A stretch of DNA of 32,000 bases, taken from the NCBI RefSeq assembly GCF_002310835.1, contig NZ_CP011041.1:480001-512000 (forward strand), read 5' to 3'. Within the stretch, counting starts at the first letter, position 1. The number at the start of each line of letters is the position of its first letter. Positions 1 to 32,000 of this stretch are shown piece by piece. The notes below the pieces were generated by a model. It ran no database searches and was not told the DNA's origin. It was given only the letters and a program-made list of their open reading frames with translations. Made by a program: the position numbers and the translations under genes. Source of the stretch: Pseudoalteromonas tetraodonis (lineage in GTDB: Bacteria; Pseudomonadota; Gammaproteobacteria; Enterobacterales; Alteromonadaceae).

Positions 1-768
1 AGTATTTGTAAGCAAGCAATAGCAAACCCTAAGCAAGACTTAGACTTAGACTTTGTAAGGGTAGATAAAGATATATTTGAAACCTGTCCTGATGACTCTA
101 TTGATTATGCGGTAATGGAAAAAAGTCAAAATGTAATGGTTGTTCCAATGGATGCAGGCTGGAGCGATGTCGGATCTTTTTCATCTTTATGGGAAGTATC
201 AGCTAAAGATAATAATAAAAATGTTATAAAAGGCGATGTAATTTCTGTTGATTCGACTAATAACTATATTTACGCTGAAAATAAACTCGTTTCTACAGTT
301 GGGGTTGATAACTTGGTCATTATTGAAACTAAAGATGCCATTTTAGTAGCAGATAAAGATCAAGTACAAAATGTTAAGACGATCGTAAAAAAATTAAAAG
401 ATGCGGGTCGGACTGAGCATAAATTACACCGTGAGGTTTATCGACCTTGGGGTAAGTATGACTCAATTGATTTTGGTAAACGAGATCAGGTGAAGCGAAT
501 TACGGTTAAGCCGGGTGAAAAGCTGTCTATTCAAAAACATCATCATCGTTCAGAACACTGGATTGTAGTATCAGGCACTGCAAGCGTATTAAATGGAGAT
601 AAAACTATTTTAGTAACTGAAGATGAGTCTACTTATATCCCTTTAGGTACAATACATGCGTTAGAAAACCCAGGTAAAATTCCTCTTGAAATGATAGAAG
701 TTCAAACGGGTAGCTACTTAGGTGAAGATGATATTGTACGTTTTGAAGACCGCTATGGTCGAGTATAA
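1..768 (+). CDS. manC: Mannose-1-phosphate guanylyltransferase / mannose-6-phosphate isomerase, C-terminal part (5' end lies upstream of the window)
   Basis: Frame 1 is open from base 1 (..[14 protein letters not shown]..) into the listed ORF. C-terminal cupin motifs [29 protein letters not shown] and [13 protein letters not shown] are typical of ManC/CpsB. It is followed by manB and gmd. Confidence 0.9.
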
Positions 769-796
769 TAGGTCGATTCAGTTTAAATAAGTATGG

Positions 797-2248
797 ATGA
801 TAATGAATAAGATATTGGTAAGCACAGATGTTTTAGAACAAAGTGGTGTTACTTTTGGTACCAGCGGTGCAAGAGGATTGGTGACCCAGCTAACATCTAA
901 TGTTTGTGCTGCATTCAGCGTTGCGTTTATTCAAAGTATGCAACAAAGCTTTAGCTTCAGTACAGTAGCACTTGCAATTGATAATAGGCCTAGTAGTTAT
1001 GCAATGGCGCAAGCATGTGCAACAGCGTTACAACAGCGTAACATTCATGTTGTATATTACGGAGTAATACCCACCCCAGCTCTAGCATACAAAGCAATGC
1101 AAGATAATATACCTGCAATAATGGTAACGGGAAGTCATATTCCGTTTGATCGCAACGGGCTTAAGTTTTATCGACCTGATGGCGAAATTAGCAAAGTAGA
1201 CGAACGAGCAATTATTACTGAACAAGTTGAGTTTTTTGAACTTACAGAGCTTGTTGAACTAACTGTAAGTAACCAAGCCACTGAAGAATATATTAATCGT
1301 TACACATCTTTATTTACTAAACAATGGCTTACTGGTAAGCAGATCGGTATATATGAACACTCTAGTGCTGGTCGTGACCTCTACTTTAGAATATTCGAAG
1401 CACTAGGCGCTGATGTTTTTCGTTTAGAGAGAAGTGATAAGTTTGTACCTATAGATACAGAGGCTGTTTCCGAGCAAGACACTATCAAAGCAATAAATTG
1501 GTCAAAAGAATATAATTTAGATATGGTGTTTTCAACAGACGGTGATGGTGATCGGCCCCTCGTATCCGATGAAAATGGAAACTGGTTACGTGGCGATATT
1601 TTAGGCTTATTATGTGCAGACATACTGGGTATTGAAGCCTTATCCGTACCTATTAGTTGTAACACTGCTATTGAAACTAGTCATAAATTTAAGCATGTTG
1701 AAAGAACGAAGATAGGATCGCCATACGTTATTGCTGAGTTTTCTAAGCTATCTAAAAGGTTTAACACTGTTGCGGGTTTTGAGGCTAATGGTGGTTTTTT
1801 ATTAGGTAGTGACGTTCTATTAAATAATAAGCAATTAAAAACACTACCGACTCGCGATGCTATGTTACCAGCTATTATGCTTCTGCTTGCAGCCGATGAT
1901 ACTAAAATTTCAGCCTTAGTAAATGCACTTCCAGAACGATTTACCTACAGTGAGCGAGTTCAAAACTTTGCTACCCAAAAAAGCCAAGAAATTATTTCCC
2001 TAGTCAAAAAGAATCCTGAAAAGCTTCTAGTTAAACTCGGTTTAACCAACATTAAGGTTAATACTATCGATGAAACTGATGGATTAAGAATTGCGCTTAA
2101 AGATGGAGATATTATTCACTTACGGCCGTCTGGTAATGCGCCAGAGCTTCGGTGTTATGGAGAGTCAAATAACTTTCAATCGGCAAAGAAGATTGTTATG
2201 ACCGCATTAAGCAAAATTAAAGAACTTAATACAAATTTAGATACGTAA
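797..2248 (+). CDS. manB: Phosphomannomutase / phosphoglucomutase family enzyme
   Basis: 483 aa. Active-site loop [16 protein letters not shown] (phosphoserine loop), metal loop [11 protein letters not shown] and sugar loop GFEANGG are present. It sits between manC and gmd. The start could also be ATG 803. Confidence 0.85.
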
Positions 2249-2305
2249 CTCTTGAATTTGGGTATTATCTAGAAAATTTCCAAATTTTAAGTAAAGGAAT
2301 TAAAA

Positions 2306-3430
2306 ATGACAGAAAAGAAAGTAGCATTAATCACGGGCGTTACAGGCCAAGACGGTTCATATTTAGCTGAGTTATTGTTAGAAAAAGGCTACGAAGTACA
2401 TGGTATTAAGCGTCGTGCATCATCATTAAATACTGAGCGCGTTGATCATATCTATCAAGATAATCACGAGGAAAATCAAAGTTTTTTCCTGCACTATGGC
2501 GATTTAACCGACTCATCAAACTTAACGCGTATTATTAAAGATGTACAACCAGATGAAGTTTATAACTTGGGTGCGCAATCACACGTTGCTGTTTCGTTTG
2601 AATGCCCAGAGTATACAGCAGATGTAGATGCGATGGGCACACTGCGCTTACTTGAAGCAATTCGCTTTTTAGGGCTTGAGAAAAAAACTAAATTCTATCA
2701 GGCTTCAACTTCAGAGTTGTACGGCGAAGTACAAGAGATTCCTCAGAAAGAGACAACTCCGTTTCACCCTCGCTCCCCATATGCAGTCGCTAAAATGTAT
2801 GCTTATTGGATAGTCGTCAATTATCGTGAATCGTATGGTATGTACGCATGTAATGGTATTTTGTTTAATCATGAATCGCCTCGACGTGGTGAAACCTTTG
2901 TAACACGTAAAATTACTCGTGGTATTGCTAATATTGCTCAAGGATTAGAAAGTTGTTTATACCTAGGTAATATGGATGCTTTACGTGATTGGGGCCATGC
3001 TAAAGATTATGTTCGTATGCAGTGGATGATGTTACAGCAAGAAGAAGCTGATGATTTTGTTATTGCAACAGGGAAGCAAATATCAGTGCGTGAGTTTGTA
3101 ACACTCTCAGCTAAAGAAGCAGGCATTGAGCTTGAATTTAGTGGTGAAGGAGTTGATGAGGTAGCAACAGTTAAGTCGATTGCAGGTAATAACGCGCCAG
3201 CTCTTAGCGTTGGTGATGTTATTGTTAAAGTTGATCCTCGATACTTTAGGCCTGCTGAAGTTGAAACGCTCCTTGGTGATCCATCAAAAGCAAAGGCAAA
3301 ATTAGGTTGGGTACCTCAAATTACTGTAGAGCAAATGTGTTCAGAAATGGTCGCAAATGACTTAGATAAAGCTAAGCAGCACGCAATTTTGAAAGAGCAC
3401 GGTTACACAAATTCAGTAGCAGTTGAATAG
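2306..3430 (+). CDS. gmd: GDP-mannose 4,6-dehydratase
   Basis: 374 aa. N-terminal Rossmann motif [27 protein letters not shown], catalytic region STSELYG...[10 protein letters not shown], and [17 protein letters not shown] are characteristic of Gmd. Confidence 0.95.
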
Positions 3431-3441
3431 GTTTAAACTAG

Positions 3442-4368
3442 ATGAAAATTTTATTAACCGGTGCTAATGGCATGGTTGGCAGAAATATTTTAGAAGTAGC
3501 TAAACAGTACGACTATGATTTTTTGTCACCAAGTAGCAGTGAACTAAATTTACTTGATTCTAACTCAGTCAACCAGTATGTAAGCATACACAAGCCCGAC
3601 ATGGTAATACACGCTGCAGGTATTGTTGGTGGTATTCAAGCTAATATGGCACAGCCTGTAAAGTTTTTGGTTGAAAACATGCAAATGGGGCTTAATATTC
3701 TCACTGCAGCTAATAATTCAAATGTTAATACCTTTCTAAACTTGAGTAGCTCTTGTATGTATCCTCGTGATGCTGCAAACCCTTTAAGTGAAGATTTGAT
3801 TTTAAAAGGTGAGTTGGAGCCAACGAATGAAGGTTATGCGCTTGCAAAAGTGACTAGTACACGGCTTTGTGAGTATATTATAAAAGAAAATCCAAACCGC
3901 CAATATAAAACAATTATTCCATGTAATTTATATGGGTGTTTTGATAAGTTCGATCCGAATCATTCACATATGATTCCTGCGGTTATTCGAAAAATAGATG
4001 AAGGGAAGAAAAATAATCTTCCTGAAATAGATATTTGGGGAGATGGCGAAGCTCGTCGTGAATTTATGTATGCAGAAGATCTAGCCGATTTTATTTTTTA
4101 TGCAATAAGAAACTTTGAAAAAATGCCTCAAAACTTGAACGTTGGTTTAGGTACTGATTATTCAATTAATGATTATTACCAAACTATAGCAAAGGTAGTT
4201 GGTTTTAAAGGAAAATTTAAGCATGACTTAGATAAGCCTGTTGGTATGAAGCAAAAATTAATAGACGATAAAAAGTTAAAAGAATTTGGCTGGCACTATA
4301 AAACTAAATTAGAAGCCGGTATTAAGAAAACGTATGAATTTTATTTAAGAGAGTATTGTAATGACTAA
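3442..4368 (+). CDS. fcl: GDP-L-fucose synthase family epimerase/reductase (Fcl/ColC); in this context probably GDP-L-colitose synthase
   Basis: 308 aa, collinear with E. coli Fcl as I recall it (ELNLLDS, GGIQAN, SSCMYP, EPTNEGYALAK, NLYG, NSHMIPAVIRK, WGDGEARREFMYAEDLA, NVGLGTDYSI..IAKVVGFKG). It lies between gmd and colD and overlaps colD by 8 bp. Confidence 0.85.
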   Translation: MKILLTGANGMVGRNILEVAKQYDYDFLSPSSSELNLLDSNSVNQYVSIHKPDMVIHAAGIVGGIQANMAQPVKFLVENMQMGLNILTAANNSNVNTFLNLSSSCMYPRDAANPLSEDLILKGELEPTNEGYALAKVTSTRLCEYIIKENPNRQYKTIIPCNLYGCFDKFDPNHSHMIPAVIRKIDEGKKNNLPEIDIWGDGEARREFMYAEDLADFIFYAIRNFEKMPQNLNVGLGTDYSINDYYQTIAKVVGFKGKFKHDLDKPVGMKQKLIDDKKLKEFGWHYKTKLEAGIKKTYEFYLREYCND

Positions 4369-5533
4369 TTACGCACTAGCAAGCAGCACATGGGATGAGA
4401 ACGAGTATTCTGCAATTCAAAGAGTAATAGATTCTGACATGTTTACCATGGGTAAAGAAGTTGCTCAATACGAAAAAGATTTCGCTGAGTTTTTTGGTTC
4501 GAAATATGCGCTAATGGTCAGTTCAGGTTCGACAGCTAATTTATTAATGATCGCCGCATTATTTTTTACCAAAAATGAGTCTTTAAAGTTAAAACGTGGT
4601 GATGAAGTAATTGTACCTGCCGTCTCTTGGTCGACTACTTACTTCCCATTGCAACAATATGGCTTAAAAGTTAAGTTTGTAGATATAGATCGCAATACTT
4701 TAAATATGGATCTAGACAAATTAGAAGCTGCTATTACAGATAAAACACGAGCTATTTTGTCGGTAAATTTATTAGGCAACCCTAATGACTTTAATCGCAT
4801 GAACGAAATTATTGCAGATCGTAACATTTTTGTTTTAGAAGATAACTGTGAGTCAATGGGCGCAACCTTAAACGGTAAGCAAGCAGGTACATTTGGTGTT
4901 ATGGGGACGTTTAGCTCATTCTTTTCTCATCATATCGCCACAATGGAAGGTGGTTGCGTAGTTACGGATGATGAAGAACTTTATCATATCCTTCTTTGTA
5001 TTCGAGCCCATGGTTGGACGCGTAACTTACCTAAATTTAATAAAGTCAGTGGCGAGAAAAGTGATGACCCATTCGAAGAGTCATTTAAGTTTATGTTACC
5101 AGGCTACAATGTACGTCCACTTGAGATGAGTGGTGCACTAGGAATAGAGCAGCTTAAAAAATTACCTCGTTTTATTGAAATGCGTCGTGAAAATGCAAAG
5201 TTATTCCAATCATTATTTGCTAATCATCCTTATATTGATATTCAGCAAGAAACGGGCTTAAGTAGTTGGTTTGGTTTTTCATTAATTTTAAAGGAAAATG
5301 CACCATATACCCGTGCCGATTTAGTTAAATTACTAACTGAAAATGGTATTGAATGCAGACCAATTGTAACTGGTAATTTCTTAAAAAATAAAGAAGTACT
5401 TGAGTACTTTGACTATGAAGTCGCTGGTTCATTAGAAGCTGCCGAATATTTAGATGAAAATGGTTTATTTGTGGGTAATCATCAAAATAGTATTACTAAA
5501 GAAATTAAATTGTTAGCAGATAGCCTTAGCTAA
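4361..5533 (+). CDS. colD: GDP-4-keto-6-deoxy-D-mannose 3-dehydratase (ColD), DegT/DnrJ/EryC1 aminotransferase fold
   Basis: 390 aa, near-collinear with E. coli ColD as I recall it (NYALASSTWDENEY, MVSSGSTANLLMIAALFFTK, VPAVSWSTTYFPLQQYGLKVKFVDID, LEDNCESMGAT). The usual PLP-lysine position carries His (SFFSHHIATMEGG), which is the ColD hallmark. Confidence 0.85.
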   Translation: MTNYALASSTWDENEYSAIQRVIDSDMFTMGKEVAQYEKDFAEFFGSKYALMVSSGSTANLLMIAALFFTKNESLKLKRGDEVIVPAVSWSTTYFPLQQYGLKVKFVDIDRNTLNMDLDKLEAAITDKTRAILSVNLLGNPNDFNRMNEIIADRNIFVLEDNCESMGATLNGKQAGTFGVMGTFSSFFSHHIATMEGGCVVTDDEELYHILLCIRAHGWTRNLPKFNKVSGEKSDDPFEESFKFMLPGYNVRPLEMSGALGIEQLKKLPRFIEMRRENAKLFQSLFANHPYIDIQQETGLSSWFGFSLILKENAPYTRADLVKLLTENGIECRPIVTGNFLKNKEVLEYFDYEVAGSLEAAEYLDENGLFVGNHQNSITKEIKLLADSLS

Positions 5534-5582
5534 AAACCAATTGTAACTATATTAGAACCTTTATTTTATATGGATTGTTAGT

Positions 5583-6182
5583 GTGTTATTAATATTAAAA
5601 AGTATTGCGAGTAAGCTTTATCGTCAAATTAGGTTGATCTTCTCCCAGCGAGATAACCGAATATTTAGTTATAATGTAAGCTTAAAGTCTCTTAACGGTA
5701 GTAGTATTGAAGTTAAAGAGGATACTTTTATAGATTCAAACTCAACTATTGGTTCGTATAGTTACATTGGACGGCATTGCTCTATTAGTAAATCATCAAT
5801 TGGAAGATATTGCTCAATTGCAAATAATGTTTCAATAGGGCAAGGTGAGCACGACTTAAAGGAAATAAGTACAAGTAGTATCTTCTATCATTCGCCATAC
5901 GATTTACTCACAAGTAAAAGTTGCAAAATAGAGGATGATGTTTGGATAGGAGTTGATGTTATCATCTTACGCGGTGTTACAATTGGCACTGGTGCTGTTG
6001 TAGGGGCAAACTCTGTTGTTACTAAAGATGTGCCACCATTTGCGGTGGTTGTAGGATCGCCAGCAAAACTAATTAAATATAGATTTGATGAAGATAAAAT
6101 AACTGCAATTTTAAAAAGTAAATGGTGGAATGAGAAACCTGAAATGGCGAAAATAATATTTACTGAGTTAAATAAAAAATGA
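5583..6182 (+). CDS. Hexapeptide-repeat (left-handed beta-helix) acetyltransferase, probable sugar O-acetyltransferase
   Basis: 199 aa with a GTG start. Hexapeptide repeats are visible ([14 protein letters not shown]; [45 protein letters not shown]). It overlaps the next gene by 4 bp (ATGA). Confidence 0.8.
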
Positions 6183-7198
6183 AAGCATCCTTAGTAATAG
6201 ATTACCATTTAAATAATAAAATATTCGATGTGAGTGATAGATCTGTAAACAGAGATGATTATGCTTATAGCATTTGGTTATTAAAACAGAAGTGCAAGAG
6301 CGTGAATATTGAGCTTTCAACATGCGATATTAATAAATTATCAGATTCAGATATGGCCTTTTATTTTGACTTACCCAAGCATGAGGAAAAAGTTGAAACG
6401 GAAATAGCCTATCTTTTTTTATTTGAAAGCGAAGTAATTAAATTAAATAATTGGGAAAAACTAAATCATAATCAATACAGTAAAGTTTTCACCTGGAATG
6501 ATGAGCTAGTTGATAATAAAAAATATTTTAAGATCAATTTCACTCATAAGTTTCCTGAGAGTCGAGAGGCTCATAGAAGTAATCAAAAAAAAATTGCATC
6601 TAAAAAGTTGTGCACATTAATTGCGGGTAATAAAAAAGTTAATCACCCACTAGAATTATACTCAGAAAGAGAGAAAACAATTCGTTGGTTTGAACAAAAC
6701 ACCAATAATGAGTTTGACTTTTATGGAATAGGGTGGCAAAAACATACGTCAAGTAATCGATTATTGCGCGCACTTCTATCTAAAATGAGTTTCTTAAACA
6801 CACTTTTTCCTCCTAGCTATCCCTCTTATAAAGGGCCAGTGGATAGTAAAAAGGCGACATTAAACAATTATAAGTTTGCAATTTGCTATGAAAATGCTCA
6901 ACTAATTCCAGGCTACATAACGGAAAAAATATTTGATTGTTTTTTCGCCGGATGCATTCCAATTTATTGGGGAGCGCCCAACGTTACTGACCATATCCCT
7001 GCTAATTGTTTTATAGATAGACGAAAATTTAACTCTCATGAGGAACTCTACCATTACATCAGTAACATGTCCGAAGTGGAATACAGCGTTATTCTATCAA
7101 ACATAGAGGATTATCTGTTTTCAGAACAATCGACCCCCTACAGAGCTGAAACATTTGCAAAGACGATAGTTAAACATGTCTTAGCTGATTTGAAGTAA
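6179..7198 (+). CDS. Glycosyltransferase family 10 (alpha-1,3/4-fucosyltransferase-like)
   Basis: 339 aa. The C-terminal motif [35 protein letters not shown] matches the GT10 signature (H. pylori FutA-type ..FENS....Y.TEK......IPIYWG). Confidence 0.8.
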
Positions 7199-7231
7199 AC
7201 AGCATTTTATATACAATTTATTAGGTTAATA

Positions 7232-8098
7232 ATGATAAAAGTTAAAGCAATTGGAGGCTTAGGCAACCAACTTTTTCAATATGCGGCAGCCAGATCTATT
7301 GCTGAAAAGCGTAAAGATAAAGTCTTGGTCGATGTGTCTGCTTTTCAGTCTTATGAAACACATCCATTTTGTTTAAATAAGTTTAATTGTAAAGCTACTT
7401 TCGATAATCGGTTAAATCTTAAAAAAAAGTTACTAAGCAATAGTAGAATTAATAAAATACTTTTTAGTTTTGGTTTTTTAAAAAATCACTATATTGAGAA
7501 AAGTTTAAAATTTGATGACTCTTTATCGCAAAATACAAATATTACTCAAATTACTGGTTTTTTTCAGTCAGAAAAATACTTTTTAAGTATCCGTGATTGT
7601 TTGTTAGACGAGTTAACTTTGGTTAACGAGCTCAATGAGTATGAGCTGTCTGTTAGTAATGCAATTAGAAATGCTAAAAATAGTGTATCAATCCATATAA
7701 GGCGAGGTGACTATGTTTCTGATGAGGGGGCTAACAAAACGCATGGCGTCTGTGATAGTGAGTATTTTAAAAAGGCGCTAAGGTATCTTTCGACAAAAGA
7801 AATATTAGATAAAAACACGGAACTTTTTATTTTTTCTGATGATATAAAGTGGTGTCGTAACAATCTAAGTTTTGACTACAAAATGAATTTTGTCGATGGC
7901 TCGAGTGAACGACCTGAAGTAGACATGATATTGATGTCAGAGTGTGAGCATCAAATCATTTCAAATAGTACTTTTAGTTGGTGGGGAGCTTGGCTTAATC
8001 AAAATGAAGATAAAGTTATTATTGCGCCCAAGGTTTGGTTTCAATCAGCCGAGCTGGATTCTACAGATATAATTCCTGATAATTGGGTTAAGTTGTAA
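7232..8098 (+). CDS. Glycosyltransferase family 11 (alpha-1,2-fucosyltransferase-like; possible colitosyltransferase)
   Basis: 288 aa. The three GT11 motifs are present: GGLGNQLFQYAAARSIA, HIRRGDY and SNSTFSWWGAWL. Confidence 0.88.
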   Translation: MIKVKAIGGLGNQLFQYAAARSIAEKRKDKVLVDVSAFQSYETHPFCLNKFNCKATFDNRLNLKKKLLSNSRINKILFSFGFLKNHYIEKSLKFDDSLSQNTNITQITGFFQSEKYFLSIRDCLLDELTLVNELNEYELSVSNAIRNAKNSVSIHIRRGDYVSDEGANKTHGVCDSEYFKKALRYLSTKEILDKNTELFIFSDDIKWCRNNLSFDYKMNFVDGSSERPEVDMILMSECEHQIISNSTFSWWGAWLNQNEDKVIIAPKVWFQSAELDSTDIIPDNWVKL

Positions 8099-8102
8099 TT
8101 AG

Positions 8103-9560
8103 ATGTTGAATATTTTAAGTAAAGTTAATAAAGATATTACAGCATTAGCTATAGGAAAGATGCTACAGGTAACCCTGGCTCTCCTTTCTGTCCGGTTATT
8201 GACAACGTTTTTATCAGAGACACAAATAGGAAGTTATTACCTTTTACTTACTCTATTAACTTTATTTAACTTCGCATTCTTGAACCCAGTTGGCCAGTAC
8301 TATAATAGATATGTTCTTTACTGGAAAAATAATAGTAATTTATCAAATGCTAATGTAATGCTATTTCTTGCCCGCACATTGGGAATTGTTTTATCGTTGT
8401 TTGTAGCTGCATTTATTTTTTATATTTTTGACTATTCTGAATTATTTACAATAGGAAGCTTTCTTTTCTTTATTTTTTTTTCCTTGGCTGCAGGTAGCTA
8501 TTTAGTCTTTTTGAATGTTATTAATCTATTAGGAAATCGCCTTTGTTTTATCAAATATTTATTAGCTTCCCTAATTCTAGGCATTGTTATCGCTATAGTG
8601 ACTAATTTATTCATTAGCAAGACAGGTATGGCTTGGCTGTATGGAGTAGCTATCGCTCAAATTATCTTATTTGTGCCTATGTATAAAGTGATTGGCAACT
8701 ACGATAAAGTAGACGTTAGCTATTTATTCCAAAAAATAAACTTAGCAACGTGTAAAAAGGTACTCATATTCTCTCTACCTGTGACTCTCACTCTTTTTTT
8801 ACAATGGGGTCAAAATAGTTCGTATCGGATCATTGTTGAAGACAAGTATACTGTTGAGGTGCTCTCCTATATTGCAGTCGGTTTAGCTGTATCAACGTCT
8901 ATTTTCACAGCGGTTGAAGGTTTGGCTACGCAGTATTTTATGCCAGATTACTTAAAAAATATTAATAATAGTACTAAAGATACTCGGGCTTTGGCTTGGA
9001 ATTATTTAGCGAGCTATATGATACCTATATATTTTTTATTGATGATTTTTGTAATATGTACTTCCCCTTTTTTAATGACGCTGTTAGTTAATGAAAAATA
9101 TCACAACGCTTATCCTTACGTAATGATAGGTGCTTCTATTGAGTTTTTTAGAGTAACCTCTAATTTGATTTATTTGGTTTCACAGTCAGAAATGAGAACT
9201 AAAACTACTATTTTTCCCTATCTATTAGGTTTTTTATTAATGATGGTTGGCTTATATAGCCTGAGTGAAAGTAGTCCTTTATGGTTTGTCCCTATTATTT
9301 TATCTTTTACATATTTTCTAATTTCTACGCTACTTTTCTTTAATATGAGAAAGCTATTAATAATTAAGATTCCTTTTAAAAGTTTAGGCATAGCTATTAT
9401 TTTGTCATTACCATTTATTACTTTGCTATTTATTAATAGTAATATTGGGCTTGTTGCTAGTTTTATTGCTGTTGGTGCTTTTGGTTGTTTTTTCTTGTTT
9501 TCTAGCTTTCTTATAATAAAAAGAGCTAAAAATAATAACGTATATCTTGATAGAAACTGA
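8103..9560 (+). CDS. wzx: Polysaccharide/O-antigen flippase (Wzx-like, MOP superfamily)
   Basis: 485 aa, very hydrophobic with many predicted membrane segments and no catalytic motif. It sits inside the glycan cluster next to the polymerase candidate. The assignment rests on topology and context only. Confidence 0.6.
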   Translation: MLNILSKVNKDITALAIGKMLQVTLALLSVRLLTTFLSETQIGSYYLLLTLLTLFNFAFLNPVGQYYNRYVLYWKNNSNLSNANVMLFLARTLGIVLSLFVAAFIFYIFDYSELFTIGSFLFFIFFSLAAGSYLVFLNVINLLGNRLCFIKYLLASLILGIVIAIVTNLFISKTGMAWLYGVAIAQIILFVPMYKVIGNYDKVDVSYLFQKINLATCKKVLIFSLPVTLTLFLQWGQNSSYRIIVEDKYTVEVLSYIAVGLAVSTSIFTAVEGLATQYFMPDYLKNINNSTKDTRALAWNYLASYMIPIYFLLMIFVICTSPFLMTLLVNEKYHNAYPYVMIGASIEFFRVTSNLIYLVSQSEMRTKTTIFPYLLGFLLMMVGLYSLSESSPLWFVPIILSFTYFLISTLLFFNMRKLLIIKIPFKSLGIAIILSLPFITLLFINSNIGLVASFIAVGAFGCFFLFSSFLIIKRAKNNNVYLDRN

Positions 9561-9637
9561 TCTTATATAACTACTTATTCAATTATTGGATTTATAAAAA
9601 CTGTGAAAATAAGTGACAAAATGATTAGGCGCTTTTA

Positions 9638-10690
9638 ATGTTATTCTATATTACTATGTTTTTAACTATAGTTATTCTTGGGCTATCAAAATTTAAGTAT
9701 AAAAATTTATCAATGATTTTTATTCTATTTTTAGTATCTGCGCTGCGTTTTGACGTTGGTTTCGACTTTCTTTCATACTACACCTCGATTGTTGAATTTA
9801 AACCTGGCGATATGACGTATATAAGATTTGGCTTACTGCATGGGGCTTTAATAGAGTTTTCTAATAGAATAAATTTTACGCAGCTTTATTTTATAATCAC
9901 CTCTGCGGTCATGTACTTTTTTATTCATTTAGCATTAAAAAACCATAGTAAAAACTATTTTTATTCAGTACTCATTTTTATCTCAATACCTTTTTTTTTC
10001 CTTATGTCGGTTAATTTTATAAAACAATTTACGGCGATGGCGGTAGTTTTATATAGCACCAAATATATTTTAAACCGTAATTTCATTAAATTTTCTTTCG
10101 CTATTATATTTGCTGCTATGCTCCATAGTACTGCGTTGGCTTGTATTTTCTTGTACTTTCTCTATCCTAGAAGAATATCTAGCTGGGTACTAATTTCTTT
10201 ATTCGTAGGTTCTTTCTTCTCTTTTTCTTTAGCACAAAAAGCCGTCGATGCTGTTCTACCATTTTATTCTCATTATTTGCTCGTCAAAGTGGATGGGGGT
10301 AAAGTATTCCAGGTTTTGTTGGTTATCCTTTTTTCTTTATTTATTATTATTAGGCGATTACTTCCGAGCGCAGAAGCTAACTTTTATTTTTATGTTTTTA
10401 CTTTGGGCGCTTGTATTTATAATACGTTTCAGCCTATAGGTTTTTCAGCAACAAGGGTAAGCTATTATTTATTAGTTTATCTGATCTTTTTGGTTCCTTT
10501 ACTAAGTGTCAGGATACGCAAAAATCAATTTTTACTTGTCATTTTGACTATAACTTTTCCCCTTTTTGTAATTTCACTTTATATGAATTCAAAGGTAGGA
10601 ACACGAAGTCCAAGTATACCTTATCAAGTGTTTTTTAATAAAGATATTCATGATATCCGTCCTTATGGATGGGTCAAAAAAGATGAATAA
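9638..10690 (+). CDS. wzy: O-antigen polymerase candidate (Wzy / EpsG family membrane protein)
   Basis: 350 aa polytopic membrane protein. The N-terminal LRFDVGFDFLSY resembles the EpsG-family R..G.D...Y motif. It is very AT-rich and sits in the cluster. Confidence 0.55.
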   Translation: MLFYITMFLTIVILGLSKFKYKNLSMIFILFLVSALRFDVGFDFLSYYTSIVEFKPGDMTYIRFGLLHGALIEFSNRINFTQLYFIITSAVMYFFIHLALKNHSKNYFYSVLIFISIPFFFLMSVNFIKQFTAMAVVLYSTKYILNRNFIKFSFAIIFAAMLHSTALACIFLYFLYPRRISSWVLISLFVGSFFSFSLAQKAVDAVLPFYSHYLLVKVDGGKVFQVLLVILFSLFIIIRRLLPSAEANFYFYVFTLGACIYNTFQPIGFSATRVSYYLLVYLIFLVPLLSVRIRKNQFLLVILTITFPLFVISLYMNSKVGTRSPSIPYQVFFNKDIHDIRPYGWVKKDE

Positions 10691-10701
10691 CAGAGGATTT
10701 A

Positions 10702-11535
10702 ATGTCTATTTCAATAATATTACCTGTATATAATGCTGAAAAATTCTTAGATAAAGCAATTAAAAGTATTTTGATACAAACACATAAACAATTTGAACTT
10801 ATATGCATTGATGACGGTTCAACAGATCAGAGTTTAAATATTCTAAAAAAATATGCGACGTTAGATGATAGAGTTATAGTTATAAGTCGTGAAAATAAGG
10901 GGCTTATTTATACTCTTAATCAAGCTATTGATATGTCAAAATACAACTATATTGCAAGAATGGATGCTGATGATGTTTGTTTATCGACACGTTTAGAAGC
11001 GCAGCTCAAACTGATGCGAAAAGAAAGGCTAGCAATAGTTGGTTCTTCTTATACTTACATTGATATTGCTGGAAACATTATTGGGTCGCGATCTTTACCT
11101 TCAAGTAATAGCGTTATTTCATGGTTGATGGATCTTGGTTCTCCGTTGTGCCACCCCTCTGTTATGTTTGATAAAACGCTTTTAGGCAAAGAATTGTACT
11201 ATAATGCAGATTTCAAGCATTGTGAAGATTATGAACTATGGTTTAGGTGTCGCTCCATAGGAGTAAAATTTGGGAATTTAAAAGAAAAACTTTTTAATTA
11301 TAGAGTATTGGATACAAGTGTATCGCGACAAAATCGTCAAGAGCAAAAACAGACCTCGATTAATCTTGTAACACGTTATTGTTCTTATGCACATAATAAA
11401 ACTGAAGCTGAATATCTTTTATTTGACCGAAATACAAAAAGAAATACAAAGTTAAACTTAAAATTCTTTTTTAGAATTTTTAAGAAACTTAGTTTTGCAA
11501 AAGCTATTTTTGTTTTCTTGTATCTTACAAAATAA
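10702..11535 (+). CDS. Glycosyltransferase family 2
   Basis: 277 aa. The N-terminus ISIILPVYNAEKFLDKAIKSILIQTHKQFELICIDDGSTDQS plus ARMDADD is a classic GT2 (GT-A, DxD) signature. Confidence 0.9.
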   Translation: MSISIILPVYNAEKFLDKAIKSILIQTHKQFELICIDDGSTDQSLNILKKYATLDDRVIVISRENKGLIYTLNQAIDMSKYNYIARMDADDVCLSTRLEAQLKLMRKERLAIVGSSYTYIDIAGNIIGSRSLPSSNSVISWLMDLGSPLCHPSVMFDKTLLGKELYYNADFKHCEDYELWFRCRSIGVKFGNLKEKLFNYRVLDTSVSRQNRQEQKQTSINLVTRYCSYAHNKTEAEYLLFDRNTKRNTKLNLKFFFRIFKKLSFAKAIFVFLYLTK

Positions 11536-11548
11536 AAAGGAATTTACA

Positions 11549-12292
11549 TTGCTTAGTGTTCTTATCTCATGCTTGTTTAATCGTCTTGAAAACATAGAAA
11601 AAGTTATTAAATCCAAGGTTGTGTATGTTGAATATGTAGTTATAGTGCAAGGCACTAATCAAGATACTTTATCTACTTTTAAAGAATGTAATTTGTGGAC
11701 AAACCGCGATGATTTGAAAATCATTTGCGATCCTAACATTGGAGTAACTTACAGCCGTAATCTAGCAATTGAACATGCTAATGGTGATTTAGCTTTATTT
11801 ACAGATGACGATGTAACCTTGTGCGATGACTTTATCGAATTGGTGAATGAAAGTTTTCTTTATAATAAGAATTGTGACTTTTTAACTTTTAATGTTGAAG
11901 ATGAAAACGGGGATTTTTTAAAGCCTCCTTTATCTAAAAAAGAGCATAATCTTAGAACGATTCTTGGAGTTGGTACCATCCAAATAGCTGTACGATTAAA
12001 TGCTTTAACGCGAACTTATAAATTTCCTTTAAATCTAGGGGCTGGCGCAAAATATCCCTGTTGTGATGAACCCGTATATTTATCTATATTTTTAAACCAA
12101 GGGCACAAAGGAATGCATATACATAAAACCATCTGTCAACACCCTAAAGAGTCATCTGGGAGCTCACTTGATAGTTACGTTAAGGTAATATCTAGATTAA
12201 TTGCTTTTAAATATATCTTTGGAAAAGGGCTAGGTTACATTTTTTTTATAGTTTTCATTATGAAAAATATAAATAAAGTGTTTACTAAATAA
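11549..12292 (+). CDS. Glycosyltransferase family 2-like (GT-A fold)
   Basis: LSVLISCLFNR..., GVTYSRNLAIEHANGDLALFTDDDV (DxD region). I prefer TTG 11549, preceded by AAGGA 7 nt upstream and starting just after the previous stop. The ORF-track ATG 11495 would overlap the upstream gene by 41 bp. Confidence 0.65.
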   Translation: MLSVLISCLFNRLENIEKVIKSKVVYVEYVVIVQGTNQDTLSTFKECNLWTNRDDLKIICDPNIGVTYSRNLAIEHANGDLALFTDDDVTLCDDFIELVNESFLYNKNCDFLTFNVEDENGDFLKPPLSKKEHNLRTILGVGTIQIAVRLNALTRTYKFPLNLGAGAKYPCCDEPVYLSIFLNQGHKGMHIHKTICQHPKESSGSSLDSYVKVISRLIAFKYIFGKGLGYIFFIVFIMKNINKVFTK

Positions 12293-12385
12293 CTTACCTA
12301 ATCGATGACTCATTTTAGTTATTCAGTTAAGAGTTACTAATTAATTGTATACTAACCAGAATATTAACTACCTAAAGGACTACCC

Positions 12386-13270
12386 TTGAAAGCTGTAATT
12401 CCTGTTGCCGGTTTAGGCACCCGTATGTTGCCTATGACTAAGGCAATCCCAAAAGAAATGCTCCCCTTGGTTGATAAACCGCTTATTCAATACATAGTAA
12501 ATGAATGTGTGGCGGCGGGTATTAAAGAAATTGTGCTCGTGACACATAGCTCTAAAAATGCCATTGAAAACCATTTTGATACCAGTTTTGAGTTAGAAGC
12601 CACGTTAGAAAAACGCGTAAAACGTACTTTGCTAGATGAGGTGCGCTCTATTTGCCCAGCAGATGTTACTATTATGCACGTTCGCCAAGGTGAAGCTAAA
12701 GGCTTAGGGCACGCTATTTTATGTGCCAAGCCAATAGTTGGTGATAGTGACTTTGTTGTGGTTTTACCCGATGTAATTTTAGATGCTTATACGGCAGATC
12801 AAAAAACTGAAAACTTAGCGGCGATGATCGCACGCTTTAAGCAAACCCATGCCAGCCAAATTATGTTAGAGCCTGTTGCTATTGAAGATGTAAGTAAGTA
12901 CGGCATTGCTGATATTAATGGTGCAGAGCTTGCTGCTGGTGAAAGTGCAGCAATTAAAAAAATGGTTGAAAAACCAGCCGCAGATGTTGCTCCCTCAAAC
13001 TTAGCCGTTGTTGGTCGTTATGTTTTAAGTAAAAATATTTGGCCATTACTCGCTAAAACTCATGTAGGCGCAGGCGGTGAAATACAGCTAACAGATGCTA
13101 TTGATGCATTATTGGCTATTGATACGGTAGAAGCGTTTCATATGAGTGGTCGCTCACACGACTGTGGCGATAAACTCGGTTATTTAAAAGCGATTGTAGA
13201 ATACAGCATGCGCGATAAAAGCTTAGGCGATGAGTTTACTGAATATATGAAAGAGTTGGTTAAAGGATAA
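12386..13270 (+). CDS. galU: UTP-glucose-1-phosphate uridylyltransferase
   Basis: 294 aa. [39 protein letters not shown] and VEKP motifs are present. TTG start with AAAGGA upstream. Confidence 0.95.
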
Positions 13271-13340
13271 CGGGCGATGGGCATCGGGTAACGAGCTACG
13301 AGCGACGGGGTATGGGCATCGAGCCTAGAACCTCGAATTA
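13271..13340. repeat. Degenerate heptad tract (CGRGCNN-type units decaying to AGAACCT-type)
   Basis: cgggcga tgggcat cgggtaa cgagcta cgagcga cggggta tgggcat cgagcct agaacct cgaatta. It starts immediately after the galU stop. Confidence 0.85.
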
Positions 13341-13353
13341 ACCAGTTGGGCTA

Positions 13354-13455
13354 ATGGTTTTATTTTCTCATTTACTCCTCATTCACTTCTCTTTGTGAAT
13401 AAGATCTTAAAATATTTATGCACAAAGAGTTTAAGAGACGCAGCGCTTTTAGAGG
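13354..13455. repeat. Rearranged copy of the X module
   Basis: atggttttattttctcatttactcctcattcacttctctttgtg ... cacaaagagtttaagagacgcagcgcttttagagg. These are the same two arms as in the 27.8-kb units but in swapped order. Confidence 0.85.
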
Positions 13456-13460
13456 AAGTT

Positions 13461-13523
13461 ACGGACTGCGAGCTTCGGGTTACGGGCGACGAGCTTCGGG
13501 CCTAGAACCTAAATCCTAATACC
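13461..13523. repeat. Degenerate heptad tract
   Basis: acggact gcgagct tcgggtt acgggcg acgagct tcgggcc tagaacc taaatcc taatacc. Confidence 0.85.
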
Positions 13524-13550
13524 GACGCGGGGTGAACCCGCTGCTACAGG
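13524..13550 (-). repeat. REP-like hairpin element (reverse orientation)
   Basis: gacgcggggtgaacccgctgctacagg is the reverse complement of the GTAGCAGCGGGTT....CCGCG form seen at 27768. Confidence 0.85.
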
Positions 13551-13553
13551 TAT

Positions 13554-13587
13554 AAAAAAACCTTGCGATATTAGCCGCAAGGTTTTT
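13554..13587. terminator. Bidirectional rho-independent terminator between convergent galU and the MFS gene
   Basis: aaaaaaa-ccttgcg-atattagc-cgcaagg-ttttt: 7-bp GC-containing stem extended by A/T pairs, with an A-run on one side and a T-run on the other. Confidence 0.8.
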
Positions 13588-13597
13588 AAATATCTGG

Positions 13598-13658
13598 AAC
13601 CTTTAACCTTTAACCTTTAACCTTTAACCTTTAACCTTTAACCTTTAACCTTTAACCT
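13598..13658. repeat. Heptamer array (AACCTTT)n, 8.7 copies
   Basis: Read directly. It lies between the bidirectional terminator hairpin and the stop codon of the MFS gene. Confidence 0.97.
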
Positions 13659-13681
13659 CGCAGCTCGAACCTAGCACCCTT

Positions 13682-15049
13682 TTAAGCCCGACCTCGCAGC
13701 GCAGAAATACAGCTTGCCAGCATGACAAATCCTAATGACATTTTAAACGCCAATGAAATGGTGCTCATTAGTGCGTAGCTATTTTGCGCTGAGAAGGTGC
13801 TGTCGCCAAGGTAATAGTGCACAATTAAGTTGATTAAGCTCATGCCAAATAAATTACCAATAGTGCGTGATAAGTTCATTGAGGAAGACGCCACACCTAG
13901 CTCACTTTTATCCACTGCACCCATAATGGCATTGTTGTTAGGGGTCGAAAATAAGCCAAACCCAATCCCTAATAATAACAGTGAGCCACTAATGTAAGTG
14001 GTGCTTGAACTAACCGATAGCTGGGATAACAGAAAGAATCCAACCAGAACAATTACACAGCCTAGCGTGGCAAGTAAGCGTGGTTGTATTTTATCGGCAA
14101 GCTTGCCTGCTAGGGGCGCCATAATAGCCATTGAAACCGCTTGTAGTAATACTATTTGTCCTGCATGTGCGGGGCTTAATCCTTTTATATATTGCAGGTA
14201 CAAACTTAACAAAAAGGCCAGTGAAAAGTTACTAGCATACATGAGAAACGAAGTAGACAACGATAGGCTGAATACACGACTTTCTAAAAACATTTGTACT
14301 CTAATTAAGGGGCGCCGACTGCGACTTTGGTGAACAATAAATAGCATTAAACAAATGATTGAAAGTGCGGTTAATAGCCAGCCAGCTATATTCGGTAAAT
14401 CACTTAACCCTAATACCAAGCACAGTGCAAAGAGCGAGAAAATAACCATACCCCACCAGTCAAACGGCGATTTTTTATCGTTTTTCCATTCGCCATGTAA
14501 AAATAGTTTAATGGCAATAAGTAGCATAAGTACCAAGGGGATTTGCGAGTAAAACACGGCGCGCCATCCCCATATTTCAGTGAGCCAGCCACCAACCGCA
14601 GGCGCTGCACTGAGTCCTATGTATACACACGCCGCAGAGATGCCCAGTGCCATTCCGCGTTTATTATCAGGCGTAACAGAGGTAATAATGGCAACGCCTA
14701 TACCAAAAATCATGGCGCCTGCTGCCCCTTGTATAAAGCGCCAAAAAAGCACCCACTCAATAGAGTTTGCTAACGCACACATTAGCGAGGCCAGCGCATT
14801 TAAACCTAAACCAAATGCATACACGCGTTTGCGACCATAGTTGTCTGCTATTTTACCGCACGGCAGCATAAAAATGACGCTACTGAGTAAATACAAGGTG
14901 GGCATCCACGCAATCATTTTTGCGCTTGCGTGTAAATCTTCAGCAAGGTCAGGAATAGCGATATTAACGCCTGCCATGCCAAGCGGTCCAATAATAGAGC
15001 CGCTACAAACGATAATAAGTGCAATCGTAGTGGGGGGGAGATTAAACAA
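13682..15049 (-). CDS. MFS transporter (drug:H+ antiporter-like)
   Basis: 455 aa polytopic protein. MFS motif A GKIADNYGRKRVY lies between TM2 and TM3. TTG start with AAGGA 6 nt upstream. Confidence 0.8.
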   Translation of the reverse strand: MFNLPPTTIALIIVCSGSIIGPLGMAGVNIAIPDLAEDLHASAKMIAWMPTLYLLSSVIFMLPCGKIADNYGRKRVYAFGLGLNALASLMCALANSIEWVLFWRFIQGAAGAMIFGIGVAIITSVTPDNKRGMALGISAACVYIGLSAAPAVGGWLTEIWGWRAVFYSQIPLVLMLLIAIKLFLHGEWKNDKKSPFDWWGMVIFSLFALCLVLGLSDLPNIAGWLLTALSIICLMLFIVHQSRSRRPLIRVQMFLESRVFSLSLSTSFLMYASNFSLAFLLSLYLQYIKGLSPAHAGQIVLLQAVSMAIMAPLAGKLADKIQPRLLATLGCVIVLVGFFLLSQLSVSSSTTYISGSLLLLGIGFGLFSTPNNNAIMGAVDKSELGVASSSMNLSRTIGNLFGMSLINLIVHYYLGDSTFSAQNSYALMSTISLAFKMSLGFVMLASCISALRGRA

Positions 15050-15121
15050 GAGGTATCCTTTTATTTACTGGCCTTAAAATGATACGTGAATATACTTGCT
15101 TGTACAGGATTTAAAGGGCCG

Positions 15122-15233
15122 CGGGTTGCGGGCGACGAGCGGTGGGCAACGGGCTATGGGCTGCGAGCTACGAGTTACGAGTTACGAGCCTAGAGCTAAA
15201 CACCGAACCTCAAACCTAAAGCCTAAATCCTGC
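15122..15233. repeat. Degenerate heptad tract, 16 units
   Basis: cgggttg cgggcga cgagcgg tgggcaa cgggcta tgggctg cgagcta cgagtta cgagtta cgagcct agagcta aacaccg aacctca aacctaa agcctaa atcctgc. Confidence 0.88.
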
Positions 15234-15254
15234 GCGAGGTAAACTCCCGCCTAC
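15232..15254 (-). repeat. REP-like hairpin element (reverse orientation), left half of an inverted doublet
   Basis: gcgcgaggtaaactcccgcctac. Confidence 0.8.
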
Positions 15255-15280
15255 GGGCAAGTTAATATGGGTGTGTGAAT

Positions 15281-15302
15281 GTAGGCGTGGCTTTATACCG
15301 CG
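15281..15302 (+). repeat. REP-like hairpin element, right half of an inverted doublet
   Basis: gtaggcgtggctttataccgcg. Confidence 0.8.
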
Positions 15303-15367
15303 TATTTTACGTTTTGGATTAAAGGTTAAAGGTTGAGATTAAGCCAAGCACGGTGTTTGGATTGAAC

Positions 15368-15390
15368 GTAGGCGGGGCTTTATGCCGCGC
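15368..15390 (+). repeat. REP-like hairpin element
   Basis: gtaggcggggctttatgccgcgc, identical to the copy at 28067. Confidence 0.88.
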
Positions 15391-15431
15391 ACTGGTAGCT
15401 TTATGTCGCGTCAAAGGTAAAAAATTATTCA

Positions 15432-15545
15432 CCACAGAGGTCACAGAGGTCACAGAGGAAGTGATTAAAAGTAAAAACAGTTAGCTGTCAGCGTTCAAAA
15501 AGGTATTACTCTGTGTAGCGCGAAGCGCCTCGGTGCTCTCTGTGG
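15432..15545. repeat. Isolated copy of the Y hairpin module, left arm = (CACAGAGGT)x3
   Basis: ccacagaggtcacagaggtcacagagga ... ctctgtgtagcgcgaagcgcctcggtgctctctgtgg. The right arm is near-identical to the Y modules at 27.9-28.6 kb. Confidence 0.9.
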
Positions 15546-15605
15546 TTCAAAAATAAATATTTTAGGTTAAAGGCGAATGGTTAAAGTAAAAGAGCAGGTT
15601 TTAGA

Positions 15606-15640
15606 AATCAGATAGCAGACAGCAGATAGTAGAAATCAGA
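15606..15640. repeat. Short heptamer array: aatcaga tagcaga cagcaga tagtaga aatcaga
   Basis: Read directly. It abuts the stop codon of paralogue A, and the 7-bp phase continues leftward to about 15564 (aggttaa aggcgaa tggttaa ...). Confidence 0.85.
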
Positions 15641-15642
15641 CA

Positions 15643-15987
15643 TCAAGCAGAGTCGAACCTATTTTTTAAGCTAGTTAGCATAGCTGCTAACTCTTTTGTT
15701 TCTAAAACCCATACTTGGCTTATACCTTTTGGTAAATAGCCAATTTCATCCCCAATATAGATTTGGGTGCGCGCTTCACCTAGTGAGGCGCGTGCAATAT
15801 CAATAAAGCGGCTTTTTTCTTTAAAGCTTTCTCTGCAAACCCCCTCAGCTATATTGCTGGGAACCGATAGCGCAGACCGAGTTAACTGATCTCTAAACCC
15901 ATAATCTTTTAAATTAGCGGTAGATTTATAAATTTCACAACTTAGTTTTACAGATCTTTTCCATACATCTAAATGCTCAAAGTTCAT
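15643..15987 (-). CDS. Four-helix-bundle protein, 23S rRNA intervening-sequence protein / Avd family (paralogue A)
   Basis: 114 aa. FEHLDVWKRS...DQLTRSALSVPSNIAEG...RFIDIARASLGEARTQIYIG matches the PF05635/TIGR02436 pattern. Strong RBS (AGGAG, 5-nt spacer). It lies 58 bp downstream of the beta-CASP gene on the same strand. Confidence 0.85.
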   Translation of the reverse strand: MNFEHLDVWKRSVKLSCEIYKSTANLKDYGFRDQLTRSALSVPSNIAEGVCRESFKEKSRFIDIARASLGEARTQIYIGDEIGYLPKGISQVWVLETKELAAMLTSLKNRFDSA

Positions 15988-16010
15988 TACGATCTCCTAG
16001 GTTAAAATAA

Positions 16011-16031
16011 GACTTCTGATATCTGACTTCT
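16011..16031. repeat. Short heptamer array: gacttct gatatct gacttct
   Basis: Read directly in the 58-bp gap between the beta-CASP gene stop and the paralogue A start. Confidence 0.8.
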
Positions 16032-16045
16032 TATTTTACTGTTAT

Positions 16046-17428
16046 TTATCCCTTGCCAATTTCTACCGTCACCTCATCTCCCAATATTTCTCTGTATTTT
16101 GCTGCGAGTGTATTTTTAGCGTCATCATCGCCGTGAACTATTTTTATATGGTGGGGCTTTTTGCGCATACCGGTTACAAATTTAATGAGACCTGCCTGAT
16201 CTGCATGAGCACTATAACCGCTTATAGTGTGTATTTTGGCGTTAATATTCACCCTAGTATTATTTATCAACACGTAGCCATTTTTTGGTCCGTAGGTTTG
16301 TATGTCGCGACCTAATGTACCGCGCCCTTGGTAACCTACAAAGAGTACGTCGGTGGTTTTGTCGGTTAAAAAGCGCTCTAGGTAGTTAACTATTCGTCCG
16401 CCAGTGCACATACCGCTTGCAGCTAGAATAATTGCAGGTGTTTGGCGGCTGGCTAAGTAATTTATTAACGCTAAGTGCTCGCTATGGGTGTTTATAGTAG
16501 TGAGGTTTTCAAAGTCGAGTGGGTGACGACCTTTGGCTACTTTTTGTTTGGCTTCTTCATCCCATAAATATTTAAATTTTCGGTACTGCTGAGTAAAGTT
16601 AGCTGCCATGGGGGAGTCGAGTATTACTTGTATTGTGCGCCAAGGTGAGTTTTTAGCAGAAGCATGAATTAGCTGTTCAAGTTCGTATAACAGCTCTTGC
16701 GTGCGGCCAATACTAAAGGCAGGCACAAGTACTACGCCGTTATCGGCAACGGCGCGTTCAATCACGTTTTTTAAGGTTTGCGTACGTTGTTTACGACCTT
16801 GGTGATTTTTATCACCATAAGTTGACTCTATGACTAAGGTATCGGCTTTATAGGGCGCTTTAGGTGAGGGTAGTAAAGGCGTGTAGGGCGCACCTAAATC
16901 ACCAGAAAAAACCACTCTATGATTATTGCTCGCTTTATAAGGAGGCGTGCTTATGTCTATTTCTACATAAGCGGAGCCTAAAATATGCCCTGCTCGTTGT
17001 AGTCGGGCTTTAGCTGTGTGTTCACCTTTGCAAGGAAGCTCAAACCAGGCTTTAAAGTCTACTGCTACAACTTGTTGTTTAAGCAGCCTTAAGCAGGTAT
17101 CTATTATTTTTTGGTCTCGCGTAACGCCCACTTTTAATGCATCTTCAATGACTAACGGCAATAAGCTTGCTGATGCAACAGAGGTAAATATAGGGCTTTT
17201 AAAGCCAGCCATTAACAAATACGGAATTCGGCCAACATGATCAATATGGCAATGGGTAACTATTAATGCGCGAACAGTGTCTATATTAAATTCAATGCTT
17301 AGATCATCTACAGAGTCTTCACCCTGGAATAGTCCGCAATCAATTAGAAAAGAGCTTTGGTCGTTTATTATCAGCTGGTGGCATGAGCCTGTTACGCCAT
17401 TGACTGCTCCATGGTGAAGTATGTGCAT
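16046..17428 (-). CDS. MBL-fold metallo-hydrolase with beta-CASP / RNA-metabolising domain (RNase J / CPSF-like)
   Basis: 460 aa. HxHxDH motif (THCHIDHVGR), beta-CASP-type C-terminal region (ISGYSAHADQ, IVHGD). RBS AAGGAC upstream. Confidence 0.8.
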   Translation of the reverse strand: MHILHHGAVNGVTGSCHQLIINDQSSFLIDCGLFQGEDSVDDLSIEFNIDTVRALIVTHCHIDHVGRIPYLLMAGFKSPIFTSVASASLLPLVIEDALKVGVTRDQKIIDTCLRLLKQQVVAVDFKAWFELPCKGEHTAKARLQRAGHILGSAYVEIDISTPPYKASNNHRVVFSGDLGAPYTPLLPSPKAPYKADTLVIESTYGDKNHQGRKQRTQTLKNVIERAVADNGVVLVPAFSIGRTQELLYELEQLIHASAKNSPWRTIQVILDSPMAANFTQQYRKFKYLWDEEAKQKVAKGRHPLDFENLTTINTHSEHLALINYLASRQTPAIILAASGMCTGGRIVNYLERFLTDKTTDVLFVGYQGRGTLGRDIQTYGPKNGYVLINNTRVNINAKIHTISGYSAHADQAGLIKFVTGMRKKPHHIKIVHGDDDAKNTLAAKYREILGDEVTVEIGKG

Positions 17429-17450
17429 TTTATGTCCTTATGTTTGGCTG

Positions 17451-17513
17451 CGGGCCACGAGCCACGGGTTACGGCTCGAAGCTCGAGCCTAGCACTTAGA
17501 GCCTAACGCCTTT
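17451..17513. repeat. Degenerate heptad tract
   Basis: cgggcca cgagcca cgggtta cggctcg aagctcg agcctag cacttag agcctaa cgccttt. Confidence 0.85.
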
Positions 17514-17568
17514 ATTTTATAAGTAAATATAGCAGGTATTTTAATGTTGGTGGGACTTCATACCGTAA

Positions 17569-17627
17569 CGGGCGGGCAGCGTGCCACGAGCGACGAGCCT
17601 AGCAACTAACATCTTGAGCCTAATACT
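17569..17627. repeat. Degenerate heptad tract
   Basis: cgggcgg gcagcgt gccacga gcgacga gcctagc aactaac atcttga gcctaat ... Confidence 0.75.
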
Positions 17628-17654
17628 GACGCGGGGTAAACTCCCGCCTACAGG
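17628..17654 (-). repeat. REP-like hairpin element (reverse orientation)
   Basis: gacgcggggtaaactcccgcctacagg. Confidence 0.85.
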
Positions 17655-17657
17655 TAT

Positions 17658-17691
17658 AAAAAAACCTTGCGATATTAACCGCAAGGTTTTT
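17658..17691 (-). terminator. Rho-independent terminator of ppaC (same conserved hairpin)
   Basis: aaaaaaa-ccttgcg-atattaac-cgcaagg-ttttt. Read on the minus strand, the stem is followed by a T7 run. Confidence 0.8.
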
Positions 17692-17698
17692 AAATTTC

Positions 17699-17740
17699 TC
17701 GAACCTCGAACCTCGAACCTCGAACCTCGAACCTCGAACC
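17699..17740. repeat. Heptamer array (TCGAACC)6
   Basis: Read directly. Its last base is also the first base of the reverse-complemented ppaC stop codon (cta at 17740-17742). Confidence 0.97.
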
Positions 17741-18663
17741 TAGCTCTTAAAAGCGTCTTGTAGTGGTGGTACTACTTGCTTTTTACGGCTCAATACGCCA
17801 TCTAGCCATACTTTACCGTCTTCTGGCTTTTCACCATAGGCTTGCTCAACAAGGCTGGCATCGTCTGATGCAATCAGCATTTGTGAGCCTTCTTTCATAA
17901 TGTCGGTTAGTAGTAAAAATACTGAATGACGACCGCCTTCTTCTTTAAGCTTGGCAATGTCAGCTTCAAGGTCAGCTTTAATCTCGTCAAATACTGCAAG
18001 GTCAATAACTTCTAACTGACCAATGCCAACAAGGTTACCGTTCATGTTAAAGTCTTTAAAGTCACGCATTACTAAATCACGTACAGGCGTATCTTCAACG
18101 GCTGATTTAACGCGGAACATGTCCATGCCTAGTTCTTTAAAGTCTTCAATGCCTGCAATTTCAGCAAGGGCTTCAACACATTTAATGTCGGCAGTGGTAC
18201 AGGTTGGTGATTTAAAAATAACCGTGTCGCTTAATATGGCGCAAAGCATAATGCCAGCAATATCTTTAGGGATCTCTACGTTATAAAAATCGTACATCAT
18301 CTTAATAATGGTGTTAGAACAACCAACAGGGCGGATCCAGCACTCAAGTGGTGTTGATGAGGTTAGGTCACCTAACTTATGGTGATCTACCACGCCAACA
18401 ACGCGAGCTTGGTCGATATCATCAGGTGCTTGGGTTTTTTCTGTGTGGTCTACAATGTAAACGTCTTCGCCAGCGTAGCTAAGTTTAAGCTCAGGTGCTT
18501 CGAAGCCAAATTTATCTAAAATAAACTGTGTTTCTGGTGATACTTCACCAAGGCGGGTTGGAATTGCCGGCTCATCAATTTGGTTTTTTAAATAAGCCAG
18601 TGCAATTGCACCACATATTGAATCTGAATCTGGGATTTTATGGCCCACTACATACATTGACAT
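17740..18663 (-). CDS. ppaC: Manganese-dependent inorganic pyrophosphatase (family II, DHH family)
   Basis: MYVVGHKIPDSDSICGAIALAY, VDHHKLGD (DHH motif), DHHA2-like C-terminus. I use ATG 18663 (AAGGAG 7 nt upstream). The ORF-track start at 18699 adds 12 unsupported residues. Confidence 0.88.
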   Translation of the reverse strand: MSMYVVGHKIPDSDSICGAIALAYLKNQIDEPAIPTRLGEVSPETQFILDKFGFEAPELKLSYAGEDVYIVDHTEKTQAPDDIDQARVVGVVDHHKLGDLTSSTPLECWIRPVGCSNTIIKMMYDFYNVEIPKDIAGIMLCAILSDTVIFKSPTCTTADIKCVEALAEIAGIEDFKELGMDMFRVKSAVEDTPVRDLVMRDFKDFNMNGNLVGIGQLEVIDLAVFDEIKADLEADIAKLKEEGGRHSVFLLLTDIMKEGSQMLIASDDASLVEQAYGEKPEDGKVWLDGVLSRKKQVVPPLQDAFKS

Positions 18664-18780
18664 GACTAAACTCCTTAAAATTTGCCGATATTCTAGCAAA
18701 GTCTTTGGGTTTTAACATATAGACAGTGTAATTAAGTTTTGGTTACACTTTAAATCGATATTATTAATTGGAAGACCCAC

Positions 18781-19281
18781 ATGCAACTCGGCCGAAAAGG
18801 TTGGAACAATGTTATTATTTTTTCGATGTTGATTATGATCTTCTTTTTAAATGGACTGCATAAAAACATAGGGAATGATGAAACACAGGCACAATTGCAG
18901 CCACTACTTCCTTCGCAAAGTTTTGTATTAACGCTTAAATTTATCGACCAAAAAATTGAGCGTATTGGCACTAGTTGGCGTACTACTGCTTTGCAAAAAA
19001 GTGTACCGCTTAGTTGGCAAGGCTCAGAGCAGCAACTTAGTGAGCTAGTTTATTTATGGCAAAATACCGCGCTGATGACCACCACTACACCTGATGCGCT
19101 TGATATGAATAAGCCACTATCGGTAGCCACGCTTGAACTCGCCGGTGAGTCCTTACCTTGGGTGTACTTATTATATGAAGCAAATGGTCAGTATTATCTA
19201 TTCGATAAAACCAGTCAGCGATTATTGTTGCTAGATTTAACTACTGCAAAACAATTATTTCCAAGTTTTACCTTTTCATAA
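18781..19281 (+). CDS. Hypothetical protein with N-terminal membrane anchor
   Basis: 166-aa ORF with a hydrophobic N-terminal segment (VIIFSMLIMIFFL). It ends 13 bp before mutM. I recognise no family. Confidence 0.45.
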   Translation: MQLGRKGWNNVIIFSMLIMIFFLNGLHKNIGNDETQAQLQPLLPSQSFVLTLKFIDQKIERIGTSWRTTALQKSVPLSWQGSEQQLSELVYLWQNTALMTTTTPDALDMNKPLSVATLELAGESLPWVYLLYEANGQYYLFDKTSQRLLLLDLTTAKQLFPSFTFS

Positions 19282-19294
19282 GTGAGTTTTATAA

Positions 19295-20104
19295 ATGCCT
19301 GAATTACCAGAAGTAGAAGTTAGCCGTATGGGTATTACCCCCCATGTGCTAAACCAAGTTGTGACTAAGGTAAATATTCATAATGCCAGTATGCGCTGGC
19401 CTGTGCCAGATGAGGTGTATCAACTTGAGGGGGTAGTGGTTAGCAGTATTGAACGACGTGCAAAATACTTATTGTTAGAATGCGAGCTAGGCTCGGCTAT
19501 ATTGCATTTAGGTATGTCGGGTAACTTGCGGGTTGTGAACGCCAATGAGCCACTTAAAAAGCATGACCATGTTGAGTTTATTTTAGCGAATAATAAGGCG
19601 CTGCGTTTAAACGATCCACGTCGCTTTGGTTGCTGTTTATGGCAAGCCCCCAATGAAGAGCATAAGTTACTTGCTAAATTAGGCCCCGAGCCACTCACCG
19701 ATGACTTTTTTGCTAAACGTGTTTATGAGCAATCTCGTAATAAAAAAGTGCCTGTTAAACAGTTTATTACGAATAACGCCGTGGTGGTGGGGGTTGGTAA
19801 TATTTACGCTAACGAATCATTATTTAAAGCGGGTATCGATCCGCGAAAAGAAGCAGGTAAGGTAAGCCTTAAACGCTACCAAGCGTTAATCCCAATTATA
19901 AAAGACACCCTAGCCGCAGCAATTACTCAAGGCGGCACAACGCTGAAAGACTTTGCCCAAAGTGACGGTAAGCCAGGCTACTTTGCGCAGCAGCTATTAG
20001 TGTATGGCCGAAAAGGCCAGCCTTGTGTAAATTGCGAGAGCGAACTAACTGAAATTCGTCTAGGGCAACGCAGTACCGTTTTTTGTGAGGTGTGTCAGAA
20101 GTAG
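19295..20104 (+). CDS. mutM: Formamidopyrimidine-DNA glycosylase (Fpg)
   Basis: 269 aa. N-terminal MPELPEVE catalytic motif and C-terminal zinc finger CVNCES...FCEVCQ. Confidence 0.95.
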   Translation: MPELPEVEVSRMGITPHVLNQVVTKVNIHNASMRWPVPDEVYQLEGVVVSSIERRAKYLLLECELGSAILHLGMSGNLRVVNANEPLKKHDHVEFILANNKALRLNDPRRFGCCLWQAPNEEHKLLAKLGPEPLTDDFFAKRVYEQSRNKKVPVKQFITNNAVVVGVGNIYANESLFKAGIDPRKEAGKVSLKRYQALIPIIKDTLAAAITQGGTTLKDFAQSDGKPGYFAQQLLVYGRKGQPCVNCESELTEIRLGQRSTVFCEVCQK

Positions 20105-20109
20105 AGAAT

Positions 20110-20144
20110 AGCTGTCAGCTGTAAGTTTTCAGCTGTCAGTAAGA
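20110..20144. repeat. Short heptamer array: agctgtc agctgta agttttc agctgtc agtaaga
   Basis: Read directly between the mutM stop and the paralogue B stop. It contains the imperfect hairpin ctgtcagctg / cagctgtcag (20112-20139). Confidence 0.85.
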
Positions 20145-20148
20145 ATGG

Positions 20149-20496
20149 TTACTCACTTGTTTTTATTTTTGCTATCAAACTTGTTAGCATTTTTGACAGC
20201 TGGACTGTTTCATTTAGCCAAGACTTACCTATGTCGGTATCAATATAGTTAATATCGATGCCAATATATATTTGGGTTCTTGCCTCAGCAAGCGAAGAGC
20301 GAGCGATATCTAAAAAGCGTGTTTTTTCTTTATCACTCTCTCTTGTCATGCCCTCAGCTATATTACTAGGAACAGATAAACCAGAGCGTGTTAATTGATC
20401 TCTAAAGCTAAAGTCTTTAATTAGTTGTGTATTTCTGTAAATATCAGCGCTAAGGCGAGCTGAGCGCTTCCATACATCTAAGTTTTCAAAGTTCAT
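20149..20496 (-). CDS. Four-helix-bundle protein, 23S rRNA intervening-sequence protein / Avd family (paralogue B)
   Basis: 115 aa, aligning along its full length with paralogue A (MNFENLDVWKRS..DQLTRSGLSVPSNIAEG..RFLDIARSSLAEARTQIYIG). RBS AAGGA upstream. Confidence 0.85.
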   Translation of the reverse strand: MNFENLDVWKRSARLSADIYRNTQLIKDFSFRDQLTRSGLSVPSNIAEGMTRESDKEKTRFLDIARSSLAEARTQIYIGIDINYIDTDIGKSWLNETVQLSKMLTSLIAKIKTSE

Positions 20497-20609
20497 AATA
20501 CAAAATCCTTATGCTCAGTTTTTATCCTAGTTGATATTTTATTAACTACAAATATCTATTTTCAGCAAGGAAGTATTTTCTGTTGACTCTAAAGTTATAA
20601 TTAGCTTTT

Positions 20610-21138
<529 letters not shown>

Positions 21139-21194
21139 GTAATAACTTTTCTTGAGGAAAAAACAACCGGCCGGTAGCAATGTGATTTAAGTGC

Positions 21195-21203
21195 TGGTAT
21201 ACT
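21195..21203 (+). promoter_or_regulatory. Candidate extended -10 element (TGgTATACT) for rplM-rpsI
   Basis: It matches TGnTATAAT in 8 of 9 positions, about 155 bp upstream of the rplM ATG and about 57 bp to the right of the CTGACCG array. There is no good -35, and this is sequence match only. Confidence 0.3.
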
Positions 21204-21358
21204 CCCGCGTCTGCCACGTTGCGTTCTATGTCCTCATATAGTTTAGCCACTTGTGAGCGGCGCAAAAGTCTAAAACTCGAAGGGGTTGTAGCAAACTTAG
21301 AGCGGTAGTTAAACATAACTACCTGTGGTTTTAATTGAAAAACATTGGATTTTTATAA

Positions 21359-21787
21359 ATGAAAACGTTTGTTGCTAAACCAGAAACAGTAAAACGTGAC
21401 TGGTACGTAGTTGACGCTGAAGGTAAAACTTTAGGTCGCATCGCTACTGAAATCGCTCATCGCCTACGCGGTAAGCATAAAGCTGAGTACACACCGCACG
21501 TAGATACTGGTGATTACATCATCGTTATTAACGCTGAGAAAGTTACTGTTACTGGTAATAAATTCAAAGACAAAGTGTACTATGCTCACTCTGGTTTCCC
21601 AGGTGGTCTTAAGTCTACTACTTTTGATAAACTTCAAGCTGCAAAGCCTGAAATGATCATCGAAAAAGCTGTTAAAGGCATGTTGCCACGTGGTCCTTTA
21701 GGCCGCGCTATGTACCGTAAACTTAAAGTTTACGCGGGTACTGAGCACAATCATGCTGCACAACAGCCTCAGGTTCTAGACATTTAA
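21359..21787 (+). CDS. rplM: 50S ribosomal protein L13
   Basis: 142 aa; [27 protein letters not shown].. is canonical L13. Confidence 0.97.
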
Positions 21788-21798
21788 GGAGCACTATC

Positions 21799-22188
21799 AT
21801 GGCAAATCAATACTACGGTACAGGTCGTCGTAAAAGTTCAAGTGCTCGCGTATTCTTACGCCCAGGCACTGGTAACATCGTAATCAACAAGCGCTCTTTA
21901 GAAGAGTACTTTGGTCGCGAAACAGCACGCATGGTTGTTCGTCAAGCTCTTGAGCTTGTTGACATGACTGAAAAGTTTGACTTACACATCACCGTTGCTG
22001 GTGGTGGTACTACTGGTCAAGCTGGTGCTATCCGTCACGGTATCACTCGTGCACTTATGGAGTTTGACGAGTCATTACGTCCACAACTTCGTAAAGCAGG
22101 TTTCGTTACTCGTGATGCACGTAAAGTTGAACGTAAGAAAGTGGGTCTTAAGAAAGCGCGTAAGCGTCCACAGTTCTCAAAACGTTAA
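21799..22188 (+). CDS. rpsI: 30S ribosomal protein S9
   Basis: 129 aa; [16 protein letters not shown]...[18 protein letters not shown] is canonical S9. Confidence 0.97.
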
Positions 22189-22209
22189 TTTTTACGTTAT
22201 CAAGAATTC

Positions 22210-22236
22210 AAAAACCCAGCTTATGCTGGGTTTTTT
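22210..22236 (+). terminator. Rho-independent terminator of rplM-rpsI
   Basis: aaaaacccagc-ttat-gctgggtttttt, 22 bp after the rpsI stop. Confidence 0.85.
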
Positions 22237-22257
22237 GTTTTGTAGCTATAAGATTTT

Positions 22258-22901
22258 GGTTCAAGGTTCAAGGTTCAAGGTTCAAGGTTCAAGGTTCAAG
22301 GTTCAAGACTCAAGGTTCAAGGTTCAAGGTTCAAGGTTCAAGGTTCAAGGTTCAAGGTTCAAGGTTCAAGGTTCAAGGTTCAAGGTTCAAGGTTCAAGGT
22401 TCAAGGTTCAAGGTTCAAGGTTCAAGGTTCAAGGTTCAAAGCTCAAGGTTCAAAGCTCAAGGTTCAAGGTTCAAGGTTCAAGGTTCAAGGTTCAAGGTTC
22501 AAGGTTCAAGGTTCAAGGTTCAAGGTTCAAGGTTCAAGGTTCAAGGTTCAAGGTTCAAGGTTCAAGGTTCAAGGTTCAAGGTTCAAGGTTCAAGGTTCAA
22601 GGTTCAAGGTTCAAGGTTCAAGGTTCAAGGTTCAAGGTTCAAGGTTCAAGGTTCAAGGTTCAAGGTTCAAGGTTCAAGGTTCAAGGTTCAAGGTTCAAGG
22701 TTCAAGGTTCAAGGTTCAAGGTTCAAGGTTCAAGGTTCAAGGTTCAAGGTTCAAGGTTCAAGGTTCAAGGTTCAAGGTTCAAGGTTCAAGGTTCAAGGTT
22801 CAAAGCTCAAGGAGCAAGGTTCAAGGTTCAAGGAGCAAGGTTCAAGGTTCAAGGTTCAAGGTTCAAGGTTCAAGACTCAAGGTTCAAGACTCAAGGTTCA
22901 A
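22258..22901. repeat. Giant heptanucleotide tandem array (GGTTCAA)n, 92 copies
   Basis: Read directly: 644 bp in constant phase. Variant units are gactcaa (units 8, 89, 91), agctcaa (27, 29, 79) and ggagcaa (80, 83). Units 30-78 are perfect. Confidence 0.97.
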
Positions 22902-22981
22902 GCTATAAGTTTGATCTAAGCTTTGTGTCTTTCTTATTTTACAGTTATAAGTTAAGCATGTTTTAGCTGACTGGTTATGTT

Positions 22982-23329
22982 ATGAGGTTTGAAGATTTAA
23001 GGGTATGGCAACGTTCAGCCGATTTAGCTTGCGAGATTTATTTACATTTTAAGCAGAGTAAAGAGTTTGGTTTAAAAGATCAAATAACACGATCTGCGCT
23101 TTCAATTTCTTCAAATATAGCAGAGGGTTATGAACGGGTAACACCTAAAGATTATACTCGATTTTTATCATATTCTAAGGGGAGTTGTGGAGAATTACGC
23201 TCTCAAATTTACATTGCATTAAAAATAGGAGAGGTTGATACGACAAAGGCCACTGAATGGATTGAGGAAACTCGTGAACTTTCCCGTATGATTTCAGCAT
23301 TGATGAAATCAATCGATGCTTGGGAATAA
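22982..23329 (+). CDS. Four-helix-bundle protein, 23S rRNA intervening-sequence protein / Avd family (paralogue C)
   Basis: 115 aa. MRFEDLRVWQRS..DQITRSALSISSNIAEG..RFLSYSKGSCGELRSQIYIA has the same architecture as A and B but is more diverged. The Shine-Dalgarno is weak. Confidence 0.8.
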   Translation: MRFEDLRVWQRSADLACEIYLHFKQSKEFGLKDQITRSALSISSNIAEGYERVTPKDYTRFLSYSKGSCGELRSQIYIALKIGEVDTTKATEWIEETRELSRMISALMKSIDAWE

Positions 23330-23373
23330 GAGGTTCAAAATTTAATATTCATTCAAAAATATATGAGTATGTT

Positions 23374-23429
23374 TCGCCTTTCGCCTTTCACCTTTCACCT
23401 TTCATCTTTCATCTTTCATCTTTCATCTT
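23374..23429. repeat. Heptamer array with stepwise variants: (TCGCCTT)2 (TCACCTT)2 (TCATCTT)4
   Basis: Read directly, 45 bp downstream of the paralogue C stop. Confidence 0.95.
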
Positions 23430-23908
23430 CAATTTTCCCTTTAAGACTAATGTCGACATTAGCTTGATCAAAATAGGCCAAGTATGCGTATTTATTGAAC
23501 GAAAGCTTAAAAATGACCGACTAACGCAAAAAAAGTTAAATAATTATCGCAATTAGTTTAAATCCATCAGTTAATTGGTGAATTTTTTTGCTACAATTGG
23601 CGGGCAAATAAAGTGAATGAGTTTAATGTCGCCAAATTCAGTGGTTACTTTACTTAGTTGGTGAGATTGTACTTGTTTACAAATTGTTTTTACGGAAGCG
23701 ATACTATAGTCATTTGGTTTCATACTCGAGCTAACTTAATCAACTATTTGAGCAAGTCAGGATTATTCGAGCAGGAGGCTGTGAATAACCTTGTTTTAAA
23801 CAAGGGTTTTAATTATGATCGTTTCTCTTTTAAAATTCGAAAAATTAACCTGCTGTAACTGATGTTCTCAATATAGCAAGTGTTGAGAATCATAGTGGAG
23901 ATAAGTGG

Positions 23909-24499
23909 ATGAGCAATGCGCCTGTAGACAATGGCCGACGTCGCTTTTTAACCATAGCTACCTCTGTTGTTGGTGGTGTTGGTGCGGCTGGGGCTGCTGT
24001 TCCTTTTATTGCGTCTTGGAATCCAAGTGAGCGAGCTAAATCTGCGGGTGCGCCTGTAGAAGTAGATATCAGCAAACTTGAGCCAGGACAATTAATACGT
24101 GTCGAGTGGCGTGGTAAACCTGTATGGGTTGTATCACGGACCCCAAAAATGCTTGAGCAGATGAAAGAACATGAAGGTCAACTTCGTGATCCGCAATCGC
24201 AAGAGCCACAACAATTAGAATCATCAACCAATGATTTCCGTTCATTACGCCCAGAGATTTTTGTCGCTGTAGGTATTTGTACGCATTTGGGTTGTTCACC
24301 TAGCTTTTTACAAGGTGGCTTTGGTGAGAAAGTGGAAGGGACTGATGACGGTTTTTACTGTCCATGTCACGGTTCTAAGTTTGATATGGCCGGCCGTGTA
24401 TTTCAATCGGTACCTGCACCATTAAATTTAGAAGTTCCACCATATACTTTTCTTGATGAGACCACTATTTTAGTGGGCGAAGAACAAGGGGTGGCCTAA
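23909..24499 (+). CDS. petA: Ubiquinol-cytochrome c reductase iron-sulfur (Rieske) subunit
   Basis: 196 aa. Tat-like RRRFL N-terminus and Rieske boxes CTHLGC and CPCHGS. Confidence 0.95.
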   Translation: MSNAPVDNGRRRFLTIATSVVGGVGAAGAAVPFIASWNPSERAKSAGAPVEVDISKLEPGQLIRVEWRGKPVWVVSRTPKMLEQMKEHEGQLRDPQSQEPQQLESSTNDFRSLRPEIFVAVGICTHLGCSPSFLQGGFGEKVEGTDDGFYCPCHGSKFDMAGRVFQSVPAPLNLEVPPYTFLDETTILVGEEQGVA

Positions 24500-25764
24500 T
24501 GTTTGGAAAAATTGTTGAGTGGATAGACGACCGTATCCCAATGACACGTGTTTGGAACATGCACATTGCACAGTATCCAGCACCAAAAAACTTTAACTTC
24601 TGGTACTTCTTTGGCTCACTCGCTATGTTAGTACTAGTTAACCAAATCCTTACCGGTATTTGGTTAACGATGAACTATGTACCATCTGCTGAAGGTGCGT
24701 TTGCATCAGTAGAATACATCATGCGTGATGTAGAGTACGGTTGGTTATTACGTTATTTGCATTCAACGGGTGCATCTGCGTTCTTCATCGTTGTTTACAT
24801 GCATATGTTCCGTGGCATGATCTACGGTTCTTACCAAAAACCACGTGAATTACTGTGGTTATTCGGTATGTTTATTTTCCTAGCCCTAATGGCTGAAGCA
24901 TTCATGGGTTACTTATTACCATGGGGCCAAATGTCGTTCTGGGGTGCACAGGTAATCATTTCATTATTCGGGGCTATCCCGGTTATTGGTGATGATTTAA
25001 CACTGTGGATCCGTGGTGACTACGTTATTTCGGGTGCAACGCTTAACCGCTTCTTTGCATTACATGTAATTGCACTGCCATTGGTTATTGTTATCTTAGT
25101 ATTTTTACACATTGTTGCACTACACGAAGTGGGTTCAAACAACCCAGACGGTATTGATAACAAACGTAAAAAAGGAACTGTGGCTGAAGAAGATAAGCCT
25201 AAATTTAAGTTCCATGAATACTACACTGATAAAAAAGACATCATTGATGCGATTCCGTTCCACCCTTATTACACAGTAAAAGATATTGTGGGTGTGGTTG
25301 GCTTCTTAATCTTGTTCTGTTGGGTGGTGTTCTTTATGCCTGCTATGGGTGGTTTCTTCTTAGAAGCGCCAAACTTTGAACCGGCAAACCCACTCAAAAC
25401 ACCAGCGCATATTTTCCCTGTTTGGTACTTTACGCCGTTTTATGCAATCTTACGTGCGATTCCAGACAAGCTAATGGGTGTTGCAGCAATGGGTGCATCT
25501 ATTGTCGTGCTAGCATTATTGCCTTGGATTGACCGTGGTTCGGTTCGTTCAGTTCGTTACCGTTGTGGTTTCCACAAATGGAACATTGCAGGCTTTGTAG
25601 TTACTTTCGTTCTTTTAGGTTGGGTTGGTGCTACACCTCAAACTGACTTTAAAACGCTTGTTTCGCAAATCTGTACTGTGACTTACTTTATGTTCTTCGT
25701 ACTGTTATTTGTTTACAGTAAGAATGAAAAAACTAAGCCATTGCCTGAGAGGTTAACGAAATGA
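24499..25764 (+). CDS. petB: Cytochrome b (bc1 complex)
   Basis: 421 aa polytopic protein. RYLHSTGAS and FALHV heme-ligand regions and a PEWY-like PVWYF. Its start overlaps the petA stop. Confidence 0.95.
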   Translation: MFGKIVEWIDDRIPMTRVWNMHIAQYPAPKNFNFWYFFGSLAMLVLVNQILTGIWLTMNYVPSAEGAFASVEYIMRDVEYGWLLRYLHSTGASAFFIVVYMHMFRGMIYGSYQKPRELLWLFGMFIFLALMAEAFMGYLLPWGQMSFWGAQVIISLFGAIPVIGDDLTLWIRGDYVISGATLNRFFALHVIALPLVIVILVFLHIVALHEVGSNNPDGIDNKRKKGTVAEEDKPKFKFHEYYTDKKDIIDAIPFHPYYTVKDIVGVVGFLILFCWVVFFMPAMGGFFLEAPNFEPANPLKTPAHIFPVWYFTPFYAILRAIPDKLMGVAAMGASIVVLALLPWIDRGSVRSVRYRCGFHKWNIAGFVVTFVLLGWVGATPQTDFKTLVSQICTVTYFMFFVLLFVYSKNEKTKPLPERLTK

Positions 25765-26504
25765 TGAAAAAGCTACTTATTGGTTTATTCGCTTTATCAG
25801 TAAACGTATTACCAGCAATGGCGGCAGGCCCGTCAGTTCCTCTAATGGAAGCGGGTAACGATATATCTGATCAACCTTCTTTGCAACGTGGCGCAAAGTT
25901 GTTCATGAACTACTGTCTTGGTTGTCACCAAATGCAGTATCAACGTTATGAACGTACTTTCCGCGATATTGGTATTCCAACAGAGATTGGTCAAGAGCAA
26001 CTTATTTTTGATGGTTCAAAAGTAGGTAGTCATATCAATAATGCAATGAAGAAAGAAGATGCTGCAAAATGGTTTGGTGCGGCTCCGCCGGATCTAACAA
26101 ATGTTGCGCGTGTGCGTGGCAGTGATTGGATTTATACCTATTTAAAATCGTTTTACAAAGATGAATCTCGTCCGTTTGGCGTAAATAATACGTTATTCCC
26201 ATCGGTGGGTATGCCACATGTTCTTCAAGAGTTGCAAGGTGTTCCTACTGCAATTACTGAAGAAGTAACAGTAAATGGTAAAACAACCACTCATATTACT
26301 GGTACAGAAACAGATGGTACGGGCGAATTAAGTGTAGATGAATATGACCAAGCAGTTCGTGATTTAACGAATTTCCTAGAGTATGTAGGTGAACCTACAC
26401 GTCTCGAATCGGAAGCGCTAGGTATTAAGGTACTTGGATTCTTAGTGATTCTATTTATCTTGGCATTTATGCTGAAGAAAGAATACTGGAGAGATGTTCA
26501 TTAA
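25761..26504 (+). CDS. petC: Cytochrome c1
   Basis: 247 aa. Signal peptide, CLGCH heme-binding motif, C-terminal membrane anchor. It overlaps petB by 4 bp. Confidence 0.93.
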   Translation: MMKKLLIGLFALSVNVLPAMAAGPSVPLMEAGNDISDQPSLQRGAKLFMNYCLGCHQMQYQRYERTFRDIGIPTEIGQEQLIFDGSKVGSHINNAMKKEDAAKWFGAAPPDLTNVARVRGSDWIYTYLKSFYKDESRPFGVNNTLFPSVGMPHVLQELQGVPTAITEEVTVNGKTTTHITGTETDGTGELSVDEYDQAVRDLTNFLEYVGEPTRLESEALGIKVLGFLVILFILAFMLKKEYWRDVH

Positions 26505-26530
26505 GTTTGAACATATTTAAAGGTAATTTT

Positions 26531-26562
26531 GCAATAGGGGCTTAAGCCCCTATTGCTGTTTT
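26531..26562 (+). terminator. Rho-independent terminator/attenuator after petC
   Basis: gcaataggggc-ttaa-gcccctattgc followed by tgtttt. Confidence 0.75.
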
Positions 26563-26583
26563 AGTTATTTAATGGAGGTAGGC

Positions 26584-27210
26584 ATGGCCGTAGCTGCCAA
26601 TAAGCGCCCTGTAATGACCCTTTTTTCTGGTGCTAACTGTATGTATAGCCACCAAGTACGCATTGTACTTGCTGAAAAAGGTGTAAGTGTAGATATTCAT
26701 ATGGCTGAAAAGGATAATCTGCCAGAAGCACTTCACGAAATTAACCCTTACGGCACAGTGCCAACACTGATTGACCGTGAGCTTGGTTTATATCAGGCAA
26801 ACATCATCATGGAATACCTTGATGAACGTTTTCCTCATCCTCCACTAATGCCTGTATACCCGGTCATGCGTGGTCGTAGTCGTTTAATGATGCACCGTAT
26901 TGATACTGATTGGTACAGCCTAGCTGAAAAAATCATTAACAACACGTCTGAAGCAGCGCAAGCGCGTAAAGAGCTGACAGAAGCATTACTTGCAATAGCA
27001 CCCATCTTTAGTGAAGCGCCTTACTTTATGAGTGAAGAGTTTAGCTTAGTTGATTGTTACTTAGCTCCACTATTATGGCGTTTACCTGAGTTTGGTATTG
27101 AGCTAAATGGTGCAGGCTCTAAAGAACTTAAAGAGTATATGATCCGTTTATTTGAACGTGAATCATTCCAAGCTTCTTTAACTGAAGCAGAGCGTGAGAT
27201 CCGTTTATAA
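26584..27210 (+). CDS. sspA: Stringent starvation protein A
   Basis: MAVAANKRPVMTLFSG.. matches the E. coli SspA N-terminus. GGAGG lies 5 nt before ATG 26584; the ORF-track start at 26572 adds 4 residues. Confidence 0.93.
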   Translation: MAVAANKRPVMTLFSGANCMYSHQVRIVLAEKGVSVDIHMAEKDNLPEALHEINPYGTVPTLIDRELGLYQANIIMEYLDERFPHPPLMPVYPVMRGRSRLMMHRIDTDWYSLAEKIINNTSEAAQARKELTEALLAIAPIFSEAPYFMSEEFSLVDCYLAPLLWRLPEFGIELNGAGSKELKEYMIRLFERESFQASLTEAEREIRL

Positions 27211-27647
27211 TGACCTCTAATCGTCCTTATTTACTACGCGCTTTTTTTGATTGGATTGTTGATAACGAATGCACACCACACTTAGTGGTTAATGCTGATT
27301 TTCCTGCAGTGCAAGTGCCAACACAGTTTGTCCAAGACGGCCAAATTGTATTGAACATAAGCCCTTCAGCGGTTACGCAGTTTTCGTTAGATAATTCTCA
27401 GCTTAGCTTTAACGCACGCTTTGGCGGTCAGCCAATGCAAGTGTACGTGCCTTTAGGGGCTGTACTTGCAATATATGCACGCGAAAATGGCGAAGGCACA
27501 GTCTTTACTGCAGATGAGTTTTTAGAGGACGAAGACGATTTTGCTCCAGAGCTTGAAAGTGTCGATTCATCACCTGACCTAGTTGGTGAAACACCTGATC
27601 ATAAGCGTGAAAAGAAAAAAGGCTCACATTTACGCGTTATAAAATAA
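27210..27647 (+). CDS. sspB: Stringent starvation protein B (ClpXP adaptor)
   Basis: 145 aa. RPYLLRAFFDWIVDNECTPHLVV.. with an acidic linker and a C-terminal LRVIK ClpX-binding tail. It starts at the sspA stop. Confidence 0.93.
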   Translation: MTSNRPYLLRAFFDWIVDNECTPHLVVNADFPAVQVPTQFVQDGQIVLNISPSAVTQFSLDNSQLSFNARFGGQPMQVYVPLGAVLAIYARENGEGTVFTADEFLEDEDDFAPELESVDSSPDLVGETPDHKREKKKGSHLRVIK

Positions 27648-27661
27648 CTCGTAAATGTTAG

Positions 27662-27691
27662 AAAAAAAACCGCTTAATAAGCGGTTTTTTT
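27662..27691 (+). terminator. Rho-independent terminator of sspAB
   Basis: aaaaaaaaccgctt-aata-agcggttttttt. Confidence 0.85.
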
Positions 27692-27708
27692 ATGCCTGAT
27701 TAAAAGTA

Positions 27709-27764
27709 GGCGAAAGGTGAAAGTTCACGGGCGACGAGCTGCGAGAAGCGGGTTAAGGTTGATT
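27709..27764. repeat. Degenerate heptad tract
   Basis: ggcgaaa ggtgaaa gttcacg ggcgacg agctgcg agaagcg ggttaag gttgatt. Confidence 0.8.
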
Positions 27765-27767
27765 GGT

Positions 27768-27790
27768 GTAGCAGCGGGTTTATTCCGCGC
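27768..27790 (+). repeat. REP-like hairpin element
   Basis: gtagcagcgggtttattccgcgc. Confidence 0.85.
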
Positions 27791-28066
27791 ATGTGGTTTT
27801 AGGTAATAAATTTATTCACAAAGAGGTTAAGAGACGCTGTGCTTTTAGAGCTAGTGAAAAAACAATTAATCACTCGGGCTCATGGTTATTGTTTTCTCAT
27901 TTACTGCTCATTCACTTCTCTTTGTGCAAAAAGATCTTGAAGAGATTCTATTTACCACAGAGGGTGCAGAGCACACAGAGAAAATGATTAAAAACATGTT
28001 TTATTTGCTTTGTCTTCTCTGTGTAGCGCGTAGCGCCTCGGTGTACTCTGTGGTAAGAAATGTTTT

Positions 28067-28089
28067 GTAGGCGGGGCTTTATGCCGCGC
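28067..28089 (+). repeat. REP-like hairpin element
   Basis: gtaggcggggctttatgccgcgc. Confidence 0.88.
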
Positions 28090-28354
28090 ATGTGGTTTTA
28101 GGTAATAAATTTATTCACAAAGAGGTTAAGAGACGCTGTGCTTTTAGAGCTAGTGAAAAAACAATTAATCACTCGGGCTCATGGTTATTGTTTTCTCATT
28201 TACTTCTCTTTGTGCAAAAAGATCTTGAAGAGATTCTATTTACCACAGAGGGTGCAGAGCACACAGAGAAAATGATTAAAAACATGTTTTATTTGCTTTG
28301 TCTTCTCTGTGTAGCGCGAAGCGCATCGGTGTTCTCTGTGGTAAGAAATGTTTT

Positions 28355-28377
28355 GTAGGCGGGGCTTTATTCCGCGC
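28355..28377 (+). repeat. REP-like hairpin element
   Basis: gtaggcggggctttattccgcgc. Confidence 0.88.
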
Positions 28378-28675
28378 ATGTGGTTTTAGGTAATAAATTT
28401 ATTCACAAAGAGGTTAAGAGACGCTGTGCTTTTAGAGCTAGTGAAAAAACAATTAATCACTCGGGCTCATGGTTATTGTTTTCTCATTTACTCCTCATTC
28501 ACTTCTCTTTGTGCAAAAAGATCTTAAAGAGATTTTATTCACCACAGAGGTGGCAGAGCACACAGAGGAAATGATTAAAGACATGTTTTATTTGTCCTGT
28601 CTTCTCTGTGTAGCGCGAAGCGTCTCTGTGTACTCTGTGGTAAAAATGTTTTACGCCGTGCAAGTTTGATTTAAG

Positions 28676-28717
28676 TTCACGAGCGACGGGCCTCATACCT
28701 AAAACCTTGAACCTAAT
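28676..28717. repeat. Degenerate heptad tract
   Basis: ttcacga gcgacgg gcctcat acctaaa accttga acctaat. Confidence 0.8.
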
Positions 28718-28720
28718 ACA

Positions 28721-28745
28721 CGCGGGGTGAACCCGCTGCTACAGG
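28721..28745 (-). repeat. REP-like hairpin element (reverse orientation)
   Basis: cgcggggtgaacccgctgctacagg. Confidence 0.85.
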
Positions 28746-28748
28746 TAT

Positions 28749-28782
28749 AAAAAAACCTTGCGATGTTAACCGCAAGGTTTTT
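28749..28782 (-). terminator. Rho-independent terminator of dolP (same conserved hairpin)
   Basis: aaaaaaa-ccttgcg-atgttaac-cgcaagg-ttttt. Confidence 0.8.
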
Positions 28783-28788
28783 AAATTT

Positions 28789-28880
28789 CTGAACCTCGAA
28801 CCTCGAACCTCGAACCTCGAACCTCGAACCTCGAACCTCGAACCTCGAACCTCGAACCTCGAACCTCGAACCTCGAACCT
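28789..28880. repeat. Heptamer array (TCGAACC)n, 12 perfect copies plus 1 variant
   Basis: Read directly. It ends 6 bp from the dolP stop codon. Confidence 0.97.
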
Positions 28881-28886
28881 TATTTT

Positions 28887-29462
28887 TTACAAATACTCAA
28901 ACACTTTAATAACGCGCTCTACGCCAGAGATATTACGGGCAATATTAACGGCTTGGTTTGCTTCAGCGTCAGATACTAGCCCCATTAAGTATACTTCGGC
29001 ATTTTCAGTCACTACTTTTATATTATTACTGCTGATGTTTTCAGCCGCTAAAAGCTGCGCTTTTACTTTTGAGGTTAACCATGAGTCGTGAGTTTGCGTG
29101 GTAATACCAATATTAGAGCCAATGCGTAGTTGGTTGTGAATTTTACGAATGCCAGATAGGTTCTCAATGGTTTTAAACGCTTGGTTTTTCATTTCTTGGT
29201 TCGGAACTTGCCCTACCATTAAAACCACGCCATTAACGCTTATAACGCTGATATGAGCAAACTTATTAAGACGTTCATCTTCACTAATAGCAATGCTGGC
29301 TTTTATTTCAATGTTGTTGTCGTCTATTTGCGAGCCAATGGTTCGTCTATCGTTTGCTGCAGTAACAGCACTGGCTGTGCCGGCCACTACAGCAGCAGCA
29401 CAACCTTGTAATAACACAACGGTGCCTAAAATAATCAGGGAGCGTTTAAACATAATTTTCAT
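28887..29462 (-). CDS. dolP: BON-domain outer-membrane lipoprotein DolP (YraP)
   Basis: 191 aa. Lipobox LLQGCAA and two BON domains. Conserved lpoA-yraN-diaA-dolP order as in E. coli. Confidence 0.88.
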   Translation of the reverse strand: MKIMFKRSLIILGTVVLLQGCAAAVVAGTASAVTAANDRRTIGSQIDDNNIEIKASIAISEDERLNKFAHISVISVNGVVLMVGQVPNQEMKNQAFKTIENLSGIRKIHNQLRIGSNIGITTQTHDSWLTSKVKAQLLAAENISSNNIKVVTENAEVYLMGLVSDAEANQAVNIARNISGVERVIKVFEYL

Positions 29463-30039
29463 CCTGCGGGAAAAGAGTTAAATCTACCAATTCACTTAAA
29501 CAGTGAAGGTTAACTAAATGCGATTCAATAATGCGACTAGGGCGTTTAGACGGTGTACGTATTTCTACATCGTTGTGCCCAAGTAAGCCAACGAGTTCGC
29601 CGCCATCATCACCTACCATTACTATGACCTTCATATCTTTGGTTAGTGCCGCTTCTACTGCAGAAATTATATGTTTTTCATTGCCATTAATTGCTAATGC
29701 AAGGAGCAAATCACCTTGCTGAGCAAAGGCACGTACTTGGCGTGCAAAAGTATCGTGGTCATCTATTTGATGGCCTTGACCTAGGTTAATATTTTCTTGG
29801 GAGAGAGCGATTGCAGGTAAGCAAGGGCGCTCTGTTTCGTAAAAGTTTACTAATACGCCAGCCATGTGTTGTGCCAACATGTGGCAGTTTGCTGTGCCGC
29901 AACATATCAGTTTATTACCATTGATCAGGCTTTGTGCAATGGTGAATGCCGCTGATTCCAATGCGCTAGGAAGTACTTCACCTGCTGCAATTTGAACTTG
30001 AATACTTTCTTTAAAAATTTCTTTTATTGTGTCTTGCAT
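29446..30039 (-). CDS. diaA: SIS-domain DnaA initiator-associating protein DiaA (GmhA-like)
   Basis: 197 aa, collinear with E. coli DiaA as I recall it (ESIQVQIAAGEVLP, NGNKLICCG, ERPCLPAIAL, DVEIRTPS). Conserved context. Confidence 0.85.
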   Translation of the reverse strand: MQDTIKEIFKESIQVQIAAGEVLPSALESAAFTIAQSLINGNKLICCGTANCHMLAQHMAGVLVNFYETERPCLPAIALSQENINLGQGHQIDDHDTFARQVRAFAQQGDLLLALAINGNEKHIISAVEAALTKDMKVIVMVGDDGGELVGLLGHNDVEIRTPSKRPSRIIESHLVNLHCLSELVDLTLFPQDENYV

Positions 30040-30190
30040 GGATTACCAACAATTAATATCTAATTCTGTGTGAGCTCACACCCGCTTTATTAAGGATGAT
30101 GATTTTTAGAAGCAGCTTGTTAATTTTTAACTACGCATTAATGCATTTAGCTGTTGTAATAATTGCTCACTCATTTGTATGTGCTCGGTA

Positions 30191-30562
30191 TTAAAATACG
30201 TTTTTTAGCCAGTTTATGTGTAGTGATGGCTCGCCTGTTATAGCAACATAATCAATACGTAATGGCTGATTCTTTAAGTTTTTAGCCGCGAGGTAATGAT
30301 AAATAGTTCGTCTTAATTTTGCTTGCTTTTGCGGGCTTAAAGCATAATTAGCGCCGCCTTTTATATTATTTTTACGAAACTTAACCTCAACAAACACTAA
30401 GGTGTCACCGTCTTTCATAATGACATCAAGTTCGCCATAGGGGCAGTAGTAATTACGCTCAATCGCTTTTAAGCCTTGTGCTTCTAAATACTTTTGCGCT
30501 TGGCGCTCATAATACTGGCCTTTTTCACGACTATTTTGCCACAGCTGTTTAAACCACGACAT
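30191..30562 (-). CDS. yraN: YraN family (UPF0102) endonuclease-like protein
   Basis: 123 aa. GELDVIMKDGDTLVFVEVKFR is the PD-(D/E)xK-like core typical of UPF0102. Conserved context. Confidence 0.85.
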   Translation of the reverse strand: MSWFKQLWQNSREKGQYYERQAQKYLEAQGLKAIERNYYCPYGELDVIMKDGDTLVFVEVKFRKNNIKGGANYALSPQKQAKLRRTIYHYLAAKNLKNQPLRIDYVAITGEPSLHINWLKNVF

Positions 30563-30571
30563 GTCGACCCC

Positions 30572-32000
30572 TTAGTTAATTATGGTTATGCCATCGTTAG
30601 CTGATTGCATAAATAGCGGTACAGGGCGTTGTGTTTTTAACTCCACCGGTTTTATTCGGCGGTTGCTGTACTGAGCCCATTGCAGTGAACGTTCAATATC
30701 ACCGGCACTATTAATCGACAATTTACCGCTCAACCCTGAAAAGTATTTATCGGGTGTAACACTCAATTGTCTAATATCGTTAAGCATGGTGACGGAATCA
30801 TAAGCCATCGCAAATAAACGTTGGCTTATATCGGCTTGTTCAGGCCATAAATCATTGTATTGCTGACGCAGATTATGTTGCTTAATTTGTGAGTCTAACA
30901 TCCAAGGCAGTTCAGTAAAGTAGAGTCCGTCTAAATCACCTTTGTCAGTGGTATCTATTTGCTTACTGTGGCTTTTAGAGCTGGCGTAAATAGGAATTCT
31001 ATCGGCAAAGGTACTCACATTAACATCAAGGTAAGGCTTAATTAATCGGGTTTCAATGGCGTCGCCGAGTATGTAAATGGCATCAATATCTCCACGTGAG
31101 CGTGTTTCGCTTTCAACTTCTTTATTAAAAAGTGCTTTAACAGATTTAATACGCTCTTTTGACTTATCAACTTCTAACAAGCTAGTAATCGTATTGGGCA
31201 TATCTTTGTTATCGTTGTAAAAACCAACTTGCGTGGTTGTTTCACTATAGCGTTGCCACTGCAGATTAAAGTAGTCAACTAAGCGCTGGCCATTGGTATT
31301 ATTTGGCGCTAGCAACATCGGCTTTTGATAACCCTGTGCTAAAAAGTGCTCTAGCGTTTGCTGTACTTCATGTTCAGGATTAAGCGCAAAAAAGTAATGT
31401 TGCAGCGAGGTTCTTTCGCCATCAAAGGTATTTAAATGTAAGGTGGGTATATCGAGTAATGTATTGATATTAGCGAGCTTATCTATATTGGCTTTTAATA
31501 GTGGACCAATAACAAAGTCAGGCTGTAACTGAGAAATTTGTGCGCTCAACGCTTCTGTTTCAGTGTTTTCATCTATAAACAGTGTTTCGTTGATCTCTTT
31601 TTTATCAAGGGCTGCCAATATACCGGCTTTTAAGGCATCCCCAAGGCGCTTATTAGCACCTGACTGAGGCAGTAAAACAACCAAACGCTCAATATTAATT
31701 GGCGCTAATTCATTAGCATACGTTTCTTGTTTTGGCAGTACATTGTTACCAGGATGCCCCAGGTAACGGCGGCGCCAATTATTAATGGCTTGGTCTAAAT
31801 CAACCGAGCTGTTGGCGTAAACTTGATGATACAAAGCTAAGTTAACCCAACCTTGTTGGATCACAGAACCACGGTTAAATCGTTCTAATGCGTAAGATGA
31901 GAGTTGCTTTAAATTTTTCCAAAGTGCATCACTAAGCTGAGGAATTGAAATAGTGTTTTTAGTTGCAGATTCTGACGCCGCAAAAAAATAGGGTGCAGCA
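30572..32000 (-). CDS. lpoA: Penicillin-binding protein activator LpoA (partial; N-terminus beyond the window end)
   Basis: The reading frame stays open upstream of the ORF-track GTG at 31864 all the way to base 32000 (..LWKNLKQLSSYALERFNRGSVIQQGW..). It has a periplasmic-binding-protein-like C-terminal domain and sits upstream of yraN as in E. coli. Confidence 0.85.
   Translation of the reverse strand, partial: AAPYFFAASESATKNTISIPQLSDALWKNLKQLSSYALERFNRGSVIQQGWVNLALYHQVYANSSVDLDQAINNWRRRYLGHPGNNVLPKQETYANELAPINIERLVVLLPQSGANKRLGDALKAGILAALDKKEINETLFIDENTETEALSAQISQLQPDFVIGPLLKANIDKLANINTLLDIPTLHLNTFDGERTSLQHYFFALNPEHEVQQTLEHFLAQGYQKPMLLAPNNTNGQRLVDYFNLQWQRYSETTTQVGFYNDNKDMPNTITSLLEVDKSKERIKSVKALFNKEVESETRSRGDIDAIYILGDAIETRLIKPYLDVNVSTFADRIPIYASSKSHSKQIDTTDKGDLDGLYFTELPWMLDSQIKQHNLRQQYNDLWPEQADISQRLFAMAYDSVTMLNDIRQLSVTPDKYFSGLSGKLSINSAGDIERSLQWAQYSNRRIKPVELKTQRPVPLFMQSANDGITIIN

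Follow-up and report, generated by a model that had tools for sequence, protein, structure and literature searches.

Intervening sequences (IVSs) of 23S rRNA, as found in Coxiella burnetii and Leptospira, carry an ORF of the S23p family on the sense strand of the host transcript, enclosed by stem-forming terminal inverted repeats (PMC4990558). In Coxiella, the stem comprises 28 bp with mapped RNase III cleavage, two to three tandem GACAGAT heptamers of strain-variable number lie upstream of the S23p ORF, and the S23p protein is apparently not produced (PMC4990558). The same four-helix-bundle fold is adopted by the DGR accessory protein Avd (PDB 4DWL, 8UBE), and Pfam groups both in PF05635. A separate literature describes period-7 SSRs that are mostly intergenic and vary in length between strains, such as GGGAATC in Xanthomonas and GGGGAYT in Nostoc (PMC4692102) or TAACTGA in Beggiatoaceae, cyanobacteria, and Bacteroidetes (PMC4679880). 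[quoted passage not shown] A term search of both SSR papers found no mention of the S23p/four-helix-bundle family. Here, we analyze three such genes and their heptamer-rich surroundings in a 32,000-nt stretch of Pseudoalteromonas tetraodonis DNA (henceforth termed the window).

The genes, A, B, and C (Table 1), have the positions and lengths of 114–115 aa given in an initial sequence-only reading, and its assignment to PF05635/TIGR02436 holds: the PF05635 profile spans all three proteins end to end (E 2e-29 to 2e-33), TIGR02436 matches as well, and all three exceed the curated cutoff of the NCBIfam subfamily NF008912 (165.5 bits for A and 172 for B; cutoff 124). As estimated by eye in that reading (roughly 60% identity for A and B, with C more distant), A and B share 62% of residues and A and C 45%, with 43 columns invariant across the three. 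The AlphaFold model of protein C (pLDDT 96.7) consists of four helices, with TM scores of 0.89 to 2GSC, 0.82 to 2RLD, and 0.78 to Avd (4DWL), whereas sequence identity to Avd is about 9% and a PHROG Avd match was obtained for protein C only and is weak (1.7e-5). A, B, and C are thus genuine paralogues of this family, and their proteins are homologous to pentameric XCC0516, for which a crystal structure exists, and to the Avd ring. Protein B is 100% identical in the related strains L001–L006, and a family alignment of 26 sequences retains 23 invariant columns; in contrast to the decaying Coxiella ORF, these proteins are well conserved.

Table 1. Positions of the genes, arms, and cassettes within the window (5' and 3' refer to the sense strand of the enclosed gene).
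Feature	Position	Strand	Basis or remark
Gene A, four-helix-bundle protein, 114 aa	15643..15987	-	PF05635, E 2.3e-29
Gene B, four-helix-bundle protein, 115 aa	20149..20496	-	PF05635, E 4.9e-32
Gene C, four-helix-bundle protein, 115 aa	22982..23329	+	PF05635, E 1.8e-33
Segment of ~830 bp holding cassette A	15216..16046	-	Filled and empty sites compared
Cassette A 5' arm, AGAAGTC AGATATC AGAAGTC	16011..16031	-	Read in sequence; three units, under TRF threshold
Cassette A 3' arm, degenerate heptads TGTCTGA TTTCTAC TATCTGC TGTCTGC TATCTGA TTTCT	15603..15640	-	TRF, period 7, 5.4 copies, 74% matches
Cassette B whole	20104..21143	-	Defined by presence/absence between strains
Cassette B 5' arm, (CGGTCAG)75.6 on the sense strand = (CTGACCG)75.6	20610..21138	-	TRF, perfect array
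Cassette B leader, 5' arm to ATG	20497..20609	-	Weak sigma-70-like match at 20565-20536
Cassette B 3' arm, CTGACAG-type heptads	20110..20144	-	TRF (20110-20139), 4.3 copies, 73% matches
rplM-rpsI intrinsic terminator hairpin, directly outside cassette C	22210..22235	+	Kept in strains with the other C allele
Cassette C whole	22242..23432	+	Defined by allele replacement
Cassette C 5' arm, (GGTTCAA)92.1 = (AAGGTTC)n	22258..22902	+	TRF, 95% matches
Cassette C 3' arm, TTTCGCC x2, TTTCACC x2, TTTCATC x4	23372..23437	+	TRF (23372-23429), 8.3 copies, 96% matches

Heptamer tracts had been reported on both sides of each gene, and all six are present, that at 16011–16031 with only three units. Read on the sense strand of the gene, the upstream and downstream tracts are inverted complements of each other, significantly so for A and B and weakly for C in this strain. 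Each cassette has a tandem-heptamer arm rich in G or purines, then a PF05635 ORF, then a C-rich arm approximating the reverse complement of the upstream one. In cassette A, 15/17 positions of the 5' arm agree with the reverse-complemented 3' arm; the inverted-flank score is 24, which 4 of 199 control genes reach. For cassette B, the 3' arm reverse complement CTGTCAG agrees with the upstream unit CGGTCAG at 6/7 positions, and in cassette C only 5/7 positions per heptad are complementary (AAGGU:ACCUU). The arm duplex energy of C in this strain is no better than that of shuffles, yet its MFE and centroid folds still use arm-arm pairing, and complementarity of the C arms is significant in two sister strains, L001 (z -3.2) and L002 (z -4.9). 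A stem of paired arms encloses the ORF in the MFE folds of all three cassettes and in the centroid folds of A and C, with fold Z-scores of -2.1 to -2.6. Across nine distinct cassettes from the window and nearby, the median inverted-flank score is 26, compared with 16 for 75 other genes (Mann-Whitney p=2.5e-5), while direct-repeat scores of the same groups do not differ. No non-coding sequence common to the three copies was found.

The sequence-only reading did not recognize the decisive feature that the flanking arrays are reverse complements of each other. Its picture of genes inserted inside 7-bp repeat DNA is weakened, since insertion into an array would leave direct rather than inverted flanks, and the breakpoints between strains lie at the outer edges of the arms. 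The segment holding cassette A occurs in the window and in strain SM9913 and is absent from L001, L003, L004, and L006; it also contains a 'CACAGAG' MITE-like element (15425–15551) and REP-like units at 15281–15304 and 15368–15391, the repeat families involved being D12, D13, and D15. L177 and L174 have no gene B; their homology to the window breaks off at 20103, where mutM ends, and is restored from 21144, directly beyond the array. At the position of C, L005 and L006 have another family member (41% identity), with its own array on the downstream side only; these strains match the window up to 22241 and again from 23433. Comparison of these gaps across near-identical strains thus shows that gene and both arms form a package, which a strain has, lacks, or carries in another version. 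Arm length varies at the same sites, the 5' arm of cassette B counting about 1.5, 2.6, 10.6, 11.6, or 14.6 copies in other strains and that of cassette C 7.7 to about 55. The suggestion of a mobile cassette stands insofar as gene and arms behave as one unit; recent transposition is not supported: protein A always follows the same beta-CASP gene and the copies share no common non-coding sequence.

The earlier caveat that heptad DNA fills most gaps proved real: of the 51 intergenic gaps in this clade that span 50 nt or more, 26 carry a period-7 array, as opposed to 5 of 741 at other gammaproteobacterial loci, and the window gaps 13271–13681, 17429–17739, and 27648–28886 contain arrays without a family gene. 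Since arrays are so common here, simple adjacency of gene and array is uninformative in this clade; the signals above chance are that the arms are inverted relative to each other and that they are inherited together with the gene. In lineages where arrays are otherwise much rarer, they occur in 47/81 gaps adjoining a family gene and in 22/104 other gaps (OR 5.2, p=3e-7). Unlike the described intergenic SSRs, the heptad unit in this clade differs from array to array instead of following one genome-wide motif.

This layout extends far beyond the window. Among 70 metagenomic family members (loci of 30–69% GC, 67 clusters at 80% identity), 46 show strong complementarity, taken as an inverted-flank score of at least 26, compared with 7 of 228 neighboring genes (p=3.6e-24); about a third of the members have no strong inverted pair. 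Direct-repeat scores of family members and neighbors do not differ in this set, and inverted scores exceed direct scores on the same flanks (Wilcoxon p=4e-9). Across all loci, only one further ORF is flanked in this way, and it encodes a second, divergent member of the family. The median arm length is 28 nt, the arms ending about 26 nt before the ATG and beginning about 15 nt past the stop codon, and 81% of the tandem arrays located up to 200 nt from family genes have period 7. Nearly every cassette has its own heptad unit, yet the arms stay complementary, and composition follows a rule: G exceeds C in the 5' arm of 50 cassettes and falls below it in 3 (p=5.5e-12), with 45/54 5' arms being purine-rich. 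Family genes are co-directional with the upstream neighbor in 62/69 and with the downstream neighbor in 59/67 cases, at median distances of 67 and 52 nt, respectively. Cassettes occur in independent lineages, including Vibrio breoganii, Halomonas, and Pseudoalteromonas SS15, and the Xanthomonas XCC0516 orthologue lies between accB and accC with arms (inverted score 46) that are exactly the GGGAATC repeats of this genus. The sites are spacers of transcription units: in the window 58 nt downstream of the beta-CASP gene in the same direction (A), between mutM and rplM (B), and after rpsI (C), and in other genomes again directly downstream of rpsI (lineages L070 and L103), between PAPS-reductase- and APS-kinase-domain genes, or between LMWPc- and Wzz-domain genes. 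The inverted-heptamer layout is therefore specific to this gene family and recurs in very different bacteria.

Based on these data, we consider it moderately likely that each gene is the ORF of an IVS-type cassette outside rRNA whose arms probably form an RNase III-cut stem in the transcript. The sequence-only reading had placed the genes outside both known contexts of the family and could not match them to a described system; neither view is supported. It is correct that the window yielded no reverse transcriptase (Pfam search of ten ORFs between 115 and 10690, of which only ORF 8103–9560 lacks a match; annotated homologous loci from 9638 onward), no template/variable (TR/VR) repeat pair, and no rRNA, tRNA, or Rfam family; the architecture, however, is that of a 23S rRNA IVS, and the Coxiella element has the same parts, i.e., an S23p-family ORF, terminal inverted repeats, and tandem heptamers that are likewise purine-rich on the 5' side (PMC4990558). 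The cassettes differ in residing between or after protein-coding genes and in having arms that are themselves tandem heptads of up to hundreds of bases; RNase III cleavage has been demonstrated for the rRNA IVS and is presumed here by analogy. By the same analogy, the two arms would pair in the transcript into a long imperfect duplex closing the ORF in a loop, and RNase III would cut this duplex and free the ORF-bearing RNA from the flanking cistrons. We reason that a cut between cistrons, like one at the tip of an rRNA helix, would need no religation, which may be why the element is tolerated in such spacers. Tandem-repeat arms could pair in many registers and grow or shrink by slippage, which would explain the 75- and 92-copy arrays. 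Our guess is that the protein might bind the heptad arm or the excised RNA. Other palindromic inverted-repeat elements in transcribed spacers include ERIC, Correia/NEMIS, and BIME, with RNase III cleavage of the mRNA hairpin reported for Correia elements; these are, however, short, ORF-less, and conserved in sequence family-wide, whereas the cassettes carry an ORF and conserve only complementarity.

Several observations weigh against this reading. Gene B faces mutM tail to tail and rplM head to head, and a promoter in its 113-nt leader, if real, would leave the 529-nt 5' arm untranscribed with the gene; the sigma-70-like match there does not outscore shuffled sequence. Between rpsI and cassette C lies an intrinsic terminator. 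Selection for an RNA helix would be expected to leave a sense-strand excess of G·U-compatible mismatches, so the counts of 67 sense-compatible and 80 antisense-compatible arm mismatches, with no sense-strand excess, lend the RNA stem no support. A plain duplex model also leaves the G-rich choice of the 5' arm unexplained. Further counterpoints are the poor arm match of C in this strain, the downstream-only array of the L005/L006 allele, the roughly one-third of metagenomic members with no strong inverted pair, and the apparent lack of S23p protein in Coxiella.

This missing G·U signature would fit an unlikely alternative in which the arms act as DNA. They would then be the terminal inverted repeats, or form a cruciform, of a mobile but non-autonomous cassette; a trans-acting recombinase or transposase, or else homologous recombination following transfer, would move or exchange it, and RNA pairing would be a side effect. 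That strains with ~100% identical flanking genes either lack the gene with its arms or carry another allele points in the same direction, as do the small accessory genes (PDDEXK_3, Y1 transposase, hipBA) held by the same gaps in sister strains and the convergent Xanthomonas pairs, for which the choice between DNA and RNA level was left open. However, with arms that differ in nearly every cassette, a sequence-specific transposase would have no conserved target, no target-site duplication was noticed on reading the junction sequences by eye, copies identical to protein A all came from a single genomic context, and the three copies have no non-coding sequence in common. A strand-specific role linked to transcription is favored instead by the 90% co-orientation and by the strictness with which, relative to the ORF, the 5' arm is G-rich and the 3' arm C-rich.

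The composition rule of the arms, and a downstream C content above that required by complementarity alone, would also accord with the rather improbable reading that the heptad arrays are putative DNA or RNA binding sites of the encoded ring-shaped oligomer, serving autoregulation or action on the many solitary arrays of the genome, with inversion being secondary. In line with this, the structural relative Avd is part of a ribonucleoprotein (8UBE, 8UB7), and on family-bearing contigs 21% of the gaps not adjoining the gene hold period-7 arrays, compared with 0.7% at generic gammaproteobacterial loci and 51% in this clade, a background that is not phylogenetically matched. Sequence-specific recognition is, however, argued against by heptads that vary widely even between proteins of 55–65% identity, and some heptamer-bearing loci have no family member nearby. 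That small accessory genes merely land in the same variable, array-filled gaps is very improbable: array frequency in this clade, the gene-free arrays of the window, and a copy number that varies independently of gene B from 1.5 to 75.6 in an otherwise identical locus would suit coincidence, but it is already contradicted by the metagenomic flank scores and the adjoining-gap counts, the layout recurring where arrays are otherwise much rarer, with specifically inverted flanks and breakpoints at the outer arm edges.

The recurring layout connects two unexplained matters, the protein family itself and the overabundance of 7-base repeats across bacterial genomes.

Proteins of the PF05635 family occur in many phyla, and two crystal structures represent this very large family, for which we know of no function outside DGRs. 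The three ORFs described in the sequence-only reading (genes A, B and C) are all present in the ORF listing of the window, and profile searches uphold their assignment over the full length of each protein and above the curated cutoffs. PF05635 aligns end to end at 102-115 bits (cutoff 33.8; E 2e-29 to 2e-33), TIGR02436 scores 98-112 bits (cutoff 24), and the NCBIfam subfamily NF008912 scores 159-172 bits (curated cutoff 124). Measured identities agree with those judged by eye, A and B being 62% identical (roughly 60% had been estimated) and C, as stated, more distant at 45% to A. An AlphaFold model of C, computed from an alignment of 26 sequences, is a confident four-helix bundle (pLDDT 96.7) that superposes on XCC0516 (2GSC; TM 0.89), BT_0352 (2RLD; TM 0.82) and the DGR accessory protein Avd (4DWL; TM 0.78, at about 9% identity). 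The profile match to 2GSC has an E value of 8e-22, and the 2GSC and 2RLD entries contain five chains each. None of the three proteins matched any PADLOC defence model, and the sole PHROGs match was a weak one between C and Avd.

CP001796 (strain SM9913), CP011030, CP076084 and numerous metagenomic contigs carry this locus as well. All six heptamer tracts said to flank the genes were recovered, ranging from three degenerate units in one to perfect runs of 75.6 and 92.1 copies in others. Three claimed absences also held. The window contains no rRNA gene, and its Rfam and tRNA scans were empty; no reverse transcriptase (RT) was found by Pfam on the ten ORFs at 115-10690 or in annotated homologous loci, which span the region from 9638 onward; and a repeat search of 13000-32000 yielded no TR/VR pair, its hits being heptamer arrays, mosaic intergenic modules and the coding similarity of A and B. 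By Pfam, the ORFs at 115-10690 encode polysaccharide-synthesis enzymes, with the ORF at 8103-9560 unmatched, and no transposase was found in the window. The caution that heptads fill most intergenic gaps here was correct: period-7 arrays occur in 26 of 51 clade gaps that are 50 nt or longer, against 5 of 741 such gaps in 78 other gammaproteobacterial rplM-rpsI loci, which came from an RpsI scan of genome contigs that had two other Pseudoalteromonas species among the matches listed. Since three array-bearing gaps of the window also lack such a gene, adjacency by itself is uninformative in this genome. The coordinates of the cassettes, of further repeats and of sites in other genomes are collected in the table.

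Coordinates and sites of cassettes and surrounding features; positions count within the window unless a comparison locus is named
Feature	Position	Strand	Description
Gene A	15643-15987	-	PF05635/TIGR02436 protein
Gene B	20149-20496	-	PF05635/TIGR02436 protein
Gene C	22982-23329	+	PF05635/TIGR02436 protein
Slot A segment	15216-16046		830 bp with gene A, missing from four strains
Slot B break	20103 to 21144		homology of two gene-less strains stops at the mutM stop codon and resumes five bases past the array
Slot C segment	22242-23432		array + gene + array, replaced in two strains
Array read-through ORFs	20542-21316; 21977-22966	-; +	spurious ORFs of 212, 256 and 329 aa
288-bp unit, three copies	27779-28652		between sspB and BON-domain gene; modules are those 3' of gene A: REP-like GTAGGCGGGGCTTTATGCCGCGCA and a CACAGAG...CTCTGTG MITE-like element (families D3, D5, D11-D15)
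Terminator-like hairpin, three copies	13547-13596; 17651-17691; 28742-28791		conserved bidirectional module (AAAAACCTTGCG...CGCAAGGTTTTT); a heptamer array (AACCTTT, CTCGAAC, GAACCTC) with a unit similar to the hairpin stem adjoins each copy (I1, I5, I6, D4, D9)
G+C-rich degenerate heptads	13270-13330; 13458-13500; 15114-15208; 17440-17500; 27728-27758		CGGGCGA / CGAGCTA / CGGGTAA
DHH to beta-CASP gap	17429-17739		differing small accessory genes across L002-L006 and L176-L181
Beta-CASP to MFS gap	15050-16045		differing small accessory genes across L002-L006 and L176-L181
Fucosyltransferase-family genes	6179-8098		GT10 and GT11 enzymes beside GDP-mannose dehydratase and epimerase genes, in the polysaccharide cluster
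AFG1/ZapE-type ATPase gene	L190 634-1965		adjoins rplM
IS (rve) element	L188 1657-2825		separates rpsI and gene C
N run	L088 (Vibrio scaffold) 10374-11115		directly 3' of CTTGAAC array
accC start	L193 (Xanthomonas) 4331-4375		start codon directly abuts C-rich 3' arm (…CCTATTCCCATG); no visible Shine-Dalgarno sequence
Insertion site			after rpsI; three unrelated lineages (window, L070, L103)
Insertion site			between PAPS-reductase-domain and APS-kinase-domain genes; Vibrio
Insertion site			between LMWPc-domain and Wzz-domain genes; Halomonas
Insertion site			between accB and accC; Xanthomonas campestris, orthologue of crystallised XCC0516

The heptamer background does not explain how the repeats are oriented relative to the genes, or that both are inherited together. 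Relative to the sense strand of its gene, each downstream tract reads as the reverse complement of the upstream tract. In cassette A, AGAAGTCAGATATCAGA matches AGAAATCAGATAGCAGA, which is the downstream arm after reverse complementation, at 15 of 17 positions, and in cassette B (CGGTCAG)75 faces downstream CTGACAG units with 6 of 7 matches per unit. Pairing of (AAGGTTC)92 with the TTTCACC-type units of cassette C is limited to an AAGGU:ACCUU core, and the duplex energy in the window strain is no better than that of shuffles; at the same slot in two sister strains (L001 and L002) the arms are clearly complementary (z -3.2 and -4.9). Folded as RNA, an arm-arm stem closes the ORF in the MFE structures of A, B and C and in the centroid structures of A and C. 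Scoring the match of the upstream flank to the reverse complement of the downstream flank places A (24) and B (26) in the top 1-2% of control genes. For nine distinct cassettes from Pseudoalteromonas, Vibrio breoganii and Halomonas, the median of this inverted-flank score was 26 versus 16 for 75 other genes (p=2.5e-5), with no difference in the corresponding direct-repeat scores. As insertion into an existing array would leave direct flanks, the inverted flanks observed indicate that the arms belong to the cassette.

Strain comparison shows that cassettes, embedded co-directionally in transcription units, are inherited as a unit while arm length changes quickly. Six strains share an identical gene B with identical flanks. 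In the comparison with contingency loci, repeat number varies, from about 1.5 to 75.6 copies at slot B and from 7.7 to 92 between strains at slot C. Two strains carry at slot C a different family member (41% identity), and the replaced segment starts just past the rpsI terminator; the rpsI-petA gap of P. luteoviolacea is empty (493 bp). The variable slot A segment has its left edge at the stop codon of the beta-CASP gene, immediately ahead of the 5' arm, and it also contains a MITE-like element and REP-like units. On reading the junctions of slots A and B, we noticed no target-site duplication, and a search for identical A and C proteins at other loci, as evidence of transposition, returned the same synteny only.

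The G+C-rich degenerate heptads are distinct from the perfect arrays and also fill the empty slots A and B of sister strains. The gaps on either side of the beta-CASP gene act as hot spots of gene turnover, where strains differ in holding a PDDEXK_3 (PF13366) gene, a gene for a Y1 (IS200/RAYT-like) transposase, or hipBA. CACAGAG elements, rather than inverted heptads, border the PDDEXK_3 genes of sister strains. In P. luteoviolacea (L008), mutM is absent upstream of rplM, and together with the ATPase gene that adjoins rplM in L190 this indicates that mutM is not the ancestral neighbour and that the window clade underwent a rearrangement upstream of rplM.

The link between gene and repeat proved to be real and far more general than the sequence alone could show. 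A metagenome scan with a family alignment gave 80 loci, which are 38-57% identical to C and have 30-69% GC; the 70 genes with full flanks among them fall into 67 clusters at 80% identity. Of these 70 members, 46 reach an inverted-flank score of 26 or more, versus 7 of 228 neighbouring genes (p=3.6e-24), and family members also exceeded 27 controls that have non-coding DNA on either side (p=2e-7). Within the metagenomic members, inverted scores were higher than direct scores of the same flanks (p=4e-9). Their arms are tandem 7-mers, at times 8-mers, whose unit changes in almost every cassette (e.g., GGAGAAC/CTCCGGT, GCAGAAA/CTTTCTG, GGGTCTG/CAGACCC and CAGTTAA/CTGTTAA). Array enrichment near family members, looked for beyond this genome, was likewise found: period-7 arrays occupy 47 of 81 gaps adjoining family genes versus 22 of 104 gaps elsewhere on these contigs (OR 5.2, p=3e-7). 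Among all fetched loci, no other gene family has inverted heptad flanks, bar a second divergent family member. No conserved 23S rRNA motifs were found in the fetched and metagenomic loci, though this check is a weak one.

A cassette consists of a G-rich heptad arm, a four-helix-bundle ORF and a C-rich complementary arm. G exceeds C in the 5' arm of 50 cassettes and falls below it in 3 (p=5.5e-12), the 5' arm is purine-rich in 45 of 54, and GC skew is +0.27 upstream and -0.24 downstream versus -0.04 and +0.08 in controls. The gene upstream shares the orientation of the family gene in 62 of 69 cases, and the gene downstream does so in 59 of 67; with median gaps of 67 nt upstream and 52 nt downstream, the arms nearly fill the spacers. 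The insertion sites are spacers of conserved or polysaccharide operons, polysaccharide clusters also housing family members of Vibrio, Halomonas and Pseudoalteromonas SS15. The arms of the XCC0516 orthologue are GGGAATC heptads with an inverted score of 46.

The sequence-only reading held that neither known context of the family applies and that no described system matches. This did not stand, because the architecture of the S23p-bearing 23S rRNA intervening sequence (IVS) fits, here outside rRNA. In the Coxiella IVS, a 28-bp stem of terminal inverted repeats encloses the S23p ORF, RNase III cuts inside this stem, and GACAGAT heptamers, two or three in tandem and strain-variable in number, lie upstream of the ORF (Warrier et al., PMC4990558). 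The window cassettes likewise combine an S23p-family ORF inside stem-forming terminal inverted repeats (A and B strong; C weak in the window strain) with adjoining tandem heptamers whose number varies between strains. They differ from the IVS in not lying inside a 23S rRNA helix, as the window contains no Rfam family and their neighbours are protein-coding; rRNA IVS and operon-embedded copies nevertheless share one architecture. Unlike the DGR context of Avd, the window genes have neither an adjacent RT nor a TR/VR pair that could be found, and unlike a MITE or transposon with a passenger gene, arm units differ among A, B, C and nearly all relatives.

Rehm et al. (PMC4692102) state that many bacterial genomes hold an excess of heptameric tandem repeats without a known cause, and they catalogue 186 GGGAATC arrays, 70 convergent pairs among them, in X. 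campestris. TAACTGA arrays have been catalogued by MacGregor (PMC4679880). A term search of these two papers found no mention of the S23p family. In a literature search that took in few subscription journals, the Coxiella IVS paper was the only one to join S23p/four-helix-bundle genes with heptamer repeats, and none linked solitary genes of this kind to inverted heptamer arms; an earlier description may exist elsewhere.

We propose that the arms would pair with each other in the transcript, that RNase III would cut the arm duplex, and that an ORF-bearing RNA would thereby be released. Neither a cut at an rRNA helix tip nor one between cistrons has to be religated, and this would account for the two kinds of site that the family occupies. 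Counting against this proposal, arm mismatches show no excess of G·U compatibility on the sense strand (67 vs 80, not significant, with a slight opposite trend), and pairing of cassette C is weak in the window strain. Also against it count the L005/L006 allele, which has a 3' array only, a weak promoter match 3' of the 5' arm from which gene B may be transcribed on its own, and the rule of a G-rich 5' arm, which a simple duplex leaves unexplained. Two further readings remain, both compatible with the others: the arms are candidate binding sites for the encoded protein, or they act at the DNA level in recombination or mobility.

A wider reading, which we regard as unlikely, joins ring-shaped PF05635 proteins, which would act on heptad-repeat nucleic acid, and the arrays into one widespread system, in which cassettes would be intron-like selfish elements, perhaps spread by RT. 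Such elements would colonise sites that tolerate RNA discontinuity, i.e., rRNA helix tips and intercistronic spacers. Spread might proceed via excised RNA and an RT supplied in trans, given that the structural relative Avd is an RT cofactor, and the solitary arrays of Pseudoalteromonas, Xanthomonas and Nostoc would represent footprints or targets.

Taken together, the observation made from the sequence is confirmed and its interpretation partly supported. On the practical side, heptamer arrays seem to break short-read assemblies, as the N run of the Vibrio scaffold suggests, and they create spurious ORFs of 212-329 aa; in sister strains, gene callers annotate such read-through ORFs, and one of these even has a weak Pfam match to an ice-binding repeat. 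Solitary family genes typically lie between heptad arms that are inverted and strand-asymmetric, which ties a large family with no function known to us outside DGRs to the unexplained excess of heptamer repeats. The proposed model suggests a class of elements that is cut from, rather than spliced out of, polycistronic RNA, and the selfish-element reading, if true, would account for the long-noted bacterial excess of heptameric SSRs.

Follow-up and report, generated by a model that had tools for sequence, protein, structure and literature searches.

What is a long run of tandem heptamers doing between rpsI and petA in Pseudoalteromonas tetraodonis? The run lies in a window of 32,000 nucleotides (contig NZ_CP011041.1, positions 480,001 to 512,000), the whole stretch of DNA analysed here, and all positions below count from its first letter. 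An earlier note had described it as a dynamic array of 92 in-phase GGTTCAA units that grows from its centre while its ends decay.

The array and its reading frames

Counting the units, we find 644 bp made of exactly 92 heptamers in one phase with no indel, 84 of them GGTTCAA and eight of them variants, as the earlier note had it. The variants also fall exactly where it had placed them: GACTCAA (d) at units 8, 89 and 91, AGCTCAA (a) at units 27, 29 and 79, and GGAGCAA (e) at units 80 and 83. The longest pure run, units 30-78, indeed covers 343 bp (22461-22803). TRF returns an array at 22258-22902 with period 7, 92.1 copies, 95% matches and a score of 1178, far beyond chance, and with its head-to-tail 7-nt units (the class covers units of 1-11 nt) it is a long simple-sequence repeat. 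We ruled out a CRISPR array because the units are contiguous, with no spacers. Neither strand of the array has self-structure (MFE 0), and Rfam at gathering thresholds gave no match anywhere in the 32-kb window.

The array does adjoin the rplM-rpsI terminator, and the reported spacing of 21 bp measures 22 nt from the terminator stem, or 16 nt from its T-tract. The ATG of the downstream four-helix-bundle gene (22982) follows the array's end after 80 nt, and 1720 bp separate the start of petA from the rpsI stop, in agreement with the spacing and the inflated gap of about 1.7 kb noted before. The sense strand of that gene is likewise stop-free across the array: there are no stops in the three plus frames, and 29-31 in each minus frame. 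Three open frames, a 329-codon ORF at 21977-22966, similar ORFs called in other assemblies and the 48-149 aa ORFs that gene callers put on the array could suggest that it codes for a repetitive protein. However, stop-freeness is a property of the heptamer unit itself, the 329-codon ORF starts within rpsI in another frame, and the called ORFs are without a Pfam match. The unit counts of the alleles also differ by amounts not divisible by three, and therefore no frame is conserved. On the unit maps and the stop-codon counts we rejected this reading, which we consider next to impossible.

Table 1. Features of the three four-helix-bundle cassettes and their surroundings (window positions). In the unit map, a dot is one GGTTCAA unit and d, a and e are the variants named in the text.
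Feature	Position	Strand	Remarks
Cassette A	15603..16031	-	heptamer flanks around four-helix-bundle gene 15643-15987
Cassette A, 3' heptamers GATTTCT..GCTATCT..GATTTCT	15603-15637	-	heptamer arm
Cassette A, 5' heptamers AGAAGTC AGATATC AGAAGTC	16011-16031	-	heptamer arm
Cassette B, 3' arm	20110..20139	-	AGCTGTC-type units, 6/7 complementary to 5' arm
Four-helix-bundle gene paralogue B, 115 aa	20149..20496	-	PF05635
Cassette B, 5' arm, perfect (CTGACCG)75.6	20610..21138	-	GGTCAGC on - strand
rplM-rpsI intrinsic terminator	22210..22241	+	hairpin 22210-22235 plus T-tract to 22241
Left junction of cassette C, GTAGCTATAAGATTTT	22242..22257	+	holds first GCTATAAG copy, 22245-22252
GGTTCAA array, [7.]d[18.]a.a[49.]ae..e[5.]d.d.	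22258-22901	+	probable expanded 5' (left) arm of cassette C
80-nt leader	22902..22981	+	opens with second GCTATAAG copy, 22902-22909
Four-helix-bundle gene paralogue C, 115 aa	22982..23329	+	PF05635 23S_rRNA_IVP, TIGR02436, NF008912
Cassette C, 3' (right) heptamer arm	23372..23432	+	TTTCGCC x2, TTTCACC x2, TTTCATC x4, partial unit

The array lies inside a unit swapped between strains

Paralogue C is a clear member of its family (PF05635, E = 1.8e-33; TIGR02436, 112 bits), and its nearest solved structure is XCC0516 (2GSC; E = 3e-13). Overlooked in the earlier note was that the GGTTCAA array is part of this gene's cassette, with a partner array 3' of the gene. That partner consists of nine TTTCRYC units, whose reverse complement GGTGAAA agrees with GGTTCAA at 5/7 positions. 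Left array, leader, gene and right array thus make up a cassette spanning 22242-23432. Within it, the two copies of the 8-bp direct repeat GCTATAAG bracket the GGTTCAA array alone, as a target-site duplication might. An array-less allele, GTAGCTATAAGTTTGATCTAAGC, was not found in metagenome contigs, where a second scan with the leader sequence matched only 2 contigs.

Comparison with other Pseudoalteromonas strains shows that the array sits inside a unit that is swapped between them. In the window and in contig L003, different paralogues occupy the rpsI-petA site; homology stops directly past the rpsI terminator, the last backbone common to strains that have another cassette or lack one, and picks up again precisely where the right array ends on its outer side. 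At 23433 the backbone shared with other cassette types begins again. The fpg-rplM site shows the same swap behaviour. In a sister clade with identical RpsI, the same 12 kb carries neither four-helix-bundle genes nor heptamer arrays. Every copy of paralogue C that we found is at the rpsI-petA site, and we saw no recent transposition. The ORF matches PF05635 only and all copies share one site, and we do not class the cassette as a REP/RAYT-like or IS/MITE mobile element.

The sister-strain comparison that the earlier note had proposed also shows that the array is not fixed, because related strains differ greatly in both its length and its variant units while the flanks are conserved. At this locus the array has 4 units in L005 and L016, 7 in L015, 8 in L002, 26 in L011 and L020, 48-51 in L001, L012, L013 and L017, and 92 in the window. 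These alleles have near-identical flanks and encode an identical 115-aa protein, and only the array differs widely in length; with 4 to 92 copies at one locus among related strains, it is a VNTR. In L014, an IS3-family insertion lies inside the GGTTCAA array.

The claim that the array is dynamic is thus borne out, and the proposed way in which it changes is not. The variants had seemed to run in mirror-image order; in the unit maps they are landmarks common to several alleles, namely '7 units + d', 'a.a' and a 3' (d.)n block. The largest allele differences fall in pure GGTTCAA tracts, and sister alleles carry a (de.)4 block with a 21-bp period. What had looked like a decaying end, the 3' 'd.d.', is the remnant of a 14-bp higher-order block present in 2 to 7 copies among alleles. 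Changes are spread over several positions inside the array and occur in registers of 7, 14 and 21 bp, a pattern that slippage or unequal exchange would produce and growth from the centre outwards would not.

How far can the count of 92 be trusted? The draft contig L101 aligns with the window in two blocks, about 20 kb together, with 0 mismatches, and yet it has 25 GGTTCAA units instead of 92 and 12 CTGACCG units instead of 75; three arrays differ in all. Several other draft contigs (L009, L014, L015, L018 and L019) are broken or N-gapped inside their heptamer arrays. These discrepancies would fit an assembly artefact, with a true array much shorter or longer than 92 units. Against this, the two pure runs in L101, of 11 and 12 units, each measure about 80 bp, which resembles k-mer-limited short-read collapse, and therefore the draft is more likely to be in error. 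The window array also keeps perfect 7-bp phase over 644 bp and shares its landmarks with independent alleles of about 50 units, one of them in the complete chromosome CP152390.1. We consider an artefact on this scale quite unlikely; the exact unit count does depend on the assembly.

Inverted period-7 arms flank PF05635 genes across phyla

The build of cassette C recurs in the other two paralogues of the window, which the earlier note had also passed over, and the CTGACCG array of 75 copies that lies 1.1 kb upstream of the GGTTCAA array is of the same kind. Inverted heptamer flanks occur at all three genes: aligning each upstream flank locally with the reverse complement of the downstream flank gives scores of 24 for cassette A, 26 for B and 22 for C, against a 95th percentile of 21.3 in permuted controls. 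Cassette C, with 5/7 complementarity per unit, is barely above that control. The 32-kb window holds at least 8 period-7 arrays, with units that differ between arrays. Many Pseudoalteromonas arrays do not adjoin a four-helix-bundle gene, among them those at 13598, 17698 and 28791 and some arms-only hairpins, and therefore not every array in the genome is a cassette arm.

For the wider family, we took 80 loci from GTDB species of many phyla, chosen by protein similarity only; they are the best-scoring of at least 595 matches and not a random family sample, and the species of the window is not one of them. Around these best 80 of at least 595, period-7 autocorrelation is raised (0.13-0.27, background 0.07) only close to the ORF, up to about 150 nt on its upstream and 100 nt on its downstream side, and periods 5, 6 and 9 are flat. 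In the same best-scoring 80, period-7 arrays reach 3.8/kb within 200 nt of the gene compared with 0.47/kb elsewhere, and their copy number has a median of 4.6 and a mode of 4-5. Flanks are complementary at 59 of the 75 testable loci among these best matches, where 5% would be expected (Wilcoxon p = 1.6e-9), and the aligned complementary stretch, or arm, is 35 nt long in the median. Adding 8 annotated plasmid loci, most of them cyanobacterial and with Riemerella besides, turns the best 80 of at least 595 matches into 88 loci, 74 of which have a period-7 array within 200 nt, 45 on both sides. The units of the two-sided loci are closest as reverse complements in 34/45 and as direct repeats in 5/45.

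These family arms, typically of about 5 units, abut the start and stop codons, with a partner arm downstream, and the cyanobacterial four-helix-bundle genes that we examined are heptamer-flanked too. Between loci, two to three positions of the unit vary while a core and an orientation bias are kept, the left arms being G-rich and the right arms C-rich. Inverted period-7 arms around the PF05635 gene family are thus a cross-phylum architecture. Unrelated GxxExxY cassettes in Bacteroides, Bernardetia and Pseudoalteromonas are flanked by 9-mers with a CACAGAG core. Apart from one remark on Coxiella, we found no link between PF05635/TIGR02436 genes and heptamer repeats in the literature outside subscription journals.

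Could the array nevertheless be a generic microsatellite, STRR-like, that gathered in permissive intergenic DNA and has nothing to do with the four-helix-bundle gene? Many heptamer arrays in the window and at sister loci lie away from such genes, and an IS insertion inside an array is tolerated. Among the long simple repeats of bacteria, heptamers are reported to be over-represented more than any others, although one paper remarks that there is 'no detailed literature' on them (PMC4692102); they are also reported to be the commonest such repeats and to stem from polymerase slippage (Mrazek 2007, as cited in PMC4679880; PMC4692102). An unrelated microsatellite, however, would not be expected to show an 8-fold period-7 enrichment within 200 nt of PF05635 genes across phyla, with the two sides mutually inverted. 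Nor would it account for swapped-module boundaries that coincide with the outer ends of the arrays, or for the identical-RpsI sister clade in which genes and arrays are absent together from the same 12 kb. We therefore regard this reading as rather improbable.

The comparison with STRR is instructive all the same. Knowledge of tandem heptamers in cyanobacteria goes back to 1990. Like the Pseudoalteromonas arrays, the STRR of heterocystous cyanobacteria and other heptamer families are tandem 7-bp repeats, mostly intergenic, at many loci per genome and variable in copy number; tandem heptamers at many intergenic loci of one genome are just what the window shows. The unit sequences differ, however, and 92 copies are far above the usual range. 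The host here is a gammaproteobacterium and not a heterocystous cyanobacterium, and GGTTCAA is presumably not an STRR1-3 consensus unit. Other families are GGGAATC in Xanthomonas, GGGGAYT in Nostoc and TAACTGA in Beggiatoaceae, and the Xanthomonas heptamers form about 70 'convergent inverted pairs' (PMC4692102; PMC4679880). Neither of these papers reports a link to a four-helix-bundle gene family (PMC4692102; PMC4679880).

Expression, pairing and the role of the arms

Variable heptamers upstream of a gene also bring to mind contingency loci. In Haemophilus influenzae, 7-bp ATCTTTC repeats upstream of hmw1A and hmw2A tune expression by copy number. Cassette C is similar in having, upstream of a gene, a heptamer array whose copy number changes between close strains, probably by slippage, and differs in that its array has an inverted partner across the gene. 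An expression rheostat, in which copy number tunes paralogue C or rpsI read-through toward petA, would suit an array that is hypervariable, directly upstream of a gene, just past a terminator and different between strains otherwise identical in sequence. But the array is outside any real ORF, and a plus-strand promoter scan from the terminator to the ATG found no consensus sigma-70 promoter in the leader and no promoter-like site adjoining or spanning the array. The range of 4 to 92 units and the IS inside one array suggest little constraint, and a rheostat leaves arms of about 5 units, abutting start and stop codons and with a downstream partner, unexplained. We judge it very unlikely.

By eye, the leader offers at best a weak promoter candidate, TTGTGT-17-TATAAG, and we count it as no evidence. 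A weak promoter within the 80-nt leader, if used, would exclude the GGTTCAA array from the mRNA.

Taken together, our data are best explained by a model in which the array is the upstream arm of a four-helix-bundle cassette, expanded from a short arm, and we think this model likely to be correct. The starting state would be an S23p-family gene between two short arrays of about five heptamers each, reverse-complementary to one another. In this Pseudoalteromonas lineage the arms are unusually unstable. The 5' arm of cassette C has probably lengthened to 92 units within pure GGTTCAA tracts, through slippage during replication or unequal exchange between sister strands, and that of cassette B to 75 units by the same route. 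We infer slippage as the mechanism from the allele differences. The surplus units most likely serve no length-specific function, and they are gained and lost much faster than point mutations arise. As for their own role, the arms may pair into a stem of RNA or DNA, like that of rRNA intervening sequences (IVSs), or be bound by the pentameric protein.

In the first case, the two arms would pair as a stem that loops out the ORF, probably in the transcript, where the stem might be an RNase III substrate as in rRNA IVSs with the same ORF. A stem of five heptamers would run for about 3 turns, enough for RNase III to act on. In the minimum-energy RNA fold of a short-array allele, GGUUCAA units pair with UUUCACC units. 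The arms of cassette B are paired in both the MFE and the centroid structure (whole-cassette z-score -1.9). For cassette C the pairing is weak, showing in the MFE structure and missing from the centroid (z-score -0.07), and neither z-score is decisive; the variant units d, a and e pair less well with the right arm. Across 55 loci, arm mismatches are of the antisense-G.U type in 118 cases and of the sense-G.U type in 65, counts in which repeated units are not independent. This bias is at odds with a simple sense-RNA stem, and we make no claim of RNA-level selection.

The IVSs of 23S rRNA that bear S23p, in Leptospira, Coxiella burnetii, Xanthomonas and Brucella, resemble cassette C in encoding the same protein family, PF05635/TIGR02436. 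Their ORF lies between complementary ends, of which the partly complementary arms of cassette C may be a counterpart. In Coxiella, 2-3 tandem GACAGAT heptamers lie directly upstream of the S23p ORF in a strain-variable number, and the 5' RNase III cut is at the first of these repeats (PMC4990558). Cassette C differs in lying between protein operons, rpsI and petA, and not in 23S rRNA helix 25 or 45, and no rRNA was found in the 32-kb window. It also differs in the length of its arms, arrays of 92 and 9 units, and in their complementarity of only 5/7.

In the second case, the arms would be binding sites of the four-helix-bundle protein as a homopentamer, with each protomer taking one heptamer and each arm holding about five, and the long array would be an over-grown operator or packaging site. 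This agrees with our preferred model on what the array is and differs on how the arms work. A median arm of 35 nt, a modal copy number of 4-5, and a core and strand bias (G-rich left, C-rich right) kept between units all fit such a site. The family's solved member 2GSC has five chains, a homopentamer according to Lin 2006 as cited in PMC4990558, and GxxExxY cassettes with different flanking repeats suggest that repeats are specific to the protein family. However, unit sequence differs widely between loci with similar proteins, and five units are also simply a stem of about 3 turns. We regard binding as possible but unlikely.

The arrays also have practical consequences. Heptamer arrays break or collapse short-read assemblies (25 against 92 units for the same strain) and draw spurious ORF calls, and in Pseudoalteromonas they are very fast strain-typing markers.

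Other small genes also lie between inverted repeats. In REP/REPIN elements with RAYT and in integron attC cassettes, the repeats are dispersed intergenically as well, and fixed-site cassettes vary between strains. The cassette C protein differs in having no HUH transposase or integrase domain, PF05635 being the only one found, and unlike REP, the arms are tandem heptamers and not a single palindrome. The S23p (PF05635/TIGR02436) family is related to Avd. Tentatively, S23p/Avd-like proteins and tandem-heptamer arrays might be one widespread system, in which the pentamer recognises arms, of about five heptamers each, on either side of the gene that encodes it, with related arms-only hairpins and arrays dispersed elsewhere; we would not expect this broad proposal to hold, although it has some chance. 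If true, STRR, the Xanthomonas GGGAATC repeats and the Pseudoalteromonas arrays would be cis-elements of a selfish or regulatory cassette family analogous to REP-RAYT or rRNA intervening sequences, and the giant arrays would be by-products of slippage. To our knowledge, the S23p gene carried by rRNA intervening sequences has been without an assigned function since 1993. Should S23p cassettes regularly include heptamer arms, then the puzzle of this protein's function and that of the heptamer repeats can be tested jointly, by way of protein-repeat binding, RNase III processing and the turnover of cassettes.

Length and unit variation of the GGTTCAA array

Re-reading the sequence confirms a GGTTCAA array of 644 bp, made of 92 heptamers in a single phase with no indel (TRF score 1178). 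Of these units, 84 are exact, and the eight variants fall where the earlier note had placed them: GACTCAA at units 8, 89 and 91, AGCTCAA at units 27, 29 and 79, and GGAGCAA at units 80 and 83, with a perfect run over units 30-78. The array is stop-free in every plus-strand frame, has ~30 stops per minus-strand frame, ends 80 nt before the next gene and lies in an rpsI-petA gap of 1720 bp. Hypothetical ORFs of 48-329 aa that gene callers and ORF lists place on heptamer arrays here and in related strains were rejected as artefacts of stop-free repeat units. In every allele, the GGTTCAA array sits between copies of an 8-bp direct repeat, GCTATAAG (with (A)TTT after it), a candidate target-site duplication.

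By Pfam matches, the gene order is an MFS transporter, PF05635 gene A, a beta-CASP RNase, a DHH phosphoesterase, a 166-aa protein, fpg, gene B, rplM-rpsI, gene C, petABC, sspAB, and then BON-domain (PF04972), SIS-domain (PF13580), UPF0102 (PF02021) and LppC-family (PF04348) genes. Genes A, B and C each encode a 'four helix bundle protein' (TIGR02436, NF008912), for which the closest solved structure is XCC0516 (2GSC, five chains). The window contains eight or more period-7 arrays, and their units differ. A low-GC block (27-38% versus ~42% elsewhere), with genes for sugar modification and for glycosyltransferases (EpsG, Glyco_transf_10/11, DegT), resembles an O-antigen or capsule cluster; it carries no heptamer array and is common only to the window and the draft contig L101.

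Features and their positions (in the window unless a locus is named)
Feature	Position	Strand	Content
Low-GC block	1-12300		
288-bp element, partial copies	13336-13454; 15426-15546		
Hairpin-array module	13555-13658		AACCTTT x8.7; minus-strand MFS gene
Gene A	15643-15987	-	arms (gene sense): up AGAAGTC AGATATC AGAAGTC; down GATTTCT..GCTATCT; 6/7 complementary
Arms-only hairpin	17446-17489		
Hairpin-array module	17659-17741		CTCGAAC x6.3; minus-strand DHH gene
Gene B	20149-20496	-	arms (gene sense): up GGTCAGC x75; down GCTGACA-type units; 6/7 complementary
CTGACCG array	20610-21138		x75.6, perfect, no variant unit; between gene B and rplM promoter region
rpsI terminator hairpin	22210-22235		
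Exchanged unit	22242-23432		left array, leader, ORF, right array
8-bp direct repeats	22245-22252; 22902-22909		
GGTTCAA array	22258-22901		
Gene C	22982-23329	+	arms (gene sense): up GGTTCAA; down TTTCGCC/TTTCACC/TTTCATC; 5/7 complementary
288-bp element, three tandem copies	27779-28652		92-95% identity
Hairpin-array module	28750-28880		CTCGAAC x12.9; minus-strand BON gene
Spurious ORF sites on arrays	21977-22966; L001 6425-6802; L013 5536-5985; L014 2-595		
GxxExxY gene	L002 1459-1830		
IS3-family element	L014 1678-2925		rve and HTH_Tnp_1 ORFs
Riemerella anatipestifer gene (L108)	NZ_CP081938.1 100318-100734		arms: up GGTTTAA GGTTCAA GGTTTAA; down AACCTTG/AACCTTA

We collected 20 related-strain loci through exact-protein look-ups with RpsI and protein C. 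Among them, carriers of cassette C share an identical protein and essentially identical flanks, and at this one locus the array varies in size, with 4 units in L005 and L016, 7 in L015, 8 in L002, 26 in L011 and L020, 48-51 in L001, L012, L013 and L017, and 92 in the window. Thus, the array is genuine and dynamic, as the earlier note had supposed. In Pseudoalteromonas sp. A2 (L014, contig JPMC01000017), whose locus encodes an identical protein C, an IS3-family element splits the array into ~20 and 7 units, and the four-helix-bundle ORF 3' of it is intact. No array-less allele was found among the metagenome contigs searched.

Unit maps show where the alleles differ. With '.' for GGTTCAA, d for GACTCAA, a for AGCTCAA and e for GGAGCAA, the window reads [7.]d[18.]a.a[49.]ae..e[5.]d.d., L013 reads [7.]d[6.](de.)4.a.a[8.](d.)6 and L011 reads [12.](d.)7. 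Alleles therefore have these variant units in common as landmarks. The array changes at several internal sites, in 7-, 14- and 21-bp registers, and the excess length of the window is confined to two pure tracts. The common landmarks and multiple change sites contradict growth from the centre outward with mirrored, decaying ends, which had been read from the window. Internal change in several registers is characteristic of slippage or unequal exchange, and slippage is the probable mechanism of expansion. According to Mrazek (2007), as cited in two later papers (PMC4679880, PMC4692102), heptamers are the commonest long simple repeats in bacteria and slippage is blamed; TAACTGA repeats are abundant in Beggiatoaceae (PMC4679880), and Xanthomonas GGGAATC arrays include ~70 convergent pairs (PMC4692102).

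In most sister strains the CTGACCG array, which together with the GGTTCAA array flanks the rplM-rpsI operon, runs to 7.6-13.6 units; in L014 it has at least 59.6. The draft contig L101 (GCA_007991235.1) has 0 mismatches to the window across two aligned blocks of ~17 kb and 3.2 kb, but differs in its unit counts (GGTTCAA, 25 versus 92; CTGACCG, 12 versus 75; AACCTTT, 9 versus 8). Both pure runs in L101 are ~80 bp, so its shortened long arrays look like short-read assembly collapse of long perfect repeats; the one-unit AACCTTT difference looks real. Given this discrepancy, the count of 92 is provisional, pending long reads.

Cassette boundaries and other repeats

At the rpsI-petA site, the PF05635 paralogue in the window differs from that in L003 or L008. 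In these comparisons, divergence begins directly past the terminator T-tract (22241|22242) and identity returns at 23433, the exact outer end of the heptamer array 3' of gene C. The swapped unit is therefore the whole of left array, leader, ORF and right array. The variable module at fpg-rplM likewise has a backbone edge at one end and the outer limit of an array at the other, and holds between its arms gene B in the window, nothing in L005 (an arms-only heptamer hairpin), a member of the 288-bp repeat family in L003 and a terminator hairpin in L009. Across the whole 12 kb, both PF05635 genes and heptamer arrays are missing from a second clade (L004, L006, L007, L010), whose RpsI is identical. 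The GGTTCAA array is, in our reading, the 5' arm, over-expanded here, of an IVS-like cassette around a four-helix-bundle gene; we set aside the view of it as an isolated microsatellite.

Arms-only hairpins, in the window and in the L005 fpg-rplM spacer, consist of a handful of degenerate, GC-rich heptamers (NNNNACG or CGGGNNN) followed directly by inverted counterparts (CTCGNNN), with no intervening gene. In L002, L008 and L012, a GxxExxY/PDDEXK_3 gene (TIGR04256) separates the beta-CASP gene from the DHH gene; the window lacks it. Among the GxxExxY loci examined, which include plasmid loci L113 and L114, those of Bacteroides finegoldii, Bernardetia and Pseudoalteromonas lie between inverted 9-mer arms that have CACAGAG as their core; other plasmid copies have direct flanking repeats or none. 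The 288-bp element has the same inverted CACAGAG.../...CTCTGTG 9-mer arms without the GxxExxY ORF and may therefore be a MITE-like derivative; gene callers place ORFs of 60-90 aa on it. A further module, present three times in the window, joins a conserved bidirectional terminator hairpin (AAAAAACCTTGCG...CGCAAGGTTTTT) to a heptamer array within ~10 nt. Its array lies between a gene's stop codon and the hairpin, and so in the 3' UTR, with units that read AAAGGUU or GGUUCGA in mRNA sense.

Heptamer arms across the gene family

To sample the family, we scanned one genome per GTDB species with a protein pattern and took the best 80 of at least 595 matches, on protein similarity alone; these 80 come from Verrucomicrobiota, Planctomycetota, Bacteroidota, Clostridia, Acidobacteriota, Chloroflexota, and beta- and gammaproteobacteria. 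Arrays of at least four units numbered 80 at period 7, against 4, 4, 16, 0 and 0 at periods 5, 6, 8, 9 and 10. The period-7 signal (0.13-0.27 versus a background of 0.07) did not extend beyond ~150 nt 5' and 100 nt 3' of the ORF; periods 5, 6 and 9 were flat and period 8 weakly raised. In a permissive TRF run, the density of period-7 arrays was 3.8/kb up to 200 nt from the gene versus 0.47/kb elsewhere, with a median of 4.6 copies and a maximum of 38. Against these family loci, the 92- and 75.6-unit arms of the window are extreme outliers.

We then took the 200 nt on either side of the gene and aligned the upstream stretch locally with the reverse-complemented downstream one, using permuted partners as control. 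The median score was 30, versus 17 for direct comparison and 16 for permuted partners, and 59 of 75 loci exceeded the control's 95th percentile. The complementary stretch, or arm, has a median of 35 nt; it ends 30 nt 5' of the start codon and begins 13 nt 3' of the stop. Over all 88 loci, eight plasmid loci included, arrays were present at 74 and on both sides at 45, where the units were nearest as reverse complements in 34 and as direct repeats in 5. On the sense strand, the left arms are rich in G and the right arms in C.

Eight annotated plasmid loci (Nostoc, Anabaena, Calothrix, Picosynechococcus, Pseudanabaena, Riemerella) share this layout, frequently with the arms set directly against the start and stop codons, as they are at several cyanobacterial genes wedged between cas6 and cas4 or cmr2 and cmr3 (L105, L109, L110); 23S_rRNA_IVP genes had previously been noticed inside cas loci. 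The Pseudanabaena arrays (AAAAGCT x15, AAAAGCC x10) are direct rather than inverted. The Riemerella anatipestifer arms contain the window's GGTTCAA unit, yet the protein is ~34% identical to paralogue B (tblastn query).

Possible roles of the arms

The sole experimental precedent we found for an arm role is the Coxiella 23S rRNA IVS, which carries an S23p ORF with 2-3 tandem GACAGAT heptamers upstream, strain-variable in number; RNase III removes this IVS, cutting on the 5' side at the first heptamer (PMC4990558). By analogy, the arms would pair into a stem with the ORF looped out. The GGTTCAA array has no self-structure (MFE 0 on either strand). In the 4-unit C allele (z = -0.07), the MFE fold pairs GGUUCAA with UUUCACC, each unit giving 5 bp and a 2x2 loop, but the centroid lacks this pairing; cassette B arms pair in both MFE and centroid structures (z = -1.9). 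Arm mismatches at 55 of loci L021-L100, drawn from GTDB genomes, comprise 65 of sense-strand G.U type versus 118 of A.C/C.A type (antisense G.U), or 12 versus 27 counted per locus. This opposite bias means that RNA pairing in the sense transcript is not demonstrated, and the hairpin could be relevant on the other strand or as DNA. Speculatively, the arms could be family-specific protein-binding sites, as arms of ~5 units, a homopentameric protein and the differing flanking repeats of GxxExxY genes suggest.

In literature coverage that leaves out most subscription journals, we found no published link between PF05635 genes in general and inverted heptamer arrays; an earlier description is possible. 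Taken alone, the GGTTCAA array is a moderately interesting VNTR; the more interesting result is the arm architecture that recurs across phyla.
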